A DNA stretch of 64,000 nt, taken from positions 2,064 to 66,063 of the forward strand of contig CAYNRN010000003.1 in NCBI GenBank assembly GCA_964399915.1, written 5' to 3'. Both the position numbers and the translations under genes were made by a program. Below, piece by piece: positions 1-64,000 of the stretch. The stretch is from an uncultured Planctomycetales bacterium (lineage in GTDB: Bacteria; Omnitrophota; Gorgyraeia; Gygaellales; Profunditerraquicolaceae). A model generated the notes under the pieces. That model searched no databases. It saw only the letters and a program-made list of their open reading frames with translations, and was not told the DNA's origin. Within the stretch, counting starts at the first letter, position 1; the number at the start of each line of letters is the position of its first letter.

Positions 1-99
1 AGGTTAAGGAAGTTAGCAGAAGAAAGCGGCAGAAGCATAAGCGAATTAACAAGAGAAGCAATTGTCGGTTTTTTGAGAATGAGAGATATGTTGGCATAA
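1..99 (+). CDS. 3' end of a ribbon-helix-helix (CopG/Arc-type) DNA-binding protein; partial, gene starts upstream of the window
   Basis: Frame-1 translation ...RLRKLAEESGRSISELTREAIVGFLRMRDMLA* ends at TAA 97-99. The pattern (LxxLAEExGRSxSELxREAI) is typical of CopG-family RHH regulators/antitoxins. Confidence 0.45.
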   Translation, partial: RLRKLAEESGRSISELTREAIVGFLRMRDMLA

Positions 100-233
100 G
101 TTTCTATTTTTTCGTATACCGGCAAGACCCTATTCAAAAATTGACTTGAAATTTTATTGTAACCCGTTAGCTTATAAAAACATGCAGACTGTAGTCTGTT
201 CCAAGGCACATAATCGCGATTTCCGGCTTTAAT

Positions 234-983
234 GTGGGTATCGTCGCTTTTATAATCTTATTAATCATGAAGATAATAAGGATTCCCAGGAAGGCGCGGT
301 ATATCTTTGCGATATTTCTCTTAGTTGTTTACTGCATTCTAACCGGCTCAAATACGCCGGTAGTACGCGCAACCGTTATGGCGGTAATTTTTCTTTGCGC
401 CTGTCTTTCTGAAAGAGAGGTTAATATTTATAATTCCCTTTCGTTTACTACGCTGCTGATCCTTTTGGTCAACCCTCAGCAGCTTTTTGAGATTAGCTTT
501 CAGCTTTCATTTTTAAGCGTAATCTCGATTATATGGCTTTCTCCTAAAATAAAGTCTATCTTTCCGGATAAGGCCGATAAAATACCGCTGGTTCGTTTTT
601 TAATCATAACCTTTTCTGCTTCCAGCGCAGCCTGGATCGGCCTGATGCCCTTAATTGCCTATTATTTTAAGACCTTTACAACCATTACTGTGTTGGCAAA
701 TATGATCGTTGTCCCTTTTTCAGCCGTGATCACGGCTTCTGGCTTCAGTTTCGTGCTGATTGGCCTATTAATTCCTCCCCTGGCTGCAATATTTGCGGTA
801 AGTAACGAGATACTGATTTTAATATTATTTAAGATTCATAGCCTTTTAATCGGCCTGCCCGGGGCATACTTTAAATTACCCGAAATCCCTTTCGCTTATA
901 TCCTGCTTTATTATGCCGTGCTTATTTCCGTCCTGAACCTGCCTGAAATTCGCGCCTACGCAGAGCGCAGGTTTTTTAGTTAA
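234..983 (+). CDS. ComEC/Rec2-family competence-domain membrane protein (short; lacks the DUF4131 N-terminus and the metallo-beta-lactamase C-terminus)
   Basis: GTG start. Polytopic membrane protein with a ComEC competence-domain-like motif (PVVRATVMAVIFL) and multiple TM helices. Only 249 aa versus about 700-800 aa for full ComEC. Confidence 0.5.
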   Translation: MGIVAFIILLIMKIIRIPRKARYIFAIFLLVVYCILTGSNTPVVRATVMAVIFLCACLSEREVNIYNSLSFTTLLILLVNPQQLFEISFQLSFLSVISIIWLSPKIKSIFPDKADKIPLVRFLIITFSASSAAWIGLMPLIAYYFKTFTTITVLANMIVVPFSAVITASGFSFVLIGLLIPPLAAIFAVSNEILILILFKIHSLLIGLPGAYFKLPEIPFAYILLYYAVLISVLNLPEIRAYAERRFFS

Positions 984-1056
984 GGTAGCCTCCCCGGCCG
1001 CAGCAGAGGCGTGAATGTATTGACAAAGCCCCGCCGGTATGTTAATTTAATCTATT

Positions 1057-2019
1057 ATGAAACGGGTAATACTAATCATGCTGGCGCTGGGTTTGTTATT
1101 CTGGGCTACTCCACCGGCTTATCCCTACTGGATCTGGACCCCTAAGACCAAGAAATTCATTAATCCCAAGGCGATGCCTAAGGATACCCCCGGCGAGCAA
1201 TTTGCCTTTGCCAAGAGCTTGTATGACCTGAAGAAATACGAAGATGCCAAGAGGGAATTCAAGAAGCTCCTGAAGGCGTATCCAAAGTCAGCGGAAGCTG
1301 CGGAAGGCCAGTATTACCTGGGGAGATTGGAAGAGGGCCAGGGCAAGATATATGAGGCGTACCTGGCTTATCAGAAGGTTATCGATAAATACCCTTTTTC
1401 AGAAAGGATCCAGGAGATTATAGAACGTGAATATAAGATCGGCGAGCGTTTCATGGCCGGAGAAAAGCGGGAAGTGATGGGATTTGCGCTCCCGGTAGAA
1501 AACCCCGCTATCGAGATTTTTACTAAAGTGGTAGAAAATTCTACTTATGGCCCGCTGGCTCCGGTAGCCCAGTATAAACTGGGGTTAGTACTTAAGGGGC
1601 TGATGAGATATTATGAGGCAGAGGATGCTTTTAATAAGGTGATCGTCAATTATCCCACCAGCGAATGGGCGGACGCGGCCAAGTTCCAGATCGCCGCCTG
1701 CCGTGCCGCAGTTTCCCGCAGCCCGGCCTATGACCAGTGGGCGACCATGGAGGCAAAGGAGAAGTTTGAAGAGTTTGTCAGGGAGCATCCTGATGCCGTG
1801 CTCTCGCAAGAAGCCGAGAAGAATATCGAAAGGCTGCAGGAGAAAGAAGCCGAGGCGAATTTTGACATCGCCGTCTTCTACGAAAAGCAGAAGGCATATG
1901 ATGCGGCAGTGATTTATTACCGGGATGTGGTTGCCAATTACGCGGATAGCCAGTGGGCCGGCAAGGCGGCGCAGCGGCTTAAGGCGCTTGAAGAGAAGCA
2001 GGAGAAGGTGAAGAAATGA
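1057..2019 (+). CDS. TPR-repeat periplasmic protein (BamD/YfiO- or YbgF-like); no lipobox Cys
   Basis: N-terminal signal peptide. Repeated TPR-like helices (AKSLYDLKKYEDAKREF..., YKLGLVLKGLMRYYEAEDAFNKVIVNYPTSEWADAAKFQIAAC). Confidence 0.45.
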   Translation: MKRVILIMLALGLLFWATPPAYPYWIWTPKTKKFINPKAMPKDTPGEQFAFAKSLYDLKKYEDAKREFKKLLKAYPKSAEAAEGQYYLGRLEEGQGKIYEAYLAYQKVIDKYPFSERIQEIIEREYKIGERFMAGEKREVMGFALPVENPAIEIFTKVVENSTYGPLAPVAQYKLGLVLKGLMRYYEAEDAFNKVIVNYPTSEWADAAKFQIAACRAAVSRSPAYDQWATMEAKEKFEEFVREHPDAVLSQEAEKNIERLQEKEAEANFDIAVFYEKQKAYDAAVIYYRDVVANYADSQWAGKAAQRLKALEEKQEKVKK

Positions 2020-2567
2020 AGAAAACTTTAGGTTATCGGTTATCGGTTATCGGTTTGGGGTTTATGCTGCTTGCGGCAGGCTGCGGTTATACTACCCGTT
2101 CGGCAATCGCTAATAAATACCGGACTATCTATATCGATCCTTTTATCAACAAAATAGACATTACCAGCGATGCGAACGTGGGAAGCAAATACCGGCTTTA
2201 TCGTCCCCTGCTGGAGACAGACATCACTAAAGAGGTGGTAAATAAATTCCTCTTTGACGGCAATTTAAAGCCGGTAAAAACCGGCAGTGCCGACCTTACC
2301 CTTAAGGGGGAATTAATCGAGTTCCGTAAGGAGCCGTTAAGATACGATGATAACGATAATGTCACCGAATACCGCGTTGATATGGTGGTCAATATCGGAC
2401 TCTGGGATAACCTGGAAAACCGCCAGCTCTGGAAAGAAGACGGATTTACCGGAGAAACCAGTTACTTTACTACCGGCAATCAGACAAAAAGCGAAGCCCA
2501 GGCGATTAACGACTCGATTTCCGATTTAGCGCGCAGGATCGTGGAACGGGCAGTAGAAGAATGGTAA
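2016..2567 (+). CDS. lptE: LPS-assembly lipoprotein LptE-like
   Basis: Signal peptide with lipobox LAAGC followed by GYTTRS (LptE-like GCG[YFW]xLR context), about 180 aa. Immediately upstream of a holA-like gene, matching the proteobacterial lptE-holA arrangement. Confidence 0.5.
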   Translation: MKKTLGYRLSVIGLGFMLLAAGCGYTTRSAIANKYRTIYIDPFINKIDITSDANVGSKYRLYRPLLETDITKEVVNKFLFDGNLKPVKTGSADLTLKGELIEFRKEPLRYDDNDNVTEYRVDMVVNIGLWDNLENRQLWKEDGFTGETSYFTTGNQTKSEAQAINDSISDLARRIVERAVEEW

Positions 2568-3217
2568 CAGCAAAAGAACCCGCCGTCTACCTTTTCCTCG
2601 GGCAGGACAGCCTATCAAAAGAGGTAAAATTAAAGAAGCTCAGGCAGGAGTATTTGAATCCTGCGGTTGAGCATTTCAACCTTGATATCCTCTATGCCAA
2701 GGAACTCGACCTGCATAAAATACAGGAAAGGTTCCTCGCCCTCCCGGTTGGAGCAAAAAAACGCCTTATCGTAATCAAAGACGCGCAGCACTTAAAAGAA
2801 GAGGCCAAAGATTTTATCCTTGCTTTCGCAAAGAAGCCGTCTGCCCCGGTTGTCCTTTTCCTTGATTTTTACAGGCACGACTTAAAGGACTTATTTTTAA
2901 ATTCGCTTAAGAGGTACTCGGTCGTTTTTTATTTTAAAGAGGAGATTAAGGCGACATCCTTTACGTTGAGCCGCTCAATTAATATGAAAAAGGGCGCTTC
3001 CGCGCTTAGGCTCCTGAACAGATTATTGAGCGACGGAGAGGAACCGACAATGATACTCGGGGGGTTAAGGTACGGTGTCGAAAAAGATGCCTTGCGCCCG
3101 CAAGAGAAGAGGAAAAGGCTGCGCCTGCTCCTTGATTGCGATAGAGAAATAAAAACCGGAAAACTAAAAGCCCCCTTTGCGCTGGAAAAGCTTGTTGTCA
3201 GCCTCTGCAGGGTTTGA
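2561..3217 (+). CDS. holA: DNA polymerase III delta subunit-like (short, 218 aa)
   Basis: N-terminal HolA-like domain (VYLFLGQDSLSKEVKLKKLRQEY...KRLIVIKDAQHLKEEAKDFILAFAKKP...VVLFLDF). Synteny with the lptE-like gene. Shorter than the typical ~340 aa. Confidence 0.5.
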   Translation: MVTAKEPAVYLFLGQDSLSKEVKLKKLRQEYLNPAVEHFNLDILYAKELDLHKIQERFLALPVGAKKRLIVIKDAQHLKEEAKDFILAFAKKPSAPVVLFLDFYRHDLKDLFLNSLKRYSVVFYFKEEIKATSFTLSRSINMKKGASALRLLNRLLSDGEEPTMILGGLRYGVEKDALRPQEKRKRLRLLLDCDREIKTGKLKAPFALEKLVVSLCRV

Positions 3218-3478
3218 TCAGGCCGATTTAAGCTTTTTGCTTAAGCGGGATTTTCTGCGGCTTGCTAAGCTGGGATGGATAACTTTCTTTTTGGCGGCTT
3301 TATCCAGTTGAGAAAATACTTTATTCAGGAAAGCCTTGGCTTCATCGAGCTTTTTTTCCGAAATCAGCGCCTGGAACTTCTTTAAAGTCTTTTTAAGTTC
3401 TTTTTTGACCTTAAGGTTGCGCAGGCGTTTTTTCTTATCTTTGCGCTGCTGTTTTAGCGAAGTCTTTCGTCTAGGCAT
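3218..3478 (-). CDS. rpsT: 30S ribosomal protein S20
   Basis: 86-aa basic protein MPRRKTSLKQQRKDKKKRLRNLKVKKELKKTLKKF...ASRRKSRLSKKLKSA, a textbook S20. Confidence 0.9.
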   Translation of the reverse strand: MPRRKTSLKQQRKDKKKRLRNLKVKKELKKTLKKFQALISEKKLDEAKAFLNKVFSQLDKAAKKKVIHPSLASRRKSRLSKKLKSA

Positions 3479-3536
3479 ATCTTCTCCTTGTTTTTTTATC
3501 CGTTTCGTTTATAACATAATTAATTTGCAATGTCAA

Positions 3537-3582
3537 CCCCGTTACAAATACGATTCTTATCATAGCATAATTTGTAACGGGG
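3537..3582. repeat. Inverted repeat CCCCGTTACAAAT-N20-ATTTGTAACGGGG flanked by direct GTCAAC; copy 1, upstream of murJ
   Basis: Arms at 3537-3549 and 3570-3582 are exact reverse complements. A second copy with the identical 20-nt spacer length is at 57604-57649. Confidence 0.8.
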
Positions 3583-3595
3583 TCAACAAACAAAT

Positions 3596-5155
3596 ATGGA
3601 AAAATATTCCAATCGAAGTATAGCCAAATCTGCCGGCGTAATCGGCATAGCCACTTTCGCCAGCCGCTTACTGGGTTTTGCCCGGGATATCGTCATTGCC
3701 CGGCTTTTCGGAATCCGCATATATGCCCAGGCCTTTGTCATCGCTTTTAAGATCCCCAACCTCCTGCGCGACTTCTTAGGCGAGGGCGCTACCAACGCCG
3801 CTTTTGTTCCGGTCTTCAGCGACTACGCAGTGAAACATTCAAAAGAAGAATTCTGGCATCTGGCCAATGTCGTGCTGAACCTTCTGCTGATTGTACTTTC
3901 TTTATTGACTTTGGCAGGAATGTTGTTTTCTCCCCTGATTGTGCGCTTGATCGCTCCCGGTTTCATCGCCGATGCGGAAAAATTACAAGCCACGGTAAGG
4001 CTGACCAGGATAATCTTTCCCTATATCATGCTTATCGGTTTGGCCGCCTATTCAATGGGGATACTGAATTCGCTTAAACATTTCAGTGTCCCGGCGTTTG
4101 CTCCCTGCCTGCTGAACATCTCGATAATTATCTTCGCCAATATTTATTCGCAGGGGATAACCGGCCTTGCCTTGGGTGTTTTAGTCGGCGGATTCCTGCA
4201 GCTTGCGGTGCAGATCCCGGTTTTATACAGCAAAGGGATGCGCATCAAACTTTTTAAATCTTTCCGTCATCCGGCGGCTTTTGCCATCGGCAGATTAATG
4301 CTGCCGCGTGTTTTCAGCAGCACGATCTACCAGCTGAACAATTTCGTAGATTCTATATTCGGTTCTTTGGCTTTTATAGTCGGAGAGGGCGGTGTGGCGG
4401 TCTTATATTTCTCTTATCGGCTGATACAGTTTCCCATCGGGATATTCAGTAATGCCCTTTCTCAGGCGATGCTGCCCAGCCTCTCGGCGCAGGCAGCGCA
4501 GGACGAAAGGAAAGATTTAAAGCATACGTTTTCTTTCGGGCTGCGCGCGACTTTTTTTATGATGCTGCCGGCTTCCTTTGGTTTTATGGCATTGGCAAAA
4601 CCGATTATTTCGGTGCTTTTTCAGGGAGGCGAGTTTGATGCGGCCTCCGCAAAAGTCACTTCCAATGCCTTATTCTTTTACAGTATAGGCCTTTTTGCCT
4701 TCGGCGCCAAGAAAGTGATTCAAACGGTATTTTTCGCGCTTAAAGATACGGTTACCCCTGCCAGGGTCGCTTTTATTACCCTGATTATCAATATCGCTTT
4801 AAACGCTTGCCTGATGTTTCCCTTAAAGATTGCCGGGCTTGCTTTGGCGACTTCAGTATCGGGTATTATCGGTTTTCTGATTCTCTTTGCGGATTTAAAA
4901 AAGCGCTTGAGCCCCATTAACAGCGGAGAAATCATTGTTTCTTTCCTGCGGATCTTCTTGGCGAGTGCGGCGATGGCCCTTGTCTGTTACGCTCTGTCTT
5001 TAAGGCTTGCCCTGACCGGCAGCGTCATAAATAAAGCCCTCGGTTTAGCGGTGTTATTACTAAGCGGGGCAGCCTCGTATTTATTTTTCTGTTTTATTTT
5101 AAGGGTGGGAGAGTTAAAGGAGTTGTGCAGGTGGATAATCGCAACAAGGCGCTAA
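3596..5155 (+). CDS. murJ: Lipid II flippase MurJ (MviN)
   Basis: 519-aa polytopic protein. N-terminus SIAKSAGVIGIATFASRLLGFARDIVIARLFG is the MurJ signature. Confidence 0.9.
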   Translation: MEKYSNRSIAKSAGVIGIATFASRLLGFARDIVIARLFGIRIYAQAFVIAFKIPNLLRDFLGEGATNAAFVPVFSDYAVKHSKEEFWHLANVVLNLLLIVLSLLTLAGMLFSPLIVRLIAPGFIADAEKLQATVRLTRIIFPYIMLIGLAAYSMGILNSLKHFSVPAFAPCLLNISIIIFANIYSQGITGLALGVLVGGFLQLAVQIPVLYSKGMRIKLFKSFRHPAAFAIGRLMLPRVFSSTIYQLNNFVDSIFGSLAFIVGEGGVAVLYFSYRLIQFPIGIFSNALSQAMLPSLSAQAAQDERKDLKHTFSFGLRATFFMMLPASFGFMALAKPIISVLFQGGEFDAASAKVTSNALFFYSIGLFAFGAKKVIQTVFFALKDTVTPARVAFITLIINIALNACLMFPLKIAGLALATSVSGIIGFLILFADLKKRLSPINSGEIIVSFLRIFLASAAMALVCYALSLRLALTGSVINKALGLAVLLLSGAASYLFFCFILRVGELKELCRWIIATRR

Positions 5156-6396
5156 AAGAAAAAATCAACTCGCTTCCCGATGCCTGCGGGGTATACCTGT
5201 TTAAGGACGCAAGCGGAAAAATTATTTATGTCGGCAAGGCCAAATCCTTAAGGAAAAGGGTGCGTTCATATTTTGGCCGCCTGCTGGACGCTAAAACCCA
5301 GCTCTTAGTAGCCAAGATAGAAGATTTAGAATACCGGCTTACTTCTTCAGAGAGCCGGGCCGAGCTTTTGGAAGCTTCCCTGATCAAGGAGCATCTGCCG
5401 CATTACAACGTCAGCTTCAAAGACGATAAATCATTCCCCCTGATCAGGATTTCAGATGAAAAATTTCCTCTCCTTTCCGTGGTAAGGAATAAAAACAGGC
5501 CGGCGCACGATCGGAGCGTTTATTTCGGCCCTTATACCGACCCGCGGCTCTTGCGGCAGGCGATAAAGATGATCCGTAAGGTTTTCGGTTTCCGTTCTTG
5601 TAAGGCTTTGCCGAAGCAGCCCTGCCTGTATTACCGCCTGAAGTTGTGCCCTGCGCCCTGCGCCGGAAAAATTTCTCCCGGGCAATACAAAAGCATCATT
5701 AAACAGATCAGGATGTTTTTGGAATCCAAGTACGAAGAGTTATCTGACCAGTTACGCCGGCAGATGCATTCGGCTGCGCAGGAAAAGAGGTATGAAGACG
5801 CTGCTTCTTTACGCGACCGCATAGAAGCGCTGGCGATGTTTAGAGGGGAAGAGGCTTTTGACAGCAGGGAAGAATTAAACATCCTTAAAAGAGCGCTGCA
5901 ATTAAAGAAGCTGCCTGAAAGGATCGAGGCATTTGATATCTCCAACATCAGCGGCAAGGAAGCCTGCGGTTCAATGGTCGCCTTTTATAGGGGCAAGCCG
6001 GATAAAAATAATTACCGCCGCTTTAGAATTAAGGGTGTTGAGGGCATTGATGATTACGCGATGCTTCGCGAGGTAGTGCGCAGGCGTTATCGCAGGGTCA
6101 TAGAAGAGGGGCTGCCCTTTCCCGACCTGGTATTAATCGACGGGGGGAAAGCACACCTTGCTGCCGCCTCAGGCCAGATCAGTACGCTGGGGATTGATTT
6201 GGAGATTGCCAGTATCGCCAAAGAAAGAGAGAATATTTATACCACGGGCCGGCGCGCGCCGCTGAATCTTCAAAAGTATCCGCAGGCTTTAAATTTAATC
6301 CGCAGGGTCCGCGATGAGGCGCATCGGTTTGCGATTAATTATCATCATCTGCTACGCAAAAAAGCAATATTTAAAAATGAGGGACGTAACTCGTAA
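5125..6396 (+). CDS. uvrC: Excinuclease ABC subunit C (UvrC) lacking the C-terminal (HhH)2 domain
   Basis: GIY-YIG motif (GVYLFKDASGKIIYVGKAKSLRKRVRSYF), UVR domain (YEDAASLRDRIEAL) and the RNase H-like endonuclease domain are present. The protein ends at 423 aa with no HhH tail. GTG start at 5125, or alternatively 5131. Confidence 0.75.
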   Translation: MQVDNRNKALKEKINSLPDACGVYLFKDASGKIIYVGKAKSLRKRVRSYFGRLLDAKTQLLVAKIEDLEYRLTSSESRAELLEASLIKEHLPHYNVSFKDDKSFPLIRISDEKFPLLSVVRNKNRPAHDRSVYFGPYTDPRLLRQAIKMIRKVFGFRSCKALPKQPCLYYRLKLCPAPCAGKISPGQYKSIIKQIRMFLESKYEELSDQLRRQMHSAAQEKRYEDAASLRDRIEALAMFRGEEAFDSREELNILKRALQLKKLPERIEAFDISNISGKEACGSMVAFYRGKPDKNNYRRFRIKGVEGIDDYAMLREVVRRRYRRVIEEGLPFPDLVLIDGGKAHLAAASGQISTLGIDLEIASIAKERENIYTTGRRAPLNLQKYPQALNLIRRVRDEAHRFAINYHHLLRKKAIFKNEGRNS

Positions 6397-6485
6397 GCTC
6401 GTAACTAGTAACTCGTAATCAGGATAGTCCTTTTAAAACCTAACAAATTTCTAAAAATTACTAGTTACGAGTTACTAATTTACTA
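6384..6485. repeat. Inverted array of GTAACT hexamer repeats (about 5 forward copies, AT-rich spacer, about 4 reverse AGTTAC copies)
   Basis: cGTAACTcGTAAGctcGTAACTaGTAACTcGTAATc ... ttACTAGTTACgAGTTACtaatttACTAGTTACtaaac. Overlaps the uvrC stop codon and ends 10 nt before the next start. Confidence 0.75.
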
Positions 6486-6495
6486 GTTACTAAAC

Positions 6496-6795
6496 ATGAC
6501 TTCTTTCGCCGTAAAAGTCTATAAGGTAGTGCTAAAAATACCGCTGGGCCAGACGCGCACCTATAAATGGGTTGCAAAGAGGGCCGGTAGCCCTGGCGCA
6601 AGCCGCGCAGTCGGGCAGATCATGAAAAAGAACCCCTATCCTTTATTAATCCCCTGCCATAGGGTTGTTGCCTCTGGCGGAAAAATCGGAGGTTATAACC
6701 GGGGGGTCAAGGTTAAAAAAATGCTCCTGGATATTGAGAAACAGATAAAATCATGCCTGGAAAGCAGCGCTTGTGGTATAATTAAGAAAAAGTAA
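6496..6795 (+). CDS. Methylated-DNA--protein-cysteine methyltransferase (MGMT/Ogt) C-terminal domain protein
   Basis: Active-site motif PCHRVV (LLIPCHRVVASGGKIGGY). 99 aa, matching stand-alone MGMT DNA-binding/alkyl-acceptor domain proteins. Confidence 0.75.
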   Translation: MTSFAVKVYKVVLKIPLGQTRTYKWVAKRAGSPGASRAVGQIMKKNPYPLLIPCHRVVASGGKIGGYNRGVKVKKMLLDIEKQIKSCLESSACGIIKKK

Positions 6796-6814
6796 AATCA
6801 GCGGAGGTGGCGCG

Positions 6815-7888
6815 ATGAGTATAAAAAAGATGCTCGAGGAAATGGTCAAAAGGGACGCTTCCGACCTTTTTTACCGGGCCGGAGGAGTACCGCGGCTGAG
6901 GATCGACGGCAAGGTAGTGCCTTTATCGCAGGATAACCTTAGCACCGATGACGTTTTAAGAACGGTAGAGGAATTGACCCCCACGCGGCAGAAGGAGGTA
7001 TTTGAAAGTAGGTTCGATATAGACTTTGCGCTTTATCTGGAGGATTTTGACCGCCGTTTCCGCGTAAGCATCTTCATGCAGAGGAATTCTCCTTCTATAG
7101 TGATCAGAAACGTAATCCCCAAGGCAAAAAAGTTTGAAGAACTGAATCTGCCGGCGGATACTTTAAAGAAACTTTCACTGGAAACCAGAGGCCTGGTATT
7201 ACTGACAGGAAGCGCCGGGAGCGGCAAATCCACCACCATTGCCAGCATGATCGATTACATCAATGAAAACTGCCAGAAGCACATCCTCACCGCCGAAGAG
7301 CCGATTGAAGTAACGTTCAAGGATAAAAATTCGCTAATCAACCAAAGGGAGCTGGGTCTGGATGTCAGTTCTTATCAGGTAGCGCTGCGTTCATTCACCT
7401 TGCAGAGCCCGGATGTAATATATATCGGCAATATCAGGGATTTAGAAACTATGCAGGCGGCGCTGACTGCGGCAGAGACGGGCGTCCTGGTCTTAAGCAC
7501 CCTGCATACGATAAACGCCGCGCAGACCGTAGAGAGGATAATTAATTTTTTTCCTCCCTACCAGCATGAACAGGTGAGGCTGCAGCTTTCTTTTCTGCTT
7601 AAAGGCGTGATTTCGCTGAGGCTGGTTCCCATGAAGGATAAGCACGGCAGGATTCCCGCTTATGAATCTATGCTTTTAAGCCCGACGATCAGCCGCCTGA
7701 TCCGAGAGGGAAAAACCTGGGAGATCCCGCGTTATATAGAGGACGGCGCGGTTTTCGGGATGCAATCTTTTAACCAGTCATTGATCAAGTTGGCAAAGGA
7801 AAGCATGATTTCAGAGGAAGAGGCAGCTAATTTCGCGGATAACCGCGATGAATTTATGCTTTCTCTCAAGGGCATAAGAAAATCATAA
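6815..7888 (+). CDS. pilT: Type IV pilus retraction ATPase PilT/PilU family
   Basis: Walker A LLTGSAGSGKSTTIASMIDYINE and PilT-type architecture (357 aa). Confidence 0.8.
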   Translation: MSIKKMLEEMVKRDASDLFYRAGGVPRLRIDGKVVPLSQDNLSTDDVLRTVEELTPTRQKEVFESRFDIDFALYLEDFDRRFRVSIFMQRNSPSIVIRNVIPKAKKFEELNLPADTLKKLSLETRGLVLLTGSAGSGKSTTIASMIDYINENCQKHILTAEEPIEVTFKDKNSLINQRELGLDVSSYQVALRSFTLQSPDVIYIGNIRDLETMQAALTAAETGVLVLSTLHTINAAQTVERIINFFPPYQHEQVRLQLSFLLKGVISLRLVPMKDKHGRIPAYESMLLSPTISRLIREGKTWEIPRYIEDGAVFGMQSFNQSLIKLAKESMISEEEAANFADNRDEFMLSLKGIRKS

Positions 7889-7908
7889 TCGTCTTTTGAG
7901 GAGGAATA

Positions 7909-9010
7909 ATGCTGGATAATATTAAGTCGGAACTCTCGTCGATCCAGGCGCGGCTTGAGCAACTAAGAGGTTATCTTTGACGTCGATAAAACCCTAAAAG
8001 AAATTGAAGCGCTCACCGCTCAGATGTCTAATCCGCGTTTTTGGGATAATCAGGAATATTCCGCGCAAGTCGTTAAAAAGCTTAAATTTTTAAAGAGCAG
8101 GGTCGAGCCGTGGCAGGCAGCCTGGGATAAATCCCGGGAGCTTGCGGAATTATCAGGCATACTCAGCGAAGGCGAAACAGCTTTAACGCAGGAAGTGGCA
8201 GGCGGCTTAGGGGAACTTTCGCAACGCATTGAAAAACTGGAATTCAATGCCTTACTTTCCGGCGAATTTGATAAAAACAGCGCTATCTTAAGCATTAATT
8301 CCGGCGCCGGAGGCACTGAGTCCTGCGATTGGGCAGCGATGCTTTTGAGAATGTATTCCCGCTTCTGCGAAAAGCGTAATTGGAGCGTAAAAACTCTGGA
8401 TATCCTGGAGGGCGAAGAAGCGGGGATTAAGAATGTCACCCTGCTGATCGAAGGCCATTTTGCATACGGATATCTTAAGGCAGAGCGGGGAGTGCACCGC
8501 CTGGTGCGCATTTCTCCCTTTGATGCCAATAAGCGCCGCCATACCTCTTTTGCTTCAGTTGACGTAATACCCGAAATAGAGGAAGACGACGGTATCAAGA
8601 TCGAGGAGAAAGACCTGCGCATAGATGTCTACCGTTCAAAAGGGGCCGGCGGACAGAGCGTTAATACTACGGATTCGGCGGTAAGGATTACGCATATACC
8701 CAGCGGCCTGGTTGCCCAGTGCCAGAACGAGCGCTCGCAGCATCAGAATAAGCAGACCGCGCTTAAAATCCTTAAAGCGCGCCTTTATGAGCTGGAAAGA
8801 GAAAAAAAAGAGCAGGAACTGCTTAAACATTACGGTTCAGATAAGAAGAAGATAGAATGGGGCAGCCAGATCCGTTCTTATGTGATGCATCCGTATAATA
8901 TGGTCAAAGACCACCGTACGGCTCAGGAAACAGGGGATGTGGGAAAGGTGATGGACGGCGGACTCGATGAGTTTATAGAGGCGTATTTGAAATTGAAAGC
9001 TAACAGCTGA
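7909..9010 (+). CDS. prfB: Peptide chain release factor 2, with programmed +1 ribosomal frameshift at 7978
   Basis: ATG 7909 with RBS GAGGAGG. Frame 0 encodes [23 protein letters not shown] and then in-frame UGA at 7978-7980. The +1 frame continues [24 protein letters not shown]... (the ORF track's 8024-9010 ORF) and carries the RF2-family SPF motif region. Combined length is 366 aa, typical for RF2. Confidence 0.9.
7965..7981 (+). promoter_or_regulatory. prfB autoregulatory +1 frameshift site (SD-like AAGAGG, 4-nt spacer, CUU UGA C)
   Basis: The sequence aAGAGGttatCTTTGAC is near-identical to the E. coli prfB recoding site (AGGGGGUAUCUUUGAC). Confidence 0.85.
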
Positions 9011-9020
9011 TAGGAAAAAC

Positions 9021-11930
9021 ATGTTCGGATTTATAAAAAAACAACTTCTGCTGCAAAAACAGAATGCCATAAACAAGAAATATCCTTCGGTCAAGATGTC
9101 GTTGCACGCAGACCTGCCTAATCCGTCGGCAAATAAGATGGTTGAGCTTGCCGCTATCGTAGATAAAGTGAACGCTCTCGAACCTAAGATCAGTATGCTC
9201 TCCGACGCGCAGCTCAGGGGCAAGGCCGATGAATTCAGGCAGTTTGTACAGCGTAAGTCCCAGGAGTATAGCGGGCAGATAGAGGATTTAAGGGCCGCCC
9301 TGGAAGCAGCTGCGATCCAGGAGGAGAAGGACAGGATAAAAGATAAGTTGAAAGGCGCTACAAATAAAATTTTTGAGGATATCTTACCGGAGGCCTTTGC
9401 CGTAGTCAGAGAGGCGGCGAAGCGCTCGATTGGCATGAGGCATTTTGATGTACAGATTGCCGGCGGCATAGTCTTGCATGAGGGTAGAATCGCCGAAATG
9501 GCTACCGGTGAAGGCAAGACTTTAGTCGCTACCCTTCCGGCATACCTTAACGCGCTTTCCGGCAGGGGGGTGCATATAGTTACCGTTAACGATTACCTGG
9601 CGCGCAGGGATAGAGAATGGATGGGGCCGGCCTACGAGATGCTTGGCCTTACTGTCGGGGTAATCCAGCATGAGATGTCCGACGAAGAGAGGAGGATAGC
9701 TTATAACTGCGATATTACCTACGGCACTAATAACGAGTTTGGGTTTGATTACCTGCGCGACAATATGAAATACGATGTCCGGGACTTAGCGCAGCGGCCG
9801 TTTTCTTACGCTATCGTCGACGAAGTAGATTCGATTCTTATCGACGAGGCGCGTACGCCTTTAATCATCTCAGGCCCTGCCGAAGAATCCACAGATAAAT
9901 ATTATACCGTGGATAAAATCATTTCCCGGCTAAGCGTAAGAAAAATTCTCGAGAAAGAACAGATTGAGGCAAAATATAAAGGCGAAGACCTCTCAAAAGG
10001 ATTTGATGCCCTCGTTGATGAAAAGGCGCATACTGCCCATCTTACCGAAGAAGGGGAAACCAAGGCCTGCTCAATACTAGGCGTAGCCAGCCTCCATGAT
10101 ATTGAAACCATGGATTGGCGGCACCATATTATCCAGGCACTGCGCGCGCATCATCTCTATAAGAAAGATGTTGATTACGTAACCAAAGACGGGCAGGTTG
10201 TAATTGTGGACGAATTCACCGGAAGGATGATGCCGGGCAGGCGCTGGTCAGACGGTTTGCATCAGGCAGTAGAAGCAAAAGAAGGGTTAAAGATAGAGCG
10301 GGAAAATCAGACCCTGGCAACGGTTACCTTCCAGAATTACTTCAGGATGTACGAGAAGCTTGCCGGGATGACCGGAACCGCTTTCACCGAAGCAAACGAA
10401 TTCAAGGGGATTTATCAGCTTGACGTAGTAGCGATTCCCACCAACCAGCCGCTTGTGCGCACCAACTTCTCCGACTGCATCTATAAGACGGAAAAAGAAA
10501 AGTTTACTGCCGTAGTCGAAGAGATCGCTGAAATGCATAATGCCGGCAGGCCCGTGCTTGTCGGCACGATATCTATTGACAGGTCGGAACACCTCTCCGA
10601 GCTTTTGAAGAGGCGCGGTATACCTCACCAGGTGCTTAATGCCAAGTATCACGAGATGGAAGCGCAGATTGTCGCCCAGGCAGGGAGGTTTAAGGCCGTG
10701 ACTATCGCTACCAACATGGCAGGCAGGGGAACGGACATACTTTTAGGCGGTAATCCTGAATTTACGGCGCGCAGCGTAGCAAAGGCGGAGATCAAAGATG
10801 ATGATCCCGGATACGAAGAGAAATATAAAAAGATATTCGACGGGTTTAAGGCTCAGACGCAGGCCGAGCACGATAAAGTCGTTTCTCTGGGCGGGTTGCA
10901 TGTCTTAGGTACTGAGAGGCATGAGGCGCGCAGGATAGATAATCAGCTGCGCGGCCGCTGCGGCAGGCAGGGCGACCCGGGATCCTCAAGGTTTTACGTG
11001 GCGCTGGAAGATGACCTGATGCGTTTGTTCGGTTCGGATAAACTTGTGGGGGTGATGGATCGGCTGGGGTTGGAAGAGGGGCAGGTAATCGAACACCCCT
11101 GGGTTTCTAAATCCATAGAGATCGCCCAGAGGCGCGTAGAGCAGCATAATTTTGAGATCAGGAAACAACTCTTAGAATATGACAACGTGATGAATAAGCA
11201 GCGCGAAGTGATTTATGCTCGGCGCCGCCAGATACTTGCGGGAGAGTCATTAAAAGAGGATATTTTAGCCGCGGCGAGGAATTTGGCAGAAAGTTTAGTC
11301 AGCGAATATGCGCAGGATAACCTCCCGGCAGAAGAATGGAACTTTGCCGGTTTAGTTCAACAGGTCAAGCTGATCTTCGGAGTGGATTTAGGGGGCAGCT
11401 TATCCGGGATGAAGAATAAAGAAGAATTATGGCAGCTTATCGGCGCAAAGGCCGAAGAGTTCTACCGGCATAAAGAAGAGCAGCTCGGCAGCGACTTAAT
11501 GCGGCATATGGAGCGCATGGTTTTCCTGCAGGAGATAGATAGTAAATGGAAGGATCATCTTTACGCGATGGATAATCTGCGTGAGGGTATTGGTTTGCGC
11601 GCCTACGGCCAACGCGACCCGCTGGTCGAATACAAACGCGAAGCATATCAGATGTTCAGCCAGATGATCTCCGGCATTGAAGCAGAAGCAGTAGAGATGG
11701 TATTTAAACTGCAGCCCGCCCGCCCTGAAAGATTCAAAGGCGTATTCAGTTCTGTTTCTCAGCAGCTTCTGCATCCGCAAGCCAACACACCCGATATCTT
11801 AAGGCAGGAAGAGCCTTCGCAGGTGCCCGAAGTAAAACAAACCCCCCAGACCAGCGGTCCCAAGGTTGGACGTAATGACCCCTGTCCGTGCGGTTCCGGT
11901 AAAAAATATAAGAGATGTTGCGGAAGATAA
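9021..11930 (+). CDS. secA: Preprotein translocase ATPase SecA
   Basis: DEAD-like motor domains and the C-terminal zinc-binding motif [15 protein letters not shown] 40-aa N-terminal extension relative to canonical SecA suggests the real start may be the internal M of MVELAAIV... Confidence 0.93.
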
Positions 11931-13429
11931 GAGAGCTGACAGCTCATAATTCAAAACTGACCGGACGGGATTTTATCTATGCTATCCTCTCCGGGATACT
12001 TTTAACCCTTGCTTTCCCCCAAGCGGACTTCTGGCCTTTGGCCTGGGTGGCGTTTGTTCCGCTCTTTTTCGCTGCTCATAATAAAAGCGCAGGCAAAGCA
12101 TTTTTGTTGGGATATATTACAGGGATCGTCTTCTGGGCAGGGACAATTTACTGGTTAATCAACGTTACCCTGCCGGGATTAGTAATATTAGTAATCTACT
12201 TAGCGTTTTTTTTAGCCATATTCGCGGCGATCTTTTCCATATTGGCGCGCCGGCAGCTTCCCTACATCTTCATGTTTGTTTCCTCGGCATGGGTCCTCTT
12301 GGAATATATCCGCAGCCACTTATTCACCGGCTTTCCCTGGGCGCTGTTGGCCTACTCTCAATATACCAACCTCGAGCTGATCCAGGCCGCTGATATCAAC
12401 GGAGTCTGGGGAATTTCTTTTATCGTGATGACCGGCAATATCGTAGCCTATAATTTAGTGCGCCGTAAGTTTAACAAAAGGCTGCTTGTGCCGCTGGCAT
12501 TTTTGCTGATTGTTTTGTCTTACGGGCATTACAAGATTAATCACTGGCAAAAAATGTTAAACGGCCCGTCGGTCAGAATCGCCGTAATCCAACCCAACAT
12601 AGCGCAGGCGCTCAAGTGGCAACCCGGTTTGGAAGGCTTTATTATGGACAGGCAGATTTCTTTGACTATGGTTTCCCTGAAGCATAACCCTGACCTGGTA
12701 ATCTGGCCTGAAGCGGCACTGCCTTCTGTATATGGCGAGGATGAGCGTTATTATGCTGAGGCAATTGATTTATCCGCAAAAATAAAAAAGCCCCTGCTTT
12801 TAGGTGCGGTAAATAAAAGAGGAGACGATTATTATAACAGCGCTGACCTTATTGACGCGCAGGGCAGGTTTATCCTGCGATATGACAAGCTTCATCTGGT
12901 CCCGTTCGGAGAGTATATTCCTTTAAGAGGGCTATTCCCCTTTCTGGAAGGCATAGTCCCGATTGCCGATTTTACCGCCGGTAGCGAGTATACCGTATTT
13001 TCGCTGAGGGAAGGACGATTCGCGGTTTTGATTTGCTTTGAAGACTTATTTCCCGAGCTGGCGCGCCAATTCAGCCGCAGGGGCGCTCAGTTTCTGGTGA
13101 ACATTACCAATGATGCCTGGTTCGGCAGAAGCAGCGCTGCCCGGCAGCATTTGGCAGCTTCGGTTTTCCGGGCAGTAGAAAACCGCACTTTTGTCGTGCG
13201 TGCGGCGAATACCGGAATCTCCGGTTTTATTTCTCCCTACGGAAAGATCTCTTCTTTGGTAAGCGATAGTTCCGGGAAAGATATTTTTATATCCGGTTAT
13301 GGCCTAAATGAAGTATTTTTGCCGCAGAAAAGCCCTACGGGATACCAGCGCCGCGGAGACATCGCAATTATTATTTGCATACTTCTATTAGTTTATGCTA
13401 TATTCTTGCTTCGCAGGGCTAGCCGATGA
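11915..13429 (+). CDS. lnt: Apolipoprotein N-acyltransferase
   Basis: N-terminal multi-TM region plus a CN-hydrolase domain ([15 protein letters not shown]). 504 aa. Confidence 0.85.
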
Positions 13430-13914
13430 AAAAAATATTCCCGCTTATCTTTGTAAGTTTCCTGATATTCGCCTCTCTAAGCCTTTATTTCCTGGATAAG
13501 CAGTATTTTATTTCTCCCATAGCTTATAAGTGGGATATGCTTATCCGTACGGATATCCGCGGAGACGGCGTATTCGGCGCCCCGCGTAACGGCAGCCGCC
13601 TACATCAGGGAGTTGACCTTTTAGCCAGGCTCGGCACGCCGGTCTTAGCTGCCCGTTCAGGAATAGTAGTTGCTGCCCGCTCCAGCCGCGGCATGGGTAA
13701 CTACGTAATTATCGCCCACCGCGGGGATATCAAAACTATCTACGGGCATCTTTTAAAGATTTCTGTAAGAGAAGGTAGTTTTGTACGGCAGGGGCAGCTA
13801 ATCGGTTTGGTAGGTAAGACCGGTAACGCCAATCACCGCGCGATAAAGCCGCATTTACATTTTGAAGTGCGCAAGTCGAATGTTCCCCAGGATCCGCTCC
13901 GGTATCTGGATTAG
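13426..13914 (+). CDS. M23 family metallopeptidase (LytM-like)
   Basis: Signal/TM segment. M23 motifs HQGVDLLA...GTPVLAARSG and PHLHFEV. Confidence 0.8.
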   Translation: MKKIFPLIFVSFLIFASLSLYFLDKQYFISPIAYKWDMLIRTDIRGDGVFGAPRNGSRLHQGVDLLARLGTPVLAARSGIVVAARSSRGMGNYVIIAHRGDIKTIYGHLLKISVREGSFVRQGQLIGLVGKTGNANHRAIKPHLHFEVRKSNVPQDPLRYLD

Positions 13915-14804
13915 CCGATTTTTTCCTTAGGCTCGATATGCACGATTACGTCGTTAGCCTGCGGGATCCCTTTCTTAATCGCCTCTTCGATTTCATAACT
14001 TATCTTATGCGCTTTATCGACATGCATATCCGGATTGACCTGGACATGCAGGTCGATATGAATATCGTCCGGCCGGCCGCGCGTCCTGATTTTATGGCAG
14101 GCCTTTACCCCCCTGACTGCCAATACGATTCTGACAATCTCGTTTGGGTCGGTGATTATTGTGCTATCGCAGAGTACGCGCGAAGCTTCTTTAGTGATGC
14201 GGATTCCGCTGTAGGCGATAAAGCAGGAAATCAAGATAGTGATGATCGGGTCAATTAGGGGATACCCTATTTTTATCACTACTAGCGCTGCGATAACCGA
14301 GAGGCTGGTGAGAATATCGGCGCGGGTGTGCAGAGAATCAGAAACCAGTATATCGCTTTGCAGGGCTTTGCCTTTTGCGTATTCATATCTGGCAACCGCG
14401 ATATTCACCGCCAGGGTAGAAAACATAACCGCAAAACTAAAAATATCGACGCGGGGTAAACTTGCGCCATGCAGGCGGTTGATGCCTTCTTTTGCCAGGT
14501 TAAACGCTACAATAAAAAGAAGAAACGCTATCCCTAAGGAATAGAGAGTTTCATATTTGCGGTGGCCGTAAGGGTGGTCTGAATCTGTGGGTTGAGCGGC
14601 AAGCCGGATGCCTACTAATCCGATGATATTGGAGGCGCCATCGGAAAGAGAGTGGAAACCGTCGGCAGTGATGCTTGAGCAGTTGCTGAATAATCCATAG
14701 ATGATCTTAGCAAATGCAATTGCCCAGTTAAGCGCCAGTATTGCTATGAGGATTCTTTTTATCCTGAGGTAATGGTTTTTTAAGCCGAGCGGTTCCAGTT
14801 CCAT
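13911..14804 (-). CDS. Cation diffusion facilitator family transporter (CzcD/FieF-like)
   Basis: CDF signature region ADGFHSLSDGASNIIGL. Six TM helices plus a C-terminal cytoplasmic domain. Confidence 0.8.
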   Translation of the reverse strand: MELEPLGLKNHYLRIKRILIAILALNWAIAFAKIIYGLFSNCSSITADGFHSLSDGASNIIGLVGIRLAAQPTDSDHPYGHRKYETLYSLGIAFLLFIVAFNLAKEGINRLHGASLPRVDIFSFAVMFSTLAVNIAVARYEYAKGKALQSDILVSDSLHTRADILTSLSVIAALVVIKIGYPLIDPIITILISCFIAYSGIRITKEASRVLCDSTIITDPNEIVRIVLAVRGVKACHKIRTRGRPDDIHIDLHVQVNPDMHVDKAHKISYEIEEAIKKGIPQANDVIVHIEPKEKIG

Positions 14805-14889
14805 AAGGTTATTATATAACTAAATATAATTAGGTCAAGGCTAAGGATGCTTGATTCGGCAATCCTAGTGTGATAGAATACGCTTAATT

Positions 14890-16299
14890 ATGAGAAATAA
14901 AATTATTTTTTCATTTTATTTTTTATGCCTAAGCTTTGTATTGTGCGTTAGTGCTTACGCTTCTGACGGCAGCGTTATCAGACAGCTTGAGCCTTTTAAT
15001 CGGCATGACCGGATTCTCATCCTGGCGCCCCATCCCGACGACGAAACTATCGGCTGCGCGGGGATTATCCAGAAGGCCCGCGCTGCCAAAGCCAGGATAA
15101 AGGTAGTCTATCTGACTAACGGCGACCATAATGAATTCGCTTTTATCGTCTACGAAAAAAGGATGACCTTTAGAAAAGGCGAATTTCTTTATATGGGCGA
15201 GGTGCGTAAACAGGAATCCCGCAGGGCAATGGATTTCTTAGGCCTTAAGGATAAAGGCCTTGTTTTTCTAGGCTACCCGGACTTCGGGACGTTTACGATG
15301 TTCCGCCGTTATTGGCAGCAGAAGAGGCCGTTTCGCACTCTCTTGACCCGCGTCCAGAAGGTCCCCTATAAAGACAGCCCGTCGTTTGATGCCTCTTATT
15401 CTTCGGAGAATATCCTTGAGGATTTAAAAAGGCAGGTCTTAAGTTTTAGGCCGAATAAGATTTTTGTTTCGCATCCGGCAGATGTCAATTCCGACCATAA
15501 GTCGTTTTATCTCTTCCTTGAAGTTGCTCTGGCTGACCTGCGGTTTTTTATGCGCCGGCCAAAAGTCTATCCGTATCTTATTCATCATTCAGGCTGGCCA
15601 TTGCCGCGCCATTATCACCCTGATTTAATCCTGACTCCGCCGGAAAGATTTCAAAACTCTTCCATATCCTGGGTTCAGGCCGGGCTTAACAGGGAAGAGA
15701 CAGAGAATAAAGCCAATGCTACGCTTTGTTACAGGAGCCAGACTGCTTCCAGCGCGTTTTACCTCTTAGCTTTTGCCAGAGAGAACGAGTTATTCGGTGA
15801 TTATCCGGAATTGGACTTGAGGCCGAAGATTTCTGAATCGTTGCCTGAGATTTCAGCGACGTCGGTAATTAACCTTTTCCGCGGCATAAACGATTATTAT
15901 GCCGGGAGGTCTCAGCGCTATAAAGCGCAGGCAGAAGATAAGGCGCAGGGAGTATATTCCCTGAAGGACGGGGCTCTTTTAATCAGCATAAAAAAAGCAG
16001 GCGGGTTAGGCATCAATTCCAGCGTCAGAATTTATCTCTTCGGTTATAATTACGGCACGCCCTTTGCCTATATGCCGAAGGTCTGCATTATTGCCCAAGG
16101 CAGTAATTTTAAGGCATTCGATAAGAATAAGGTAATCCGCCCGCCGGGAATAATCTTGACCAGGACGCGCGATGAAATGCTTTTGAAGATTCCCCTGGAA
16201 GTGCTGGGTGAGCCGGATTTTGTAATTGCCCAGATCCAGGGGCATGCCGCGGTTTTGCCGGCGGATGTTACGGGTTTCAGGAAAATCCTGATCAGGTAA
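14890..16299 (+). CDS. Secreted PIG-L/LmbE family N-acetylglucosaminyl deacetylase with a ~200-aa C-terminal domain of unknown function
   Basis: Signal peptide. LmbE motifs LILAPHPDDETIGCAG and VSHPADVNSDHKSF. The C-terminal half has no recognisable similarity. Confidence 0.7.
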   Translation: MRNKIIFSFYFLCLSFVLCVSAYASDGSVIRQLEPFNRHDRILILAPHPDDETIGCAGIIQKARAAKARIKVVYLTNGDHNEFAFIVYEKRMTFRKGEFLYMGEVRKQESRRAMDFLGLKDKGLVFLGYPDFGTFTMFRRYWQQKRPFRTLLTRVQKVPYKDSPSFDASYSSENILEDLKRQVLSFRPNKIFVSHPADVNSDHKSFYLFLEVALADLRFFMRRPKVYPYLIHHSGWPLPRHYHPDLILTPPERFQNSSISWVQAGLNREETENKANATLCYRSQTASSAFYLLAFARENELFGDYPELDLRPKISESLPEISATSVINLFRGINDYYAGRSQRYKAQAEDKAQGVYSLKDGALLISIKKAGGLGINSSVRIYLFGYNYGTPFAYMPKVCIIAQGSNFKAFDKNKVIRPPGIILTRTRDEMLLKIPLEVLGEPDFVIAQIQGHAAVLPADVTGFRKILIR

Positions 16300-16307
16300 A
16301 TGAAGGC

Positions 16308-16407
16308 GAGACTTACGGAGCGAAGCGAACGTAAGTCTCTGCCTGAATTTATCCCGCACCCAGATAAGGAATGAGCCTGAATCATTGTTGTATTCTGGGT
16401 GCGGGAT
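16308..16407. repeat. Two consecutive perfect stem-loops (10-bp stem/12-nt loop at 16308-16339; 14-bp stem/29-nt loop at 16351-16407)
   Basis: GAGACTTACG/CGTAAGTCTC and ATCCCGCACCCAGA/TCTGGGTGCGGGAT. Neither is followed by a U-tract. Confidence 0.75.
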
Positions 16408-16451
16408 TCAATTCGCAGGCGCTTGAATAGACAACTGAAACGATGAACGCT

Positions 16452-16484
16452 ATAATACTTGACATTGAAAATGTCAAGTATTAT
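16452..16484. promoter_or_regulatory. Perfect 33-bp palindrome (15-bp arms, 3-nt spacer) overlapping TTGACA and TATTAT promoter-like hexamers; candidate operator
   Basis: ATAATACTTGACATT-GAA-AATGTCAAGTATTAT, 24 bp upstream of the 16508 start. Confidence 0.7.
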
Positions 16485-16507
16485 CTGCTCATTGAAGGAG
16501 GCAAAAG

Positions 16508-16990
16508 ATGGAATTTAAATCTGTGAAGATAAATAAACCGGATGATGTCAATTTGATCCTGGGGCAGAGCCATTTTATCAAGACCGTCGAAGATATATAC
16601 GAGGCAATGGTGAACAATGTCCCGGGTATAAAATTCGGCCTGGCGTTTGCGGAGTCCTCCGGCGCCTGCAAGGTAAGGTCTGAGGGTAATGATGCCGAGC
16701 TTAAAAGATTGGCGCAGGATAATGCCCTGGAGATAGGGGCAGGACATAGCTTTATCATCTTTATGAGGAATGGGTTTCCGATTAATGTTTTAAACGCGAT
16801 AAAGGCGGTTCCCGAAGTCTGTACGGTTTATTGCGCTACCGCCAATTCGGTGGAGGTAATCATCGCCGAAAGCGGTTCCGGCAGAGGGATAATGGGAGTG
16901 ATTGATGGAGCAAGGCCGTCCGGCAGGGAAGAGCAGCAGGATATTGCCTGGCGTAAGGATTTCCTGCGTAAGACCGGTTATAAGTTGTAA
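16508..16990 (+). CDS. Conserved hypothetical protein (possibly the PF04008 'adenosine-specific kinase'-like family)
   Basis: 160-aa soluble protein with good RBS GAAGGAGG. The family assignment is from memory and weak. Confidence 0.3.
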   Translation: MEFKSVKINKPDDVNLILGQSHFIKTVEDIYEAMVNNVPGIKFGLAFAESSGACKVRSEGNDAELKRLAQDNALEIGAGHSFIIFMRNGFPINVLNAIKAVPEVCTVYCATANSVEVIIAESGSGRGIMGVIDGARPSGREEQQDIAWRKDFLRKTGYKL

Positions 16991-16997
16991 TTTTTTC

Positions 16998-17025
16998 TTG
17001 AAAAAGCAGGCTGATTTGTTATAAT
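16998..17025 (+). promoter_or_regulatory. Sigma70-like promoter TTGAAA-16-TATAAT for the lpxL-family gene
   Basis: Hexamers at 16998-17003 and 17020-17025. Confidence 0.5.
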
Positions 17026-17039
17026 TCTCCGAGGGGATA

Positions 17040-17951
17040 ATGGATTTTAAAGCCATACGTAAAAAGACCGGGCGTTTTTTCGCCTGGGCGAGTTTGAATA
17101 TCAGTTCTTTGATTATTAGGGTATTGCCGGAACGTTGGCTGTATGGGTTTGCCAATCTGATTGCCGCAATCGGTTACCGCATTGCCGCTAAACAGCGCAG
17201 GATTGCGATGGAGAGCCTGGAAATAGCTTTTACCGGGGAGAAATCGGCTGAAGAAAAGAAGCGGATTGCCAGGGACTGCGTTACTTTTATGGCAAAGGGA
17301 GCGGTAGAATTGATGTTCTTGTTGGACCGGCCAGCCGCCCTGAGAGAGAGCGTGCATATTGAGGGCAGGGAGATTCTTGATACTGCATTAGCCCGCGGCA
17401 AGGGCGTGATCCTGGTAAGCGCCCACTTTGGAAATTTTCCTTTGATGATGGCGCGTATCGGCCTAGAAGGGTACAAGATATCCGGAATAATGCGGGCGAT
17501 GCGCGATGAAAGGGTTGAAAGATTCTTCTTTGGAAAACGCAGCCGTTTCAATATCAAGACGATTTACACCCAGCCGCGTAAGGCATGCGTGGAAGAATCC
17601 ATACGCGTATTAAGGGATAACGGCGCGCTCTTTATCCCGATAGACCAGAATTTCGGCACCGGGGGGGTATTTGTAGATTTTTTCGGCCATCAGGCGGCAA
17701 CTGCTACCGGGCCGGTAGTTTTAGCCAGGCGCACCCAGGCGGCGCTGATCCCCTGCTTTATCATCAGGCAGCCTGATGATACGCACCGGATCGTCTTTGA
17801 GCCGCCGATTGATATAAAAGAGGGCGCCAGCGACGAAGAGACAATAATTATTAATATCCAGAGGCTTACCGATATTATCGAGTCATATATCAGGCGTTAT
17901 CCGGCGCAGTGGGGGTGGATTCACCGCCGATGGAAGACAAAACCAAGTTAA
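17040..17951 (+). CDS. Lipid A biosynthesis lauroyl/myristoyl acyltransferase family (LpxL/LpxM/HtrB)
   Basis: N-terminal TM anchor. Catalytic-site context VSAHFGNFP (HxxxxD/HFGN-type acyltransferase motif). 303 aa. Confidence 0.7.
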   Translation: MDFKAIRKKTGRFFAWASLNISSLIIRVLPERWLYGFANLIAAIGYRIAAKQRRIAMESLEIAFTGEKSAEEKKRIARDCVTFMAKGAVELMFLLDRPAALRESVHIEGREILDTALARGKGVILVSAHFGNFPLMMARIGLEGYKISGIMRAMRDERVERFFFGKRSRFNIKTIYTQPRKACVEESIRVLRDNGALFIPIDQNFGTGGVFVDFFGHQAATATGPVVLARRTQAALIPCFIIRQPDDTHRIVFEPPIDIKEGASDEETIIINIQRLTDIIESYIRRYPAQWGWIHRRWKTKPS

Positions 17952-17963
17952 GGAGGTGTAGCA

Positions 17964-18176
17964 ATGGCAGAAGAGATTAAACAGGAAGAGAAGAAGTGTT
18001 CGGCTGCGAAAGCTTCTTCAGCAGTGATCAAGGTGGTCCTGGGGCTGGTATTTTTGGCTTTAGGCGCTCTGGCGATCATTAGCTGGTGGGGCGACCTTAT
18101 TATGGTAATAAAGGGATGCCTTGGGCCGTTCTTGCTTTTAGCCGGCGTGATTACTCTGGCAATAGCTAAAGAATAG
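17964..18176 (+). CDS. Small membrane protein (70 aa, 2 TM helices), unknown function
   Basis: Strong RBS AAGGAGG 7 nt upstream. Hydrophobic segments VIKVVLGLVFLALGALAII and LGPFLLLAGVITLAIA. Confidence 0.5.
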   Translation: MAEEIKQEEKKCSAAKASSAVIKVVLGLVFLALGALAIISWWGDLIMVIKGCLGPFLLLAGVITLAIAKE

Positions 18177-18198
18177 GCGGTTTCCAATACAGTTAGGA

Positions 18199-18240
18199 AT
18201 ACGGGGCTAGTCAGGTTGCACCGACTGCCCCCGTATTTTC
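18199..18240 (+). terminator. Putative intrinsic terminator (8-bp GC-rich stem ATACGGGG/CCCCGTAT followed by TTTTCTAAT)
   Basis: Hairpin plus a short U-tract directly downstream of the small membrane protein gene. Confidence 0.4.
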
Positions 18241-18330
18241 TAATAGCCGGGTGGTGAGTTTTCGGGTATAATACTACAATATATTTCATTGCTAAAGGGT
18301 AATTAGGTAAGTTATAAGAAAGGGGAGGAT

Positions 18331-18894
18331 ATGGAGGCAATATTAAGGAAAGAGGTCATTTCAGGCAGGATTGCCGTACGCTTAACCGGGTTGTCGGTAT
18401 TCATTGTATTGACTACCTTGGGTGCTTTTGTGCGCATACCTCTGCCTTTTAGCCCGGTTCCGGTTACCCTGCAGACATTCTTTGTCCTCCTGGCAGGGGC
18501 AAGTCTCGGCAGCGGGCTGGGAGCGCTTTCTCAGGCAGGATACATGTTATTAGGCGCTGCCGGAGTAACGGTTTTTACCGGAGCAGGCAGCGGCCTGCTT
18601 TATCTTAGCGGCCCTACCGGCGGGTATCTGGCAGGATTCATTGCCGCAAGTTTTTTCATCGGCTGTTTCATCGGGCGCGCAAAGAATTTAATTTCTGTCT
18701 TTGCATTATTCTGCCTGGCTTCGGCGACTATATTGGCCTGCGGCGTGCTTTGGTTGAAAGTGGTCCTGGGGTATTCGTTTCTTAAGCTGATGCTGATTGG
18801 ATTCCTGCCTTTTGTTCCCGGCGATATGCTTAAGGCGCTGTTTGCCGCTGCGATTTACATGAAACTGCGTACTCGCCTTAAGGAAATTTTTTAA
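18331..18894 (+). CDS. bioY: Biotin transporter BioY
   Basis: BioY signature PVPVTLQTFFVLLAGASLG. 187 aa, 5-6 TM helices. Confidence 0.85.
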   Translation: MEAILRKEVISGRIAVRLTGLSVFIVLTTLGAFVRIPLPFSPVPVTLQTFFVLLAGASLGSGLGALSQAGYMLLGAAGVTVFTGAGSGLLYLSGPTGGYLAGFIAASFFIGCFIGRAKNLISVFALFCLASATILACGVLWLKVVLGYSFLKLMLIGFLPFVPGDMLKALFAAAIYMKLRTRLKEIF

Positions 18895-18917
18895 ACTCCG
18901 CTTAAAAGGAGAGCTCT

Positions 18918-19367
18918 ATGAAGATAAAAGAGATTATGCGCAGGGATGTGGTCAGCGTTAAGCCCGATGATATTGCTTCAGGCGCTCTGGAGATGTTATT
19001 CAAGATGAGGATCAGCGGGTTGCCGGTCATAGACTCAGAGGGAAAACTTGTAGGGATGTTTACTGAGAAGGGGGTTTTGAGGTTTATCCTGCCCAGCTAT
19101 GTTGAAAAGGTCGGCAGGTTCATCTACGAAGAAAACCCAAAATCTACGAAGAAGAAATTCCACGACTTAAATAACGCTAAGGTTTCGCAGCTGATGCGTA
19201 AGGAGGTGGTGACTGCTTCCCAAGAGATTACCCTTTGTGAAGCAGCCAGAATTATGCTTACCCAGCATGCCCGGCGCCTGCCGGTAGTGGATGCTTCCTT
19301 AAAGGTAGTGGGCATCGTTGCCAGAGAGGATATACTTAAGGCACTGGCTAAGGAGGCGCAGGTTTAA
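18918..19367 (+). CDS. CBS domain pair protein
   Basis: Two CBS motifs (RDVVSVKPDD...GLPVIDSEGKLVGMFTEKGV; RKEVVTASQEITL...RLPVVDASLKVVGIVARED). Confidence 0.7.
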   Translation: MKIKEIMRRDVVSVKPDDIASGALEMLFKMRISGLPVIDSEGKLVGMFTEKGVLRFILPSYVEKVGRFIYEENPKSTKKKFHDLNNAKVSQLMRKEVVTASQEITLCEAARIMLTQHARRLPVVDASLKVVGIVAREDILKALAKEAQV

Positions 19368-20749
19368 TGTTAAAGAAGTTATCCGCCCTCATCTTTATTA
19401 CGGTTCTCGTAAATTTATTCAGCAGAGGCGTAGGCTTTAGCCCGACTCAGGCCTTAGCCCTTTCTATTTTTTCGGCTTCCATCTTAGGCACGCTTTTCTT
19501 CTGGGATTTCCGGCTTACCTTTGTATTTCTCGGTACCTCTATCCTGCTGATAACCCGGACCATTGATTTAGAGCATGTGATAAAGTTTTCATCGCTGGAA
19601 GTTATCCTCTTCCTAGTCGGGATGATGGTGCTGGTAGGCCAGCTTAAAAACGCCGGCGTCTTTGCCTGGATAGTCAGCCTAATCCTGCGCATCAAGAATC
19701 TCACCGCGAACAAATTCCTTCTGTTCATCTGTATAATATCGGCGCTTCTAGCCTGCGCCGTAGATGAAGTCACTTCTATAATTTTCATCGTCGCCGCGAT
19801 ATTTGAAATCTGCGATTACTTTGAAGTTGATCCCACGCCTTTTCTGATTATGTCCGTCCTCTCCACGAATATCGGTTCAAGCGGCACAGTGATGGGGAAC
19901 CCCATCGGTATATTAATCGCCTCAAAATCCGGACTGACTTTTGAAGATTTTATCTTAAAGGCCTTTCCGGTGATGCTGGTCTGCCTGATAACCGTAATAG
20001 TAATTTTCAGATTCTGGTACCGCAGGCAATTGGCTGAGTTCAATAAGAGAATAGGGGAGCTCGGGGATAATGAAATGCTGGTTAAGCTCATCTCCGTGCC
20101 TCCGGAGAAAGAGTTGAAAGTCAGCCTGCTTATCTTTGCAATAACTCTTGTCTTTATATCCTTACACCACCGCCTGGAACTGCTCCTGAACCTGGAAGGC
20201 AATACTATCCTTTTAACTATACCGCTTATCTCAAGCGGCCTGGTGATGGCATGGAAGTGGAAGAAGGCCAGAGAATTTATCGAGAAAGATGTAGAGTGGT
20301 GGACTTTATTATTCTTTATGCTCCTCTTTGCCCAGGCAGGGACGCTTAAATATACCGGAGCAACCGATGTAATAGCCAGAAGCCTTGCCAACCTTGCCAA
20401 TAATAGCTACGCTGCCTTAACCGGCATAGTGCTCTGGGTTTCTACAATAGGCTCAAGTGTCCTGGACAATGTGGTGTTGGTAGCAGCTTTTATTCCGGTA
20501 ATCCAGAGTTTTACGGGATTAAGCGTGAACCTTAAGCCGCTCTGGTGGGCATTGCTTTTCGGAGGATGTTTAGGCGGGAATATTACGATTGTCGGCTCAA
20601 CTGCCAACATCGTTGCTCTGGGGATTTTAGAGAAGGAAAAGCGGATCCATGTAAATTTCTTCAGCTGGCTGGGGATAGGGCTTATAGTCGGGATAATTAC
20701 TACCTCAATAGTCTGGCTGGCACTGGTACTGCTGCCTTTTTATAATTGA
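19367..20749 (+). CDS. ArsB/NhaD-superfamily (CitMHS/SLC13-like) anion permease
   Basis: 460-aa polytopic membrane protein with a duplicated hairpin-containing topology and Gly-rich re-entrant motifs (NIGSSGTVMGNP, GGNITIVGSTAN). Confidence 0.55.
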   Translation: MLKKLSALIFITVLVNLFSRGVGFSPTQALALSIFSASILGTLFFWDFRLTFVFLGTSILLITRTIDLEHVIKFSSLEVILFLVGMMVLVGQLKNAGVFAWIVSLILRIKNLTANKFLLFICIISALLACAVDEVTSIIFIVAAIFEICDYFEVDPTPFLIMSVLSTNIGSSGTVMGNPIGILIASKSGLTFEDFILKAFPVMLVCLITVIVIFRFWYRRQLAEFNKRIGELGDNEMLVKLISVPPEKELKVSLLIFAITLVFISLHHRLELLLNLEGNTILLTIPLISSGLVMAWKWKKAREFIEKDVEWWTLLFFMLLFAQAGTLKYTGATDVIARSLANLANNSYAALTGIVLWVSTIGSSVLDNVVLVAAFIPVIQSFTGLSVNLKPLWWALLFGGCLGGNITIVGSTANIVALGILEKEKRIHVNFFSWLGIGLIVGIITTSIVWLALVLLPFYN

Positions 20750-20764
20750 CAAACTTTAGATTCT

Positions 20765-21325
20765 GTGGCAAAATGCTTCCCAATAGACAGGAGGTGTCCG
20801 ATGGGGCACGCTAAAAGAATATTTTTGGCGCTGGGTATCACAGCGCTGGTTTTATTAGTTTCGCAGTCCGCTTTTTGCCAGGAGGCAGGCCCCGCGCAGC
20901 AGGCGGTTGGCCAGGACCAGACGCAGTGGGTCTGGGGGGAAGTGAGCGCCGTAGACACTGATAAAGGCGAACTCTCCGTAACTTACCTTGATTATGACAC
21001 TGATCAGGAGAAAAAAATAACTATCTCAACAGACGAGAAGACCGTTTATGAGAATATCAAAGCTTTGTCTGAGATAGAACAGCAGAACGCGGTAAGTATA
21101 GACTATGTGGTTTCCGGGGAAAAGAATATTGCCAAGAATATCAGTGTGGACAAAACCGACGAGATAGAGCCTCCGGAGACAGTTGCTTCTGAAGAGTTGC
21201 CGCAGGATGCGCCGGAAACAGTCTCTTCTGAAGAGTTGCCGCAGGATGCGCCGGCTGAGATTGCCAAAGAGGAAGTAGAAGGGGCAGCGGCAGGGCCGGC
21301 AGTAGAAGGGCAGAAAAAAGAATAA
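20765..21325 (+). CDS. Secreted acidic protein with a tandem ETV(A/S)SEELPQDAP repeat; unknown function
   Basis: Signal peptide (start more likely at the internal M of MGHAKRIFLALGITALVLLVSQSAFC). C-terminal 15-aa repeat x2. Very acidic tail. Confidence 0.45.
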   Translation: MAKCFPIDRRCPMGHAKRIFLALGITALVLLVSQSAFCQEAGPAQQAVGQDQTQWVWGEVSAVDTDKGELSVTYLDYDTDQEKKITISTDEKTVYENIKALSEIEQQNAVSIDYVVSGEKNIAKNISVDKTDEIEPPETVASEELPQDAPETVSSEELPQDAPAEIAKEEVEGAAAGPAVEGQKKE

Positions 21326-21354
21326 TCTGCGTTAGATTTAGCCAGCGGTTTTTA

Positions 21355-21387
21355 CGGCAGGGGCAAAACCCCTGCCGTTCTTTTTCC
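21355..21387 (+). terminator. Rho-independent terminator (CGGCAGGGG-caaaa-CCCCTGCCG followed by TTCTTTTTCC)
   Basis: Perfect 9-bp GC-rich stem with a 5-nt loop and a U-tract after the 20765 gene. A TTGAAG-17-TATAAT promoter follows. Confidence 0.8.
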
Positions 21388-21438
21388 GGAGGTTTGGCTT
21401 GAAGCGGCTAAGCTTTATTGTTATAATATCCCCATAAG

Positions 21439-22104
21439 ATGAAAAGATATTATTTAAATCTGGTTTTATTTTTCTACCTTGCGCTATCGGCAGGGTGCGC
21501 TTCTTCGGCCCACCCTAAGATTGAGCCGGCAGATAACTTGAACTCAGGTGTGCTTGCGGCTTATTCGGGAGCGAAAGCCCAGATACTTGTACCTGACTTT
21601 GGGATTGAATCAACCAAAGCCAATAACCAGGTCGGCGCAGGCTTACGCCAGATGCTCATCGAAGCGCTGAATACTGCCAACCGTTTTTCTGTCTCTCAGA
21701 AGCAGGATTCAGGCCCTCAGGCCGCAGACTTAATTATCAGCGCTACGGTTAGGGAGTTTGAGCCGCAGTCCTCAGGCGGCCGCGGCGGGTTAGGCGGAGG
21801 AGGAAGCGCAGCTAGCGGGATGCTGGGCGGGCTTCTGGGAGGAATTTTGAATAAGGCGCACATTGCTTTGGAGATACGCATTATTGACGCATCAACTTCT
21901 AAGGTGATTGCTTCAAGCAAAGTGCAGGGCCAGGCATCCGATACCAACGGCGGATTAATGACCGGTTCGCTTGGCGGCTGGGCCTTAGGAGCGCAGTTAT
22001 CGGTTTATTCCAATACGCCTATGGAAAAAGCGATTCGCATTTGCATTATAGAAGCCGCGCGTTTTATATCTCAGGCAGTACCGGCCGAATATTACAAATA
22101 TTAG
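21439..22104 (+). CDS. CsgG-family lipoprotein (curli-secretion-channel-like fold) with a Gly-rich insertion
   Basis: Lipobox LSAGC. Segments AQILVPDFGIESTK..., GAGLRQMLIEALNTANRFSV..., ADLIISATVREFEPQSSGGRGG... and ALEIRIIDASTSKVIAS align in pattern with CsgG (KIFVSVYNIQDET.../ATAMLVTALKDSRWF.../ANIMVEGSIIGYESNVKSGG...). Confidence 0.55.
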   Translation: MKRYYLNLVLFFYLALSAGCASSAHPKIEPADNLNSGVLAAYSGAKAQILVPDFGIESTKANNQVGAGLRQMLIEALNTANRFSVSQKQDSGPQAADLIISATVREFEPQSSGGRGGLGGGGSAASGMLGGLLGGILNKAHIALEIRIIDASTSKVIASSKVQGQASDTNGGLMTGSLGGWALGAQLSVYSNTPMEKAIRICIIEAARFISQAVPAEYYKY

Positions 22105-22222
22105 CCAGAGAATAGTTAGAAAGCAGGAGGGGGCATGGGAAAAAGAAAACGTAGAGGGAAATTGAATTGGCGTTCTAAGAAGGCGAATAAAGGCAGGAAA
22201 CCCTGTCTGGGGTAGCAAGGGG

Positions 22223-22978
22223 TTGCCTGGGGAGACTATGACGCTTGTCTGGATTATCATAAGCACATTTACGGTCAGCCTGATTTCTTTTGTCGGAGTA
22301 TTTGCCCTTGCCCTCAAGGATAAATTACTGCATAAAATCCTTTTTGGCCTGATCGGATTCTCTGCCGGGGCATTAATCGGAGGCGCTTTTCTGCATATCC
22401 TGCCTGAGAGCCTTGAGAAGATGCCCAGCATGCGGGTTTTTTCCTATCTGATCATCGGGATCACCCTATTTTTCATGATGGAACGGTACCTGCATTGGCG
22501 CCATTGCCATGAGGGAAAGTGCGATGTGCATCCGGTGACATACCTGAATCTTTTCGGCGACGGGTTCCATAATTTTATTGACGGCATGATCATCGCGGTC
22601 AGCTTTATAACTTCGCTGAAACTGGGCATAGTTACAACTATGGCGGTAATATTACATGAGATACCGCAGGAGTTGGGGGATTTTGGGGTATTAGTCTATG
22701 GCGGATTCACCAAGAAAAAAGCCCTTATCTGCAACTTCCTCTCGGCGCTTACGGCGATAATCGGCGCAATAATCGCTTATCTGATATCGGATGCCGTCAG
22801 TGGTTTTTCTAATTTTATCCTTCCTCTTACCGCAGGCGGATTTATCTATATCGCCACCTCCGATCTTATCCCCGAAATACACAAAGAGAGGGACCTCAGG
22901 CGCTCGACGCTGGCATTTGTCTCATTTTTGCTCGGTATAGCTTTTATGGCCGCGGCGCGCTTCTTTTTTGAGGTATAA
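22223..22978 (+). CDS. zupT: ZIP family metal (Zn/Fe) transporter ZupT-like
   Basis: ZIP motif HEIPQELGDFGVLV and His-rich loop HWRHCHEGKCDVH. 251 aa. Confidence 0.75.
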   Translation: MPGETMTLVWIIISTFTVSLISFVGVFALALKDKLLHKILFGLIGFSAGALIGGAFLHILPESLEKMPSMRVFSYLIIGITLFFMMERYLHWRHCHEGKCDVHPVTYLNLFGDGFHNFIDGMIIAVSFITSLKLGIVTTMAVILHEIPQELGDFGVLVYGGFTKKKALICNFLSALTAIIGAIIAYLISDAVSGFSNFILPLTAGGFIYIATSDLIPEIHKERDLRRSTLAFVSFLLGIAFMAAARFFFEV

Positions 22979-22980
22979 GA

Positions 22981-23217
22981 ATGAAAAAAATTCCTCTTAC
23001 TCAGGTGAAAACAAACCAAAAGGTGAAAGTGGCGGAAATTACCGGCGGCGGGCAGCTGCGCGATAAGCTGATGAGCCTAGGCATCTACACGGGGATAGAA
23101 ATCACAAAGCTTAGCCATTTTATGATGAAAGGCCCCGTGACTATAAAATCCGGCAGGAGCGTATTGGCCTTAGGCCATGGAATGGCGGCTAAGATTTTTG
23201 TTGAGAGCCATGATTAA
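22981..23217 (+). CDS. feoA: Ferrous iron transport protein A
   Basis: 78-aa SH3-like FeoA (KVKVAEITGGGQLRDKLMSLGIYTGIEI). Stop overlaps the feoB start. Confidence 0.7.
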   Translation: MKKIPLTQVKTNQKVKVAEITGGGQLRDKLMSLGIYTGIEITKLSHFMMKGPVTIKSGRSVLALGHGMAAKIFVESHD

Positions 23218-24940
23218 GAAGATATTTTTGATCGGGAATCCCAATGTGGGCAAGAGTGTGGTATTCTCCCGGCTTACCGGGGTAAGGGTAATGTCCTCTA
23301 ATTATCCCGGCACAACCGTAGAGATCACTAAGGGGTTTCTTGTTCACGGCCGGGAGAGGATAGAAGTCGTTGACCTGCCGGGGGCCTATTCTTTGAACCC
23401 GGCTTCGCAGGCAGAGGAGGTAGCGGTATCCTTACTTAAAGATTTTCCTAAAGAAGATTCCGTAGTAATAAATATCTTAGATTCCACAAACCTGGAAAGA
23501 AACCTCTATTTGACCCTGCAATTGATCGAAGAAGGTTACCGCGTCATCGTCTGCCTGAATATGTGCGATGAAACCGGGCACCGCGGCATAGAATTAGATA
23601 TAAAAAAATTAGAATCACTTTTGGGTGTGCCGGTTGTATCTGCCTGCGCGGTTACCGGCGTAGGGATTAAGTTTTTAATCGAAAGGATAGGGGAGGCCCG
23701 GGCAAAGCCCGCAAAGGCTACAGGCCACCTTGAGCGTTGGAGAGAGATAGGCCTGATTATAGAGCAGGTACAGCGTTTATCGCACCGGCATCATACCTTC
23801 AGGGAGATCTTAGAGGATGTTTCAGTCAGGCCTTTCACCGGGTTCCTTATCGGGGGTTTGGTGATATATCTTTCTTTTAAAATCGTGCGTTTTATCGGGG
23901 AATTTTTAATCAACAGCATCTCTGACCCTGTCTTTTATAATATTTATGAACCCCTATTGATGAGGTTAAGCCGGGTTTTCGGGCCGGAAAGTTTCCTGCA
24001 TCATCTTCTTATCGGAGATTTAATTAACGGGAAAATAGATTTCCAGCAGTCTATGGGAGTGCTTACTACTGCTCCTTACATAGAGTTTGCGATGGTCCTT
24101 CCTTATGTGCTGGCTTTTTATGTCATCCTTAGTGTTTTGGAAGACGTCGGTTACCTCCCGCGCCTGGCGATTCTGCTGGATAATCTGATGCATAAGTTAG
24201 GATTGCATGGCTACGCGATAATCCCGGTATTGCTTGGATTCGGCTGTAATATCCCCGGCATACTCTCTACAAGGATACTGGAATCAAGGCGGGAGAGGTT
24301 TATTACCTCAACGCTAATTTCTATAGGCGTACCCTGTGTCGCGCTGCAGGCGATGATTTTTGCGCTTCTCGGCCGCTTCTCCGGTTTTTACGTCGGAGGC
24401 GTATACTTGGTACTCTTCTCGGTATGGTTAATCTTAGGGGTGATTCTGAATAAAACCCTTAAGGGCTATAGCCCCGAGCTTCTGATTGAGATACCGCCTT
24501 ACAGGCTGCCGCCGGTTGGGGTGCTTTTCAGGAAAATATTCTACCGTGTATGCGGGTTCATCTTTGAGGCCGTGCCGATTGTATTATTAGGTGTTTTGGC
24601 GGTGAACCTGCTTTTATATTTTCATCTTTTTGATTTCATCTCCGCGATATCCGCCCCGGTGATTCATGGATTGTTCGGCTTGCCTAAAGAAACCGTGATT
24701 GCCCTGGCAATCGGATTTATCAGGAAAGATGTGGCTGCCGGAATGCTTATTCCGCTTGGGTTAAGCGCAAGGCAGATGTTCATCGCCGCTACGCTCCTGG
24801 CTGCGTCTTTTCCATGCGTAGCGACGTTCGTAATCCTGCTTAAAGAACTAGGCATCAGGGATTTTATCAAATCACTCTTAATCATGATTGCCACCGGATT
24901 CATTTTAGGGGCAGTACTCAACTTTTCCCTGTTAAGATAG
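23210..24940 (+). CDS. feoB: Ferrous iron transport protein B
   Basis: G-protein domain IFLIGNPNVGKSVVFSRLTG...DLPGAYSL followed by a polytopic Gate/nucleoside-recognition membrane domain. Start taken at ATG 23210 (MIKKIFLIGNPN...) rather than the ORF-track 23177. Confidence 0.85.
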   Translation: MIKKIFLIGNPNVGKSVVFSRLTGVRVMSSNYPGTTVEITKGFLVHGRERIEVVDLPGAYSLNPASQAEEVAVSLLKDFPKEDSVVINILDSTNLERNLYLTLQLIEEGYRVIVCLNMCDETGHRGIELDIKKLESLLGVPVVSACAVTGVGIKFLIERIGEARAKPAKATGHLERWREIGLIIEQVQRLSHRHHTFREILEDVSVRPFTGFLIGGLVIYLSFKIVRFIGEFLINSISDPVFYNIYEPLLMRLSRVFGPESFLHHLLIGDLINGKIDFQQSMGVLTTAPYIEFAMVLPYVLAFYVILSVLEDVGYLPRLAILLDNLMHKLGLHGYAIIPVLLGFGCNIPGILSTRILESRRERFITSTLISIGVPCVALQAMIFALLGRFSGFYVGGVYLVLFSVWLILGVILNKTLKGYSPELLIEIPPYRLPPVGVLFRKIFYRVCGFIFEAVPIVLLGVLAVNLLLYFHLFDFISAISAPVIHGLFGLPKETVIALAIGFIRKDVAAGMLIPLGLSARQMFIAATLLAASFPCVATFVILLKELGIRDFIKSLLIMIATGFILGAVLNFSLLR

Positions 24941-24988
24941 TTTTTCCTTCCTACGGCAATACTGGTTAAAAATAGATAAGGACCTCTG

Positions 24989-25957
24989 ATGAAAGCTGTA
25001 GCTTTGATTTCAGGCGGGCTGGATAGTCTATTGGCCGCAAAGCTTATACAAGGGCAGGGGGTAGAAGTATTAGCCCTGCATTTTCAGATGCCCTTTTGTG
25101 CAAGCAATGTTAAGGAAGCCGTAGCTGCCCTGGGGCTGTCCTTGAAGGAGGGAAGTATTGACGAGGAATTCATCGGCCTTATTCTTAAGCCTAAGCACGG
25201 CAGAGGTTCGCATATGAACCCTTGTATTGACTGCAAAATCCTGATGTTGCGCCGGGCAAAGGAGATGATGGCTTCTCTGGGGGCAGATTTTATTATCACC
25301 GGAGAGGTCCTGGGGCAACGTCCGATGTCGCAGCACAGGCAGAGCCTTGAGGTTATTGAGAGAGAATCAGGCCTGGAAGGCTTATTGCTACGGCCTTTAT
25401 CCGCGCGGCTGCTTGCGGAAACTCTCCCCGAAAAAAAAGGGTGGGTGAAGAGGGAGGAATTGCTCGCTTTTAACGGCAGGGCCCGTAAGCCACAGATTGA
25501 CCTTGCCGATAAATTAGGGATTCGTAATTACCGGCAGCCGGCAGGAGGCTGCCTGCTTACCGACGCAGCTTTTTCAGGCAGGATAAAAGATCTGATAAAA
25601 TATAACGAGCTTACACTGGATAACATTGAGCTTCTTAAAATCGGCAGGCATTTCAGGTTAAGCCAAACAGCCAAGCTGGTAGTAGGGAGGAATGAAATTG
25701 AGAATGGCCGCCTGATCCGCCTGAAGCAGAAAGATGACCTGATATTCATGCCTGAGATATTGGCAGGGCCTACGGCTTTAGGCAGAGGGACTTTCGATAA
25801 TGATTTGATAGAATTATCCTGCTCTATAGTCAGCCGCTACTGCGATTTAAACGGGGAAGCGGCAGCGGATATAATCTGTGAGAACGTATCCTGCGGCCAA
25901 AAAGTTTATAGCATTGCTGCGGCCAGAGAAGAACAGCTTGCTGCTTTAAGGAGATGA
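24989..25957 (+). CDS. PP-loop superfamily ATPase, ThiI/MnmA-like sulfurtransferase family (exact orthology uncertain)
   Basis: PP-loop ALISGGLDSLLAA. ThiI-like TGEVLGQRPMSQ and a CIDCK cysteine pair. Adjacent to thiM/thiE. Confidence 0.45.
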   Translation: MKAVALISGGLDSLLAAKLIQGQGVEVLALHFQMPFCASNVKEAVAALGLSLKEGSIDEEFIGLILKPKHGRGSHMNPCIDCKILMLRRAKEMMASLGADFIITGEVLGQRPMSQHRQSLEVIERESGLEGLLLRPLSARLLAETLPEKKGWVKREELLAFNGRARKPQIDLADKLGIRNYRQPAGGCLLTDAAFSGRIKDLIKYNELTLDNIELLKIGRHFRLSQTAKLVVGRNEIENGRLIRLKQKDDLIFMPEILAGPTALGRGTFDNDLIELSCSIVSRYCDLNGEAAADIICENVSCGQKVYSIAAAREEQLAALRR

Positions 25958-26006
25958 ACCCCGTTAGAAATTTTCATAACGGGAAATCGGAGGCGTTTCT
26001 AACGGG

Positions 26007-27020
26007 ATGAAGGAAGCCCTTTTTTATGAGAAACTGGATAGTCAGAGGGTGCGTTGTTTTCTCTGCGCCCACCGCTGCCACATAGAGCCGGATAAATTCG
26101 GTTTCTGCGGGGTGAGGCAGAATGTCAACGGTAAACTCTTTACTTATGCTTACGGAAAAGTCATTGCCGCTAATATCGATCCGATTGAAAAGAAACCGCT
26201 CTACCATTTTCTCCCCGGCTCAAAGAGTTTTTCCATAGCTACTATCGGCTGTAACTTCCGCTGCGGATTCTGTCAGAACTGGGAGATATCGCAGGCGTCT
26301 TTCAGGGCGCTGGATGTTTCGGGCGGCGGCCAGCTTTCTCCGGTTGATATAGTAAAACAGGCAACCGAAAATAAATGTGCCAGCATCTCTTATACCTATA
26401 CCGAACCGACGATATTCTTTGAATACGCGTATGACACCGCAAAAATAGCTAAAGAGAAAGGCCTGTTCAACAATTTCGTGACTAACGGATTCATGACAAA
26501 AGAGGCGCTGGAGATGATCAGGCCTTATCTGGATGCGGCTAACGTCGACCTTAAGTTCTTTAAAGAGAGTTCTTATCAGGAGGTTTGTTCGGGTAGACTG
26601 CAGCCGGTGCTTGACACTATACGCCTGATGAAGCGATATGGCATCTGGATTGAAGTAACTACCCTGGTTGTGCCCGGCAGTAATGACTCGCCCGAAGAAC
26701 TAAGCGCGATTGCCCGGTTTATCGCCGAGGTAGATAAAGGTATCCCCTGGCATATCTCAAGGTTTTATCCGGATTATAATTTTTCCGATAGGCAGGCTAC
26801 CCCATTGGGTAAATTAAAAGAAGCCGAGTCGCTCGGCCGCAAAGCCGGGCTAAACTACGTATACATAGGCAATGTCATAGGCGAAGGCAATGATACATAT
26901 TGCCCCAATTGTAAAAAATTATTGATTAGAAGAGAAGGCTTTTCGCTTTTAGAGTATAATATATCAGGAAACAAATGCCCCTATTGTAAGGTAGCTATAC
27001 CCGGAAGGTTTCATGGTTAA
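26007..27020 (+). CDS. Radical SAM enzyme, AmmeMemoRadiSam-system type (PFL-activase-like)
   Basis: CNFRCGFCQNW radical SAM cluster motif characteristic of this subfamily. C-terminal CPNCKK...CPYCK zinc-ribbon-like pairs. Confidence 0.6.
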   Translation: MKEALFYEKLDSQRVRCFLCAHRCHIEPDKFGFCGVRQNVNGKLFTYAYGKVIAANIDPIEKKPLYHFLPGSKSFSIATIGCNFRCGFCQNWEISQASFRALDVSGGGQLSPVDIVKQATENKCASISYTYTEPTIFFEYAYDTAKIAKEKGLFNNFVTNGFMTKEALEMIRPYLDAANVDLKFFKESSYQEVCSGRLQPVLDTIRLMKRYGIWIEVTTLVVPGSNDSPEELSAIARFIAEVDKGIPWHISRFYPDYNFSDRQATPLGKLKEAESLGRKAGLNYVYIGNVIGEGNDTYCPNCKKLLIRREGFSLLEYNISGNKCPYCKVAIPGRFHG

Positions 27021-27813
27021 GGCAAAAATCAACTCCTATACGCTGCTGGAAAGGATACGCCGGCAAAAACCCGTAATCCATCATCTGACCAACTGGGTAA
27101 CTATCTATGATTGCGCCAACATCGTCAAGGCCCTGGGGGCTTCCCCGGTAATGGCGCATGCCCCTGAGGAAGCGGCGGAGATGTCTGCTATTGCCTCGGC
27201 ACTGGTATTGAATATCGGCACACTCACAACAGATTTTATAGAGTCAATGAAGATAGCAGCTAAAAGCGCTAACAAGCATGGCATCCCGGTTATTCTTGAC
27301 CTCTGCGGCTGCGGAGCCACGCAATTACGCAATCAGAAGAGCCTTGAGCTCTTGGATCAAGTCAAAATTAATATTATCAAAGGCAATTCCTCCGAAGCGG
27401 CGAGAGCAAGCGGGGCAGATGTCAGGACTAAAGGCGTGGACGCGCTTGAGGTGAAACATAATTTGCGGGAATTAGCCGCTGCCTTTGCCCGCAAAAGGGG
27501 CTCTACGGTAGTGATAACAGGCAAAGAGGATATTGTTACAGACGGCAGAAAGGAATATATCGTAAAAAACGGCTCAGCGATGATGACGCATGTTGTGGGG
27601 ACCGGCTGTATGGCAGCTTCCGTAATCGGTACCTTTGCGGCAGTAGAAAAAGATTTAGCGCTCGCCGCAGCCTCAGGCCTATCCTGTTACGGTATTGCCG
27701 CAGAACTCGCCGCAAAGTTATCCAATGGCCCGGGTACTTTTAAGGAGAAATTATTTGATTGCATATTTAACCTGGATAAATCCGCTGTTTCTAAGATGCA
27801 AAGGATAGCATGA
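27013..27813 (+). CDS. thiM: Hydroxyethylthiazole kinase
   Basis: ThiM family pattern HHLTNWVTIYDCANIVKALGASPVMA and C-terminal GTGCM. Confidence 0.75.
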   Translation: MVKAKINSYTLLERIRRQKPVIHHLTNWVTIYDCANIVKALGASPVMAHAPEEAAEMSAIASALVLNIGTLTTDFIESMKIAAKSANKHGIPVILDLCGCGATQLRNQKSLELLDQVKINIIKGNSSEAARASGADVRTKGVDALEVKHNLRELAAAFARKRGSTVVITGKEDIVTDGRKEYIVKNGSAMMTHVVGTGCMAASVIGTFAAVEKDLALAAASGLSCYGIAAELAAKLSNGPGTFKEKLFDCIFNLDKSAVSKMQRIA

Positions 27814-28421
27814 TTAGCGGTTTTTATTTTATTACCGATGCGGTTTTAAGCAGAGCGGGTAACTACAACGATGTCAGAAGCGCTTTACAGGCAGGGGTAA
27901 GAGTTATTCAGTACCGCAATAAAAGCGCCAATACCAGAGAGATGTTTGAAGAGGCGCTGCGCCTGAAAAAAATCTGCGCTAAGGCGGTCTTCCTGGTCAA
28001 TGACCGTATTGATATCGCAATGGCAGTAGGCGCTGACGGCGTCCATATTGGTGAAGACGATATTCCTTATCCCGCCGCCAGAAAATTATTGGGGAGGAAG
28101 AAGATAATCGGAGTTACGGTGCACTCGCTGGAAGCTGCCAGGAAGGCGCAGGCAGCGGGAGCGGATTATCTGGGGGCATCTCCGATATTCGCCACAAAAA
28201 CTAAAAAAAACGCCGGCAGGCCGGTAGGCACTGTTCTGATTAAAAAGTTAAAAGAAGAACTTAATCTGCCGGTTGTCGCAATCGGAGGAATAAATTTAAA
28301 GAATGCGCCTGAGGTTATCCGCGCCGGAACTGATGGTTTATGCGCGATATCTGCGGTTGTGACTAAGCCAGATGTAGAAAGAGAAATAAAGAAATTCCAG
28401 GAGCTTTTTAATGGCTGTTGA
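27810..28421 (+). CDS. thiE: Thiamine-phosphate synthase
   Basis: TMP-TENI fold motifs GADGVHIGEDD and VVAIGGIN. 203 aa. Confidence 0.8.
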   Translation: MISGFYFITDAVLSRAGNYNDVRSALQAGVRVIQYRNKSANTREMFEEALRLKKICAKAVFLVNDRIDIAMAVGADGVHIGEDDIPYPAARKLLGRKKIIGVTVHSLEAARKAQAAGADYLGASPIFATKTKKNAGRPVGTVLIKKLKEELNLPVVAIGGINLKNAPEVIRAGTDGLCAISAVVTKPDVEREIKKFQELFNGC

Positions 28422-29529
28422 TCCGGTCTGCGGGATGCAGGTTGATGAAAAAACAGGGATCAGGGTTAGCAAGGGCGGAAAAGACTTATTTTTCTGCAGC
28501 TCAAATTGCAGGGATAGATTCACAGGAAAGCCTTTCTATAAAAATAAACTTTTTTTGCTATCCGGCATCTGCCTGCTGCTTCTGGGTTTTTCGTTTGTCT
28601 TCGCTATCCTGGAGCCTTTCAGGGAATCTTTCCTGAGCTATCTGAGATCTATCTGGTGGGCGGTGCTTTTAGGGCTGCTACTGGGAGGCGTCATCGATCA
28701 TTTTGTCCCCAGTGAGTATGTATCTAAGATCTTAGCCCGCAAGGGCGCGCGGACAATCTTTAATTCCGTATTTTTGGGGTTTTTAATGAGCGCCTGCAGC
28801 CACGGGATACTGGCGCTTTCCATACAGCTGCATAAGAAGGGTGCGTCGAACCCGGCAGTGGTAAGCTTCCTCCTGGCAAGCCCCTGGGCTAATTTTGCGG
28901 TTACAATGATGATTTTAAGCTTATTCGGCATCAAGGGGTTATTCATCATTATCGCCGCTTTGGTTATCGCGCTTAATACCGGATTTATCTTTATTCTGCT
29001 TGAAAAGAATAACCTTATAGAGAAAAATAAGAATATTACCGAAGTGCCTGAGAATTTTTCGATTATCAGAGATTTCAGGAGGCGCAGCGGGGATTATAAG
29101 TTTAACCTGTATACGCTGATCAACGATATTAAGGGGATCAGGGCAGGCGCGGTATCTCTGGCAGATATGGTTTTATGGTGGATTATCCTGGGAATGTTGC
29201 TGGCAAGTTTAGCCGGGGCATATATCCCGGTGCACTTTTTCCATAAGTTTATGGGGCCGACAATGCTCGGATTACTGGTGACGCTGGGTATCGCTACGGT
29301 TATAGAGGTTTGCTCCGAGGGGTCATCGCCTTTAGCTTTTGAGATCTACCGCCAGAGCGGAGCGTTGGGAAACAGTTTTACATTTCTTATGGCAGGAGTA
29401 GTAACGGATTATACCGAAATCGGGCTTCTCTGGACGAATGTCGGTAAAAAAACCGCGCTTTGGATGCCGGTAGTGGCTGTGCCGCAGGTGATTATCCTGG
29501 GATACCTGGCTAATCTATTCCTTAAATAA
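28411..29529 (+). CDS. YHS (TRASH-like metal-binding) domain fused to a DUF318/ArsP-type permease
   Basis: N-terminus DPVCGMQVDEKTGIRVSKGGKDLFFCSSNC is a YHS domain. The membrane body has two repeated halves with an MSACSHG motif resembling the ArsP TMCSCG region. Confidence 0.55.
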   Translation: MAVDPVCGMQVDEKTGIRVSKGGKDLFFCSSNCRDRFTGKPFYKNKLFLLSGICLLLLGFSFVFAILEPFRESFLSYLRSIWWAVLLGLLLGGVIDHFVPSEYVSKILARKGARTIFNSVFLGFLMSACSHGILALSIQLHKKGASNPAVVSFLLASPWANFAVTMMILSLFGIKGLFIIIAALVIALNTGFIFILLEKNNLIEKNKNITEVPENFSIIRDFRRRSGDYKFNLYTLINDIKGIRAGAVSLADMVLWWIILGMLLASLAGAYIPVHFFHKFMGPTMLGLLVTLGIATVIEVCSEGSSPLAFEIYRQSGALGNSFTFLMAGVVTDYTEIGLLWTNVGKKTALWMPVVAVPQVIILGYLANLFLK

Positions 29530-29546
29530 ACCCAAGGAGGGGCTCT

Positions 29547-30620
29547 GTGCCTAAAATTAAAAAAGTTCTTACAGTTTTTATCGCCGTATTTGCGTTGTTT
29601 TTTATTGCTTCGGCAGTATCGGTTGCCATGTTCGGCAAGAAGTTCGCCGAGGAACAGCTTGCAAAAAACCTAAAAGAAGAAGTCAGCTTAGGCGGCATCG
29701 GCCTGAGCCTGCCCTTTAATATCCGCATTGCAGATTTAAAAATCGGGGATTTATTCAGCGCAGAAAGGGTCTCTTTTATCCCTAACCTTGCGGGGTTATT
29801 TTCAGGCAGGATAGTTTTAAGCGGGGTCTCCCTGATAAATCCCGTAGTTAATTTTGTGCAGAACTCAGACGGGAGCAATAATTTACCCGCCCTAGATAAA
29901 GGGGGGAAACAACAGCAGATAATCCTCACCGGCCTTTCCGTAAAAAACGGAAAGTTCATTTATAATGATAAGAAGATCGCGCCGCAGGGTTTTGTAACCG
30001 AGGTCGACCAGATAAACATAGAGCTTTCCAGGGCAATGCTTCCCCTTGCCGGGCTGAAGGCCAGTTTTAAGATGAGCGCGCTGGTTTTGCAGCCCGACGG
30101 GGAAGTGCTGGGAGCGCTTAAGTTTAATGGGTGGGCTGATTTTATTTCTAAAAATATGGATGCAGCTCTCACAGCCACCGACCTTAACGTCGGTTATTTT
30201 GCTCCGTATTACGGAAACTTTATCTCCGAAAAAAAGCTCGTTTCGGCTAAGCTGAACTTAGAATCAAAACTTAAGTCAAAAGACAACGCCCTTGATATCA
30301 ATTCGAACCTGGTGCTTTCAGACCTGGTTTATGCCCGGCAGGAGGCTGCCGAGCCTCAGCAGGTCGACCTTAAGGAATTATTCAGCAATACCCTTGATTT
30401 ATTTGCCGATGAACGAGGCAATATCAAGCTGAATTTTGTGATCAAGACAGATTTCGATAATCCCCGCATAACAATAGCCGCATTAAAGAAAGCAGCGTTT
30501 GAGGCAGCAGCAAAGAACCTTATCTCTCAAAGGCCGAGCCTCCTTCAGGAAAAAGTCAACACCCTAATCGGTCAATTTAAATCCCTGCGAAAAGGCGCAG
30601 AAGCGGAACAGGCGCAATAA
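29547..30620 (+). CDS. AsmA-like/DUF748-like envelope protein, N-terminally anchored (tentative)
   Basis: N-terminal TM anchor followed by a beta-rich periplasmic region (VSLGGIGLSLPFNIRIADLKIGDLFSAERVSFIPNLAGLFSGRIVLSGVSL). Confidence 0.3.
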   Translation: MPKIKKVLTVFIAVFALFFIASAVSVAMFGKKFAEEQLAKNLKEEVSLGGIGLSLPFNIRIADLKIGDLFSAERVSFIPNLAGLFSGRIVLSGVSLINPVVNFVQNSDGSNNLPALDKGGKQQQIILTGLSVKNGKFIYNDKKIAPQGFVTEVDQINIELSRAMLPLAGLKASFKMSALVLQPDGEVLGALKFNGWADFISKNMDAALTATDLNVGYFAPYYGNFISEKKLVSAKLNLESKLKSKDNALDINSNLVLSDLVYARQEAAEPQQVDLKELFSNTLDLFADERGNIKLNFVIKTDFDNPRITIAALKKAAFEAAAKNLISQRPSLLQEKVNTLIGQFKSLRKGAEAEQAQ

Positions 30621-30645
30621 AACATTCTAAAAAATAAAAAAACTC

Positions 30646-30675
30646 TTGACAAATGATACTATTATGGTATCATTT
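30646..30675 (+). promoter_or_regulatory. Promoter (TTGACA-16-TATCAT/TATTAT) with a 9-bp-arm palindrome AAATGATAC-N7-GTATCATTT bracketing the -10; candidate Rrf2 operator
   Basis: Palindrome at 30651-30675 encloses the TATTAT at 30660-30665. It lies upstream of an Rrf2-family regulator gene. Confidence 0.55.
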
Positions 30676-30704
30676 ATGTAATCGAAAAGAAAGGAGAAGA
30701 AAAG

Positions 30705-30788
30705 ATGGATATTACCGTCAGATACATGCTTAGGCCGGTAGCCCACTGTAAAGAAGGCTGCCAGTTTTTGCCCCGGGCAAGGCGTTAA
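30705..30788 (+). CDS. Possible 27-aa leader/small ORF (MDITVRYMLRPVAHCKEGCQFLPRARR) upstream of the Rrf2 gene; speculative
   Basis: AAGGAG RBS 8 nt upstream of the ATG. Two Cys. A GC-rich hairpin TTGCCCCGGGCAA lies within its 3' end. Confidence 0.2.
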   Translation: MDITVRYMLRPVAHCKEGCQFLPRARR

Positions 30789-30821
30789 ACTGCCCATTTG
30801 TTTTTATTTTAAGGAGTATTT

Positions 30822-31226
30822 ATGAAACTGATTACCAGGGATACTGATTATGCGTTGAGGGCGGTTTGTTTTATCGCCGGTCAAAAGGAGAGGGTTGTTG
30901 CAGCCTCCGAATTAGCCGAGGCACTGAAAGTCCCGCGCCCTTTCTTGAGAAAACTGCTTCAGGTTTTGAACAGGAAGAATGTGCTTATATCTTTGCGCGG
31001 CATAGGCGGAGGATTCTTATTAGCCAGGACGGCAGATAAGATTTATCTAACTGAATTGATAAAGATATTCCAGGGGCCGTTTTCCCTGAACGAATGTTCC
31101 TTAAAGAAAAAGCCCTGCCCCGAAAGAAAAATCTGCCCTTTGAGAAAGAAAATATGCAGGATAGAACGCTATCTATTAAGGGAATTAAGCGCCGTCAGCG
31201 TAGGTTCTTTATTAAAGAGAAAGTAA
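30822..31226 (+). CDS. Rrf2 family transcriptional regulator (IscR/NsrR-like; three clustered Cys, likely Fe-S sensing)
   Basis: Rrf2 wHTH N-terminus (MKLITRDTDYALRAVCFIA...SELAEALKVPRPFLRKLLQVL). C-terminal CSLKKKPCPERKICP. Confidence 0.8.
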   Translation: MKLITRDTDYALRAVCFIAGQKERVVAASELAEALKVPRPFLRKLLQVLNRKNVLISLRGIGGGFLLARTADKIYLTELIKIFQGPFSLNECSLKKKPCPERKICPLRKKICRIERYLLRELSAVSVGSLLKRK

Positions 31227-31230
31227 TTCA

Positions 31231-32064
31231 ATGAACAAGAGGAAGATTATAAAAATAAACGAAGAAAAATGCAACGGCTGCGGCCTTTGCATCCCAAATT
31301 GCCCGGAAGGGGCATTACAGATTATTGACGGCAAAGCCCGGTTAATCAGCGACCTTTTCTGTGACGGCTTAGGGGCCTGTATCGGGCATTGCCCAGAGGG
31401 CGCCATTACTATAGTGGAGCGGGAGGCCGGAGAATACGAAGAGAAAAAGGTAATGGCCAATATCGTAAAGCAGGGTAAAAACGTGATCAAAGCCCATCTT
31501 AAGCACCTTAATGATCATAACGAAACCCGATATTTAAATCAGGCGCTTGCCTATTTGAAGGAAGAGGGCATTGAAAATCCTCTTGCTGATGAATCTAAGG
31601 GGAAGCCTGTTTTGCCTTGCGGTTGCCCCGGGACTAAAGTGGTTGACTTCAGGAAAGAAGGCGCCGCTAAAAAGCCAGAATCATCCCCGCGGCAGGAATC
31701 CGAATTAAGGCAGTGGCCGGTGCAGACCATGCTTGTGCCGGCGCACGCTCCTTATCTGGACGGCGCGGATTTACTGATTGCCGCAGACTGCGTGCCTTTT
31801 GCTTATGCCGGCTTCCATAATCAGCTGCTAAAGGATAAGATCCTGCTTGTGGGCTGCCCGAAGCTTGATGATATCGGCATATATGCGCAGAAGCTGAGAG
31901 AGATATTTAAGGGGCGCGATATCAAATCAGTAACCTACGCCCATATGGAAGTGCCTTGTTGTTTCGGCTTGGTAGAGACGATTAAATCGGCGATTTCCGA
32001 CTCCGGAAAAGCAATACCTTTCAAAGAAGCGATTATCAGCATAAAAGGAGAGAGGATTAAGTGA
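31231..32064 (+). CDS. 4Fe-4S dicluster ferredoxin-domain protein with a Cys-containing C-terminal domain of unknown function
   Basis: CNGCGLCIPNCP and CDGLGACIGHCP motifs. The C-terminal 180 aa (LVGCPKLDD...EVPCCFG) is unassigned. Confidence 0.6.
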   Translation: MNKRKIIKINEEKCNGCGLCIPNCPEGALQIIDGKARLISDLFCDGLGACIGHCPEGAITIVEREAGEYEEKKVMANIVKQGKNVIKAHLKHLNDHNETRYLNQALAYLKEEGIENPLADESKGKPVLPCGCPGTKVVDFRKEGAAKKPESSPRQESELRQWPVQTMLVPAHAPYLDGADLLIAADCVPFAYAGFHNQLLKDKILLVGCPKLDDIGIYAQKLREIFKGRDIKSVTYAHMEVPCCFGLVETIKSAISDSGKAIPFKEAIISIKGERIK

Positions 32065-32312
32065 TATTCAAGTGCCCGGGGCAGGACAGCAGGAATATAA
32101 AGGGAGAGGCAATAAAATGCCCCAAGTGCGGATATAGGGCAGAGATTTTCTCTGACGAGATAAAGGTCAGGTGCCCGGAGTGCAAGATTTTAATCTCCAG
32201 GCAGAGGCTGCCCTCATGCATTGACTGGTGTAAATCCGCCCGGGCGTGCCTTGGGCAAGAGAGGTGGAACAGGTTAAGCAAAGGTGGTATAATTGAAAAC
32301 AAGGGAGGATAA
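32061..32312 (+). CDS. Small Cys-rich zinc-ribbon protein
   Basis: CPGQ...CPKCG...CPECK...C..C..C pattern. 83 aa. Confidence 0.4.
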
Positions 32313-32317
32313 TTCAG

Positions 32318-32476
32318 ATGGAAAAATATAAGTGTACCGTCTGCAGTTATATCTATGACCCGGCAAAGGGCGATGATACTCAAGGGATTAAACCCGGAAC
32401 ACCATTCGCGGACTTACCGGATAGCTGGGTGTGCCCTGATTGCGGCGTGGGCAAGGACTTATTCGAAAAGCTATAA
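32318..32476 (+). CDS. rub: Rubredoxin (52 aa; not in the ORF track because it is <60 aa)
   Basis: [52 protein letters not shown], with canonical CxxC...CPxCG rubredoxin knuckles. RBS GGGAGG 8 nt upstream. Confidence 0.9.
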
Positions 32477-32485
32477 GAGTTCAAG

Positions 32486-33193
32486 ATGATAAAAGAATTA
32501 GAGGCCAGGATAAAAGAGATAATCCCGCGTACTTATAATGTGATAAGTTTCCGTGCAGAGGCTTCAGCCGGAGCCGATTTTAAAGCCGGACAGTTCATGG
32601 AGGTTTCCCTGAAAACAAAGCCGGTTTTAAAGAGATATCTGTCGATATCCAGTTCTCCTACCGAAAAGGGGTATCTTGAATTCACCAAAAAGATTACTCA
32701 GAGCGATTTTTGTAAGGCCCTGCAGAATTTAAAACCTGGAGATTTTCTGAATTTAAGATATCCGCTGGGTAAGTTTACCTTATCGGGAGGCGAGAAAAAG
32801 ATCGCTTTTTTATCGGGCGGCATAGGAATTACGCCGATCAGAAGCATAGTAAAATTTATTGTGGATACGAAATTAGGGCTTGATATGGTGCTGTTTTACG
32901 CCAACCGTTCAGCAAAAGATATCGCTTTCTGGGAAGATTTTGAGGATATGCAGCGTAGCTACGCCAAACTTAAAGTTATACATGTCATCAGCGAATTTTC
33001 CCAGGGCTTGACTGGCTGTAAATCCGGGATGATTAACGCAGAAATGATCAGAGAGTGCCTGTCGGATTACGCAGAGCGTAAATTCTATCTCTGCGGGCCT
33101 CCGGTAATGGTAAGCGCGATGCAGGCAATACTCTCCAAAGAGCTAAGCCTGCCCTACAGCCAAGTTATTACAGAGAATTTTCAAGGTTATTAA
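32486..33193 (+). CDS. FNR-like FAD/NAD(P)H oxidoreductase (candidate NAD(P)H:rubredoxin oxidoreductase)
   Basis: FAD-binding RYLSISS and NAD-binding AFLSGGIGITPIRS motifs. C-terminal YLCGPPVMV. Confidence 0.65.
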   Translation: MIKELEARIKEIIPRTYNVISFRAEASAGADFKAGQFMEVSLKTKPVLKRYLSISSSPTEKGYLEFTKKITQSDFCKALQNLKPGDFLNLRYPLGKFTLSGGEKKIAFLSGGIGITPIRSIVKFIVDTKLGLDMVLFYANRSAKDIAFWEDFEDMQRSYAKLKVIHVISEFSQGLTGCKSGMINAEMIRECLSDYAERKFYLCGPPVMVSAMQAILSKELSLPYSQVITENFQGY

Positions 33194-33203
33194 GGAGGTA
33201 AAT

Positions 33204-34397
33204 ATGCCGGTGCTTAAAATACTCCCCAATATTTATTCTGTGGGCGCAATAGACTGGGATGTGCGTAATTTTCACGGCCATACTTATACTACAAAAAGAG
33301 GCACTACCTATAATTCTTATCTTATAGTAGATGAGAAGATCGCCTTGGTAGATACGGTTTACGGGCCTTTCGCCGATGAACTGATTGAGAATATAAAGAG
33401 TATCGTCCTCCCGGAAAAAATAGATTTTGTGATTGCTAATCATGTGGAGACGGATCATTCAGGGGCGCTGCCTGCGATTATGAAGCTTTGCCCCAAAGCT
33501 AAAGTAATCGGGACTCAGAAATGCAAGGAAGGTTTATATAAGCATTATTACGGCAATTGGGATTTTCAGGTGGTAAAGACAGGCGATAAGATTAAACTCG
33601 GCTCGCGCAGCCTTACCTTTATGGAGGCGCCGATGATCCACTGGCCGGACAGTATGTTTACCTATTGTCCCGAAGAACAGCTGCTGCTTCCCAATGATGC
33701 TTTCGGGCAGCATTATGCCACAAGCGGGCGGTTTGACGACGAGGTAGACCAATGCGCGCTTATGGATGAGGCAAAAAAATATTACGCCAATATACTCTGG
33801 CCGTTAAGTTCCCTGATCCAGAGGAAGATTGAGGAAGTGCAGAAGTTAAATCTAGCGATCAAAATTATTGCCCCGAGCCACGGGGTGATCTGGCGCAAGG
33901 ACCCGATGAAGATTGTCAAGGCGTATCTGGCATGGGCTAAAAACGAAACTGTCCCTAAGGCGGTGATTGTTTATGAGACGATGTGGGGGGCAACCGAAAA
34001 GATGGCCCGCAGGATCACTGACGGCATAGTTGATTCCGGTGCCGAGGCTAAGGTTTATAATATCGCAACAAGCGACAGGACAGAAGTATTAAATGATATG
34101 CTTGACGCAAAAGGATTTTTGTTCGGCTCTTCTACTCACGATAATGATATGCTGCCTTCGATAGCAGCGTTTATGGAGCTTTTTAAAGGGTTAAAGCCGA
34201 AAAACCGCATTGCCGCTGTTTTCGGCTCGCATGGCTGGGCCGGCGGGGCAGTGAAAGAAATAGAGGCGGTAGCCAGGGAAGCGGGAGCCGAGGTTATCCA
34301 GCCCGGGCTTGCGCTGCAATACGTTCCGGATGCCCGGGAACTGGAAAACTGTTATGAATTCGGGAAGAGTTTTGCGCAAAGAATAAAAGGAGGATAA
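33204..34397 (+). CDS. Flavodiiron protein (rubredoxin:oxygen/NO oxidoreductase, FprA/ROO family)
   Basis: Metallo-beta-lactamase-like diiron domain (HVETDHSGALP) fused to a flavodoxin domain (AVIVYETMWGATEKMA). 397 aa. Confidence 0.8.
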   Translation: MPVLKILPNIYSVGAIDWDVRNFHGHTYTTKRGTTYNSYLIVDEKIALVDTVYGPFADELIENIKSIVLPEKIDFVIANHVETDHSGALPAIMKLCPKAKVIGTQKCKEGLYKHYYGNWDFQVVKTGDKIKLGSRSLTFMEAPMIHWPDSMFTYCPEEQLLLPNDAFGQHYATSGRFDDEVDQCALMDEAKKYYANILWPLSSLIQRKIEEVQKLNLAIKIIAPSHGVIWRKDPMKIVKAYLAWAKNETVPKAVIVYETMWGATEKMARRITDGIVDSGAEAKVYNIATSDRTEVLNDMLDAKGFLFGSSTHDNDMLPSIAAFMELFKGLKPKNRIAAVFGSHGWAGGAVKEIEAVAREAGAEVIQPGLALQYVPDARELENCYEFGKSFAQRIKGG

Positions 34398-34398
34398 G

Positions 34399-34839
34399 AT
34401 GAATACTTTTATCTGCGGTAAATGCGGGTACTTGGCTTTTGATCAGGCGCCGGATATCTGTCCGGTTTGCGGCGCTAAGAAAGAGGCCTTTGAAGCCGAT
34501 CCCTCTGCGATTAAAAAACCGGCCGATCCTAAAAGCCTTAATGATCTGGAGAAAAAGCATATCCCGGCTATAACGTTAGTCAGGAAATGCGGGCTGGTAC
34601 CTCAAGGCTGTATAGACGTACATATTAAGGTAGGGGAAATCCTGCACGTAATGGAAGCCAAACACTTTATTATGTACATAGATGTCTATCTGGATAAAAA
34701 TTTTATTGCCCGCTACCATATGACACCCGATAAATTAAACCCGGTTTTAAGCCTGCATCTTAAGGCCGACAAGGGAGAGTTGCTGGCGCTGGAAAATTGT
34801 AACCTCCACGGCAGGTGGGTTGCCGGGGCAACAATCTGA
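34399..34839 (+). CDS. Superoxide reductase (desulfoferrodoxin/neelaredoxin family) with N-terminal rubredoxin-like zinc ribbon
   Basis: N-terminal CGKCG...CPVCG. SOR-domain ligand pattern EKKHIPAI...H....H...C..H (CNLHGRW). Confidence 0.7.
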   Translation: MNTFICGKCGYLAFDQAPDICPVCGAKKEAFEADPSAIKKPADPKSLNDLEKKHIPAITLVRKCGLVPQGCIDVHIKVGEILHVMEAKHFIMYIDVYLDKNFIARYHMTPDKLNPVLSLHLKADKGELLALENCNLHGRWVAGATI

Positions 34840-35309
34840 TGGTTGCTTTAAGTGGCAGTATAATTAATTTTTTTCAGGATCAGGGGTGCGTTCTGGTCAA
34901 TAGTATCGATGAAAACGGCACGCCGCACAGCGCCTGTAAGGGGATAGTCGAGATAACGAAAAACGGGCGCGTTTTTCTATTCGACCTTTACCGGCAAAAG
35001 ACCCATAATAACCTACTGCTCAATCCTAAAATAAGTATCACCGCTTTCAACGAGCATAAGTTTATCGGTTATTGCCTTAAAGGCAGGGCCTCTGCTGTTA
35101 CCGCCGGAGAGATTAACGCCGACCTGATCAAGGCTTGGGAGGAACGGATTACCAGCAGGCTTACGCAGAGGTTATTAAAGAATATTCACGAAGAAAAGGG
35201 CCATCCGTATCATCCGGAAGCGCTCTTGCCTAAGCCGCAATATCTTATTGCAATGGATGTCGAAGAGATAGTGGATTTGACGCCGCAGCATATTAAAGAC
35301 AGGGGGTAG
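34839..35309 (+). CDS. Pyridoxamine 5'-phosphate oxidase-like FMN-binding split-barrel protein (tentative)
   Basis: Start chosen at ATG 34839 (overlapping the SOR stop as TGATG) instead of 34815. About 156 aa with an FMN-binding split-barrel-like pattern. Confidence 0.35.
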   Translation: MVALSGSIINFFQDQGCVLVNSIDENGTPHSACKGIVEITKNGRVFLFDLYRQKTHNNLLLNPKISITAFNEHKFIGYCLKGRASAVTAGEINADLIKAWEERITSRLTQRLLKNIHEEKGHPYHPEALLPKPQYLIAMDVEEIVDLTPQHIKDRG

Positions 35310-35312
35310 AAG

Positions 35313-35789
35313 ATGGGGAATATCTTTGCAGCCAGCGAGATCGTAGAGATAGGGATTCAGATCGAAAGAAACGGCAAAGATTTTTACGAAACTCTCAGCC
35401 GTAATAGCAAGGATCTCAAAGTGCAGGATACCTTCAATTTCCTTTCCGGCGAAGAAGCGAAACATATCGCTGCTTTCCAGAAGATACTCGGTTCGATAGG
35501 AAAATATGAGCCGCAGGGGCTGGATTCGGATGATTACTACGCCTATATGAATGCCTTATCTGCTGACAGCGTGTTTACCCAGAAAGATAAGGGAAGAGAA
35601 CTGGCAGCTAAGGTTAAAAACAATACCCAGGCGATTGATATGGGTATTCAGGCGGAGAAGGATTCAATTGTCTTTTATGAAGGGATAAAAAAGGCAGTAC
35701 CGGATTATGACCACAAGGCTGTAGATGAGATAATCCGTCAGGAGCAGGAACATTTAGGCATGTTATTGGGTTTAAAGAGAAAAATCTAA
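35313..35789 (+). CDS. Rubrerythrin-family ferritin-like diiron protein (no rubredoxin domain)
   Basis: Paired ExxH motifs (EEAKH; EQEH) plus E residues (IQIERNG, QAEKDS) of a four-helix-bundle diiron site. Confidence 0.6.
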   Translation: MGNIFAASEIVEIGIQIERNGKDFYETLSRNSKDLKVQDTFNFLSGEEAKHIAAFQKILGSIGKYEPQGLDSDDYYAYMNALSADSVFTQKDKGRELAAKVKNNTQAIDMGIQAEKDSIVFYEGIKKAVPDYDHKAVDEIIRQEQEHLGMLLGLKRKI

Positions 35790-35802
35790 GAGGAGGCTCT
35801 TA

Positions 35803-36039
35803 ATGGCTAAGTCGGTAAAAGTATACTCTACGCCAACTTGCCCCTGGTGCATTAAAGTTAAGCAGTTCCTTTCCGAAAATAATATCGCTTTTGAGAACTT
35901 TGATGTATCAAGCGATCAGGATAAAGCCCAGGAGATGATTAATAAAACCGGGCAGATGGGCGTGCCGGTTATCGACGTTGAAGGCGAGATCATCGTCGGG
36001 TTTGATAAAGATAAGATAAAACGAACCTTAGGAATATGA
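35803..36039 (+). CDS. Glutaredoxin-like protein (NrdH/YruB family)
   Basis: CPWC active site (VYSTPTCPWCIKVKQFL). GVPVI cis-Pro motif. 78 aa. Confidence 0.8.
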   Translation: MAKSVKVYSTPTCPWCIKVKQFLSENNIAFENFDVSSDQDKAQEMINKTGQMGVPVIDVEGEIIVGFDKDKIKRTLGI

Positions 36040-36953
36040 CCTACGATTTAGTCGTCATCGGCGCCGGGCCCGCTGGTATTACCGCAGCGATTTATGCAGC
36101 CAGAAAACGTTTAAATACCCTGGTGATTACCAAGGATATCGGGGGACAGGCGGCGTGGAGCGGGGATATCGAGAATTACATCGGATACCAATTTATCACT
36201 GGTCCTGACCTGGTAGAAAAGTTTGAAGAGCACCTGCGTAAATATGATATCGTTTTAAAAGAAAACGAAGCTGTTCAGACAGTAGAGAAACAAGGGAATA
36301 AAATTAAAGTCAAGACAGACAAGGCTGAATATGATTCCCGTACCGTGATTATTGCCTGCGGAAAGCGCTCTCGCGAATTGAATGTCCCGGGAGAAAAAGA
36401 ATTTAAGAATAAAGGCCTTACTTACTGCGCCACCTGTGACGGCCCGTTATTCAGCGGCAAAGATGTAGCGGTTATCGGAGGAGGTAATTCCGCCCTGGAT
36501 GCGGCACTGCAGTTAGCCAATATCGCTAGAAAAGTATATATTATCAATAATACCGTGCAGTTGGTAGGCGATGAAATAATGCTTGAGAAATTAACCGGTA
36601 ATACCAAAGTCGCGGTATTTAATGATGCCCGGGTTTTGGAGGTCTTTGGGGATAAATTTGTTAGCGGCCTGAAGATAAAACAGCAGGGTAGGGAGCAGGA
36701 ATTAACTGTTCAGGGCGTCTTTGTTGAAATCGGGCTCCTGCCTAACTCAAGGATCGTTCCGCAGGCGGCTAAGAACGTTTCTGCGGAAATTAAGGTTAAC
36801 TTTGCCAACGAAACCAGTATCCCGGCAGTATTCGCCGCCGGAGACGTAACCGATGTGCCGGAGAAACAAATCATTATTGCCGCCGGAGAAGGTGCTAAGG
36901 CCGCATTAAGCGCGTTCCGATATCTTGCCAGAAACAGGTTCAACCAGGAGTAA
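36036..36953 (+). CDS. trxB: Thioredoxin-disulfide reductase
   Basis: FAD motif VVIGAGPAG, redox-active CATCDG, NADPH motif GGGNSA. 305 aa. Confidence 0.8.
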   Translation: MTYDLVVIGAGPAGITAAIYAARKRLNTLVITKDIGGQAAWSGDIENYIGYQFITGPDLVEKFEEHLRKYDIVLKENEAVQTVEKQGNKIKVKTDKAEYDSRTVIIACGKRSRELNVPGEKEFKNKGLTYCATCDGPLFSGKDVAVIGGGNSALDAALQLANIARKVYIINNTVQLVGDEIMLEKLTGNTKVAVFNDARVLEVFGDKFVSGLKIKQQGREQELTVQGVFVEIGLLPNSRIVPQAAKNVSAEIKVNFANETSIPAVFAAGDVTDVPEKQIIIAAGEGAKAALSAFRYLARNRFNQE

Positions 36954-36966
36954 TTTTCAAAACCTC

Positions 36967-36995
36967 TTGCTAATTCTTTAAAGCGGTAATATAAT
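36967..36995 (+). promoter_or_regulatory. Sigma70-like promoter TTGCTA-17-TATAAT upstream of yggT
   Basis: Hexamers at 36967-36972 and 36990-36995. Confidence 0.5.
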
Positions 36996-37049
36996 AAAAA
37001 TGGGTCAGGTTTTTCCCCGGAGGGATTCGTCTAAGAGCCAATTAGCCGC

Positions 37050-37355
37050 ATGTCTATCTTCTCTAATCTAGTCTTTGCGCTGGCGCAGATAGTCAATATA
37101 CTCCTAACCGTGCTTTACTGGCTGATTTTGATCCGCGCTTTAATCAGCTGGGTAAACCCGGATCCCTATAACCCAATAGTCCAGTTTCTTTACAAGAGCA
37201 CCGAACCGATACTTTCTCCCATCCGCAGGCTGCTGCCTGTATCTTTGAAGTTCGGCATAGATATTTCTCCAATCATCGCGTTTTTCGTAATATTATTTTT
37301 TAAATCGTTTATAGTAAATAGCTTATTTGACCTTGCGTTACGGCTGAAATCATAA
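37050..37355 (+). CDS. yggT: YggT family membrane protein
   Basis: 101 aa. LIRALISWVNPDPYNPIVQFLYKSTEPILSPIRRLLP is the YggT signature. Confidence 0.75.
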   Translation: MSIFSNLVFALAQIVNILLTVLYWLILIRALISWVNPDPYNPIVQFLYKSTEPILSPIRRLLPVSLKFGIDISPIIAFFVILFFKSFIVNSLFDLALRLKS

Positions 37356-37443
37356 AAAAGGAGATAATGATTCTTGGATATAGCCATCGAAGAAGCGATG
37401 AGAATGATGGTTTCCGTCGGGTTGCTTAATCCGGGGAGGTAAG

Positions 37444-38889
37444 ATGCTGCAATATTTTATGGGGATGTTCAGGAGTATCCGGGTCATCGATTTTATTGAT
37501 ATTGCGATTATCGCGATTATGATTTATTTAGTGTTATTGTGGTTGAAAAAGGCCCGGGCGCGTTTTATCCTCATCGGCATGATCATTATCGGGCTGATCT
37601 ATGTTCTAGCAAAGATTTTCAGTCTTTATATGACAACCATGTTTTTCCAGGGGTTCTTCGCGATCCTGTTAATTATGGTGGTAATAATCTTCCAGGATGA
37701 ATTCCGCCACTTCTTTGAGAGAGTAGCGGTATTGGGGACGCAGAGAAGGCGCCGGGGCGTATCCTACGGGCAGGATATTGAAATTTTAAGCAGCGCTATA
37801 GCAAATCTGTCACGTAAACAAATCGGCGCACTGGTGGCTATCCGGGGCCGGGATCCGCTAGACCGCCACCTGGAAGCCGGTATCCGCGTTGACGGGCTTC
37901 TCAGCCAGGTATTGCTTGAAAGCCTGTTTGACCCGCATGCCCCGAGCCATGACGGGGCAGTGATTTTAGACGGCGGCAGGGTAGGGCGCTTTAGCGCTTA
38001 TCTCCCTCTTTCTACCAACGTCAATGAAATCGGCAGGTCCGGGACACGTCATGCCGCGGCCTTAGGCTTAACCGAGCGCTCGGATGCGCTTTGTATAGTA
38101 GTTTCCGAAGAGCGCGGCACAATTTCCGTTGCCGAAGCCGGACGTATCCGGGAATTATCCGATCCGGCCCAGCTTAATAGTATCTTGGCAGATTTTTACC
38201 GCAGCCGCTATCCGGAGAAAAAGGGGTCTACCCTTACGGATTTATTGGCCGGCCATCTTTCTGAGAAGATACTGGCAATTATATTGGCAGCGGCAATCTG
38301 GGCGATCTTCGGATATCAGAAAGACATCATCCGCCGCGATTTTGTGATTCCGGTAGAATACCGGAATCTTTCGCAGGATAGAATAATTGGCGAACCTAAA
38401 CCCAAAGAAGTAACTATTACTCTCAACGGCGCAGAGCGGGCCTTTAATATGGTCGACCCTAAAGAGCTTAAGCTTTCCCTGGATATGTCCAAGGTCCAAG
38501 ACGGAGAGAATAATATTATATTGAATGAGGAAATGGCACGTTACCCTGCCGGCTTCTCGGTATTAAACATTGAACCCGAACGAATCAAACTTAAGATTGA
38601 AAGGATGGTTACATTTACCGTTCCCGTAGAAGTAAAGACGCAAGGGACGCTTCCCGCGGGGTTGTCTTTAGTCCAGATAAAGGTTGAGCCTAAAGAGATA
38701 CAGGTAGTAGCCCCCAGCACGCTTCCTACGGGAAAAATCAATATCACTACCGACGTTATCGACTTAAAAACCATAACAGCAACCACAACGTTTACTCCTA
38801 AACTGATAGTCCCGCCGCAGGTGACTTTAACCGCGAATAAATATCTGGATATCAAAGTCACTGTCGAAGTGGAAACCAAGGAAAAATAG
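37444..38889 (+). CDS. cdaA: Diadenylate cyclase CdaA fused to a YbbR-like (CdaR regulator-type) C-terminal domain
   Basis: Three N-terminal TM helices. DAC domain (HDGAVILDGGRVGRFSAYLPLS...GTRHAAALGLTERSDALCIVVSEERGTISVA). Then a fourth TM and about 200 aa of beta-rich YbbR-like repeats. Confidence 0.7.
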   Translation: MLQYFMGMFRSIRVIDFIDIAIIAIMIYLVLLWLKKARARFILIGMIIIGLIYVLAKIFSLYMTTMFFQGFFAILLIMVVIIFQDEFRHFFERVAVLGTQRRRRGVSYGQDIEILSSAIANLSRKQIGALVAIRGRDPLDRHLEAGIRVDGLLSQVLLESLFDPHAPSHDGAVILDGGRVGRFSAYLPLSTNVNEIGRSGTRHAAALGLTERSDALCIVVSEERGTISVAEAGRIRELSDPAQLNSILADFYRSRYPEKKGSTLTDLLAGHLSEKILAIILAAAIWAIFGYQKDIIRRDFVIPVEYRNLSQDRIIGEPKPKEVTITLNGAERAFNMVDPKELKLSLDMSKVQDGENNIILNEEMARYPAGFSVLNIEPERIKLKIERMVTFTVPVEVKTQGTLPAGLSLVQIKVEPKEIQVVAPSTLPTGKINITTDVIDLKTITATTTFTPKLIVPPQVTLTANKYLDIKVTVEVETKEK

Positions 38890-38907
38890 CACGAGCAGGG
38901 AAGAATT

Positions 38908-40386
38908 ATGTGGACAAAAGAAAGCCTGCAGGCATTGATTAAAGAGAAGCTGGAAGATTACCTCTTTGTGGTTGTTTCTAACCGGCAGCCTTATGTGCAT
39001 ACTTTTAAAAGAGGCAGGGTTGAATACCGGAGAGGCGCCGGCGGAGTAGTTACTGCCCTTGACCCGGTAATGCAGGCCTGCCACGGGCTTTGGGTAGCGT
39101 TCGGCAGCGGAGACGCTGACAGGAAGGTAAGCGACGCGCAGGGTAAGTTAGGAGTTCCCCCTGAAAGCCCCAACTATACCCTCAGGAGAGTATGGCTTAC
39201 TAAGGAGGAAGAAAACGGTTATTATTTCGGGTATTCCAACGAGGCACTCTGGCCGCTTTGCCATATGGCATTTCAGCGCCCGGTGTTCCGCAAAGAAGAC
39301 TGGGAATATTATGTCAAGGTAAATAAAAAATTCGCCCAGGCAGTAGCCGAAGAGGTAAATCATAAGAAGGCATTTATCTGGATACAGGATTACCATCTTT
39401 GCCTACTGGGAAAATTTTTAAAAGAGCTCCTGCCGGGCAAGATCATTGTTTCGCACTTCTGGCATATTCCCTGGCCGAATTATGAAACTTTCCGCATCTG
39501 TCCGCAAAAGAAAGAGATACTCGAGGGGCTCCTGGCGAATGATTTGATGGGTTTTCATATCCGCAACCACTGCGCTAATTTTATCGAGGCAATAGACAGA
39601 GAGATAGAAAGCAAGATAGACCGCGAACGTTTTTCCGTTATCCGCGGCGGGCACGAAACCATTGTCCGGCCGTATCCGATCAGCGTAGATTTTGAAGGGA
39701 TCAGCAGTTTTTCTGCTGCCGGAGAAGCGGATAAAATAGGGCAGGCGCTGATTGAAGAATTCAGCCTCAGCGGTCTAAAAGTTATGCTGGGCTTAGACCG
39801 CATAGATTATACAAAAGGTATTCCGGAGAGGTTACTGGCGATAGACGCGCTTTTTGAGGCGCACCCGGAGTTGAAAGAAAAGATTGTTTTTCTGCAGATG
39901 GGGGAGATCAGCCGTATCCATATACCTAAATATAAGGAATTGAACGATGAAATTAACGCTCTGGTCGAACAGATAAACTGGAAACACTCTACCGGTGAGT
40001 GGAGGCCGGTAATTTTAGTAAGGAGGCACCTTTCATTCAAGGAACTGGCGGGTTTCTACCGGATGGGGGAGGTATGTATTGTCAGCTCTTTACATGACGG
40101 CATGAACTTGGTAGCTAAAGAGTTTATTTCCTCGCGTTCGGATGAGAATGGCATGCTGGTCTTAAGTCAATTTACCGGCGCTGCGCGCGAATTGACCGAC
40201 GCGATACTGGTTAATCCCTTTGACCGCCATCAGTTCAGTGAAGGCATCTACCAGGCATTGAATCTGCCTTCGGAAGAAAAGCAGAAGAGGATGAATAAGA
40301 TGCGCGCCATAATCCAGCAGAATAATATCTTCCGTTGGGCAGGCAAGGTGCTTTCAGAACTTTTAAAGTTTGAGTTTAAGGAATGA
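38908..40386 (+). CDS. otsA: Alpha,alpha-trehalose-phosphate synthase (GT20)
   Basis: GT20 family motifs (LWVAFGSGD, IWIQDYHL, HFWHIPWP, SLHDGMNLVAKEF). 492 aa. Confidence 0.85.
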   Translation: MWTKESLQALIKEKLEDYLFVVVSNRQPYVHTFKRGRVEYRRGAGGVVTALDPVMQACHGLWVAFGSGDADRKVSDAQGKLGVPPESPNYTLRRVWLTKEEENGYYFGYSNEALWPLCHMAFQRPVFRKEDWEYYVKVNKKFAQAVAEEVNHKKAFIWIQDYHLCLLGKFLKELLPGKIIVSHFWHIPWPNYETFRICPQKKEILEGLLANDLMGFHIRNHCANFIEAIDREIESKIDRERFSVIRGGHETIVRPYPISVDFEGISSFSAAGEADKIGQALIEEFSLSGLKVMLGLDRIDYTKGIPERLLAIDALFEAHPELKEKIVFLQMGEISRIHIPKYKELNDEINALVEQINWKHSTGEWRPVILVRRHLSFKELAGFYRMGEVCIVSSLHDGMNLVAKEFISSRSDENGMLVLSQFTGAARELTDAILVNPFDRHQFSEGIYQALNLPSEEKQKRMNKMRAIIQQNNIFRWAGKVLSELLKFEFKE

Positions 40387-41186
40387 AGTATCTCTTACGC
40401 TATTGGCGCGTTTTGCCCGGGAAGGCCCGCGCTAAATATAAAGTTTTATTTTTAGATTTTGACGGTACTCTGGCGAAGATTGTAAAAAGCCCCCGTAAGG
40501 CCAGGATTGAGCCGTCAATTAAACTTTTATTGCTCCGAATAACGCAGGATAAGGCATACAGGGTTGCAGTTATCAGCGGTAGGGCGCTTGGCGACATCAA
40601 GAAGAGGGTCGGGATTAAAGGCATTGTTTATATCGGGAATCACGGTTTGGAAATTGACGGCTCCAAGATCAGGTTCTCTGGCTTTCAAATTGATAAATTC
40701 AGGTTAACGCTCAAACGGCTGAAGGCAAAACTGAAACAGAGGTTAGATCCGATAAAAGGGATTTTTATAGAAGATAAAGGATTAAGCTTGAGTGTACATT
40801 ACCGCTTGGTTAAAAAAAAGGACTTGGCCTTTTTTAAAGCCGCTTTTGCACAGATAACTGCTGAATATGCCTCCGGCAATAAAATAAAAATCCATCCGGG
40901 GAAGAAAGTTTTTGAGATCCGCCCTCCTCTGCAATGGGATAAAGGCAAAGTTGCGCTCTGGCTTTTAGCCAGATGGAAGTCCGCTTTTGCGGATAAGGAG
41001 GTATTGACGGTTTACATCGGAGATGATCTCACCGATGAAGATGCTTTCCGGGCTCTCGCGGGTAAGGCTATAACGGCGGTAGTGGGTAAAAGGAAAGATT
41101 CGGCAGCCGCTTACTATTTAAATAACGTAGGGGAAGTAGCAAGATTCTTAAACGTTCTGGGGCCGGCAAAATGCCTAAAATTATAA
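40383..41186 (+). CDS. otsB: Trehalose-6-phosphate phosphatase (HAD-IIB)
   Basis: HAD motif I FLDFDGTLA, motif IV GDDLTDEDAF. Start overlaps the otsA stop (ATGA). Confidence 0.8.
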   Translation: MKYLLRYWRVLPGKARAKYKVLFLDFDGTLAKIVKSPRKARIEPSIKLLLLRITQDKAYRVAVISGRALGDIKKRVGIKGIVYIGNHGLEIDGSKIRFSGFQIDKFRLTLKRLKAKLKQRLDPIKGIFIEDKGLSLSVHYRLVKKKDLAFFKAAFAQITAEYASGNKIKIHPGKKVFEIRPPLQWDKGKVALWLLARWKSAFADKEVLTVYIGDDLTDEDAFRALAGKAITAVVGKRKDSAAAYYLNNVGEVARFLNVLGPAKCLKL

Positions 41187-41842
41187 AAGCTAAAGAGCCG
41201 TTTAGGTTTTACACGCGTTTGCATTTATCAGAACTGACCGGATTAAAGGCGGTTAATCTCTCTCAACTTCTGGGAATCTTAAAAGAAGTTCCCGGTTCAA
41301 GCATATACCATCATACGCACAGGTTCCTACAGCAGCACCAATATCTTTCTCCCGAGCCTCCGAATGATTTTGCCTACTGGGTTTCCAGCGTCCTTGCCGA
41401 AGATGCCCTTGCCGAAGAACTGGCCAGTATCGATACCATCCAGTATTCTAATATCCGCAGCCTCAGGGAGAAGATAATCCAGACTATAGAAGATTACCTT
41501 AAAGAACACCCTATGGCAAAGTTGAAATTCGCCAACGAAGAGGAAGCTTTTTATTTTATCAAATCAATCAGTTTCGTTGTGCCGACAAAATACGTGGCGC
41601 ATGATTTAAAAGAGTTCATCAGCATCCTGGAAAGAGTGACCGTAGATTCGATATATTTCCATATCTTTGAGGCCCGCCTGAGGCTTGAGAAGCAGACTAA
41701 TGACTTCTCTTTATGGATCGAGACCTCTTTAGGCGATAAGCCGCTGGCGGATAGAATCGCCAATATTGACCCATATACGCGCACGCTTGAAGACTTACGC
41801 AGAACCTTAATCCGCATAATCGAAAGGAAGGTTTCATCATAA
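41171..41842 (+). CDS. Hypothetical protein conserved in the trehalose locus (223 aa, soluble)
   Basis: No recognisable catalytic motif. Overlaps both the otsB end and the treT start, implying co-translation with them. Confidence 0.4.
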   Translation: MPKIIKAKEPFRFYTRLHLSELTGLKAVNLSQLLGILKEVPGSSIYHHTHRFLQQHQYLSPEPPNDFAYWVSSVLAEDALAEELASIDTIQYSNIRSLREKIIQTIEDYLKEHPMAKLKFANEEEAFYFIKSISFVVPTKYVAHDLKEFISILERVTVDSIYFHIFEARLRLEKQTNDFSLWIETSLGDKPLADRIANIDPYTRTLEDLRRTLIRIIERKVSS

Positions 41843-41845
41843 AGC

Positions 41846-43057
41846 ATGGCACGCATCGACGAATATATCCCAATTGTCGGAGAATCAATTATCGATGACC
41901 TTCGGCTGATCGCCGAAAAGCTTAAAGGTAAAGTCATCCAGCATATAAATTCTACACCGGTAGGCGGAGGGGTCGCCGAGATTCTCAATTGCATGGTCCC
42001 GCTCCTAAAGGAGCTTGGCGTTGATACCCGATGGGATGTGATTAAGGGGGGTGAACAGTTTTTTAGTACGACTAAGAAATTCCATAACGCCCTGCACGGA
42101 AGGCGCGAAAACATTACTGACAGGGATTTTGAGGTTTTTCTTGAAACGAGCAACCACAATATTGAAGAAGTAAATACTTACGGGGATATTGTCTTTGTGC
42201 ACGACCCCCAACCGATTGCGCTGATAAGGAAGAAGGCCGAAAACAAATGGATCTGGCGTTGTCATATCGACGTATCAAATCCTGACAGTAAAGTCTGGAG
42301 TTTTCTCCGCGATTTCGTGGTTAAATACGATTCAGCGGTATTTTCAGCGCCCGGATTTTCACAGCCGCTGCCGATCAGGCAATTCCTGATTTCGCCTTCC
42401 GTCGACCCTTTAAGCGATAAAAATAAGGAATTGCCTCAAGCTGATGTTGAAGCAGTGATGAAGAAGCACGGGATACGTAAAAATAAGCCGGTAATCACTC
42501 AGATCTCGCGTTTTGACCGGCTAAAGGATCCGCTGGGGGTAATCCAGACATATAAACTGGTAAAAAAATATACCGATTGCCAACTGGTGCTTGCCGGAGG
42601 CACTGCTTCTGATGACCCGGAAGGGGCGCAGGTCCTGGAAGAGGTAAGGGAGGCAGCTAAAGGGGATTCCGATATCCATATTTTACTCTTACCGCAGAAC
42701 GACCTGGAGATAAACGCACTGCAAAGGGGCTCTACGGTTATCATGCAGAAATCCCTGAGAGAGGGGTTTGGCCTTACGGTTTCAGAGGCGCTCTGGAAGG
42801 CAAAACCTGTGGTTGCTTCCCATGTCGGAGGCATCCCGCTTCAGATAAAGCATAAATATTCCGGGCTTCTCTGCCATTCTATAGAAGGCGCCGCCTTTGC
42901 CCTCAAACAACTTTTAAACAGCCCGGAATACGCAAAGAAGCTGGGCGCAAACGGGAAGGAGCATATCCGCAATAACTTTTTGATCACCCGGCACCTGAGG
43001 GATTATATACTTTTATTTCTCTCGCTTTTTCATCCCGAAGACATCGTTAACCTTTAA
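41846..43057 (+). CDS. treT: Trehalose glycosyltransferring synthase TreT-like GT4 glycosyltransferase
   Basis: The N-terminus (IPIVGESIIDDLRLIAEKLKGKVIQHINSTPVGGGVAEILNCMVPLLKELGVDTRWDVIKGG..FF..TKKFHNALHG) closely mirrors archaeal TreT. GT4 C-terminal EGFGLTVSEAL. Confidence 0.65.
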   Translation: MARIDEYIPIVGESIIDDLRLIAEKLKGKVIQHINSTPVGGGVAEILNCMVPLLKELGVDTRWDVIKGGEQFFSTTKKFHNALHGRRENITDRDFEVFLETSNHNIEEVNTYGDIVFVHDPQPIALIRKKAENKWIWRCHIDVSNPDSKVWSFLRDFVVKYDSAVFSAPGFSQPLPIRQFLISPSVDPLSDKNKELPQADVEAVMKKHGIRKNKPVITQISRFDRLKDPLGVIQTYKLVKKYTDCQLVLAGGTASDDPEGAQVLEEVREAAKGDSDIHILLLPQNDLEINALQRGSTVIMQKSLREGFGLTVSEALWKAKPVVASHVGGIPLQIKHKYSGLLCHSIEGAAFALKQLLNSPEYAKKLGANGKEHIRNNFLITRHLRDYILLFLSLFHPEDIVNL

Positions 43058-43077
43058 TCGGGATTACAATAAAAAAA

Positions 43078-43105
43078 CTTGACAAATACGCTAAATTGTG
43101 TATAC
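43078..43105 (+). promoter_or_regulatory. Promoter TTGACA-16-TATACT upstream of the second Rrf2 regulator; it shares its -35 context (AAAAAcTCTTGACAAAT) with the first Rrf2 promoter
   Basis: cTTGACAAATacgctaaattgtgTATACT. Confidence 0.5.
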
Positions 43106-43136
43106 TCTACTAAGATAATAGAGATTATAGGATAAT

Positions 43137-43577
43137 ATGAGGATAACCTATAAAGGGGATTACGCCTTAAAAGTTATTTTGAATTTAAGCCTGCATTACG
43201 GCGGCGGCCTGGTGACGATTCATGATTTAGCCAGGCGACTGGACATACCGGTCAAGTTCCTTGAGCAGATACTGCTGGATTTAAAAAGAGGCGGTTTCCT
43301 CCAGAGCAGGCGCGGTAAAATCGGAGGTTATTCTTTGGCTAAAGCCCCGGCTAAAATAAAGCTGGGGGAGGTAATCAGGTTTATTGACGGGCCGGTCAGC
43401 CCGGTTGCCTGTGTAGATAAGAGTTATAAGGGGTGCAGTGATATCACCACCTGCGTATTCAGGGAAATCTGGCAGCGCATCGCCGCTTCAACTGCCGCGA
43501 TAATCGATAATATCACTTTTGAAGACCTGACGAAGAAGATCAAAAGGGCGGGCAAGGCACTGGTTTATCAAATTTAA
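43137..43577 (+). CDS. Rrf2 family transcriptional regulator, CymR-like (cysteine-metabolism repressor type)
   Basis: Rrf2 wHTH ([23 protein letters not shown]...[42 protein letters not shown]). Directly precedes cysK, as in the Firmicutes cymR-cysK arrangement. Confidence 0.7.
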
Positions 43578-43581
43578 AACT

Positions 43582-44505
43582 ATGCGCATAGCTAAAAATA
43601 TTACAGAATTAATCGGCAATACTCCTTTGGTGAGGTTAAACAGGGCCACTGAAGGCTGTGTTGCAGAGGTGGTCGCGAAATTAGAGTCCTTTAATCCCTG
43701 CTCTTCGGTGAAGGACCGTATCGGCCTGAGTATGATTGAGGCAGCGGAAAAGGAAGGCAGGATTAAAAAAGGCGCTGTGATCATAGAGCCCACCTCCGGT
43801 AATACCGGCATTGCCTTGGCTTTTGTCTGCGCGGTGAAAGGCTATAAACTGATCCTGACTATGCCCGAGACGATGAGTACGGAGCGCAGGCAGCTTTTGA
43901 CCGCTTTTGGCGCGGAGATTATCTTAACGCCCGGGGCGGAGGGGATGTCCGGGGCAGTCAGGAGAGCGGAAGAACTGGCAAAAAAAGAAAAGAACTATTT
44001 TATATTACAGCAATTCAGGAATCCGGCTAACCCAGAAATCCACCGGAAAACCACAGCCGTTGAAATCTGGCAGGATACCGGAGGAAAAGTTGATATTCTG
44101 GTAGCGGGAATCGGCACAGGAGGCACAATCACCGGCGTATCAGAAGTAATCAAGAGGAAAAAACCTTCACTTAAGGTAATCGCCGTAGAGCCGAAAGATT
44201 CTCCGGTGCTTTCCGGAGGCAAGCCCGGCCCCCATAAGATCCAGGGTATAGGCGCGGGGTTTGTTCCTGAAATCCTGAATAGCAAAATAATCGATGAAAT
44301 TATTCAGGTCTCTAATGAAGAAGCGATAGAGGCATCCAGGCAGCTTGCCAAGAAAGAGGGGATTTTGGCGGGTATTTCTTCCGGGGCGGCTGTCTTTGCG
44401 GCGCTTGAAGCCGCCCGCAGGAAAGAAAACAGAGATAAACTGATAGTAGTCATTCTTCCGGATACCGGAGAGCGCTATCTCAGCACTGAATTATTCAAAG
44501 AATAG
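43582..44505 (+). CDS. cysK: Cysteine synthase A (O-acetylserine sulfhydrylase)
   Basis: PLP-lysine motif [25 protein letters not shown]. Confidence 0.9.
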
Positions 44506-44517
44506 AAAGGAGATCCC

Positions 44518-44745
44518 ATGGCCATAAAAGATAAGGTTGAGCAAGCGTTGAACAAAGTGCGCCCGATGCTGGCAGCCGACGGCGGCAACGTAGAGTTAGT
44601 AGATGTCAGCGCAGACGGAGTCGTAAAATTAAAGCTTACCGGAAGCTGCGGCTGTTGCCCGATGTCGCAGATGACGCTGAAGATGGGGGTAGAAAAGATA
44701 ATCAAAAAAGACGTGCCGGAGGTAAAAGAAGTAATCGCTATCTGA
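44518..44745 (+). CDS. NifU-like Fe-S cluster carrier domain protein (Nfu)
   Basis: 75 aa with GSCGCCPMS (CxxC cluster-binding) and the NifU C-terminal-domain pattern. Confidence 0.75.
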   Translation: MAIKDKVEQALNKVRPMLAADGGNVELVDVSADGVVKLKLTGSCGCCPMSQMTLKMGVEKIIKKDVPEVKEVIAI

Positions 44746-44798
44746 AATTGAGGGCAGGAGCTACCATATAGATCATCCAAGAGTTTACGGGAGAGTCC

Positions 44799-46001
44799 AT
44801 GAAAACAATTAAAGAAATCAATGATAAGATAAAGAAGGGCCAGGCGGTAGTGGTTACGGCCGAAGAGATTATAGATCTGGTTGATAAGAAGGGGCCAAAG
44901 AAGGCCGCTGAAGAAGTCGACGTAGTCACTACCGGCACCTTCGGCCCGATGTGTTCTTCCGGGGCATATTTTAATATCGGGCATTCGAAACCCAGGATAA
45001 AGTTAGGAGGAGGAAGCTGTAAGCTTAATGATGTTCCGGCTTACTGCGGATTCGCCGCGGTAGACATTTATCTGGGAGCGACTGCCGTGCCGGATGACGA
45101 CCCTTTGAACAAGGTATTCCCCGGTGAATTTAAATATGGCGGCGCCCATGTGATAAATGAGATTGTCGCAGGGCGCGATGTGCGCCTTCAGGCAACGGCA
45201 TACGGGACAGATTGTTATCCCAGGAAGAAACTGGAAACCATGGTCAATATCAGGGATTTAAACGAAGCAGTATTATTTAATATCCGCAACTGCTATCAGA
45301 ACTATAATGTGGCGGTAAATCTCTCGGATAAGATAATCTATACCTATATGGGGGTATTGAAGCCTAACCTGGGTAACGCCAACTATTGCTCAGCAGGGCA
45401 GCTTTCCCCGCTTTTGAAAGACCCTCACTATAAAACAATCGGCATCGGGACAAAGATATTTCTAGGCGGGGGTATCGGATATGTAGCATGGCAGGGGACT
45501 CAGCATAACCCAAGCGTAAAGAGGAAAGAAAACGGGATACCTCAGGCGCCTGCCGGCACACTTGCGGTAATCGGCGACTTGAAACAGATGAAACAGGAAT
45601 GGCTTACGGGAATCAGTATGCTTGGTTACGGAGTTACGCTAACCGTGGGCATAGGGGTCCCTATTCCGGTGCTTGATGAGGAGATAGTTAAATACGCGGC
45701 GGCAGGTGACGAACAGATATTCGCGCAGGTAGTGGATTACGGCAAGAGTTATCCGGAGTGCGTACCGGGGTCGTTGGCAGAAGTCAATTATGCCCAGCTG
45801 AAAACCGGCAAGATTACCGTTCAGGGTAAAAGTATCCCTACAGGCAACTTATCCAGCTATTCCAAGGCGCGCGAGATCGCCGAGGAGCTGAAGTCATGGA
45901 TTAAGAAAGGCGATTTCCTGCTTAGCGAGCCGGTAGCAAGATTGCCCGGCGCAGAATCCGGGTATACCTTTAAGATGCTCAACGAAAGGCCGATAGTATA
46001 A
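44799..46001 (+). CDS. DUF39/COG1900 homocysteine-biosynthesis protein (MA1821-type L-aspartate-semialdehyde sulfurtransferase family)
   Basis: 400 aa with a characteristic N-terminus (KTIKEINDKIKKGQAVVVTAEEIIDLV...VDVVTTGTFGPMCSSGAYFN). Immediately followed by an NIL-ferredoxin partner. Confidence 0.6.
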   Translation: MKTIKEINDKIKKGQAVVVTAEEIIDLVDKKGPKKAAEEVDVVTTGTFGPMCSSGAYFNIGHSKPRIKLGGGSCKLNDVPAYCGFAAVDIYLGATAVPDDDPLNKVFPGEFKYGGAHVINEIVAGRDVRLQATAYGTDCYPRKKLETMVNIRDLNEAVLFNIRNCYQNYNVAVNLSDKIIYTYMGVLKPNLGNANYCSAGQLSPLLKDPHYKTIGIGTKIFLGGGIGYVAWQGTQHNPSVKRKENGIPQAPAGTLAVIGDLKQMKQEWLTGISMLGYGVTLTVGIGVPIPVLDEEIVKYAAAGDEQIFAQVVDYGKSYPECVPGSLAEVNYAQLKTGKITVQGKSIPTGNLSSYSKAREIAEELKSWIKKGDFLLSEPVARLPGAESGYTFKMLNERPIV

Positions 46002-46028
46002 CCTATTGCGGTATTTAAGAGGTGAGAA

Positions 46029-46436
46029 ATGACCCGTAAAAGAATTGTTTTGCATTTCCCCCACAGATTGGTTGATCAGCCGATTATCTATAAGTTGGTC
46101 AAAGAGCATGACCTGCAGTTTAATATCCTCAAGGCCTATGTTACGCCGCAGGAGGAAGGGCTGATGGTCCTGGAACTATCCGGCAAAAAAGAGAATTTTG
46201 AAAAGGGGATACAATATCTGGAATCCTGCGGGGTAAAGATTCAGCCTCTGAGCCAGGATGTGATCCGCAATGAAACCAAATGCACCGATTGCGGCGTATG
46301 CGTGCCGATCTGTCCGACGGCAGCCCTGGCCATCGATCCGATAACCCGCAAAGTGCACTTCTACGATAATAAATGTATCGCCTGCGAGCTCTGCGTAAAG
46401 GTTTGCCCTGCCCGCGCCATGGAAGTACGCTTCTAA
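46029..46436 (+). CDS. NIL domain + 2x[4Fe-4S] ferredoxin protein (MA1822-type partner)
   Basis: N-terminal NIL-like domain (IVLHFPHRLVDQPIIYKLVKEHDLQFNILKAYVTPQEEGLMVLEL). C-terminal CTDCGVCVPICP and CIACELCVKVCP. Confidence 0.65.
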   Translation: MTRKRIVLHFPHRLVDQPIIYKLVKEHDLQFNILKAYVTPQEEGLMVLELSGKKENFEKGIQYLESCGVKIQPLSQDVIRNETKCTDCGVCVPICPTAALAIDPITRKVHFYDNKCIACELCVKVCPARAMEVRF

Positions 46437-47273
46437 ATGAATAAACTGAAAAAATTAAGGTCGATAATCAGAAACGCGGGTTCTCTGCTGATTGCTTTTT
46501 CCGGCGGCGTTGACAGCACATTCCTGCTTAAGGTTGCCTCCGAAGTTTTGCCTCGAGACAAGCTACTTGCTGTTACAGCCGATTCCGCTACTTATCCGGC
46601 CGAAGAATTATTATCCGCTAAATGCAGCGTAAAAAGATTAGGCGTAAGGCATAAAATTGTAAAGACAAAAGAGCTCAAGGATAGTAGATTTTCGGCAAAT
46701 CCGGTAAATCGCTGTTATTTCTGTAAAAGCGAACTTTTTCTCAGGCTAAAAAAGCTCGCTAAAGAAGAAAAATTAAATTTTGTAGCCGATGCCAGTAATA
46801 CCTCGGATAAATTTGATTTTCGTCCGGGCGCTAGAGCGAAAACTGAGCTGAAGATACGCTCTCCGCTGGCTGAGGCAGGGTTGGCCAAGAGAGATATCCG
46901 CATGCTTAGTAAAAAGATAGGGTTAGATACCTGGGATAAGCCGGCATTGGCCTGCCTGGCCTCAAGGGTTCACTACGGAATCAAAATAGACCAGCGGCTT
47001 TTAAACAAGATAAATCAGGCAGAGAATTTAATACGCAGGGACGGTTTCAGGCAGGTGAGGGTTAGGCATTATAATAACGGGCTTTGCCGGATAGAGGTGC
47101 CTAAGAAAGAGGTCGGCCTGTTGATTAAGAGGGGTAATTTGCTGGTAGAAAAGCTCAAAAAATTAGGATATAATTATGTAACCGTAGATTTAGAAGGTTA
47201 TCGCACGGGAAGCATGAATCCAACCCTTCCTAAGGCAAGGGCCGGGTTCATTAAGAGAGGAAGGACTGGGTGA
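46437..47273 (+). CDS. LarE-like PP-loop ATPase (COG1606 ATP-dependent sulfur transferase family)
   Basis: PP-loop AFSGGVDSTFLLKVA, CYFCK, and an ACLASR conserved-Cys region like the LarE Cys176 context. Confidence 0.6.
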   Translation: MNKLKKLRSIIRNAGSLLIAFSGGVDSTFLLKVASEVLPRDKLLAVTADSATYPAEELLSAKCSVKRLGVRHKIVKTKELKDSRFSANPVNRCYFCKSELFLRLKKLAKEEKLNFVADASNTSDKFDFRPGARAKTELKIRSPLAEAGLAKRDIRMLSKKIGLDTWDKPALACLASRVHYGIKIDQRLLNKINQAENLIRRDGFRQVRVRHYNNGLCRIEVPKKEVGLLIKRGNLLVEKLKKLGYNYVTVDLEGYRTGSMNPTLPKARAGFIKRGRTG

Positions 47274-48436
47274 AAAGAGTATATTTAGATTATTCGGCTA
47301 CTGCGCCGACTGACCCGCGGGTAATTAAGGCGATGCAGCCTTACTTTTTTGAGGCCTTCGGCAACCCCGCCAGTATCCATTCTTTCGGACAGGAGGCAAA
47401 GAAGGCGATAGAAGATGCGCGGGAGAAGACGGCCGGATTCCTCGGCGCTAATCCCGCTGAGATAATCTTTACTTCCGGAGGCACCGAATCGGATAATTTT
47501 GCGCTTTTTGGGGTAGCCCGCGCCATGAAAGGCAAAGGCAACCATATTATTACCAGCGCAATCGAACACCATGCTGTCAGCGAACCCTGTAAATTCCTGC
47601 AGAAAGAGGGTTTTCAGATTACCGCTGTTAAACCGGATACCAGCGGTATAGTTTCTCCGGATGATGTCAAAAAAGCGATTACCGCAAAAACTATCCTCAT
47701 CTCGGTGATGCATGCTAATAATGAAATCGGCACAATCCAACCGATAGCAGAAATAGGAAAAATTGCCAGGGGCAAAGGCATCTATTTTCACAGCGATGCC
47801 GTGCAGAGCGTAGGGCATATTCCCGTAAACGTTGACGAGTTAAACGTCGACCTGCTGTCGCTTTCCGCCCATAAATTTTACGGCCCTAAGGGCGTAGGCG
47901 CATTATATATAAGGAAAGGCACGCGCATAGAGGCTTTTTTACACGGCGGAGACCAGGAAAAAGGCAGAAGGGCCTCGACGCAGAATACGCCCGGTATCGC
48001 CGGCCTGGCAGAAGCCCTGGTTATCTGTTCGAAAGAGATGGAGCAAGAAGCGCGTTTCCAGTCCGGCCTGCGCGATAAATTAATCAAAGAAATACCAAAA
48101 AGGATTAGCGAAGTTATTCTAAACGGGCATCCCGTAAAGCGCCTTCCTAACAACGTCAACTTCTCGATGAGATATATTGAGGGCGAGTCGATTCTGCTTA
48201 ATCTTGATCTGCTCGGTATCGCCGCTTCTACGGGGTCCGCCTGTACTTCTACCAGCCTTGAGCCTTCACACGTCTTGCTGGCGATAGGGCTTACTGCCGA
48301 TGTAGCTCATGGTTCCCTGAGGATCACCATGGGCAGATGGACCAAAGAAAGCGATATTGATTATCTCCTGGAACAGCTGCCGCCGGTTGTGCAGAAACTG
48401 CGTTCAATGTCGCCTCTCTACGAAAAGAAACAATAA
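47270..48436 (+). CDS. nifS: Cysteine desulfurase (NifS/IscS class)
   Basis: PLP-lysine SAHKFYGPKGVGALYIRKG. Active-site loop STGSACTS. 388 aa. Confidence 0.85.
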   Translation: MKRVYLDYSATAPTDPRVIKAMQPYFFEAFGNPASIHSFGQEAKKAIEDAREKTAGFLGANPAEIIFTSGGTESDNFALFGVARAMKGKGNHIITSAIEHHAVSEPCKFLQKEGFQITAVKPDTSGIVSPDDVKKAITAKTILISVMHANNEIGTIQPIAEIGKIARGKGIYFHSDAVQSVGHIPVNVDELNVDLLSLSAHKFYGPKGVGALYIRKGTRIEAFLHGGDQEKGRRASTQNTPGIAGLAEALVICSKEMEQEARFQSGLRDKLIKEIPKRISEVILNGHPVKRLPNNVNFSMRYIEGESILLNLDLLGIAASTGSACTSTSLEPSHVLLAIGLTADVAHGSLRITMGRWTKESDIDYLLEQLPPVVQKLRSMSPLYEKKQ

Positions 48437-48438
48437 TC

Positions 48439-49395
48439 ATGCAGGAAAAGATCATTGATTTCCTAAAATCCAAACAGGGCTATGCCTCAGGCGAAGAGAT
48501 CAGCCAGCGCTTGAGAATCAGCAGGCAGGCGCTTTGGAAGCATATACAACACCTTAAAGACTCAGGTTACGGCATCGAAGCAGTCCCGCATCTGGGATAT
48601 CAGCTTTGCGGCCTTCCTGACAGGTTATTCCCCTTGGAGATTTCAAGTTCTCTTCAGACAAAGATTATCGGTAAAAAGATTTATTACTTTGACCTGGTGC
48701 ATTCTACTATGGATAGCGCGGCAGAATTGGCCCGGAAAAATTGCCCCGAGGGCACGCTGGTGGTGGCGGAATCCCAATCTAAAGGCAGGGGGAGGCTGGG
48801 CAGAGAATGGTCTTCCCCAAAATATAAAGGCATATATATATCTTTGATCCTGCGCCCTAAAATCTTGCCTTCTCAGGCCCCGGTATTCACTCTCCTATCG
48901 GCAGTAAGCGCCTGCGAAGCGCTGAAGGAAGCCTGCGCTTTAAGCGCGCAGATAAAGTGGCCTAATGATTTAATGGTAAACAATAAAAAGATCGGCGGAA
49001 TTCTCACTGAACTTAATGCCGAAACCGACGAAGTGCATTCTCTGATTATCGGCATCGGCATTAATGTGAATAACGATAGAAAATCTCTGCTTAACCAGGC
49101 TACCTCCGTAAAAGAGGAGAAGGGCCAGGCAGCCAGCAGGATAGGCCTGCTGCAGGAATTGCTGCGTAAACTGGAAGTTAATTATCTAACGCTGCAGGAA
49201 GAGGGCACGCAGCCGATTATTGAGAAATGGCGCCTGCTCAATATTACTTTAGGCAGAAGGATAAAGATATCCTCCCACAACCGGCTGATAGAAGGAGAGG
49301 CTTCGGACATAGATGCCGACGGGGCGTTATTATTAAGAAAGGATTCCGGGTTAACCCAGAGAATAACTTCCGGCGATGTAATGCATTGCCGATAA
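48439..49395 (+). CDS. birA: Bifunctional biotin--[acetyl-CoA-carboxylase] ligase / biotin operon repressor BirA
   Basis: N-terminal HTH (YASGEEISQRLRISRQALWKHIQHLKDSGYGIE), BPL catalytic domain (GRGRLGREWSSP) and C-terminal SH3-like domain. Confidence 0.8.
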   Translation: MQEKIIDFLKSKQGYASGEEISQRLRISRQALWKHIQHLKDSGYGIEAVPHLGYQLCGLPDRLFPLEISSSLQTKIIGKKIYYFDLVHSTMDSAAELARKNCPEGTLVVAESQSKGRGRLGREWSSPKYKGIYISLILRPKILPSQAPVFTLLSAVSACEALKEACALSAQIKWPNDLMVNNKKIGGILTELNAETDEVHSLIIGIGINVNNDRKSLLNQATSVKEEKGQAASRIGLLQELLRKLEVNYLTLQEEGTQPIIEKWRLLNITLGRRIKISSHNRLIEGEASDIDADGALLLRKDSGLTQRITSGDVMHCR

Positions 49396-49419
49396 TGTCA
49401 ACTTTTAATAAAATATTGG

Positions 49420-49448
49420 TTGACGATTGAACCGCACCGGATTATAAT
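49420..49448 (+). promoter_or_regulatory. Near-consensus sigma70 promoter TTGACG-17-TATAAT for the TonB-dependent receptor
   Basis: Hexamers at 49420-49425 and 49443-49448. Embedded in the loop of a terminator-like hairpin (AACCGCAC 49430-49437 / GTGCGGTT 49472-49479 + T7). Confidence 0.55.
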
Positions 49449-49589
49449 TATTCAGCTTAGATTATGAAAAAGTGCGGTTTTTTTATACATTCGCGGCCCA
49501 AGAACCCCATCCCGGAAGAGGAGGGTAAAAAAGGGCCGCTCAGTATCAACCATAACAGGTCTCGGCTTAAAATCCGAGGGAGCTATTGG

Positions 49590-51362
49590 TTGATTTTTAT
49601 TTTTCTTTGTTGCTATCGGTGCCTCTGGGCGCAGGATAATAGCCTAGAAGACTTAGAGCGCATCGTGGTTACTAAAAGCAAAATCCACCTCTATAAAACC
49701 TACGACCTCGATCAAGACGACCTAAAGGACCTCCCTTTTAATTCCCCTCTGGAAACCCTTACTTTAACCGAATTAGATTTGCAGGCGCGCGCGGCCAAGG
49801 GCGCGATTCAGGATGATTTTTCTCTGCGTGGCTCGACCTTCCAGGGGGTCTTAGTATTATTTAACGGACAGCGTATTAATGATCCCCAGACCGGACACCA
49901 CAATAGCGATATCCCGCTTACCCGCGCAGATATCAAAAGGATAGAAATAACTCCGGGTGTCAGTTCCGCGGTATTCGGGCCCGATGCAATAGGGGGGGCG
50001 TTGAATTTTATCCTGAAAAAACCCGAAGAAAATAAGCTCCTTCTGGAGTTTAGCGGCGGCCAGCATACCAGCCACTCTTCGCTTTTCAGTATTACCCGCA
50101 GAATCGATCAGGCAGGAATCAGGGTTTCCGTCGAGAATAACCAGTCCGACGGATACCGCGAAGATACCGATTTCAAAAAGTTTAATGCGACAGCGGATTC
50201 AACTATCGGTATACCGTTAGGAGAAATCCGGGCAAGCTACGGATATCAGGAGAAAGAGTTCGGCGCCCCGGACTTTTATACTCCCGGCAGCAACTATCTT
50301 TCGCAGGAATGGACTAAGACGCATCTTTTAAACGCCGGAGCAAATATCATCAAGGAAGGATTGTTGATCAGGCCGAATTTTCTCTGGCGCCGGCACTTTG
50401 ACAAATTTTTACTGGATAAGACGCTGATACGCAGCAGTTATCTGAATCATCACCGCACGGATATGCTGACACCCAATATTTACCTGCAAAAAGAGCTTGT
50501 CCCTCTAGGCAGGGTAGGGTTTGGCCTTGAATACGGCCAGGAGCTTATAAACTCTACTAATCTGGGAAAGCACGGCAGGGCCCATACAAGCGTTTACCTT
50601 GACCAGAGCAAAGATTTAATGCAGGGTTTCTCTTTTGGCTTGGCTGCGCGCAGCGACGATTTTGAAGGGTTTGACCGCAAGTTCTCCGGCTCCGGTAGCC
50701 TGCGCTACAGTTTTTTAACCGCCAGTTCCCTTACTTTAGGGTTATCCCGCAGCATCCGCGTTCCCTCTTTTACTGAGCTTTACTACAGCGATCCTACTAC
50801 CGAAGGAAATCCCGATCTCAGCGCGGAAAAATCCGTCAATTACCAGCTGGAGTATAATTACGCAGGAGAAGATTTTTCTTTCTCTCTGGCGGCTTTTTTA
50901 CGCGATGAAGACGAATTTATAGATTGGGTAAAACGCGCGCCCTCCCAGAGCAAGTGGGTGGCGGAGAATATCGGCGAGGCGTATGTTTCGGGATTCGAAA
51001 ACAACTTATCCCTGAAGATAAATCAATACCTGGAATTGAAGGCAAACTATACCTATACCGATAAGAATATCCGCGAGAAACAATATCTTTATAAATACGG
51101 GCCTAATTATGCGCGCCACCTATTGAATAACCTGCTTGAATTTAATCTGCCTTTCGGCAGGCAGGTGGTTAGCTACAGCTACAAGAAAAAAGACGGCCGC
51201 GGCGGCTGGTCGCTGTTAAATTTATCCCTTTCCTATGGCCTCCTTAAGCATTCCCGCATCTTTTTTAAAGCCACGAATATCCTGGATAAACGCTATGAAG
51301 AGATACTCGGCGTGCCGCAGCCCGGCCGTTGGCTTGAAGGCGGCTTAAGCTTTGAGTGGTAA
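49590..51362 (+). CDS. TonB-dependent outer-membrane receptor
   Basis: Plug-domain motifs (TonB box-like DLERIVVT; LRGSTFQGVLVLFNGQRINDP), 22-strand barrel length, C-terminal aromatic GLSFEW. Start is uncertain: TTG 49590 follows RBS GAGGGA and gives a short signal peptide, whereas the ORF-track ATG 49464 lies inside the terminator hairpin. Confidence 0.8.
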   Translation: MIFIFLCCYRCLWAQDNSLEDLERIVVTKSKIHLYKTYDLDQDDLKDLPFNSPLETLTLTELDLQARAAKGAIQDDFSLRGSTFQGVLVLFNGQRINDPQTGHHNSDIPLTRADIKRIEITPGVSSAVFGPDAIGGALNFILKKPEENKLLLEFSGGQHTSHSSLFSITRRIDQAGIRVSVENNQSDGYREDTDFKKFNATADSTIGIPLGEIRASYGYQEKEFGAPDFYTPGSNYLSQEWTKTHLLNAGANIIKEGLLIRPNFLWRRHFDKFLLDKTLIRSSYLNHHRTDMLTPNIYLQKELVPLGRVGFGLEYGQELINSTNLGKHGRAHTSVYLDQSKDLMQGFSFGLAARSDDFEGFDRKFSGSGSLRYSFLTASSLTLGLSRSIRVPSFTELYYSDPTTEGNPDLSAEKSVNYQLEYNYAGEDFSFSLAAFLRDEDEFIDWVKRAPSQSKWVAENIGEAYVSGFENNLSLKINQYLELKANYTYTDKNIREKQYLYKYGPNYARHLLNNLLEFNLPFGRQVVSYSYKKKDGRGGWSLLNLSLSYGLLKHSRIFFKATNILDKRYEEILGVPQPGRWLEGGLSFEW

Positions 51363-51402
51363 AAAGCGTTGGAAATTTAATTTTTGGTAGTATAATAGCG
51401 CT

Positions 51403-51693
51403 ATGTTTATTCATACGGTTTTATTCAAAATACAGCCTTCCCAGGTCAATGCCTATAGGAATGACAGCAAAATGTGGGCGCGTAGGGCCAGGGAAGCGAA
51501 GGGTTTTGTCGCTTATTTTACGATGAAGCGGATAAACGGCAAAAACGAATATGCTTCGGTTTATGAGTGGAGATCGCAATCCTTCCATAGCCGCTTTATG
51601 AAAAAATACCACGAAGAGCTGGTAGCAAAATCCCGCGCCAAGGTGAAAGTTCTGGGTTATTTTAACCTCAAGACAATCGACAGGCTGAAATAG
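51403..51693 (+). CDS. Small alpha+beta-barrel protein (ABM/Dabb-like, tentative)
   Basis: 96 aa, (beta-alpha-beta)2-compatible pattern. Weak call. Confidence 0.3.
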   Translation: MFIHTVLFKIQPSQVNAYRNDSKMWARRAREAKGFVAYFTMKRINGKNEYASVYEWRSQSFHSRFMKKYHEELVAKSRAKVKVLGYFNLKTIDRLK

Positions 51694-51706
51694 GATTTTA
51701 AAACAA

Positions 51707-52798
51707 ATGAACAAACGCGCAGTCGTTGCGATGAGCGGAGGGGTAGATTCTTCAGTTGCCGCGGCGATTTTAAAAAGCAAGGGTTTTGAAGTAATCGGGA
51801 TGACAATGTGTTTTGGATTAAGCGAACAGGCGCGCCGTAAACCTTCCTGCTGCGGTATCAGGGGCATTGAGGATGCCCGGCGTGTTGCCGATAAGCTGGG
51901 CATCAGGCATTATGCCGTGAATATGCACAGGCACCTGGAAAAATTCGTGATCAGCGATTTTTGCCATGAATATCTTTCCGGGAGAACGCCGAATCCTTGC
52001 GTACGCTGCAATCAGTTCTTGAAATTCTCAATTCTTCTGGATAAGGCGCGCGCCCTGGGAGCGGATTTTCTTGCCACGGGGCATTACGCCCGTATAGCAA
52101 AATCCCGGGCCGCAAACCGCAAACCGCAAACTTATTTACTCAAAAAAGCCAGGGATAAAAGCAAAGACCAGTCGTATTTTTTATACCGCTTAACCCAGAA
52201 ACAGCTAAAACAGGTACTATTCCCGCTGGGAAATTATACAAAACCTCAGGTCCGCCTCTTGGCAGGGAAGTTTGGCCTGCCGGTAGCTGATAAAAAAGCA
52301 AGCCAGGAGATATGTTTTTTGGGGGACGATGATTACCGTAATTTTTTGCGTAAGCAGATGGGAAGGCAAATCTATCCCGGCGAAATCTTAGACAGCGCAG
52401 GAAAACCGCTCGGCTGCCATAAAGGGATCGCTTATTACACCATCGGGCAGCGCCAGGGTTTAGGCATAGCTTTCGGAAAACCGGCATACATCAGCCGTAT
52501 TGACGCTGCTAATAACCGTATTACTATCGGCCCGAAAGAGGAGGTGGTCAGCTCTGATTTTCTGGTTAGAGAAGTTAATTTTGTCTCTGAGCCGATAAAA
52601 AAGAAAATTGTGCTTAATGTTAAAATACGCTATAATCATAAAGAAGCGCCTGCAGAAGTTTCATCTGCCAGGGGCGTACTAAAAGCGCATTTTAAAATTC
52701 CGCAGTTTGCGATTACCCCGGGCCAATCAGCGGTATTCTATAAATCCGACAGGTTAATCGGCGGAGGGATAATAGAGAAGGTGTTAAACCATGATTAA
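51707..52798 (+). CDS. mnmA: tRNA-specific 2-thiouridylase MnmA
   Basis: PP-loop VAMSGGVDSSVAA and catalytic-Cys contexts (PNPCVRCN, EICFL). 363 aa. Confidence 0.85.
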   Translation: MNKRAVVAMSGGVDSSVAAAILKSKGFEVIGMTMCFGLSEQARRKPSCCGIRGIEDARRVADKLGIRHYAVNMHRHLEKFVISDFCHEYLSGRTPNPCVRCNQFLKFSILLDKARALGADFLATGHYARIAKSRAANRKPQTYLLKKARDKSKDQSYFLYRLTQKQLKQVLFPLGNYTKPQVRLLAGKFGLPVADKKASQEICFLGDDDYRNFLRKQMGRQIYPGEILDSAGKPLGCHKGIAYYTIGQRQGLGIAFGKPAYISRIDAANNRITIGPKEEVVSSDFLVREVNFVSEPIKKKIVLNVKIRYNHKEAPAEVSSARGVLKAHFKIPQFAITPGQSAVFYKSDRLIGGGIIEKVLNHD

Positions 52799-53714
52799 GA
52801 AAAAGAATTGGGGAGGGCTGGAGGATAAAATCGCCGCTTTAAAAAAGAAGCGCGATGCCGTGATCCTGGCGCATAATTACCAACTGCCCGAAGTGCAGGA
52901 TGTGGCTGATTACCGGGGCGATTCGCTGGAGTTAAGCCGTATTGCCGCCAAGACAGATGCCAAGGTAATCGTCTTCTGCGGCGTGCATTTCATGGCGGAA
53001 ACTGCTTCCATACTCTGCCCGAAAAAGAAAGTCATCATGCCGGATATCCATTCCGGATGCCCGATGGCAGATATGATTACCGCCCAGCAATTAAGGGGGC
53101 TTAAAGAGGAACATCCCCGGGCAGTGACCGTCGGCTATGTAAATACCTCCGCCGAAGTAAAGGCGGAACTCGACGTCTGCTGCACGTCTACCAATGCCGT
53201 AGCCGTAGTCAACGCTTTTAAGGCAAGCGAAGAAATTATTTTCGTTCCTGATAAATATTTGGCGGATTACGTCTCTAAACAGGCCGGAAGAAAACTTATC
53301 TCCTGGAGAGGCTTCTGCCCCACCCATATTAAAATCCTGCCGCAGGATATCGAAAGGGAAAGGAAATTTCACCCTTTTGCCAAGGTGGTTGTCCACCCTG
53401 AATGCCTGCCGGCGGTAGTGGCTTTAGCTGATGCCGCGCTTTCTACCAGCCAGATGTCCAAATACGCCCGGGAGAGCGAGGCCAAGGAATTCATCGTCGG
53501 CACAGAAGTCGGCCTGATCTACCGCCTGAAGAAGGATAATCCGGCAAAGGAATTTTACCCGGCAAGCGAGGCAGCAGTCTGCCCTAATATGAAACGGACT
53601 ACCCAGGAGAAGATCGTCTGGGCGCTTGAAGAGCTGAAGGAAGAGGTCAGGGTATCCGATGAGCTGCGCAGGCGCGCCAAAAAAGCAATAGACAGGATGC
53701 TGGAAATAATCTGA
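52791..53714 (+). CDS. nadA: Quinolinate synthase A
   Basis: NadA pattern ILAHNYQ, three-fold repeat with conserved Cys (FCGVHFMAE, CCTSTNA, VCPNM). 307 aa. Confidence 0.85.
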   Translation: MIKKKNWGGLEDKIAALKKKRDAVILAHNYQLPEVQDVADYRGDSLELSRIAAKTDAKVIVFCGVHFMAETASILCPKKKVIMPDIHSGCPMADMITAQQLRGLKEEHPRAVTVGYVNTSAEVKAELDVCCTSTNAVAVVNAFKASEEIIFVPDKYLADYVSKQAGRKLISWRGFCPTHIKILPQDIERERKFHPFAKVVVHPECLPAVVALADAALSTSQMSKYARESEAKEFIVGTEVGLIYRLKKDNPAKEFYPASEAAVCPNMKRTTQEKIVWALEELKEEVRVSDELRRRAKKAIDRMLEII

Positions 53715-54337
53715 TGCCGGAAGTTGTTTACGAAGATGATTGGCTGATAGTCCTGAATAAGCCGGCAGGCCTTTTAACCATCCCTACGCCGAAGAAAGAA
53801 AGCCGCACCCTCGTAAGCATCCTCAATGATGGAATTAAAGCGCAGGGCGCGCCTTACCGCCTGCATCTCTGCCACCGGTTGGATAGGGAAACTTCCGGAT
53901 TGATCATCTTCGCCAAGGGTAAATCCCCGCAGAAGAAGATGATGGAACTCTTCAGGCAACGGAGAGTAAAAAAGACCTATATTGCATTCGTGCAGGGTAT
54001 GCCTAAGCCGAAGGCATCCCGTATAATCAGCCGCATAGAGGGCTTAAGCGCAATAACCGAGTATAGGGTAATAGAGAGGAAAAGCAGTTTTTCCGTGGCA
54101 GAGGCGCGGCCTCTGACCGGCCGCACCAACCAGATCAGGATACATTTTAAATCTATCGGGCATCCTATCGTCGGGGAGGACAAATATGCCTTTCGCAGGG
54201 ATTTCCCGCTTAAGGCGAAGAGGCTTTGCCTGCATGCTGCGGGGCTTGAATTTGAGCATCCCGTAACCAGAGAGAAGATCAGGCTTGTTTCGCACCTCCC
54301 CTCTTATATGAAGGAGTTTCTCGCCAAACATGCTTAA
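53714..54337 (+). CDS. RluA-family pseudouridine synthase
   Basis: Catalytic motif HRLDRETSGLIIFAK. 207 aa (no S4 domain). Confidence 0.8.
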   Translation: MPEVVYEDDWLIVLNKPAGLLTIPTPKKESRTLVSILNDGIKAQGAPYRLHLCHRLDRETSGLIIFAKGKSPQKKMMELFRQRRVKKTYIAFVQGMPKPKASRIISRIEGLSAITEYRVIERKSSFSVAEARPLTGRTNQIRIHFKSIGHPIVGEDKYAFRRDFPLKAKRLCLHAAGLEFEHPVTREKIRLVSHLPSYMKEFLAKHA

Positions 54338-55073
54338 ATATATTATTCTGGGGATAATACAGGGATTAACCGAGTTTCTGCCGGTAAGCAGCTCAGGCCA
54401 TCTGGTCGTCTTGCAGAGGATATTCGGGATGACAAACGGCCAGGTAGCAACTTCGGTTATCTTGCACATGGGTACGCTTATGTCCCTGTGTATTTTCTTC
54501 TTCGGCGATATCTTGGCCCTGTTGCGGGATTTAAAGTCATTGCTGCTGATATTTATCGCGACCTTTATTACAGGCGTCATCGGTATCTGCGGCAAAGGGT
54601 TTTTTGAGGAATTATTCTCAAGCCCTGAATTTGTGGCCTTTGCCTGGCTTGTGACAGGCGCGGTACTTATATTGAGCAAAAAATTTATGCAGGCAAAAAG
54701 GCATACAGTGAGCCTTAAAGACGCCTCGATGCTTGGAGCAACCCAGGGGCTGGCGATTATTCCGGGGCTTTCCCGTTCGGGTATCACCATATCAACGCTC
54801 TTATTCAGGGGAATAGACAGAGAAACGAGTTTCCGCTTTTCTTTTCTGGCTTCCGTCCCGGCAATTGCCGGAGCCGCGTTTGTTGAAGCAAAAGATATCC
54901 ATTTTATTTTTCAGGGGGATACGAAAAATTTTATCATTGGTTTTTTCTGCAGCCTGATCGTCGGCTTAATCTCTCTGAAGTTTCTGCGCTCTATTATACA
55001 CAGGTCGAAATTTCATTATTTCGGGTATTATTGTATATTTGCCGCAACAATTACGTTGATATTACTGAGATAA
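54330..55073 (+). CDS. uppP: Undecaprenyl-diphosphatase (BacA/UppP)
   Basis: QGLTEFLPVSSSGHL signature and PGLSRSG second motif. Confidence 0.85.
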   Translation: MLKYIILGIIQGLTEFLPVSSSGHLVVLQRIFGMTNGQVATSVILHMGTLMSLCIFFFGDILALLRDLKSLLLIFIATFITGVIGICGKGFFEELFSSPEFVAFAWLVTGAVLILSKKFMQAKRHTVSLKDASMLGATQGLAIIPGLSRSGITISTLLFRGIDRETSFRFSFLASVPAIAGAAFVEAKDIHFIFQGDTKNFIIGFFCSLIVGLISLKFLRSIIHRSKFHYFGYYCIFAATITLILLR

Positions 55074-55074
55074 A

Positions 55075-55974
55075 ATGAGCATTCTTGTTTTAGGCACCGT
55101 AGCCCTTGATTCGGTAAAGACCCCTTTCGGGTTAAGGAAGGACATTTTGGGGGGCTCGGCGGTGCATTTCGCCATGGGCGCCCGGATTTTTACCAGGGTA
55201 AACCTTGTGGCAATAGTCGGGAAAGACTTTCCTGAAAAACATATCCGTTTCCTTCATAAGAAAGGCATTATCCTTACCTCATTGGCCAAAGAGCACGGCC
55301 ATACCTTCAGGTGGGAGGGAGAATATAGAGGCAACCTTGACTGCGCCCTTACCTTAAATACGGAACTGGGGGTACTCTCCGCATTCAGGCCTTCAATTCA
55401 GCGCAGCCAGCGGGATATAGGTTATATTTTTCTGGCAAACGTTGACCCGGATATACAGAGGCGCCTTTTAGAAAATATGCGTTTGCCTAAACTCATAGGG
55501 CTGGATAGCATGAATTACTGGATTAAGCATAAGCGGCGCAGCCTGCTTCGGCTTTTGAAGAGAGTCGATATTTTTGTGGCTAACGAAGAAGAGGCCAAGA
55601 GCCTTACCGGGGAACACTCTTTGATCAATGCCGCAAAAGGGCTTCATTGCCGCGGAGCGCGGATGGTCCTGATCAAAAAGGGCGAACACGGAGTGCTTTT
55701 ATATGCCGATAATTTTATTTTTTCCGTACCGGCATATCCTACGGCCCGGGTAATTGACCCGACCGGAGCAGGCGATACTTTTGCCGGAGGGTTTATGGGG
55801 TATCTGGCAATGAAGGGAAAAGTGAATCAGGCAAATATTAAAAAAGCGGCGGCATACGGCACAGTTGCCGCATCATTTAATATAGAGGGTTTCGGCGTGG
55901 AACGCAGCGCCCGCCTTGGCAGAAGAGATCTGGAGCAGAGGCTGAAGAAGCTTAGAAGCTTTACCTCGTTCTGA
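55075..55974 (+). CDS. PfkB-family carbohydrate/nucleoside kinase (ribokinase-like)
   Basis: DPTGAGDTFAGGF anion-hole/ATP motif. N-terminal GG di-glycine region. Confidence 0.7.
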   Translation: MSILVLGTVALDSVKTPFGLRKDILGGSAVHFAMGARIFTRVNLVAIVGKDFPEKHIRFLHKKGIILTSLAKEHGHTFRWEGEYRGNLDCALTLNTELGVLSAFRPSIQRSQRDIGYIFLANVDPDIQRRLLENMRLPKLIGLDSMNYWIKHKRRSLLRLLKRVDIFVANEEEAKSLTGEHSLINAAKGLHCRGARMVLIKKGEHGVLLYADNFIFSVPAYPTARVIDPTGAGDTFAGGFMGYLAMKGKVNQANIKKAAAYGTVAASFNIEGFGVERSARLGRRDLEQRLKKLRSFTSF

Positions 55975-55988
55975 TAAAGGAGGCAATT

Positions 55989-56441
55989 ATGCTTGAGGAA
56001 AAAATACTTAATGATTATAAGGCGGCAATGAAAGCCAAAGACGCCTTGGCGACTTCAGTTTTAAGCTTCCTGCGCGCGGAGATGATTAACACGGCGATTG
56101 CCAAAAAGAAGAAACAGCTTGATGACCCCGAAGTTGTTTCCGTGATCAGAAAACAGATAAAGGCCCGCCAGGACGCAATCCTGCAATTTGAAAAGGGCAA
56201 TCGCCAGGACCTTGCCCAAAAGGAGGCTTCTGAGATAGAATTGCTTAAGAAATATCTCCCCGCAGAAATAACGCCTGAAGAGATAAAAAAGATGATTGAA
56301 GAGGCGGTTATTGCCTGCGCTGCCTCCGGCATTAAGGATATGGGCAGGGTGATGAAAGAGCTTGGCAGCAAAGTCGCAGGCCGCGCTGACGGCAAGCTGT
56401 TAAGCGATTTAGTCAGGGAAAGGCTCTCAAAAACCACCTGA
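55989..56441 (+). CDS. yqeY: GatB/YqeY domain protein
   Basis: 150-aa all-helical protein. LNDYKAAMKAKD...LSFLRAEM pattern of the YqeY family. Confidence 0.7.
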   Translation: MLEEKILNDYKAAMKAKDALATSVLSFLRAEMINTAIAKKKKQLDDPEVVSVIRKQIKARQDAILQFEKGNRQDLAQKEASEIELLKKYLPAEITPEEIKKMIEEAVIACAASGIKDMGRVMKELGSKVAGRADGKLLSDLVRERLSKTT

Positions 56442-56493
56442 TTTCTTCTTGACAGGGCAGCCAAATTATAGTATTTTATTGTATCTTTTACTT

Positions 56494-56545
56494 TTCAGGA
56501 AATATCGTATCTTTACGATCTAAATCCCTCCTGAAATCGTATTCC
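56494..56545 (+). promoter_or_regulatory. Direct repeat GGAAATATCGTAT / TGAAAT-CGTAT plus ATCGTA-N4-TACGAT palindrome between a TTGACA promoter (56449) and the hydrogenase operon start
   Basis: tcaGGAAATATCGTATctttACGATctaaatccctccTGAAATCGTATtcc. Confidence 0.4.
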
Positions 56546-56555
56546 CTTTTAAGAA

Positions 56556-57602
56556 ATGCTCAAAACTTATTATTGCGAATCCGCCCAACTCAAGACTTTC
56601 TATAACCTCTTAATAAAGAGTTTCCGCGTATTTTCGCCCGCCCCCAAAGAGTCCGTAAAAGGAGAAAAAGATTATTATTACCGCTTGGCCTCAGGCGAAG
56701 AGGAGCTTGTCTTTAACCCCTACAGGGTAGTTGAGCCGCTGAAATCGTTTTTTACCGCCCCCTTAGAAAAAGTAACGGATTATTTTACCCCCCAGGAAGA
56801 TGCCTCCCGGATAAATGAGAGAACAATCATCTTCGGGGTAAAGAGCTGCGATCTCCACGGCCATAAAATCCAGGATTATGTTTTTCTTGAAGGCGTGGAG
56901 GTAGATTCTTTATACGCCTTACGCAGGGAAAACACAATCCTCATCTCTTCCGATTGCACAGATTATAAGCAAGTCTGCCATTGCCTTGCCTGGTCGGTAA
57001 TGCCTTATCCCACGGAGGGATTTGATCTAAACCTAAGCCCCCTCAACGACGGATTCCTGGTTGATCTGGGTAGCTCCAAAGGGGAAGAGCTAATTGAGAA
57101 ATATAAAGAATTCTTTATGCTTGCTAAAGACAGCCAGATAGCCGCGCGCAAGGTCAAGCGACAGAATCTGGTAGAATGCCTCAAGAGGCACCTTTTGCCT
57201 CAAGGCCTGGTGGCGCAGGATAAAGCCCAGGAGGTCGTACGTTCGGGCTTTAGTTCCGAGACATGGAAAAAGTTTATGCTTACCTGCGTTGAGTGCGGAG
57301 GGTGTAACCTGATTTGCGACACCTGCCATTGTTTTCTGCTTGGCGACGCAAAGGCAGGCAATATAAACAAGAAGCTCAGGGTTTGGGATTCGTGTCTTTA
57401 CGCTAATTATGCCCGGGTTGCAGGAGGCGCAAACCCATTAAAAACCAGGGCGCAGCGTTTAAGGAACCGCTTTATCAAGAAGTTTGATTTTTTCGTGGAT
57501 AATATGGGTATTCCTGCCTGTTGCGGATGCGGCAGGTGTATCGAAGTCTGCCCGGGCAAGATCGATATCAGGGAAGTTTTGAAGGATTTAGCCAAGAAAT
57601 GA
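56556..57602 (+). CDS. Fe-S subunit resembling anaerobic sulfite reductase AsrA / sulfhydrogenase beta (HydB)
   Basis: Cys clusters CVECGGCNLICDTCHCF and CCGCGRCIEVCP. 348 aa, matching AsrA/HydB size. Confidence 0.6.
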   Translation: MLKTYYCESAQLKTFYNLLIKSFRVFSPAPKESVKGEKDYYYRLASGEEELVFNPYRVVEPLKSFFTAPLEKVTDYFTPQEDASRINERTIIFGVKSCDLHGHKIQDYVFLEGVEVDSLYALRRENTILISSDCTDYKQVCHCLAWSVMPYPTEGFDLNLSPLNDGFLVDLGSSKGEELIEKYKEFFMLAKDSQIAARKVKRQNLVECLKRHLLPQGLVAQDKAQEVVRSGFSSETWKKFMLTCVECGGCNLICDTCHCFLLGDAKAGNINKKLRVWDSCLYANYARVAGGANPLKTRAQRLRNRFIKKFDFFVDNMGIPACCGCGRCIEVCPGKIDIREVLKDLAKK

Positions 57603-57603
57603 A

Positions 57604-57649
57604 CCCTGTTACAAATATGTAGCGGGGGAAGGAAGGATTTGTAACGGGG
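57604..57649. repeat. Inverted repeat CCCTGTTACAAAT-N20-ATTTGTAACGGGG, copy 2 (1 mismatch between arms), ending at the start codon of the next gene
   Basis: Same arm sequence and exact 20-nt spacer as 3537-3582. Confidence 0.8.
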
Positions 57650-58464
57650 TGAAAAATATCTACCGGCCGATAGAGGGGACAATCGAAGAGATCATTGTCG
57701 AATCGCCGACAATAAAGACCTTCGTGATCAGGCCGAAGGAGGGTTTTTCCTTCAGGACCGGCCAGTTCGTAGAACTTACGCTCCCCGGCTTAGGCGAAGC
57801 GCCGTTTACCCCTTCGTCCGATCCCAATATCAAGGATAAGATTGATGTGACAATCATGAAGGCCGGGCATGTCACCTCGCTATTACACGCTGCCTCAAAG
57901 AATATCTCAGTAGGAATCCGCGGGCCCTACGGTAAGGGCTATCCTCTGGAGAGTTTCCAGGGTAAGGACATCTTAATCGTAGGCGGCGGAGTGGGGTTAG
58001 CGCCCCTGCGCTCTCTATTATTCAGCCTGTTTGCTACTATCGACCTTTATAATAAGGTAGTGCTGCGTTATGGTTCACGTTCGCCTGCGGATATAATCTA
58101 TAAAGGGGCTATCCCGCAATGGGGCAAAATGAAGAAAGTGGATGTGGTTACCTCGGTTGATGTGGGTTCGCCCGAATGGAAGGGGAACGTCGGTTTGGTC
58201 ACCACGATTTTAAACGACCTGCCGGTAGACCTAAAAAAAGCGGTAGCGATAGTCTGCGGCCCGCCGATTATGATGAAATTCGTGACCTTGAAGTTACTGG
58301 ATGTAGGTTTTAAGCCGAAGGATATATATCTTTCTATGGAGAAGAGTATGTCCTGCGGATTAGGTAAGTGCGGCCACTGCCGTATTGGCAAATATTACAT
58401 CTGTAAAGACGGCCCGGTGTTTACTTACGAGCAGTTGAAGGATGTGCACGATATCTGGGATTGA
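57649..58464 (+). CDS. FAD/NAD(P)H-binding [2Fe-2S] subunit resembling AsrB / sulfhydrogenase gamma (HydG) / PyrK
   Basis: FNR-like N-terminus (TGQFVEL), NAD-binding ILIVGGGVGLAPL, C-terminal CGLGKCGHCRIGKYYICKDGPVF 2Fe-2S motif. GTG start. Confidence 0.65.
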   Translation: MKNIYRPIEGTIEEIIVESPTIKTFVIRPKEGFSFRTGQFVELTLPGLGEAPFTPSSDPNIKDKIDVTIMKAGHVTSLLHAASKNISVGIRGPYGKGYPLESFQGKDILIVGGGVGLAPLRSLLFSLFATIDLYNKVVLRYGSRSPADIIYKGAIPQWGKMKKVDVVTSVDVGSPEWKGNVGLVTTILNDLPVDLKKAVAIVCGPPIMMKFVTLKLLDVGFKPKDIYLSMEKSMSCGLGKCGHCRIGKYYICKDGPVFTYEQLKDVHDIWD

Positions 58465-58958
58465 TGAAAAGACTATTCGTTGACCTCGACGTCTGTAACA
58501 GTTGTAAAGAATGCGTGGTACTTTGCGATTATTTTTACCATCCGCAGAACAACGGCATTGCTTCGCTTCGGGAATATGCCACCTTTGCGACGATTTGCCG
58601 CCATTGCGACGAGGCGCCCTGCGTCAACGCCTGCTATCATAATGCCCTGGAGCGAGCCGCAGACGGACACCTTAAGAGGTATAAGATGCGTTGCACCAGC
58701 TGTAAGGCCTGCAGCCTGGCTTGTCCGTTCGGTATAATCTTCCAAGATTTCATACCTTATCTTGACTCGCGCTGCGATTATTGCATAGGTTCAAAAGGCA
58801 GGCTTCCTAAATGCGTAACCAGCTGTACGCACAAAGCGGTTGAAATAAGGGAAGTAGAAGAGAGCTTAGAGAATAATATCTTTTTTGTGGGAGAACATCT
58901 GGCAGTACATTCGCGTAAGTGGTTGCGCGAAGATCTACAGCTGCCCAGAAAGAAGTAG
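58461..58958 (+). CDS. Poly-[4Fe-4S] ferredoxin (EchF/HycB/NuoI-like)
   Basis: Motifs CNSCKECVVLC, CRHCDEAPCVNAC, CTSCKACSLACP plus an extra CDYC...C..C cluster. Confidence 0.65.
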   Translation: MMKRLFVDLDVCNSCKECVVLCDYFYHPQNNGIASLREYATFATICRHCDEAPCVNACYHNALERAADGHLKRYKMRCTSCKACSLACPFGIIFQDFIPYLDSRCDYCIGSKGRLPKCVTSCTHKAVEIREVEESLENNIFFVGEHLAVHSRKWLREDLQLPRKK

Positions 58959-59023
58959 CCAGGGATGAGTAGTGGGTATTGAGGGCGGCCCTAACCCCTC
59001 ACTACTGGCTACTCACTACTAAC

Positions 59024-59938
59024 ATGTTGAAATCATTTTTTTATTATTTTATATTTCCCGGTTTCCTCTTTGCCGCCTCTGTCGGCTTAATCGCCGGCTG
59101 GGTTGACAGAAAGGTCACCGCGCGGCTGCAGTGGCGTAAAGGCCCGCCATGGCATCAGAATTTTACTGATATTGTCAAGTTAATAGGCAAGGAAGTAATC
59201 GTGCCTGCCAACGGCAGGTGGGTATTTTTACTTGCCCCTTTTATCGGGTTACTGGCTGCTTCTCTTGTGGCTGCGCTAGTCGGGGTCTCTATAATTCATC
59301 CTCAGCAGAGTTTTGTCGGAGACTTGATCGTAGTGCTCTACCTTTTAACCATTCCGGCGATATCCATGATTATTGCCGCCTCGAGCTGCGGTAATCCGCT
59401 TGCTTCCGTAGGCGCTTCCCGGGAGATAAAGCTAGTCTTAGGATATGAATTACCTTTTATAATTTCTATAGTGGCGATGGCCATTAAATCATCCGGCGCC
59501 ATCCAGCTGGGTTCAATTCTTAATATCCAGGCTGCTTATGGTTCAAACATAGCCTCCTGGTCGGGATTCTTCGCCTTTATAGTTGTCATTTTCTGTATTC
59601 AGGCGAAACTTGGGTTTGTCCCCTTTGACGCTTCCGAGGCGGAGCAGGAGATTGTCGGAGGCGTTTTGATAGACTATTCCGGAGTACTGCTTGCGTTATT
59701 CAAGCTTACCAAGGCAGTGCTTCTATATACGCTGCCGCTCTTTATGATAATACTTTTCATGGGTAAAGATTTGAGCCTGTTGTTTCTGGCGCTTAAATAT
59801 ACGGGTATACTGGTAATCATTATCCTGATAAAAAATACCAATCCCCGATTGCGCATTGATCAGGCAATGAGGTTTTTCTGGGGGCCGGTAACGCTATTAG
59901 CGATAGCAGCATTAATACTGGCGTCAATTGGACTATAA
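59024..59938 (+). CDS. Membrane subunit of group-4 hydrogenase (NuoH/EchB/HycD family)
   Basis: NuoH-like pattern (RKVTARLQWRKGPP). 8 TM helices. Start taken at ATG 59024 (MLKSFFYY...); the ORF track extends to 58979 through an intergenic palindrome. Confidence 0.7.
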   Translation: MLKSFFYYFIFPGFLFAASVGLIAGWVDRKVTARLQWRKGPPWHQNFTDIVKLIGKEVIVPANGRWVFLLAPFIGLLAASLVAALVGVSIIHPQQSFVGDLIVVLYLLTIPAISMIIAASSCGNPLASVGASREIKLVLGYELPFIISIVAMAIKSSGAIQLGSILNIQAAYGSNIASWSGFFAFIVVIFCIQAKLGFVPFDASEAEQEIVGGVLIDYSGVLLALFKLTKAVLLYTLPLFMIILFMGKDLSLLFLALKYTGILVIIILIKNTNPRLRIDQAMRFFWGPVTLLAIAALILASIGL

Positions 59939-60010
59939 TATATAACCGCAGGTCAAGGTTAAGGTTGGGGTCGAGAAATAAAACCTAGACCTTGACCTAG
60001 GCCTTAGAAT

Positions 60011-60433
60011 ATGAATCTTACATCAAAAGCACTAACCAAATCAATCGGGGTATTCCACGCGGCCTGCTCTCCGTGCAATAACTGCGATATCGAGATACTG
60101 GATGCGCTCACCCCGAAACACGACCTTGAGCGGTTTGGGATTACCCTTGTGGGCAGCGCCCGCCATGCAGATGTGCTTTTAGTTACCGGTGTGCCGAACT
60201 ATAAAACCGCCGAGAGGCTGAAAAAACTTTATTTACAGACCGCAAAGCCGTGTCTGGTAGTTGCCGTCGGAGGCTGTGCCTGCGGGAGGATCATGTTCAG
60301 GGATTCATACAATAGCCCCTGCGCTGTTGACGAAATCGTGCCGGTAGACCTTTACATACCGGGTTGTCCGCCGAAGCCGGAGGCGTTGATTGCCGGAGTA
60401 GTGAAGTTACTCGCCAAGCTTAGAGGAAAATAA
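60011..60433 (+). CDS. [NiFe] hydrogenase small subunit (NuoB/EchC/HycG family)
   Basis: Proximal-cluster Cys (CSPCNNC, GGCACG, IPGCPPKPE). 140 aa. Confidence 0.75.
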   Translation: MNLTSKALTKSIGVFHAACSPCNNCDIEILDALTPKHDLERFGITLVGSARHADVLLVTGVPNYKTAERLKKLYLQTAKPCLVVAVGGCACGRIMFRDSYNSPCAVDEIVPVDLYIPGCPPKPEALIAGVVKLLAKLRGK

Positions 60434-60435
60434 AT

Positions 60436-60867
60436 ATGCAGGAAACAGTAGCGAAATTCCGGGAAAAATTCAGCAATCAGGTTATAAAGTCGCAAGAGAA
60501 ATCAACCCGCAGGCAGTATATAGAATTTTTACCACCGGATATTCCGGAGGCAGCGCGTTTTTTGTTCAAAGACCTCAATTGCCGTTTTGCCACTGCCAGC
60601 GGCATCGATACCCCCGAAGGAATAGAAATATTGTATCATTTCTCCGATGACCATACCGGAGAGGTGATCAGTCTGCGCACTATACTTACCGATAAAAAGG
60701 ACCCTCAGATACATTCCATCGCGACAATATTTCCGGCAGCGGAATGGATAGAGAGGGAAATCTGGGAATTGTTGGGAGTAAAATTTATCGGCCATCCCAA
60801 TTTGAAGCACCTGCTTTTAATTGACGATTGGCCGGAAGGAAAACACCCTTTGAGGAAGAAAGAATGA
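60436..60867 (+). CDS. NuoC/EchD-like hydrogenase subunit
   Basis: 143-aa NuoC-fold protein (IEILYHFSDDH...EREIWELLGVKFIGHPNL). Confidence 0.65.
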   Translation: MQETVAKFREKFSNQVIKSQEKSTRRQYIEFLPPDIPEAARFLFKDLNCRFATASGIDTPEGIEILYHFSDDHTGEVISLRTILTDKKDPQIHSIATIFPAAEWIEREIWELLGVKFIGHPNLKHLLLIDDWPEGKHPLRKKE

Positions 60868-62069
60868 GCCATAAAGTCATCGTACCCATAGGCCCGTACC
60901 ACCCTTTGCAGGAAGAGCCGGAATTTTTCCGCCTTTATGTGGAAGGGGAGAAGGTAGTTGATATTGATATCGTAATCGGATATATGCACCGCGGGATAGA
61001 GGAGCTTTCTGAGCATAAACACTTTGATCAGGTAGCTTTTTTAGTAGAGCGTATCTGCGGGATCTGTTCTTCGAGCCACCCCTATGCCTTTGTACTGGCA
61101 GTGGAAGATATTTTAGGAGGAGAGAGGAATGTCGTTCCGGAAAGGGCACTCTACATCCGCACCATAGTAGATGAGATGCAGCGTATCCACAGCCACCTGC
61201 TTTGGCTTGGGCTTGCGGGCCATTTTATCGGTTATAACACGGTATGGATGTGGGCATGGAAATACCGCGAGCCGCTGTTAGAGTGTTTTGAAGCGATCTG
61301 CGGCAACCGCAACCACTATGCGATGAGTAAGATCGGAGGCGTGCGCCGCGACATAGGAGAAGCGCATATACCGGTACTTGAAAAGACCTTAGATGAATTA
61401 AGCAGGGCAAGTGATATGTTCAAGGGCGCTGTGATGGATGACCCGGTGATTCAGGCGCGGCTTAAAGGCGTGGGGGTATTGACGCATAAGCAGGCAATTG
61501 ACTGGGGTACCGTAGGCCCTACTGCAAGGGCTTCCGGCGTAAACATCGACGTGCGCAGGGATGATCCTTACGGTGTTTACGACAGGGTAAGCTGGAATGT
61601 AATTTTACAGAAGGAAGGGGATGTCTTTGCCAAGACCATAGTCCGGATACTGGAGCTTTACGAATCGATCAGCATTATCCGCCAGTGCCTTAAAAAGATG
61701 CCTGCCGGAGCGATTGACGCCGATATTAAAGATATCCCTGCGGGAGAGGGGATAGGCAGGGTAGAGGCTCCGCGCGGAGAGTGCTTCCACTATATCAGGA
61801 GCGACGGCACAAACCGCCCGCTCAGGCATAAGATACGCGCCCCCAGCTACATGAACGTTGCTTCTAATAAAGTAGCGGCAATAGGCCAGACTATTTCCGA
61901 CACTACGATTACCTTAGCGGCAGTCGATCCCTGTTATTGCTGTACTGAGCGTGTAGCGGTATTGGATAAAGTCAACGATAAGAAGATCATGAACGGATGG
62001 GACCTGATTAAATTATCGCAAGGCAAGACAAAGCAGGTCCGGGAGAGCTTAAGTGCAAAACCTGAATAA
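60864..62069 (+). CDS. [NiFe] hydrogenase large subunit, group-4 type (EchE/NuoD-like)
   Basis: N-terminal Ni-Fe ligand motif RICGICSSSH (RxCGxCxxxH) and C-terminal DPCYCCTER (DPCxxCxxR). Start at ATG 60864 (RBS GAGGAAG, overlaps the upstream stop as ATGA); the ORF track's longer start is 60828. Confidence 0.8.
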   Translation: MSHKVIVPIGPYHPLQEEPEFFRLYVEGEKVVDIDIVIGYMHRGIEELSEHKHFDQVAFLVERICGICSSSHPYAFVLAVEDILGGERNVVPERALYIRTIVDEMQRIHSHLLWLGLAGHFIGYNTVWMWAWKYREPLLECFEAICGNRNHYAMSKIGGVRRDIGEAHIPVLEKTLDELSRASDMFKGAVMDDPVIQARLKGVGVLTHKQAIDWGTVGPTARASGVNIDVRRDDPYGVYDRVSWNVILQKEGDVFAKTIVRILELYESISIIRQCLKKMPAGAIDADIKDIPAGEGIGRVEAPRGECFHYIRSDGTNRPLRHKIRAPSYMNVASNKVAAIGQTISDTTITLAAVDPCYCCTERVAVLDKVNDKKIMNGWDLIKLSQGKTKQVRESLSAKPE

Positions 62070-62670
62070 TATAAAATCAGAGATTGTCGGCATGGCAAAG
62101 ATCGCGCTGGAGATGTGGAGGATAACCTTTCAATCCTTCATGGAGCATGACCCGGAACTCTTCCCGCAGATTACCGAAAGGGAGAATAAGCTCAATGACC
62201 TGGAAAAGAGCCTGACTCAGCAGCTGGTGGAACTGAGCAAGGCCACAAAGGATAAGGCCGAAAAAGAAAATATCGCGCTTTTTACGGGAATAGTCGGCGA
62301 TATTGAGCTGATCGGAGATTACTGCAAGGATATCCTTGAACGGATAGAGATCAAGGTTCAGGAAAAGCTGCTCTTTAGCGAAGACGCAGTAGCCGAATAT
62401 AAAGAATTGTACCAGAAAACAGCGGATGCCCTTGAGGAAGTAGTGCGTGCGCTTGAAAAGGGGCGCCTTACTTTGGCAAAAGAGATAGTCAGGGAATCCG
62501 CGGATATAGAGCGGCTCGTCGAACATTACCGTAAGCATCATAATCAGAGGCTGCTTGAAGGTATCTGCAGTCCGTTTGCCTGTAATATGTTTTTAAACAT
62601 GATAGATTTTACCGCGGCTATCTACTTCCATACTAAGAAGATAGCAGAGAATTTGACCAGGATAAAATAA
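62053..62670 (+). CDS. PhoU-domain-like protein embedded in the hydrogenase operon
   Basis: 205-aa all-helical protein with PhoU-like repeats (…DIELIGDYCKDILERI…). Overlaps the large-subunit 3' end by 17 nt. Confidence 0.4.
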   Translation: MQNLNNIKSEIVGMAKIALEMWRITFQSFMEHDPELFPQITERENKLNDLEKSLTQQLVELSKATKDKAEKENIALFTGIVGDIELIGDYCKDILERIEIKVQEKLLFSEDAVAEYKELYQKTADALEEVVRALEKGRLTLAKEIVRESADIERLVEHYRKHHNQRLLEGICSPFACNMFLNMIDFTAAIYFHTKKIAENLTRIK

Positions 62671-64000
62671 TGAATTATATGTTTTCGGCTATAGCGATTC
62701 CGCTTCTGGGGGCTTTTCTGATTATCCTGCTGCCCGGGAGGATTAAGGCTTATGCTTCGGTATCGGCTTTAGGTTTGAGCTGTTTTTTCAGCGTGCTTGC
62801 CGCCGTAAGCGTGCTTAAGCTAAAGGTATTCGTTTCCGAAAGATACATCACAGACTGGCTGAGCATATCTTTTGCCGCAGACGGTACGGCGGTTTTCATG
62901 GCGATAGTTTCATCGTTTGTAGCGTTTTTAATCTCTCTCTATTCCCTGGAGTACATGAAGGATTACGAAAACAGGGGAGAGTTCTATTTCTGGATGGTTT
63001 TATTCGTAGGCTCGATGATGGGGTTGATCTTCAGCGCCAACCTTATGCTCTTATACTGTTTCTGGGAGATTACCGCAGTCTGTTCTTGGAGGCTGATCGG
63101 GTTCTACAGGAAAGAAAAGGACCTTAAAGCGGCAGACAGGGCGTTTATGATTACCTTTTTCGGGGCATCGCTTTTGCTGGTGGGGATAGTTTTAACTTAC
63201 CTTAATTATTCAAGCACCGACATGTTTTTCTTAAGAGATAAGGCGCTGGTGAATACGGTCGCCTTTTTATTTTTAGCGGGGATAATCTCTAAGTCAGCGC
63301 AATTGCCGCTGCAGACCTGGCTTCCCGATGCCGGTGTCGCCCCGACGCCGGTTACCGCGCTTTTACACGCTGCAGTCCTGGTCAAAATCGGGGTTTATGT
63401 CTTTGCCCGGCTTTTTAACCTCACCTTTATTGCCTCTCCTTTATTTATGAACACCGCAATTTTTATCTCGGTATCCACGATAATCGTGGCAGGGGCTTGT
63501 GCCTTGATAGAGAATAATCTGAAAAAAATCCTGGCGTATTCTACGATCAGCCAGCTGGGCTATATCCTGCTTGCTTTGTCTTTAAACTCGGCGCTTTCCC
63601 TTAAGATCGCCCTGCTTTATATCCTGGCGCATTCTTTAGCTAAAGCCGGGCTGTTTCTTTGCGCCGGCATAGTTGAACACGAAAGCGGCACTAAGGATAT
63701 CAACGAGCTGGGAGGCCTGGCTAAGACCATGCCCCTTACTGCAACAGCCTTTCTTTTATCGGCTTTTTCTATCGTCGGAATCCCTCCTTTTTTAGGATTT
63801 TGGCCGAAGTTTATGGTAGTGGTTACGGCGCTGACAACCGGACATGCCATCGCCGGCGTATTTGCGATAATCGGGGCGCTCTTTACGCTGCTCTATCTTT
63901 TTAGGTTATTTGATAAGGTATTTTTAGGCGGTCAAAAGATCAGCGCCCGTGAAGGCAAAAACTCATTGATGGTATTAGTGGTGATGATTCTTGGCGTCCT
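62670..64000 (+). CDS. NuoL/NuoM/MrpD-family antiporter-like membrane subunit (EchA-like); 3' partial, runs off the window
   Basis: ATG 62670 overlaps the upstream TAA (TAATG). Motifs WLPDAGVAPTPVTALLHAAVLVKIGVY and ILAYSTISQLGYI are typical of NuoL/M/N. Not in the ORF track because no stop falls inside the window. Confidence 0.75.
   Translation, partial: MNYMFSAIAIPLLGAFLIILLPGRIKAYASVSALGLSCFFSVLAAVSVLKLKVFVSERYITDWLSISFAADGTAVFMAIVSSFVAFLISLYSLEYMKDYENRGEFYFWMVLFVGSMMGLIFSANLMLLYCFWEITAVCSWRLIGFYRKEKDLKAADRAFMITFFGASLLLVGIVLTYLNYSSTDMFFLRDKALVNTVAFLFLAGIISKSAQLPLQTWLPDAGVAPTPVTALLHAAVLVKIGVYVFARLFNLTFIASPLFMNTAIFISVSTIIVAGACALIENNLKKILAYSTISQLGYILLALSLNSALSLKIALLYILAHSLAKAGLFLCAGIVEHESGTKDINELGGLAKTMPLTATAFLLSAFSIVGIPPFLGFWPKFMVVVTALTTGHAIAGVFAIIGALFTLLYLFRLFDKVFLGGQKISAREGKNSLMVLVVMILGV

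Follow-up and report, generated by a model that had tools for sequence, protein, structure and literature searches.

Organization and conservation of the gene cluster

The sequence analysed here, hereafter the window, comprises 64,000 nt of the forward strand of contig CAYNRN010000003.1 (GCA_964399915.1) from an uncultured Omnitrophota bacterium. Seven plus-strand ORFs, from an Rrf2-family regulator gene to nifS, lie at exactly the coordinates of the original prediction (43137-48436), and Pfam and TIGR profile matches bore out the family that it had given to each of them. The regulator gene (43137..43577; PF02082, 125 bits) is followed by cysK (43582..44505), which codes for an O-acetylserine sulfhydrylase (cysteine synthase A; TIGR01139, 493 bits, cutoff 351) with its PLP lysine in SSVKDR, and by the gene of an Nfu-type Fe-S cluster carrier (44518..44745) with a NifU C-terminal domain (PF01106, 98 bits) and cysteines at 44, 46 and 47. 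The genes of a DUF39 protein (HcyBio, 44799..46001), a NIL-ferredoxin (NIL-Fd, 46029..46436) and LarE (46437..47273) come next, and then that of NifS (47270..48436), a class I cysteine desulfurase (TIGR03402, 563 bits, cutoff 531) whose PLP lysine is K202 in SAHKFYGPKG and whose catalytic residue is Cys325 in GSACTS. Gene identities, like the signature residues given here and below, are directly supported; the enzymatic activities are all predicted from sequence.

The spacing of these genes is tight, with gaps of 4 nt between Rrf2 and CysK, 12 nt between CysK and Nfu, 53 nt between Nfu and HcyBio, 27 nt between HcyBio and NIL-Fd and 0 nt between NIL-Fd and larE; the last 4 nt of larE are also the first of nifS. 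The gene birA (48439..49395, plus strand), encoding a repressor-type biotin-protein ligase with an N-terminal HTH (TIGR00121, PF08279, PF03099, PF02237), starts 2 nt past the end of nifS and keeps this position in Omnitrophota (9/14 fully flanked loci); in some relatives, such as locus L017, IscU is found between NifS and BirA. Because of this conserved placement of birA, the unit that was first described as having seven genes is a predicted single transcription unit of eight (43137-49395). Within these limits we found no convincing internal terminator: the matches are weak, all inside coding sequence, and no more frequent than in shuffled sequences (11 versus 9.3 ± 2.9). Genes are co-directional across nearly the whole window. 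Downstream on the same strand, a TonB-dependent receptor gene (49464..51362; Pfam Plug/TonB_dep_Rec), a conserved neighbour found in 7/14 Omnitrophota loci, has its own promoter-like site at 49420-49448 and is probably a separate transcription unit. Further on are the genes of two sulfur/Fe-S-dependent enzymes that recur in such neighbourhoods elsewhere, MnmA, a tRNA 2-thiouridine synthase (51707..52798), and NadA, a [4Fe-4S] quinolinate synthase (52791..53714).

The synteny is likewise observed directly. The whole block is conserved, in identical order, on other Omnitrophota contigs with differing flanks, which rules out a chance arrangement. A core of Rrf2, CysK, HcyBio and NIL-Fd recurs in about 10 phyla with varying gene orders, in neighbourhoods that also gather further sulfur or Fe-S enzymes, namely Thi4, ThiF/MoeB, CysE, IscU, MnmA, ThiI-like, BioB-like and NadA proteins. 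This recurrence bears on the view that the cluster is a set of functionally unrelated housekeeping genes, kept in order within Omnitrophota but sharing neither regulation nor a sulfur-related purpose. Two genes with no obvious sulfur role, those of BirA and the TonB-dependent receptor, are equally conserved in the block, neighbouring genes run in one direction over nearly all 64 kb, and some Omnitrophota have blocks from which LarE or NifS is individually missing (L021, L025, L035), all of which would suit that view; nevertheless, the recurrence of both the core and the sulfur-enzyme enrichment in about 10 phyla with differing gene orders, the gaps of 0-53 nt with one overlap, and a conserved promoter and palindrome standing upstream of the Rrf2 gene only make it improbable.

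Promoter region and Rrf2-family regulator

A single promoter had been proposed at 43078-43105; one promoter was indeed found, with its span shifted by one base (43079..43106, plus strand). It is of the sigma-70 type, with a -35 box TTGACA at 43079-43084, a 16-nt spacer and a -10 box TATACT at 43101-43106 (11/12 positions matched), and both hexamers are invariant across seven orthologous Omnitrophota loci. A candidate operator-like element (43105..43132, plus strand) consists of an imperfect 19-bp palindrome, CTCTACTAAGATAATAGAG (43105-43123), which overlaps the end of the -10 box and has the half-sites CTCTACTAA-N-TAATAGAG, and of a third half-site, ATTATAGG, downstream of it. This element is kept in the seven loci, although the encoded proteins are only about 60-70% identical. 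The palindrome has no other perfect match in the window, and with up to three mismatches it has 6 matches versus 1.35 expected. We infer that the Rrf2 protein binds this palindrome, and since a conserved operator-like sequence directly follows the -10 box, control of the operon by Rrf2, as originally suggested, is plausible.

The CymR-like identity first assigned to this regulator did not hold. Its score with the CymR model (NF047409) is 90 bits, far under the cutoff of 195; it carries three cysteines (C92, C100 and C106) conserved in 28/30 orthologously placed Rrf2 proteins; and its best solved relative, ahead of CymR, is the BadM/Rrf2-family regulator 4CIC, which we take to be the IscR of Thermincola potens. 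CymR is not known to carry such cluster-ligand cysteines. Assignment as an IscR equivalog was also rejected, on a score of 90 bits with TIGR02010, far under the cutoff of 207, and on the residue three positions past the last cysteine, which is Arg where the IscR ligand set requires His. The regulator is thus probably an Fe-S-type Rrf2 protein, with cluster binding predicted from the three cysteines.

The cymR transcript of Bacillus subtilis also carries a cysteine desulfurase gene and mnmA, and the resemblance of that gene set to the present one would fit a cluster-less CymR-type repressor that responds to cysteine status by forming a complex with CysK. Of the 41 fully flanked loci, 22-23 have Rrf2 next to CysK, and the CymR model and CymR structures are among the best matches; both findings point the same way. 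Nevertheless, we regard such a repressor as a poor candidate in view of the sub-cutoff CymR score, the rank of 4CIC above the CymR structures and the conservation of three cysteines at the cluster-binding positions of Rrf2 proteins.

HcyBio and its NIL-ferredoxin partner

Profile matches over 44799-46436 agreed with the proposed pairing of a DUF39 protein with a NIL-ferredoxin. HcyBio (DUF39/COG1900a), the putative catalytic subunit of an L-aspartate-semialdehyde sulfurtransferase, matches PF01837 over its full length, with 516 bits and all 349 profile positions (1-349) covered. An alignment of COG1900 representatives shows no variation at its residues C52, within MCSSG, and C139, within GTDCYPRK, which are the equivalents of Cys54 and Cys131 of MA1821; both are conserved in COG1900a, and Cys54 is essential (PMC12068725). 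Full-length identity between HcyBio and the aligned representatives that share both motifs is 45-52%, and one of these (P0122) bears the C-terminal extension reported in methanogen L-ASST. As is typical of bacterial forms, HcyBio has no CBS domain. Its AF2 model (pLDDT 91) returned no solved fold relative. The putative electron-donor or regulatory subunit encoded next to it combines a NIL domain (PF09383) with two [4Fe-4S] ferredoxin motifs of the Fer4 families (CxxCxxCxxxCP at 85-95 and 116-126), and the two genes are adjacent in 34/41 fully flanked loci. Genetic and biochemical work on such pairs has been published (PMC5764234, PMC4045070, PMC12068725).

The CoM-synthase subfamily (marker 16, COG1900d) was rejected for HcyBio, which scores 121 bits with TIGR03287 against a cutoff of 364 and, by alignment and profile search, has neither an inserted ferredoxin domain nor the marker-16 signature. 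With both signature cysteines kept, the DUF39 protein is, by its sequence features, a member of the homocysteine-forming COG1900a subfamily and not of the coenzyme M type, in agreement with the original prediction. The reactions of the various COG1900 proteins are chemically analogous, and L-ASST may in part replace CoM synthase (PMC12068725), so that the pair could in principle yield another thiol, coenzyme-M-like or aldehyde-derived. This is very unlikely given the full-length identity to the MCSSG/GTDCYPRK representatives, including the one with the L-ASST extension, the missing CoM-type features, and a partner whose NIL domain is reported to bind methionine (PMC12068725).

No metA, metB, metX or metY gene is present in the 64-kb window. 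Two results on the gene content of the window count against the reading that we favour below. COG2122/UPF0280, which is required for the homocysteine pathway in D. vulgaris (PMC5764234), has no tblastn match within the window, although it may be encoded elsewhere in the genome, and neither CysE nor an Fe-S scaffold (IscU/NifU, SufB) is encoded within it. COG2122 was identified, as PRK04334, in 22 other loci; in the D. mccartyi locus (L042) it corresponds by position to DET0919.

LarE and its genomic context

The product of 46437-47273 had been described as a LarE-like PP-loop ATPase; this family assignment held (TIGR00268, 315 bits, cutoff 150; E 1e-46 against the L. plantarum LarE structures) and could be refined. 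The protein has the PP-loop S22-G-G-V-D-S27 (SGGxDS) and a CxxC...C triad, C93, C96 and C173, in which the third cysteine falls one residue after L. plantarum Cys176, the position of Cys176 itself being occupied by Ala. The [4Fe-4S] LarE of T. maritima shows the same one-residue shift and is recharged by a cysteine desulfurase and cysteine (PMC9283937). We therefore classify LarE, from its residues, as the non-sacrificial, [4Fe-4S]-type sulfur insertase and not as the single-Cys L. plantarum type, and a LarE fed by a cysteine desulfurase, as in Thermotoga, fits the overlap with nifS.

LarE adjoins HcyBio-NIL-Fd, in varying arrangements, in at least five sampled lineages: the Omnitrophota clade, Syntrophia/Thermodesulfobacteriota (L058, L059, L061, L098, L102), Planctomycetota (L083), Saganbacteria (L091) and an unclassified bacterium (L095). 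In D. alaskensis G20, the DUF39 gene Dde_3007 (PMC4045070) has as its neighbour Dde_3008, annotated as LarE (PMC12363597). We found no description of this repeated pairing in the literature searched. Of the 51 HcyBio loci that extend 4 kb or more downstream, 12 have LarE only, 15 COG2122 only and none both. Using Pfam-verified LarB and LarC as tblastn queries, we found neither protein in the window nor within 10 kb on either side of LarE in any Omnitrophota locus, a result that also counts against the reading favoured below. By a motif screen confirmed by homology search, LarB lies by LarE in 13/37 long LarE-anchored loci and LarC in 8/37.

Together with the 0-nt gap between NIL-Fd and larE, the unsolved mechanism and fold of HcyBio and the current discovery of new pincer-cofactor enzymes through adjacency to lar genes (PMC13524815), the repeated adjacency, the separate occurrence of LarE and COG2122 and the missing LarB and LarC near Omnitrophota LarEs would fit a NifS-charged LarE that itself belongs to the DUF39 homocysteine pathway, filling the place that COG2122 has in Dehalococcoidia and Desulfovibrio, either by delivering sulfur to HcyBio or by making a nucleotide thiocarboxylate or pincer-type cofactor for it. 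We consider this role unlikely. G20 has COG2122 elsewhere (Dde_2535, PMC4045070), so LarE and COG2122 coexist in one genome, and their mutual exclusivity in the sampled loci rests on few independent lineages. Transposon mutants of Dde_3008 are viable and no more than moderately impaired in defined medium (PMC5193443), and the gene is missing from the methionine-rescued genes reported for G20 mutant pools (PMC4045070). From the LarE side, HcyBio occurs in only 3/37 long loci, and four Omnitrophota loci (L025, L026, L031, L038) have HcyBio-NIL-Fd-BirA with LarE absent from the block. The 15 HcyBio-linked LarEs also keep every catalytic and nucleotide-phosphate-binding residue: the equivalents of L. 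plantarum K101, R133, S180, R181, E200, R212 and R214 are invariant, among them S176, R208 and R210 (phosphate-binding S180, R212 and R214). In a neighbour-joining tree (no support values) they are interspersed with LarB/LarC-linked LarEs and form no separate clade. In the Syntrophia-type cluster (L059, L061), LarC is encoded some 3 kb upstream. Based on this LarC proximity and the mixed phylogeny, the protein is most likely a genuine LarE set in a sulfur-supply operon.

Proposed sulfur flow

We consider it reasonably probable that the eight-gene unit gathers the main functions for incorporating reduced sulfur, under a promoter that an Fe-S-type Rrf2 regulator controls through the palindrome. 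In this scheme, whose sulfur routes are deduced from the gene set, the first gene product, Rrf2, would bind the palindrome after the -10 box and control the operon promoter. CysK would convert sulfide to cysteine, from which NifS would mobilize the sulfur as persulfide. Part of it would enter Fe-S clusters, passed on by Nfu to the NIL-ferredoxin, LarE and Rrf2, and part would be transferred to the open iron of the LarE [4Fe-4S] cluster, enabling LarE, with ATP, to convert a pyridinium-mononucleotide carboxylate to the thiocarboxylate of the nickel-pincer cofactor pathway. In parallel, HcyBio and the NIL/2x[4Fe-4S] ferredoxin would reductively form homocysteine from aspartate semialdehyde and sulfur, with the NIL domain as the likely site of methionine feedback. 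BirA would be co-transcribed without an evident sulfur role.

Comparison with known systems

As in the operons of Firmicutes CymR and of IscR-type regulators, Rrf2 comes first, ahead of cysteine-metabolism or cysteine-desulfurase genes, and a palindromic site lies at the promoter, a likeness of placement; the present protein differs in scoring far under both equivalog cutoffs and, from CymR, in its three candidate cysteine ligands. With the NifS/Nfu (minimal NIF/ISC-like) Fe-S biogenesis modules of anaerobes the operon shares an Nfu carrier and a class I desulfurase that exceeds the cutoff of the NifS equivalog model, whereas the IscU/NifU scaffold is absent from operon and window.

LarE has the SGGxDS loop and the phosphate-binding Ser/Arg/Arg in common with its T. 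maritima and L. plantarum (5UDQ) counterparts and, with the former, the shifted CxxC...C triad and a cysteine desulfurase, IscS being the sulfur donor in T. maritima and the desulfurase gene overlapping larE here. Unlike theirs, its gene has no larB/larC neighbour and sits inside a cysteine/homocysteine operon, and its activity is predicted. Known members of the DUF39/COG1900a + NIL-ferredoxin (+ COG2122) pathway include MA1821/MA1822 of Methanosarcina acetivorans, Dde_3007, DvMF_1464/DvMF_0262/DvMF_0044 and DET0921-0919. The present pair agrees with them in the full-length PF01837 match, both signature cysteines and the NIL + 2x[4Fe-4S] gene directly downstream, and, as in many bacterial loci, CysK and Rrf2 are encoded upstream; it differs in the missing CBS domain, in the absence of COG2122 from the window, and in being preceded by Nfu and followed directly by LarE and NifS. 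Each of these modules is of a known family.

Organization of the sulfur operon

Profile searches confirmed all seven family assignments of the original prediction, and the seven plus-strand ORFs found between 43137 and 48436 have the coordinates that it gave. They encode an Rrf2 regulator (43137-43577; PF02082), CysK (43582-44505; TIGR01139, 493 bits, cutoff 351), Nfu (44518-44745; PF01106), the DUF39 protein HcyBio (44799-46001; full-length match to PF01837, 516 bits), a ferredoxin, NIL-Fd, with a NIL domain and two CxxCxxCxxxCP motifs (46029-46436), LarE (46437-47273; TIGR00268, 315 bits, cutoff 150) and NifS (47270-48436; TIGR03402, 563 bits, cutoff 531). The intergenic gaps from Rrf2 through NifS are 4, 12, 53, 27, 0 and -4 nt. 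The predicted seven-gene unit was nevertheless one gene short: birA, which encodes a biotin ligase with an N-terminal HTH (48439-49395), starts 2 nt past the nifS end, and the unit therefore comprises eight genes.

A promoter-like site, TTGACA-n16-TATACT, is located at 43079-43106, and the next strong one lies at 49420-49448, ahead of a TonB-dependent receptor gene. Disruption of the unit by internal terminators, a caveat of the original prediction, was rejected, since the terminator hits were weak, all within coding sequence, and no more common than in shuffled sequence. Riboswitch or other RNA control was also rejected; no Rfam family reached its gathering score in the whole window, and the leader is about 25 nt long. 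A further promoter-like sequence (TAGAAA-n17-TATAAT, 10 of 12 matches) at 47146-47174, inside the 3′ end of larE, precedes nifS by ~100 nt and might drive nifS-birA from within the operon, in a region where the total number of promoter-like sites equals the shuffle expectation.

The Rrf2 regulator and its putative operator

The regulator had been described as CymR-like. Against the CymR and IscR equivalog models, it scored 90 bits each, far under the cutoffs. Among solved structures, its best relative is 4CIC, which carries only the description of a BadM/Rrf2-family regulator and which we take to be Thermincola potens IscR; CymR ranks second. The only cysteines of the protein are C92, C100 and C106, in the region where cluster-binding Rrf2 proteins carry their ligands, and 28 of the 30 Rrf2 proteins encoded ahead of cysK/HcyBio in other genomes keep these three. 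The sub-cutoff CymR score, the three conserved cysteines and the ranking of 4CIC ahead of CymR all speak against the earlier name; judged by its sequence, the protein would be better labelled an Fe-S-type Rrf2.

Immediately 3′ of the -10 box, we identified the imperfect palindrome CTCTACTAAGATAATAGAG (43105-43123), accompanied by a third half-site. This palindrome is the sole perfect match within the window, and the promoter hexamers and the palindrome element are invariant in seven Omnitrophota loci. We infer that it is a putative operator to which the window Rrf2 may bind. A near-palindrome, CTCTATGAAGATAAAAGAG, with 2-3 mismatches to this site, occurs at 18914-18932, where a CBS-domain gene begins next to BioY, on its downstream side; as a second operator copy it was rejected, because this degree of similarity is not distinguishable from chance.

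The DUF39/NIL-ferredoxin pair

[quoted passage not shown] Both COG1900a-defining cysteines are kept, C52 (MCSSG) and C139 (GTDCYPRK), which are equivalent to Cys54 (essential) and Cys131 of MA1821, the Methanosarcina acetivorans L-ASST (PMC12068725). With the coenzyme-M-synthase model (marker 16), the score of the protein stays far under the cutoff, and an inserted ferredoxin domain is absent; it is therefore assigned to the homocysteine-forming type, and the coenzyme M subfamily considered in the original prediction is not indicated. The DUF39 route, of which COG2122 is the third component, serves methionine synthesis in many strict anaerobes, including Dehalococcoides, sulfate reducers and methanogens.

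Conservation in Omnitrophota and other phyla

The nearest source-named LarE homologs are labelled Candidatus Omnitrophota or Omnitrophica. Identical proteins in the same gene order are present in several metagenome assemblies (contigs ≤39 kb), and on Omnitrophota contigs the block Rrf2-CysK-Nfu-HcyBio-NIL-Fd-LarE-NifS-BirA-TonB receptor is kept where LarE is only 65-69% identical and the flanks differ. The full block was also found in species-representative genomes (loci L016-L020 and L029) and on one metagenome contig (L129). Omnitrophota are often considered metabolically reduced; this locus with its relatives suggests that they keep their own cysteine and homocysteine synthesis.

When species-representative genomes were scanned with HcyBio as the anchor, 80 loci were recovered; they belong to Omnitrophota, Dehalococcoidia/Chloroflexota, Desulfobacterota lineages, Spirochaetota, Elusimicrobiota, Planctomycetota, Aerophobetes, Sumerlaeota, Actinomycetota and Saganbacteria. 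In the 41 loci flanked by ≥4 kb on each side, the neighbours within 6 kb were NIL-Fd (34 loci), CysK (23), Rrf2 (22), COG2122 (13), NifS (11) and LarE (10). As a rule, the DUF39 pathway is coupled to CysK, with an Fe-S-type Rrf2 regulator in front. Its neighbourhoods are enriched in sulfur-inserting enzymes. When all ORFs around HcyBio were clustered without bias, further sulfur and Fe-S enzymes were recovered: COG2122 (PRK04334/UPF0280; by position, DET0919 in the D. mccartyi locus L042), the sulfide-dependent thiazole synthase Thi4, ThiF/MoeB, CysE, IscU and NadA.

Biotin-related genes also recur in the HcyBio sulfur clusters. In Omnitrophota, the operon ends with BirA; in a Saganbacteria locus, BioY (L091, 11743-12351) separates NIL-Fd from LarE; and in the Syntrophia-type locus L061, the ThiI-like gene has a BioB-like radical SAM/BATS gene (14716-15693) after it. 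The window has a separate BioY at 18331-18894.

Other features of the window

An oxygen-stress cluster at 30822-36953 begins with another Rrf2 gene (30822-31226) and further encodes a Fer4 protein, rubredoxin, an FNR-like reductase, a flavodiiron protein, desulfoferrodoxin, PNPOx, rubrerythrin, glutaredoxin and thioredoxin reductase. Elsewhere in Omnitrophota (L007, L009 and L011), this cluster is directly upstream of the sulfur operon; in the window, the two are separated by a gene for a cdaA-like diadenylate cyclase and by the trehalose genes otsA, otsB, DUF5752 and TreT (37444-43057). The position of the DUF5752 gene (41171-41842; 239 bits) between otsB and the TreT-like trehalose synthase gene suggests a role of this family in trehalose metabolism.

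Genes for a ZIP-family metal transporter and the ferrous-iron transporter FeoB (22223-24940) precede the sulfur operon by ~18 kb. The stretch 24989-28421 opens with a gene (24989-25957) for a ThiI-like PP-loop protein that carries an NFACT-R_2 RNA-binding domain, and continues with radical SAM, ThiM and ThiE genes; the same ThiI/NFACT-R_2 architecture occurs directly after LarE in Syntrophia-type HcyBio loci (L058, L061, L098 and L102). At 56556-64000, preceded by Fer4_22 and DHODB-type Fe-S/NAD-binding proteins, there is a membrane-bound [NiFe]-hydrogenase/Mrp-antiporter-type cluster (NADHdh, Oxidored_q6, Complex1_30kDa, NiFeSe_Hases), which continues on a matching contig with Mrp-like subunits. 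Nearly all genes called in 1-64000 are on the plus strand and GC skew is positive in each 2-kb bin; therefore, the whole window appears to lie on the leading strand of one replichore.

LarE as a recurrent neighbour of DUF39

To our knowledge, LarE is currently known only from nickel-pincer cofactor synthesis. A LarB/LarC motif screen found nothing in the first 1.36 Mb, and a later positive control on LarE-anchored loci worked; nevertheless, the screen missed the LarC of the Syntrophia-type loci L059 and L061, and for this reason tblastn with LarB (AIRC) and LarC (Ni_insertion) from locus L107, both verified by Pfam, took its place. Across the 2.12 Mb of loci covered, neither was found in the window or any Omnitrophota locus. 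In L059 and L061, LarC is ~3 kb upstream of an Rrf2-CysK-HcyBio-NIL-Fd-MnmA-LarE cluster, closed in Syntrophia-type genomes by a ThiI-like gene (order MnmA-LarE-ThiI-like), and LarB was not detected within either locus. The region ahead of the cluster there (L059, 85-3962; L061, 3805-7931) encodes LarC, two small proteins lacking any Pfam match, and TilS.

LarE adjoins HcyBio-NIL-Fd in the Omnitrophota clade and in L083, L091 and L095, and it has been recruited beside DUF39 in at least five of the lineages sampled. Of 51 HcyBio loci extending 4 kb or more downstream, 12 had only LarE, 15 only COG2122 and none both. In Desulfovibrio alaskensis G20, the DUF39 methionine gene is Dde_3007 (PMC4045070), and Dde_3008 is annotated as LarE (PMC12363597). 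A dependence of the DUF39/NIL-Fd enzyme on LarE or its product, in place of COG2122, in many anaerobes would explain this repeated recruitment, in G20 as well, and never beside a COG2122-containing cluster; the lack of LarB/LarC nearby points the same way. LarE could then donate sulfur from a [4Fe-5S] cluster in an ATP-driven reaction, with NifS recharging it, or could make a thiocarboxylated pyridinium nucleotide or pincer cofactor used by HcyBio. However, G20 has both COG2122 and LarE, which weakens a strict replacement (PMC4045070), and the phenotype of the Dde_3008 mutant is only moderate and not reported as methionine-related (PMC5193443, PMC4045070). Moreover, the nucleotide-binding residues are retained. 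The equivalents of Lactobacillus plantarum K101, R133, S180, R181, E200, R212 and R214 are invariant in 15 HcyBio-linked LarEs, and in an NJ tree HcyBio-linked LarEs are not one clade but are intermixed with LarB/C-linked ones. In a LarE-anchored scan of metagenome contigs, with LarB/LarC scored by motif, HcyBio was present in 3 of 37 long loci, an adjacent LarB motif in 13 and a LarC motif in 8. We therefore consider such a dependence improbable.

Most economically, the locus is read as a sulfur-incorporation operon controlled by an Fe-S-sensing Rrf2, in which CysK would produce cysteine, NifS would mobilise sulfur from it, Nfu would distribute Fe-S clusters, HcyBio with NIL-Fd would form homocysteine, and LarE would be a genuine [4Fe-4S] LarE sited beside its own sulfur donor. 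Every module is already known, and in the literature searched we found nothing linking LarE with DUF39 or homocysteine synthesis, or describing an Rrf2-cysK-DUF39 operon. The question raised by LarE as a recurrent DUF39 neighbour, never in the same locus as COG2122, is cheaply testable genetically in G20 (Dde_3007/Dde_3008), where fitness data exist; if LarE is simply normal, this is an ordinary, well-organised sulfur operon.

The window LarE matches L. plantarum LarE structures (E = 1e-46), its CxxC motif (C93, C96) occupies the positions of W97 and A100, and its third cysteine, C173, is one residue past the position of the sacrificial Cys176. Its cysteine pattern (C93, C96, C173) is exactly that of Thermotoga maritima LarE, a non-sacrificial, [4Fe-4S]-binding enzyme recharged by cysteine desulfurase and cysteine (PMC9283937), and the 4-nt larE/nifS overlap fits recharging of this type.

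Follow-up and report, generated by a model that had tools for sequence, protein, structure and literature searches.

In Methanosarcina acetivorans, L-ASST (L-aspartate semialdehyde sulfurtransferase) is encoded by two adjacent, co-oriented genes, MA1821 and MA1822, and the genetics of this archaeon, as cited in PMC12068725, show a requirement for homocysteine synthesis. MA1821 consists of a DUF39 domain with two conserved cysteines, the essential Cys54 and the auxiliary Cys131 (PMC12068725), followed by a C-terminal pair of CBS domains, and MA1822 carries a NIL domain and two [4Fe-4S] motifs. The enzyme is presumed to convert L-aspartate-4-semialdehyde, reduced sulfur and low-potential electrons directly to L-homocysteine, which bypasses the activation of homoserine. 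In the steps proposed in the literature, which is unsettled as to both the sulfur species and the number of electrons (PMC12068725), the aldehyde would be bound by the DUF39 subunit and sulfur passed on via the conserved cysteines, one of which has been reported to be persulfidated in vivo in Methanosarcina. The thio-intermediate would then become a thiol, with electrons delivered via the NIL-ferredoxin subunit's two [4Fe-4S] clusters, and the NIL domain probably binds methionine, providing feedback control.

Related systems have been described in bacteria. In 2014, genetic work on Desulfovibrio alaskensis showed that homocysteine synthesis depends on DUF39 (PMC4045070), and DUF39, a NIL/ferredoxin protein and COG2122 were all found to be needed in D. 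vulgaris in 2018 (PMC5764234); in Desulfovibrio, DUF39 and the NIL/ferredoxin protein are both genetically required for homocysteine and methionine (PMC4045070, PMC5764234). The Desulfovibrio systems (Dde_3007; DvMF_1464, DvMF_0262 and DvMF_0044; DVU2938) combine a CBS-less DUF39 with a NIL/ferredoxin protein, and the locus tags of the three D. vulgaris Miyazaki genes are far apart. DET0919-0921 of Dehalococcoides have been cited as the same pathway (PMC5764234), a locus also assigned in PMC4045070. A more distant member of the PF01837 superfamily, the coenzyme M synthase MMP16/ComF (COG1900d), carries out an analogous aldehyde-to-thiol chemistry, with a ferredoxin domain inserted in DUF39 and its conserved cysteines elsewhere.

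The DUF39 protein and its NIL-ferredoxin partner

The locus described here lies in a 64-kb window, the whole stretch of DNA that was analysed, from a Candidatus Omnitrophota bacterium. An initial annotation had proposed an MA1821/MA1822-type gene pair, and the two open reading frames are indeed found on the + strand, co-oriented and 27 nt apart, adjacent as in M. acetivorans. The first (44799..46001, 400 residues) encodes a predicted DUF39/HcyBio (COG1900a) subunit of L-ASST. The initial annotation had made its reading depend on similarity to a COG1900 profile, and Pfam family PF01837 (HcyBio) spans the protein fully, from profile position 1 to 349 of 349 (E 5.1e-155; 516.1 bits against a gathering cut-off of 26.2). 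NCBI already labels Omnitrophota homologues of 86-88% identity "homocysteine biosynthesis protein", and close Omnitrophota homologues are also titled "L-aspartate semialdehyde sulfurtransferase" (names from NCBI and JGI).

Like MA1821, the window protein has a full DUF39 domain with both family cysteines. Cys52, in the motif GTFGPMCSSG, is invariant among 126 bacterial and archaeal COG1900a sequences, and Cys139, in AYGTDCYPR, is conserved in at least 90% of them. Both are kept in all sampled members of the bacterial clade and of the archaeal DUF39+CBS group; representatives of distant DUF39 subfamilies each lack at least one of the two, with the equivalent of Cys52 lost. A conserved cysteine had been expected in the C-terminus of the protein, but the family cysteines lie in the N-terminal half. 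For comparison with MA1821, we used as proxies archaeal DUF39+CBS proteins from Hadarchaeota, MSBL1 and "Methanobacteriota", obtained in a second protein search. In these archaeal proteins the two cysteines are 77 residues apart, equal to the distance from Cys54 to Cys131 in MA1821 (numbering from PMC12068725), which suggests that Cys52 and Cys139 are the equivalents of Cys54 and Cys131, respectively. Unlike the archaeal proteins, the window protein contains insertions of 2, 8 and 10 residues at about positions 70-71, 102-109 and 242-251. It is about 49% identical to the archaeal representatives and 74% identical to its Dehalococcoides mccartyi homologue; the link to characterized proteins runs through these proxies and through the Dehalococcoides protein, whose function is itself only predicted.

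The window protein ends at residue 400 and has no CBS domain, so SAM sensing on the catalytic subunit is not expected. The CBS pair is a trait of archaeal MA1821/MJ0100 that divides archaeal from bacterial forms, and its absence does not exclude membership in L-ASST; the experimentally validated Dde_3007 also lacks it (PMC4045070). A phylogeny against the methanogen homologues had been suggested, and one was built with the archaeal proxies. In this neighbour-joining tree, which is distance-based and carries no support values, the window protein groups with Omnitrophota sequences within a bacterial clade; this clade has the archaeal DUF39+CBS clade as its sister, and the MMP16-like branch lies far away. 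Transfer between phyla is apparent as well. An AlphaFold model generated from 31 sequences had a pLDDT of 55.9 and was discarded, and one generated from the 126-sequence alignment reached 88.1. The DUF39 domain had no sequence match in the PDB, nor is its fold similar to that of any solved structure.

The second open reading frame (46029..46436, 135 residues) encodes, as does MA1822, a NIL domain (PF09383, E 3.5e-17) followed by a ferredoxin region with two Fer4 matches in Pfam. Cys85/88/91/95 and Cys116/119/122/126 form two complete CxxCxxCxxxC motifs, and the protein and its D. mccartyi counterpart share 62% identity. Its PDB matches are in the ferredoxin half (residues 64-134), apart from one marginal match outside it (36rp_D, E 0.0009), and an identifiable NIL-domain structure was not among them. 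From its two cluster motifs it is a candidate electron donor, and it is probably also a methionine sensor. We examined the loci of the 80 species genomes with the closest DUF39 relatives (the best 80 of at least 592, all bacterial), and a NIL-ferredoxin gene lies within 200 bp downstream of DUF39 in 57 of the 73 with enough downstream sequence, in more than ten phyla. The adjacency of the two genes is therefore not due to chance. With a full-length DUF39 domain, both COG1900a cysteines, a NIL-2x[4Fe-4S] protein directly downstream and this clade placement, the MA1821/MA1822-type identification stands.

From these features we infer that the gene pair is very probably an L-ASST, which would make L-homocysteine from aspartate semialdehyde, reduced sulfur and electrons, the reaction presumed for the M. 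acetivorans enzyme. This assignment is based on the domain identities, the cysteine and cluster motifs, the clade placement, the gene order and the conservation of the promoter and operator described below; catalysis and the path of the electrons are predicted. Genes for MetA/MetX and for MetY/MetB/MetC were not found within the 64-kb window.

Operon organization

The pair is embedded in a tightly packed set of genes, all on the + strand, in the order Rrf2-cysK-nfu-DUF39-NILFd-larE(CXXC-C)-nifS-birA, with intergenic gaps of 4, 12, 53, 27, 0, -4 and 2 nt; larE thus directly abuts the NIL-ferredoxin gene and overlaps nifS by 4 nt. A sigma-70-type promoter (TTGACA-16 nt-TATACT, 43079..43106, + strand, 11/12 consensus positions) lies upstream of the Rrf2 gene and is probably the start of the operon. 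Five other Omnitrophota loci share its -35 and -10 elements without change, but the stretch upstream of the -35 element is unconserved. The totals from the promoter and terminator scan were not above those from shuffles; the matches used here are two intergenic ones of 11/12, one of them backed by conservation. A palindrome, CTCTACTA-AGA-TAATAGAG (43105..43123, + strand), overlaps both the -10 element and the start of transcription and is conserved in other loci (L005, L006, L007, L010 and L016). No other exact match to it occurs in the window, where 0.02 matches with up to three mismatches are expected by chance, and the palindrome may be an operator to which the Rrf2 regulator binds. The regulator (43137..43577; PF02082, E 2.9e-36; TIGR00738, 116.6 bits against a cut-off of 73.3) is IscR/CymR-like but falls below both equivalog cut-offs. 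In 33 of the 67 evaluable loci among the best 80 of at least 592 genomes, DUF39 has an Rrf2 gene upstream of it.

The initial annotation had named cysK and nifS as neighbours, and both scored above their cut-offs: cysK (O-acetylserine sulfhydrylase, cysteine synthase A; 43582..44505) has 492.9 bits against 350.95 for TIGR01139, and the cysteine desulfurase gene nifS (47270..48436) has 562.9 bits against 530.75 for TIGR03402. A cysK gene directly upstream of DUF39 is itself a common arrangement, present in several phyla and in 28 of the 67 loci that could be evaluated among the same best 80 genomes. Between cysK and DUF39 the window has a gene for a 75-residue Nfu-type protein (44518..44745; NifU C-terminal domain, PF01106, E 2.8e-28; Cys44/46/47), a probable Fe-S cluster carrier judged by its domain. 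Of these 80 genome loci, 18 have an Nfu-type gene no more than 6 kb from DUF39, and it lies between DUF39 and the NIL-ferredoxin gene in L017, L022, L029 and L071. At the other end, birA (biotin-protein ligase/repressor, 48439..49395; TIGR00121, 231 bits against 83.1) is probably co-transcribed, since the next strong promoter match (49420-49448, 11/12) comes only after it. Because all of these genes form one tightly packed operon with a conserved promoter and a palindromic operator, cysteine synthesis, homocysteine synthesis and the trafficking of sulfur and Fe-S clusters are probably co-regulated. An Rfam scan of the whole window returned no riboswitch or other RNA family, which leaves control by SAM or by a T-box unsupported.

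The arrangement resembles that of the D. mccartyi DET0921-DET0919-type locus (L033), which has the order cysK-DUF39-NILFd. There, however, the NIL-ferredoxin gene is followed by a small aspartic-protease-like ORF and then by COG2122/UPF0280 (NF003323, 323 bits), whereas the window has the LarE-type insertase and NifS genes at this position, and Nfu between cysK and DUF39. The window pair also differs from the scattered genes of D. vulgaris Miyazaki in being adjacent within an operon.

Sulfur supply

COG2122 is needed in D. vulgaris, but in the 64-kb window no COG2122/UPF0280 gene was found by tblastn, and a 23-sequence profile gave a best E of about 1. The slot right after the NIL-ferredoxin gene is occupied by COG2122 in 23 of the 80 genome loci (best 80 of at least 592) and, among 40 metagenome loci, in 29. 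In the window it is occupied by a gene for a LarE-family PP-loop ATP-dependent sulfur insertase (46437..47273; TIGR00268, 315 bits against a cut-off of 150) with an SGGVDS motif and a CXXC-C triad, Cys93, Cys96 and Cys173. Aligned to 5udq and 6b2o, the third cysteine is one residue off Cys176 of L. plantarum LarE, the same shift that is seen in the CXXC-C of T. maritima LarE (Cys92/95/172, PMC9283937). The protein is of the [4Fe-4S]-dependent type, and its tie to L-ASST is only putative.

A refinement of the L-ASST assignment, which we consider doubtful, is a cysteine-persulfide relay in which the LarE-like enzyme, NifS or both feed DUF39 in the role that belongs to COG2122 in Desulfovibrio, Dehalococcoides and methanogens. 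CysK would make cysteine, NifS would take sulfur from it, and the [4Fe-4S] LarE-type insertase would pass this sulfur to Cys52/Cys139 of DUF39. That the sulfur of homocysteine comes in this way from cysteine, not from free sulfide via COG2122, with LarE-NifS as a functional replacement, is likewise unlikely. The idea is suggested by larE-nifS filling the COG2122 slot in the window and in its Omnitrophota relatives; also, COG2122 does not lie within 6 kb in any of the 15 genome loci that have a LarE-like gene, and a Planctomycetota locus (L074) has DUF39-NILFd-LarE as well. The LarE of T. maritima shares this CXXC-C motif and is supplied with sulfane sulfur by a cysteine desulfurase (PMC9283937), and LarA, LarB and LarC are absent from the ORFs of the 64-kb window. 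However, the mutual exclusivity of LarE and COG2122 largely tracks phylogeny (Omnitrophota vs. Dehalococcoidia), and the loci therefore do not count as independent. Synteny further downstream (birA, a TonB receptor, mnmA, nadA) is conserved too, and the position of larE may thus be plain synteny. COG2122 occurs in L094, L102 and L106 with no DUF39 within 10 kb; it can be encoded apart from DUF39 and so may sit elsewhere in this genome. In Syntrophia-type loci (L049, L050 and L052) the LarE-like gene follows mnmA, which points to a role in tRNA thiolation or in sulfur metabolism generally, and the carboxylate adenylation chemistry of LarE is mismatched with an aldehyde substrate. If true, such a relay would bear on the question of which sulfur species L-ASST uses.

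Substrate, distribution and host

The L-ASST assignment itself could be challenged if DUF39 acted on another aldehyde, for example sulfoacetaldehyde in the making of coenzyme M, as in MMP16/ComF, or on the precursor of some other thiol cofactor. Members of COG1900 do perform analogous aldehyde-to-thiol conversions, and L-ASST may partly replace MMP16 in M. acetivorans (PMC12068725). Here such a role is highly improbable: a separate NIL-ferredoxin partner is a hallmark of L-ASST, the cysteine positions fit COG1900a and not COG1900d, the clade also holds the Dehalococcoides protein assigned to methionine synthesis, and the 64-kb window has no genes for coenzyme M biosynthesis or for methyl/alkyl-CoM reductase. 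Identity as a coenzyme M synthase (MMP16) was rejected, as the methanogenesis-marker-16 model (TIGR03287) gave 120.9 bits against a cut-off of 363.95, the ferredoxin insertion of the MMP16-like protein P0230 is absent, and the window protein branches far from the MMP16-like representative. A pseudogene or relic was also rejected, with both open reading frames intact and preceded by Shine-Dalgarno-like sequences and with many homologues more than 80% identical.

The initial annotation had regarded the occurrence of the system in an LPS-containing bacterium as noteworthy for the distribution of the pathway. The window does encode LptE, a lipid A acyltransferase, a BamD/YfiO-like protein and a TonB-dependent receptor, in agreement with such an envelope; desulfoferrodoxin, rubrerythrin, a flavodiiron protein and hydrogenase-like genes give it the context of an anaerobe. 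The occurrence, however, is ordinary, since many anaerobic bacteria are already known to have the pathway: it has been established in Desulfovibrio and predicted for Dehalococcoides, and a pattern scan found DUF39 relatives in at least 592 species genomes from more than ten bacterial phyla, the groups including Omnitrophota, Dehalococcoidia, Thermodesulfobacteriota, Spirochaetota, Elusimicrobia and Planctomycetota. The gene pair is an already-described system and adds nothing new on the distribution of the pathway.

The main use of the result is correct annotation. The sequence points to an ability of this Omnitrophota bacterium to produce homocysteine, and through it methionine, with no need for the homoserine-activation route. 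Omnitrophota are an uncultured phylum often discussed as host-dependent, and a homocysteine route of this kind therefore bears on predictions of auxotrophy for the phylum. The operon context, with its Rrf2 operator, Nfu, and a LarE-type insertase and NifS in the COG2122 slot, could guide experiments on how L-ASST is supplied with sulfur and on how cysteine and homocysteine synthesis are co-regulated, questions to which it is presumably relevant.

The DUF39 and NIL-ferredoxin pair

Two adjacent open reading frames lie where the initial annotation had placed them: a DUF39 protein of 400 amino acids (44799–46001, + strand) and, 27 nt further on, a NIL-ferredoxin of 135 amino acids (46029–46436, + strand). 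The first matches the whole PF01837 profile (HcyBio, formerly DUF39; E 5.1e-155), so its similarity to COG1900 is clear. The second combines a NIL domain at its N-terminus (E 3.5e-17) with two Fer4 stretches, where two complete CxxCxxCxxxC motifs are made up of cysteines 85/88/91/95 and 116/119/122/126.

The COG1900a (L-ASST) type is defined by two nearly universal cysteines; in Methanosarcina acetivorans MA1821, Cys54 is essential, while Cys131 is dispensable yet contributes to activity (PMC12068725). The DUF39 protein of the window has Cys52 within GTFGPMCSSG and Cys139 within AYGTDCYPR, both in the N-terminal half and not in the C-terminus, where a conserved cysteine had been expected. Across 126 aligned bacterial and archaeal sequences Cys52 never varies and the conservation of Cys139 is at least 90%; one or both are lost in representatives of distant DUF39 subfamilies. 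Since archaeal DUF39+CBS proteins show a Cys-Cys spacing of 77 residues, identical to that from 54 to 131 in MA1821, mapping through these proxies is sound, and Cys52 and Cys139 would be the counterparts of Cys54 and Cys131. The full profile match, both cysteines and the closely following NIL-ferredoxin together allow the pair to be assigned with high confidence, by homology, to the MA1821/MA1822-type system, as originally proposed. A methanogenesis-marker-16 (MMP16/ComF) identity was rejected, with 120.9 bits against a cut-off of 363.95 and without the ferredoxin insertion of that subfamily.

Distribution and phylogeny

The occurrence of the pair in a bacterium had been singled out as noteworthy, but its novelty does not hold. 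In 2014 homocysteine synthesis in Desulfovibrio alaskensis was shown to depend on DUF39, and DET0921 and MJ0100 were listed as orthologues (PMC4045070). In 2018 D. vulgaris was shown to need DUF39, the NIL/ferredoxin protein and COG2122, and DET0921:DET0919 was given as an instance of the same pathway (PMC5764234). When one genome per species was scanned by pattern, DUF39 relatives were confirmed in at least 592 genomes. The window DUF39 protein is found identical in NCBI, JGI, ENA and Logan assemblies, and its closest named homologues (86–88% identical, Candidatus Omnitrophota) are called "homocysteine biosynthesis protein" at NCBI; JGI names an 84% identical homologue "L-aspartate semialdehyde sulfurtransferase". 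The pair is a known, already annotated system with close homologues already named in the phylum. Its counterparts in Dehalococcoides mccartyi are 74% (DUF39) and 62% (NIL-ferredoxin) identical. Among the best 80 loci from the at least 592 genomes, 57 of the 73 that could be evaluated show the order DUF39 then NIL-ferredoxin; of 67 evaluable ones, 28 have cysK as the gene immediately upstream of DUF39, and 33 have Rrf2 upstream.

The DUF39 family is compact (1021 clusters at 50% identity, E ≤1e-3, in a scan of 1.84 billion representatives). A neighbour-joining tree without support values places the window protein in an Omnitrophota group, inside a tight bacterial clade (68–85% identity) that also holds Dehalococcoidia, Thermodesulfobacteriota, Spirochaetota, Elusimicrobia, Planctomycetota, Actinomycetota, Aerophobetes, Sumerlaeota and Saganbacteria. 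The sister group in this tree is an archaeal DUF39+CBS clade (Hadarchaeota, MSBL1 and "Methanobacteriota"; 47–50% identity). In an archaeal representative the CBS portion matches the MJ0100 CBS pair of known structure (3kpc, E 8.5e-33), linking the clade with the MJ0100/MA1821 architecture. The bacterial DUF39 proteins (loci L007–L086 of other species genomes) resemble one another to an unusual degree across phyla (68–85% identity), and the phyla are mixed together in the tree; lateral transfer and/or very strong constraint may lie behind this.

The operon and the gene after the pair

The operon runs Rrf2, cysK, nfu, DUF39, NIL-ferredoxin, larE-like, nifS and birA, with spacings of 4, 12, 53, 27, 0, -4 and 2 nt. 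The reported proximity of cysK (43582–44505) and nifS (47270–48436) is borne out, both scoring above their NCBIfam equivalog cut-offs. Directly upstream of DUF39 is the gene of a 75-aa Nfu-type protein (NifU C-terminal domain; 44518–44745); in loci L017, L022, L029 and L071, one a Chloroflexi genome, nfu is inserted between DUF39 and the NIL-ferredoxin gene, a hint that its product may help to mature the clusters of the ferredoxin. Sigma-70 promoter matches (11/12 each) lie upstream of Rrf2 (43079–43106) and after birA (49420–49448). The palindrome CTCTACTA-AGA-TAATAGAG (43105–43123), which occurs once in the window, adjoins the first promoter and overlaps its -10 element. Five other Omnitrophota loci share the -35, the -10 and the palindrome with the window, while the sequence further upstream is not conserved. 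The palindrome is likely an autoregulatory operator of the Rrf2 regulator heading the sulfur operon. An Rfam scan of the window found no family, and thus no SAM riboswitch.

COG2122 is the usual third gene of this operon, in bacterial and archaeal-type loci alike. It follows the NIL-ferredoxin gene in 23 of 80 genome loci (the best 80 of at least 592), including D. mccartyi, whose cluster runs on to UPF0280/COG2122 (8222–8974 of locus L033; NF003323, 323 bits), and in 29 of 40 metagenome loci, gathered with an Omnitrophota COG2122 query. Neither tblastn nor a profile search found COG2122 in the 64-kb window. The slot is held by a LarE-family PP-loop sulfur insertase (46437–47273) with SGGVDS and Cys93/96/173, followed by the translationally coupled nifS. 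These cysteines correspond to the CXXC-C signature of Thermotoga LarE, which is [4Fe-4S]-dependent and cysteine-desulfurase-fed (PMC9283937); larA, larB and larC are absent from the window. The arrangement recurs in Omnitrophota relatives and one Planctomycetota locus (L074), and none of the 15 genome loci bearing a LarE-like gene has COG2122 within 6 kb. One could read this recurrent succession of a LarE-like gene and nifS as a sulfur-delivery module replacing COG2122, but we consider that improbable: the pattern tracks phylogeny, COG2122 can lie apart from DUF39 (metagenome loci L094, L102 and L106 have no DUF39 within 10 kb), the LarE-like gene comes after mnmA in other lineages (Syntrophia-type loci L049, L050 and L052), and LarE chemistry targets carboxylates. 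These operon-level details are minor leads.

Genomic setting and predicted function

LptE, a lipid A acyltransferase, a BamD/YfiO-like lipoprotein and a TonB-dependent receptor are encoded in the window, indicating a diderm with LPS, in agreement with the initial annotation. Anaerobe markers are desulfoferrodoxin, rubrerythrin, a flavodiiron protein and a group-4 hydrogenase-like module. An oxygen-detoxification cluster (32486–36953) comprises an FAD/NAD oxidoreductase, the flavodiiron protein, desulfoferrodoxin with a rubredoxin-like N-terminus, a PNPOx-like protein, rubrerythrin and a thioredoxin-reductase-like flavoprotein; genome loci L005 and L006 have a comparable group of genes upstream of their sulfur operon. 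Directly upstream of the window operon is a trehalose-related block of overlapping or nearly abutting genes (38908–43057: OtsA-like GT20, OtsB-like phosphatase, DUF5752 protein, E 5e-71, and TreT-like glycosyltransferase). At 30822–32064, another regulator of the Rrf2 family (134 aa) precedes, by 4 nt, a 277-aa protein whose only assigned domain is a 2x[4Fe-4S] ferredoxin at the N-terminus. Another sulfur/thiamine-related block (24989–28421) encodes, in a row, a ThiI-like PP-loop protein with an NFACT-R_2 RNA-binding domain, a radical SAM protein, ThiM and ThiE; in L005 the Rrf2-cysK-DUF39 operon has a Thi4 gene immediately upstream. The membrane-bound group-4 [NiFe]-hydrogenase/complex-I-like module (56556–62069; NuoH-, NuoB-, NuoC- and NuoD/large-subunit-like proteins) is preceded by Fe-S and FAD/NAD oxidoreductase subunits. 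Nearly all long ORFs of the window (1–64000) are encoded by the + strand, and every 2-kb bin shows a positive GC skew, consistent with a location of the whole stretch on one replichore and with strong co-orientation.

The AlphaFold model of DUF39 is confident (pLDDT 88.1), but neither it nor a sequence search found a significant relative among solved structures, so structure gives no added mechanistic help. The sulfur species and electron count of L-ASST are still unsettled in the field, and methionine binding and a regulatory effect on activity have been reported for the NIL domain (PMC12068725). For the DUF39 cysteines a role as persulfide or sulfur-transfer sites has been proposed, and the ferredoxin subunit would supply electrons. 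By homology to genetically characterised systems (PMC5764234), the most likely function of the pair in this organism is the conversion of aspartate semialdehyde, with reduced sulfur and electrons, to homocysteine, in which homoserine would not be an intermediate.

What the first reader, a model, noticed from the sequence alone, without database searches (positions are those of the whole stretch)
56449..64000. Chimeric operon: sulfhydrogenase-type NAD(P)H module (AsrA/HydB-like + AsrB/HydG-like) fused to an Ech-type membrane-bound group-4 [NiFe] hydrogenase
The sequence shows nine co-directional, tightly packed genes behind one promoter-like region. They are an AsrA/HydB-like Fe-S protein (56556-57602), an AsrB/HydG-like FAD/NAD(P)H-binding 2Fe-2S protein, a poly-ferredoxin, a NuoH-like membrane subunit, a NuoB-like small subunit, a NuoC-like subunit, a large subunit with both Ni-Fe ligand motifs (RICGICSSSH, DPCYCCTER), a PhoU-like protein, and a NuoL/M-like antiporter subunit. 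From established knowledge, AsrAB/HydBG-like diaphorase subunits are hallmarks of cytoplasmic group 3b sulfhydrogenases. EchABCDEF-like subunits define ferredoxin-coupled, ion-translocating group 4 hydrogenases. My inference is that combining them in one operon suggests an NAD(P)H-linked, membrane-bound energy-converting hydrogenase, possibly coupling NAD(P)H oxidation or H2-driven NAD(P)+ reduction to ion translocation. That arrangement is not one of the canonical group-4 architectures (FHL, Coo, Mbh, Ech, Eha/Ehb). The operon is truncated by the window end and no hyp maturation genes are visible here.
Basis: partly seen in the sequence, partly recalled or inferred. Interest (0 to 1): 0.85.

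Follow-up and report, generated by a model that had tools for sequence, protein, structure and literature searches.

The report
Hun-type membrane hydrogenase operon of Omnitrophota
The genes are real and do join a sulfhydrogenase-like flavin/iron-sulfur module to a membrane-bound nickel-iron hydrogenase, but this operon type was already described in 2021 as the "Hun" complex, is common in uncultured anaerobes, and has never been tested biochemically.

Summary
All nine genes are present as described, and every domain call holds. A second assembly of the same contig shows that the operon continues beyond the window to 18 genes. These include a full Mrp antiporter module and a NuoI-like ferredoxin, so it is an Mrp/Mbh-type complex, not Ech-type.

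The arrangement is not a one-off. All 62 related genomes with enough upstream DNA have the same AsrA-like, AsrB-like, 4x[4Fe-4S], NuoH, NuoB, NuoC, large-subunit order, with near-zero gaps between genes.

The large subunit carries the CGIC...CYCC signature that Glass et al. (bioRxiv 10.1101/536078) gave for HunG of the 16-subunit "Hun" complex. They reported it in Atribacteria, Omnitrophica, Elusimicrobia and Kosmotoga. Relatives are classed HydDB group 4g. Other papers (2019, 2020, 2026) noted the same module on Mrp-linked group-4 hydrogenases.

The FAD, NAD(P)H and 2Fe-2S motifs of the AsrB-like subunit are conserved in 71 orthologues.

One feature looks unreported. This Omnitrophota subclade inserts a PhoU-fold gene and a third antiporter-like gene after the large subunit.

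The parts
56449..56477 (+). Promoter-like site TTGACA-17-TATTTT, about 80 nt upstream of hunA
   Evidence: This is a consensus match only; the number of such sites in the region does not exceed shuffled sequence.
56556..57602 (+). hunA: Fe-S protein like AsrA and sulfhydrogenase beta (348 aa, 15 invariant Cys)
   Evidence: - Pfam Fer4_22 2e-27.
- NCBIfam ShyB 9e-55, below the equivalog cut-off.
- PDB 9NEZ_B 3.8e-39.
- Invariant Cys in 66 orthologues.
57603..57650 (+). Intergenic hairpin: 14-bp stem and 20-nt purine-rich loop. The GTG start of hunB lies in the 3' arm.
   Evidence: - Fold energy -18.7 kcal/mol, z -3.3.
- No U tail; not reported as terminator-like.
- Absent from most orthologous loci, where A and B overlap by 4 nt.
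57649..58464 (+). hunB: flavoprotein like AsrB and sulfhydrogenase gamma, with FAD, NAD(P)H and 2Fe-2S motifs (271 aa)
   Evidence: - Pfam NAD_binding_1, DHODB_Fe-S_bind and FAD_binding_6.
- AsrB model 5e-64, below cut-off.
- 9NEZ_C 1.1e-50.
- GEAPFTPSS, RGPYG, GGGVGLAPLRS, YG[AS]R, CGPPIMMKF and CGLGKCGHC are conserved in 71 orthologues.
58464..58958 (+). hunC: HydN/CooF-like ferredoxin with 16 Cys (four [4Fe-4S] motifs)
   Evidence: Pfam Fer4_11 2.5e-11; HydN/DmsB/NrfC-type hits; 16 conserved Cys.
58979..59938 (+). hunD: NuoH/MbhM-like membrane subunit
   Evidence: Pfam NADHdh 5.6e-59.
60011..60433 (+). hunE: NuoB-like hydrogenase small subunit with four invariant Cys
   Evidence: Pfam Oxidored_q6 1.7e-25; Cys22, 25, 89 and 119 invariant in 80 sequences.
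60436..60867 (+). hunF: NuoC-like subunit
   Evidence: Pfam Complex1_30kDa 2.1e-27.
60864..62069 (+). hunG: [NiFe] large subunit with L1 RICGICSSSH, L2 DPCYCCTER and a C-terminal extension of about 38 aa
   Evidence: - Pfam hits.
- MbhL 6CFW_L 2.3e-85, ahead of HycE 1e-71.
- C65, C68, C357 and C360 invariant; C359 conserved in 94% of 84 sequences.
- The CGIC...CYCC motif is the HunG signature.
62053..62670 (+). PhoU-fold gene. It is an accessory absent from the canonical 16-gene hun operon. It overlaps hunG by 17 nt and the next gene by 1 nt.
   Evidence: - Pfam PhoU 4e-20.
- AF2 model pLDDT 92; Foldseek TM 0.91 to PhoU 4Q25.
- Present in 24 of 67 related loci.
- Family of about 205-aa proteins; every named one of the best 120 hits is Omnitrophota or plain 'bacterium'.
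62670..64000 (+). NuoL-like antiporter subunit 'y' (463 aa in full, cut by the window end). It is a third antiporter-like paralogue not present in canonical hun.
   Evidence: - Pfam Proton_antipo_M 1.4e-68.
- Full length in L001.
- About 30% identity to the other two antiporter-like subunits.
- Present in 14 of 67 loci.

Best explanation
**What it is.** This is the 5' half of an 18-gene hun operon of a Candidatus Omnitrophota bacterium. It is a Mrp-linked, Mbh-like group-4 [NiFe] hydrogenase. Relatives are classed HydDB 4g.

**Proposed electron path (inferred).**
- The electron-input arm is a module like sulfhydrogenase beta/gamma.
- NAD(P)H binds the FAD subunit HunB.
- Electrons then pass through the HunB 2Fe-2S cluster and the [4Fe-4S] clusters of HunA.
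- They continue through the four-cluster ferredoxin HunC and the NuoI-like HunP, which is encoded beyond the window.
- They reach the small subunit HunE and finally the Ni-Fe site of HunG, where protons and H2 interconvert.

**Proposed coupling (inferred).**
- That reaction is coupled, as in Mbh, to ion movement through HunD, the antiporter-like subunits and the Mrp-like module.
- NAD(P)H to H2 is uphill above about 100 Pa H2, so the enzyme most likely runs near equilibrium and reversibly.
- At very low H2 it would make H2 from NAD(P)H with a small ion yield.
- At higher H2 it would either reduce NAD(P)+ while pumping, or use the ion gradient to push H2 out.

**Shown:** gene content, order, conservation, cofactor motifs and homologies.
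**Inferred:** the electron path, NAD(P)H as the partner, reversibility and ion coupling.
For: - **Full operon.** It was read on the same contig in another assembly.
- **Conserved order.** A-B-C-D-E-F-G is kept in all 62 related loci with enough upstream DNA, from Omnitrophota, Elusimicrobiota/Endomicrobia, Clostridia, Nitrospirota, Margulisiibacteriota, Verrucomicrobiota and Auribacterota. Median intergenic distances are at most 6 nt.
- **Canonical form.** A 58%-identical large subunit sits in the 16-gene hun operon, followed by hycI and hypFCD.
- **Signature.** CGIC...CYCC matches the published Hun description.
- **Homology of the input module.** The best solved homologues of HunA and HunB are the beta and gamma subunits of P. 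furiosus sulfhydrogenase I. A 2026 paper says that these two subunits carry out NADPH oxidation in that enzyme.
- **Motif conservation.** The glycine-rich NAD(P)H motif, the CGPP motif, a conserved Arg after the second strand, the FAD motifs and the 2Fe-2S cysteines are conserved at 80-100% across 71 HunB orthologues.
- **Fe-S cysteines.** All cysteines of HunA, C, E and P are invariant or nearly so.
- **Specific association.**
  - The next clade out (46% identity) also carries A, B and C.
  - More distant group-4 clusters do not.
- **Thermodynamics.**
Against: - No biochemical or expression data exist for any Hun complex.
- The authors who named Hun proposed ferredoxin, not NAD(P)H, as the donor. 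HunC or HunP could accept ferredoxin directly, as MbhN does.
- NAD(P)H to H2 cannot drive ion pumping unless H2 is below roughly 10 Pa. An elaborate Mrp module with three antiporter-like subunits is therefore hard to justify energetically in the H2-evolving direction.
- Motif conservation shows that a nucleotide and flavin site is under selection. It does not show which nucleotide binds or in which direction electrons flow.
- HunA and HunB score below the equivalog cut-offs of every curated model.
- I could not model the electron path between subunits.
Confidence: 0.55

Rival explanations
1. Hun is a ferredoxin-dependent, H2-evolving, Na+/H+-translocating Mbh-type hydrogenase. HunABC only collect electrons from reduced ferredoxin. 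This is the published Hun model and the default HydDB 4g assumption.
For: - It is the interpretation.
- Energetically it is the only direction that pumps ions at ordinary H2 levels.
- The Mrp module and the MbhL-like large subunit resemble ferredoxin-dependent Mbh.
- Ferredoxin-producing, Rnf-containing fermenters carry the operon.
Against: - It gives no role to a strictly conserved FAD/NAD(P)H-binding flavoprotein.
- Mbh needs no such module.
- The closest characterised homologues of HunAB are the two P. furiosus sulfhydrogenase I subunits that a 2026 paper describes as carrying out NADPH oxidation.
- The premise that AsrAB take electrons from ferredoxin is itself doubtful. From my own knowledge of the Salmonella Asr literature, AsrB is regarded as the NADH-linked flavoprotein.
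Confidence: 0.25
2. Hun has three redox partners: ferredoxin, NAD(P)H and H2. It either confurcates electrons onto protons or distributes ferredoxin electrons between H+ and NAD(P)+. This resembles the branched wiring proposed in 2026 for group-4b clusters that carry SHI-beta/gamma plus an Fdh-like subunit.
For: - proposes bifurcation/confurcation for related clusters.
- HunC has four clusters and HunP has four extra conserved Cys, which leaves room for a branch.
- A few distant hun operons insert a truncated molybdopterin-like protein between hunB and hunC.
Against: - The window operon and about 59 of 62 relatives lack the Fdh-like subunit.
- No second flavin site or known bifurcating module (HydABC, NfnB, HdrA, EtfAB type) is present.
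- Uncoupled electron flow from ferredoxin to NAD(P)+ would duplicate Rnf.
Confidence: 0.13
3. The AsrAB-like module serves sulfur chemistry, either sulfite or polysulfide reduction with H2, or sulfhydrogenase-like S0 reduction, rather than nucleotide turnover.
For: Gene 2 scores best against the AsrB model. Gene 1 scores against sulfhydrogenase beta, the subunit historically linked to S0 reduction.
Against: - No AsrC or siroheme subunit is present in the operon or its relatives.
- Scores are below the Asr equivalog cut-offs.
- The intact Ni-Fe ligands point to H2 chemistry.
Confidence: 0.04
4. hunAB and the hydrogenase genes are merely neighbours, transcribed and used separately.
For: A 46-nt gap with a strong hairpin lies between hunA and hunB in the window. 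A promoter-like hit lies at 59912-59939.
Against: - The linkage holds in all 62 loci with enough upstream DNA, across several phyla, and most neighbouring genes overlap by 4 nt.
- The hairpin lacks a U tail and leaves no room for a promoter.
- Promoter-like hits are no more frequent than in shuffled sequence.
Confidence: 0.03

Closest known systems
Hun 'supercomplex' (Glass et al., bioRxiv 10.1101/536078; hunA-P in Atribacteria, Omnitrophica, Elusimicrobia, Bacteroidetes MAGs and Kosmotoga)
   Same: - Same gene order: AsrA-like, AsrB-like, Fe-S protein, NuoH, NuoB, NuoC, large subunit, antiporter/Mrp module, NuoI-like.
- Same CGIC...CYCC large-subunit signature.
- Same phylum listed.
   Different: - The window operon has 18 genes rather than 16. 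A PhoU-fold gene and a third antiporter-like gene are inserted after the large subunit.
- The published model names ferredoxin as donor. The motif evidence here favours NAD(P)H.
Pyrococcus furiosus membrane-bound hydrogenase Mbh (group 4d, PDB 6CFW)
   Same: - It is the best solved match of the large subunit (2.3e-85).
- It shares NuoH, NuoB, NuoC, NuoD and NuoI-like core subunits plus Mrp-like MbhD/E, MnhB, C, E, F and G homologues.
   Different: - Gene order differs.
- Mbh has no HunA, B or C subunits and takes electrons directly from ferredoxin.
- About 50 clusters of 50% identity score closer to HunG than MbhL's score would rank.
Pyrococcus furiosus sulfhydrogenase I, beta and gamma subunits (group 3b, PDB 9NEZ)
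   Same: - HunA and HunB align over nearly their whole length with beta and gamma.
- The Cys motifs and the flavin and nucleotide motifs are shared.
   Different: - The hydrogenase subunits are group 4, not group 3. The ShyA model scores only about 40 bits.
- This complex is membrane-bound.
- HunA and HunB fall far below the ShyB/ShyC/HydB/HydG equivalog cut-offs.
Group-4b Mrp-linked clusters with an Fdh-like subunit plus SHI-beta/gamma homologues (Front Microbiol 2026, PMC13582414), and the Saganbacteria 'Mrp-Mbh' cluster with asrA, asrB, cooF and a molybdopterin protein (PMC6349859)
   Same: SHI-beta/gamma (AsrAB-like) and CooF-like subunits are attached to a Mrp-linked group-4 hydrogenase.
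   Different: The window operon and nearly all its close relatives have no molybdopterin or Fdh-like gene. Only two distant loci do.
Ech hydrogenase (group 4e)
   Same: Shares the NuoH, NuoB, NuoC, NuoD and NuoI-like core and one NuoL-like subunit.
   Different: - Ech has six subunits and no Mrp module.
- Here there are 18 genes with a full Mrp-like set.
- Rare short hun forms (A-G, PhoU, H, P) do look Ech-sized, but the window's operon is not one of them.
Respiratory complex I (NuoA-N)
   Same: - The overall logic is the same: a nucleotide-oxidising flavoprotein arm, an Fe-S wire, a NuoB/C/D/H/I core and, in this variant, three antiporter-like subunits.
- The analogy of the AsrAB-like pair to NuoE/F was already drawn.
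   Different: - The input module is not homologous to NuoEFG.
- The NuoD homologue keeps its Ni-Fe ligands, so the acceptor is H+ rather than quinone.

Membership tests
Hun complex (Glass et al. 2021) | AsrA-like and AsrB-like genes (hunAB) followed by an Fe-S gene (hunC) directly upstream of the hydrogenase core | tested here: met
   The same order is found in all 62 relatives with enough upstream DNA.
Hun complex (Glass et al. 2021) | Large subunit HunG with metal-site motifs CGIC...CYCC | tested here: met
   RICGICSSSH and DPCYCCTER; the third Cys of CYCC is conserved in 94% of 84 sequences.
Hun complex (Glass et al. 2021) | Sixteen genes hunA-P, including the Mrp-like module and a terminal NuoI-like ferredoxin | tested here: met
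   All 16 have counterparts on the full contig L001. Two extra genes (PhoU-fold and a third antiporter-like gene) are inserted.
HydDB [NiFe] group 4g | Assignment of the large subunit by the HydDB classifier | not testable with these tools
   - HydDB is not available here.
- The L091 relative (Ca. Tritonobacter lacicola, 65% identity, same gene set A-P with hunC and hunD in swapped order) was classed 4g, as were Omnitrophota hydrogenases.
- Group 4g is polyphyletic.
Ech-type hydrogenase (group 4e) | Six-subunit complex with a single antiporter-like subunit and no Mrp module | tested here: not met
   There are 18 genes, with three antiporter-like subunits and MbhD/E, MnhB, C, E, F and G homologues.
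Mbh (group 4d, ferredoxin-coupled, Mrp-linked) | Mrp-like module plus a NuoB/C/D/H/I core | tested here: met
Mbh (group 4d, ferredoxin-coupled, Mrp-linked) | No dedicated electron-input subunits; ferredoxin is the direct donor | tested here: not met
   HunA, B and C are present and conserved. The donor itself is not testable here.
Group 3b sulfhydrogenase (SHI/SHII) | Beta and gamma subunits reaching the NCBIfam equivalog scores | tested here: not met
   ShyB 186 bits against a cut-off of 690; ShyC 180 against 600; HydB 152 against 750; HydG 173 against 650. They are homologous but not orthologous.
Group 3b sulfhydrogenase (SHI/SHII) | Group-3 type large and small subunits (alpha, delta) | tested here: not met
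   The large subunit matches the NuoD, MbhL and HycE types. ShyA scores about 40 bits.
Anaerobic sulfite reductase AsrABC | AsrC siroheme catalytic subunit, and AsrA and AsrB above the TIGR cut-offs | tested here: not met
   No AsrC-like gene is in the operon. TIGR02910 scores 121.6 against 323; TIGR02911 scores 215.8 against 288.6.
Group-4b Fdh-like + SHI-beta/gamma clusters (2026) | Molybdopterin (Fdh-like) subunit in the cluster | tested here: not met
   None is present in the window or L001. It occurs only in L088 and L093 among 62 relatives.
PhoU (phosphate signalling protein) | Two-repeat six-helix PhoU fold | tested here: met
   pLDDT 92; TM 0.91 and rmsd 1.8 Å to 4Q25.
PhoU (phosphate signalling protein) | Equivalog score and a pst/pho genomic context | tested here: not met
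   TIGR02135 scores 50 bits against a cut-off of 130. The gene is embedded in hun operons.

The most novel reading that the evidence does not exclude
Hun may be a hydrogenase-based counterpart of complex I. In this reading it is a reversible, ion-translocating NAD(P)H:H+ oxidoreductase whose nucleotide-input arm was recruited from a sulfhydrogenase-type beta/gamma pair rather than from NuoEFG. In one Omnitrophota subclade it would have been enlarged to three antiporter-like subunits and gained a PhoU-fold subunit. That subunit would regulate or gate ion flow, a job for PhoU outside phosphate transport.
Probability: 0.3. Interest if true: 0.7.

Novelty: new member of a known kind. Interest (0 to 1): 0.38.

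Why it matters
**Distribution.**
- Hun-type operons are widespread in uncultured anaerobes of sediments and groundwater.
- At least 584 stretches in the species-representative genomes encode a relative of the large subunit.

**Open question.**
- Metabolic reconstructions routinely book them as ferredoxin-dependent H2 producers.
- If the conserved flavoprotein arm really uses NAD(P)H, those energy budgets are wrong.
- The enzyme would then be the first membrane-bound, ion-coupled link between the pyridine-nucleotide pool and H2. It would work only at the very low H2 levels kept by syntrophic partners.
- That would bear on how ultra-small, partner-dependent Omnitrophota make a living, and on how complex I acquired its input module.

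**What this window adds.** It adds little new. Its main value is to point to an enzyme that has been described but never tested.

Tried and rejected
- **Terminator idea.** The scan reports nothing at 57604-57649. The hairpin has no U tail and includes the hunB start codon. Rejected.
- **Ech-type label.** Rejected once the full contig was read.
- **Fdh-like or AsrC-like partner genes.** None in the window or in L001.
- **hyp and hycI genes.**
  - None in the window parts I annotated (about 4.8-42 kb and 46.4-64 kb) or directly downstream. The first 4.8 kb and 42-46.4 kb were not annotated.
  - They do follow hunP in a relative.
- **Rfam scan of 55.9-64 kb.** Only a chance miRNA hit.
- **Leader repeats at 56477-56536.** Too short to interpret.
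- **Contexts of the representatives P0241, P0245 and P0246.** The contigs are too short to be informative.
- **Xiao et al. 2025 (SHI structure paper).** Not held, so the cofactor content of SHI beta/gamma rests on the 2026 paper's summary and on the alignments.
- **Follow-up work.** Literature searches found no follow-up on Hun and no PhoU in hydrogenase clusters.
- **Phylogeny.** The neighbour-joining tree has no support values and serves only as a rough guide.
- **Not available.** HydDB and multimer structure prediction.

Full report
**Observation**

The window holds nine co-directional ORFs between 56556 and its end.
- a Fer4_22 protein of the AsrA / sulfhydrogenase-beta type;
- an FNR-fold flavoprotein with a C-terminal 2Fe-2S motif of the AsrB / sulfhydrogenase-gamma / PyrK type;
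- a HydN/CooF-like ferredoxin with 16 Cys;
- NuoH-, NuoB- and NuoC-like subunits;
- a NuoD-type [NiFe] large subunit with RICGICSSSH and DPCYCCTER;
- a PhoU-domain protein;
- a NuoL-like subunit that runs off the window.

The first two proteins match the curated ShyB/HydB/AsrA and AsrB/ShyC/HydG models over their full length (E 1e-35 to 1e-64). They stay below the equivalog cut-offs. They are therefore homologues, not orthologues, of any characterised protein. Their best solved relatives are the beta and gamma subunits of P. furiosus sulfhydrogenase I (9NEZ).

A promoter-like TTGACA-17-TATTTT precedes the first gene. That scan is no richer than shuffled sequence, so the match is weak evidence.

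**The whole operon**

The same contig exists in a JGI assembly with a constant coordinate offset of 50863. There the operon continues for nine more genes:
- the rest of the 463-aa NuoL-like gene;
- a 629-aa antiporter-like gene;
- MbhD/E, MnhB, NuoK/MnhC, MnhD, MnhE, MnhF and MnhG homologues;
- a 198-aa NuoI-like ferredoxin.

An MFS transporter follows. No hyp genes follow, and I found no clear terminator. The complex is thus Mrp-linked and Mbh-like, not Ech-like. MbhL (6CFW) is the best solved match of the large subunit, ahead of HycE and complex I NuoD.

**Organism and distribution**

- More than 100 large-subunit relatives at 79-91% identity are nearly all labelled Candidatus Omnitrophota. 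The AsrA-like protein has a parallel set at 64-72%, often on contigs of identical length.
- The annotated parts of the window carry housekeeping genes and an anaerobe-type oxidative-stress cluster.
- A scan of one genome per species found at least 584 stretches encoding a relative. The best 80 loci come from several groups: Omnitrophota, Elusimicrobiota/Endomicrobia, Clostridia, Nitrospirota, Margulisiibacteriota, Verrucomicrobiota and Auribacterota.

**Synteny**

I called ORFs in all loci and matched them to the 18 reference proteins.
- All 62 loci with at least 4.6 kb upstream of the large subunit have both the AsrA-like and the AsrB-like gene.
- The order A-B-C-D-E-F-G is kept in 61 of those 62 loci. 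In L091 hunC and hunD are swapped.
- Median intergenic distances are at most 6 nt throughout. The A-B junction has a median overlap of 4 nt.

The 46-nt hairpin between the first two genes of the window (-18.7 kcal/mol) is lineage-specific and has no U tail. It contains the GTG start of the second gene, so there is no room for a separate promoter.

**Clade**

- An exhaustive search of 50%-identity representatives shows a gap. Two representatives lie at 58-59% identity, and after them nothing full-length exceeds 49%.
- The 58% representative sits in a 16-gene operon with the same order, followed by hycI and hypFCD.
- The next clade out (46%) still has A, B, C and the core, but no antiporter subunits. 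It lies next to rnf.
- Two further group-4 representatives have no AsrAB-like genes.
- A rough neighbour-joining tree agrees with this nesting.

**What is already known**

- Glass et al. (bioRxiv 10.1101/536078) described exactly this operon as the 16-subunit 'Hun' complex.
  - HunAB are AsrAB-like and HunC is an Fe-S protein.
  - HunG is a HydDB group-4g large subunit that is distant from other 4g sequences and marked by CGIC...CYCC.
  - HunH-O form the proton and Mrp modules, and HunP completes the hydrogenase module.
  - They list Atribacteria, Omnitrophica, Elusimicrobia, Bacteroidetes and Kosmotoga, and they note an occasional molybdopterin protein between HunB and HunC.
- Matheus Carnevali et al. 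2019 reported asrA-, asrB- and cooF-like genes on a Mrp-Mbh-type hydrogenase of Saganbacteria. Its nearest relatives were in Zixibacteria and Omnitrophica. They compared the genes with nuoE/F.
- Méheust et al. called it the 'Mbh-Mrp-oxidoreductase type'.
- Williams et al. and Seymour et al. list group-4g, Mrp-linked hydrogenases in Omnitrophota and Auribacterota. One of those genomes is my locus L091.
- A 2026 paper links SHI-beta/gamma homologues plus an Fdh-like protein to group-4b clusters and proposes NADPH involvement.
- I found no biochemical study.

The architecture is therefore real but not new.

**Mechanism**

Evidence bearing on NAD(P)H:
- The published Hun model has ferredoxin feeding HunABC.
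- The sequence evidence leans the other way.
  - Across 71 HunB orthologues, the FAD motifs (GEAPFTPSS, RGPYG) are conserved at 80-100%.
  - So are the glycine-rich nucleotide motif (GGGVGLAPLRS), the conserved Arg in YG[AS]R, the CGPPIMMKF motif and the 2Fe-2S cysteines.
  - All of these align with the sulfhydrogenase I gamma subunit.
- A 2026 paper describes the beta and gamma subunits of that enzyme as its NADPH-oxidising part.
- HunA keeps 15 invariant Cys, HunC 16, HunE 4, and HunP 8 plus 4. This is enough for an Fe-S wire from the flavin to the Ni-Fe site.
- By analogy with formate hydrogenlyase, HunC would play the HycB part and HunP the HycF part. The HunAB pair would take the place of the formate dehydrogenase. 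This analogy rests on established knowledge of that enzyme.

Thermodynamics limit the model. With E0' of -320 mV for NAD(P)H, H2 evolution becomes exergonic only below about 100 Pa H2. It yields about -10 kJ/mol at 1 Pa.

The enzyme is thus best seen as reversible and near equilibrium:
- H2 evolution from NAD(P)H at syntrophic H2 levels;
- NAD(P)+ reduction with ion pumping at high H2;
- or gradient-driven H2 release.

I put this at about 0.55. I give the pure ferredoxin model 0.25 and a three-partner model 0.13.

**What may be new**

The window's operon has two genes that the canonical 16-gene form lacks, both placed between the large subunit and the first antiporter-like gene.

The first is a 205-aa PhoU-domain protein.
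- It overlaps both of its neighbours.
- It models with high confidence (pLDDT 92) as a full two-repeat PhoU fold (TM 0.91 to 4Q25).
- It belongs to a family of about 205-aa proteins that pipelines label 'Na/Pi cotransporter family'. Every named one of the best 120 hits is Omnitrophota or plain 'bacterium'. Many lie on contigs whose lengths match those of large-subunit hits.
- It has 35 invariant positions, including an ExxxD motif.

The second is a third antiporter-like paralogue, about 30% identical to the other two.

Counts and coverage:
- Of the 67 loci with at least 2.5 kb of downstream DNA, 24 have the PhoU gene, 14 have the extra antiporter gene and 8 have both.
- Short forms lacking the Mrp genes (A-G, PhoU, H, P) also exist.
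- None of the papers I could read mentions PhoU, but I could not see their figures.

**Verdict**

The operon is a conserved chimeric unit and NAD(P)H linkage is plausible.
- It is partly wrong. The complex is not Ech-type and the architecture is not undescribed.
- This is a further member of the known but uncharacterised Hun / group-4g family, carrying two accessory genes that deserve a note.

Noticed in passing
window 62053-62670 (and L014, L018, L021, L022, L025 and others): A PhoU-fold gene sits inside the hydrogenase operon. It overlaps both neighbours, is strongly conserved, and appears confined to hun operons of one Omnitrophota subclade (24 of 67 loci). Its role is unknown. It may regulate or gate the ion-translocating subunits.
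   Followed up: partly
window 62670-64000; L001 11807-13198: A third antiporter-like subunit (463 aa, about 30% identical to the other two) gives this variant three such subunits, as in complex I. It is present in 14 of 67 loci, including four Endomicrobia loci that lack PhoU.
   Followed up: partly
L028, L037, L042 (and L051 with the extra antiporter gene): Short hun operons go straight from one antiporter-like gene to the NuoI-like gene, with no Mrp genes (A-G, PhoU, H, P). They are an Ech-sized version of the same complex.
   Followed up: no
L094 5808-12011: A sister clade (large subunit 46% identical, motifs CGLC / DPCTGCAER) has AsrA-like, AsrB-like, Fer4_11, NuoH, NuoB, NuoC, large subunit and NuoI-like genes but no antiporter-like subunit at all. 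It lies a few kb downstream of rnf genes.
   Followed up: no
L088 5522-7018; L093 4847-6553: Truncated molybdopterin-oxidoreductase-like ORFs (498 and 568 aa, with no Pfam hit to the C-terminal molybdopterin-binding domain) are inserted between hunB and hunC in two distant loci (one Margulisiibacteriota, one labelled only 'uncultured bacterium'). This matches the occasional insert noted in the literature.
   Followed up: partly
L078 7505-7885 (ORFs of similar size at the same place in L075, L080, L081); L088 7499-8188 and L089: Other lineages insert different small genes between hunC and hunD: a CBS-pair protein in Endomicrobia, and a protein of about 225 aa that looks TPR-like by eye in Margulisiibacteriota. 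Different clades seem to have added different putative regulators to the same core.
   Followed up: partly
window 57603-57650: A 14-bp hairpin between hunA and hunB has a purine-rich loop that carries the likely ribosome-binding site. The GTG start lies in the stem. Unrelated palindromes occupy the same junction in a few other loci (L034, L060, L063, L064, L066).
   Followed up: partly
window about 30.8-36.9 kb: An oxidative-stress gene cluster typical of anaerobes: Rrf2 regulator, Fe-S protein, rubredoxin, FNR-like reductase, flavodiiron protein, desulfoferrodoxin, rubrerythrin, glutaredoxin and a thioredoxin-reductase-like protein.
   Followed up: no
window about 38.9-43.1 kb: Trehalose synthesis genes (trehalose-6-phosphate synthase, trehalose phosphatase and a TreT-like glycosyltransferase) lie next to a diadenylate cyclase gene.
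   Followed up: no
L056, L073, L082 upstream of hunA: A second, more distant AsrA-like gene (with an AsrB-like gene beside it in L056 only) lies a few kb upstream of the hun operon in three loci. I did not examine it.
   Followed up: no
window 56477-56536: The leader upstream of hunA contains a 12-nt direct repeat (TAT[TC]GTATCTTT, 26 nt apart) and an 8-nt inverted repeat. Both are too short to judge.
   Followed up: no
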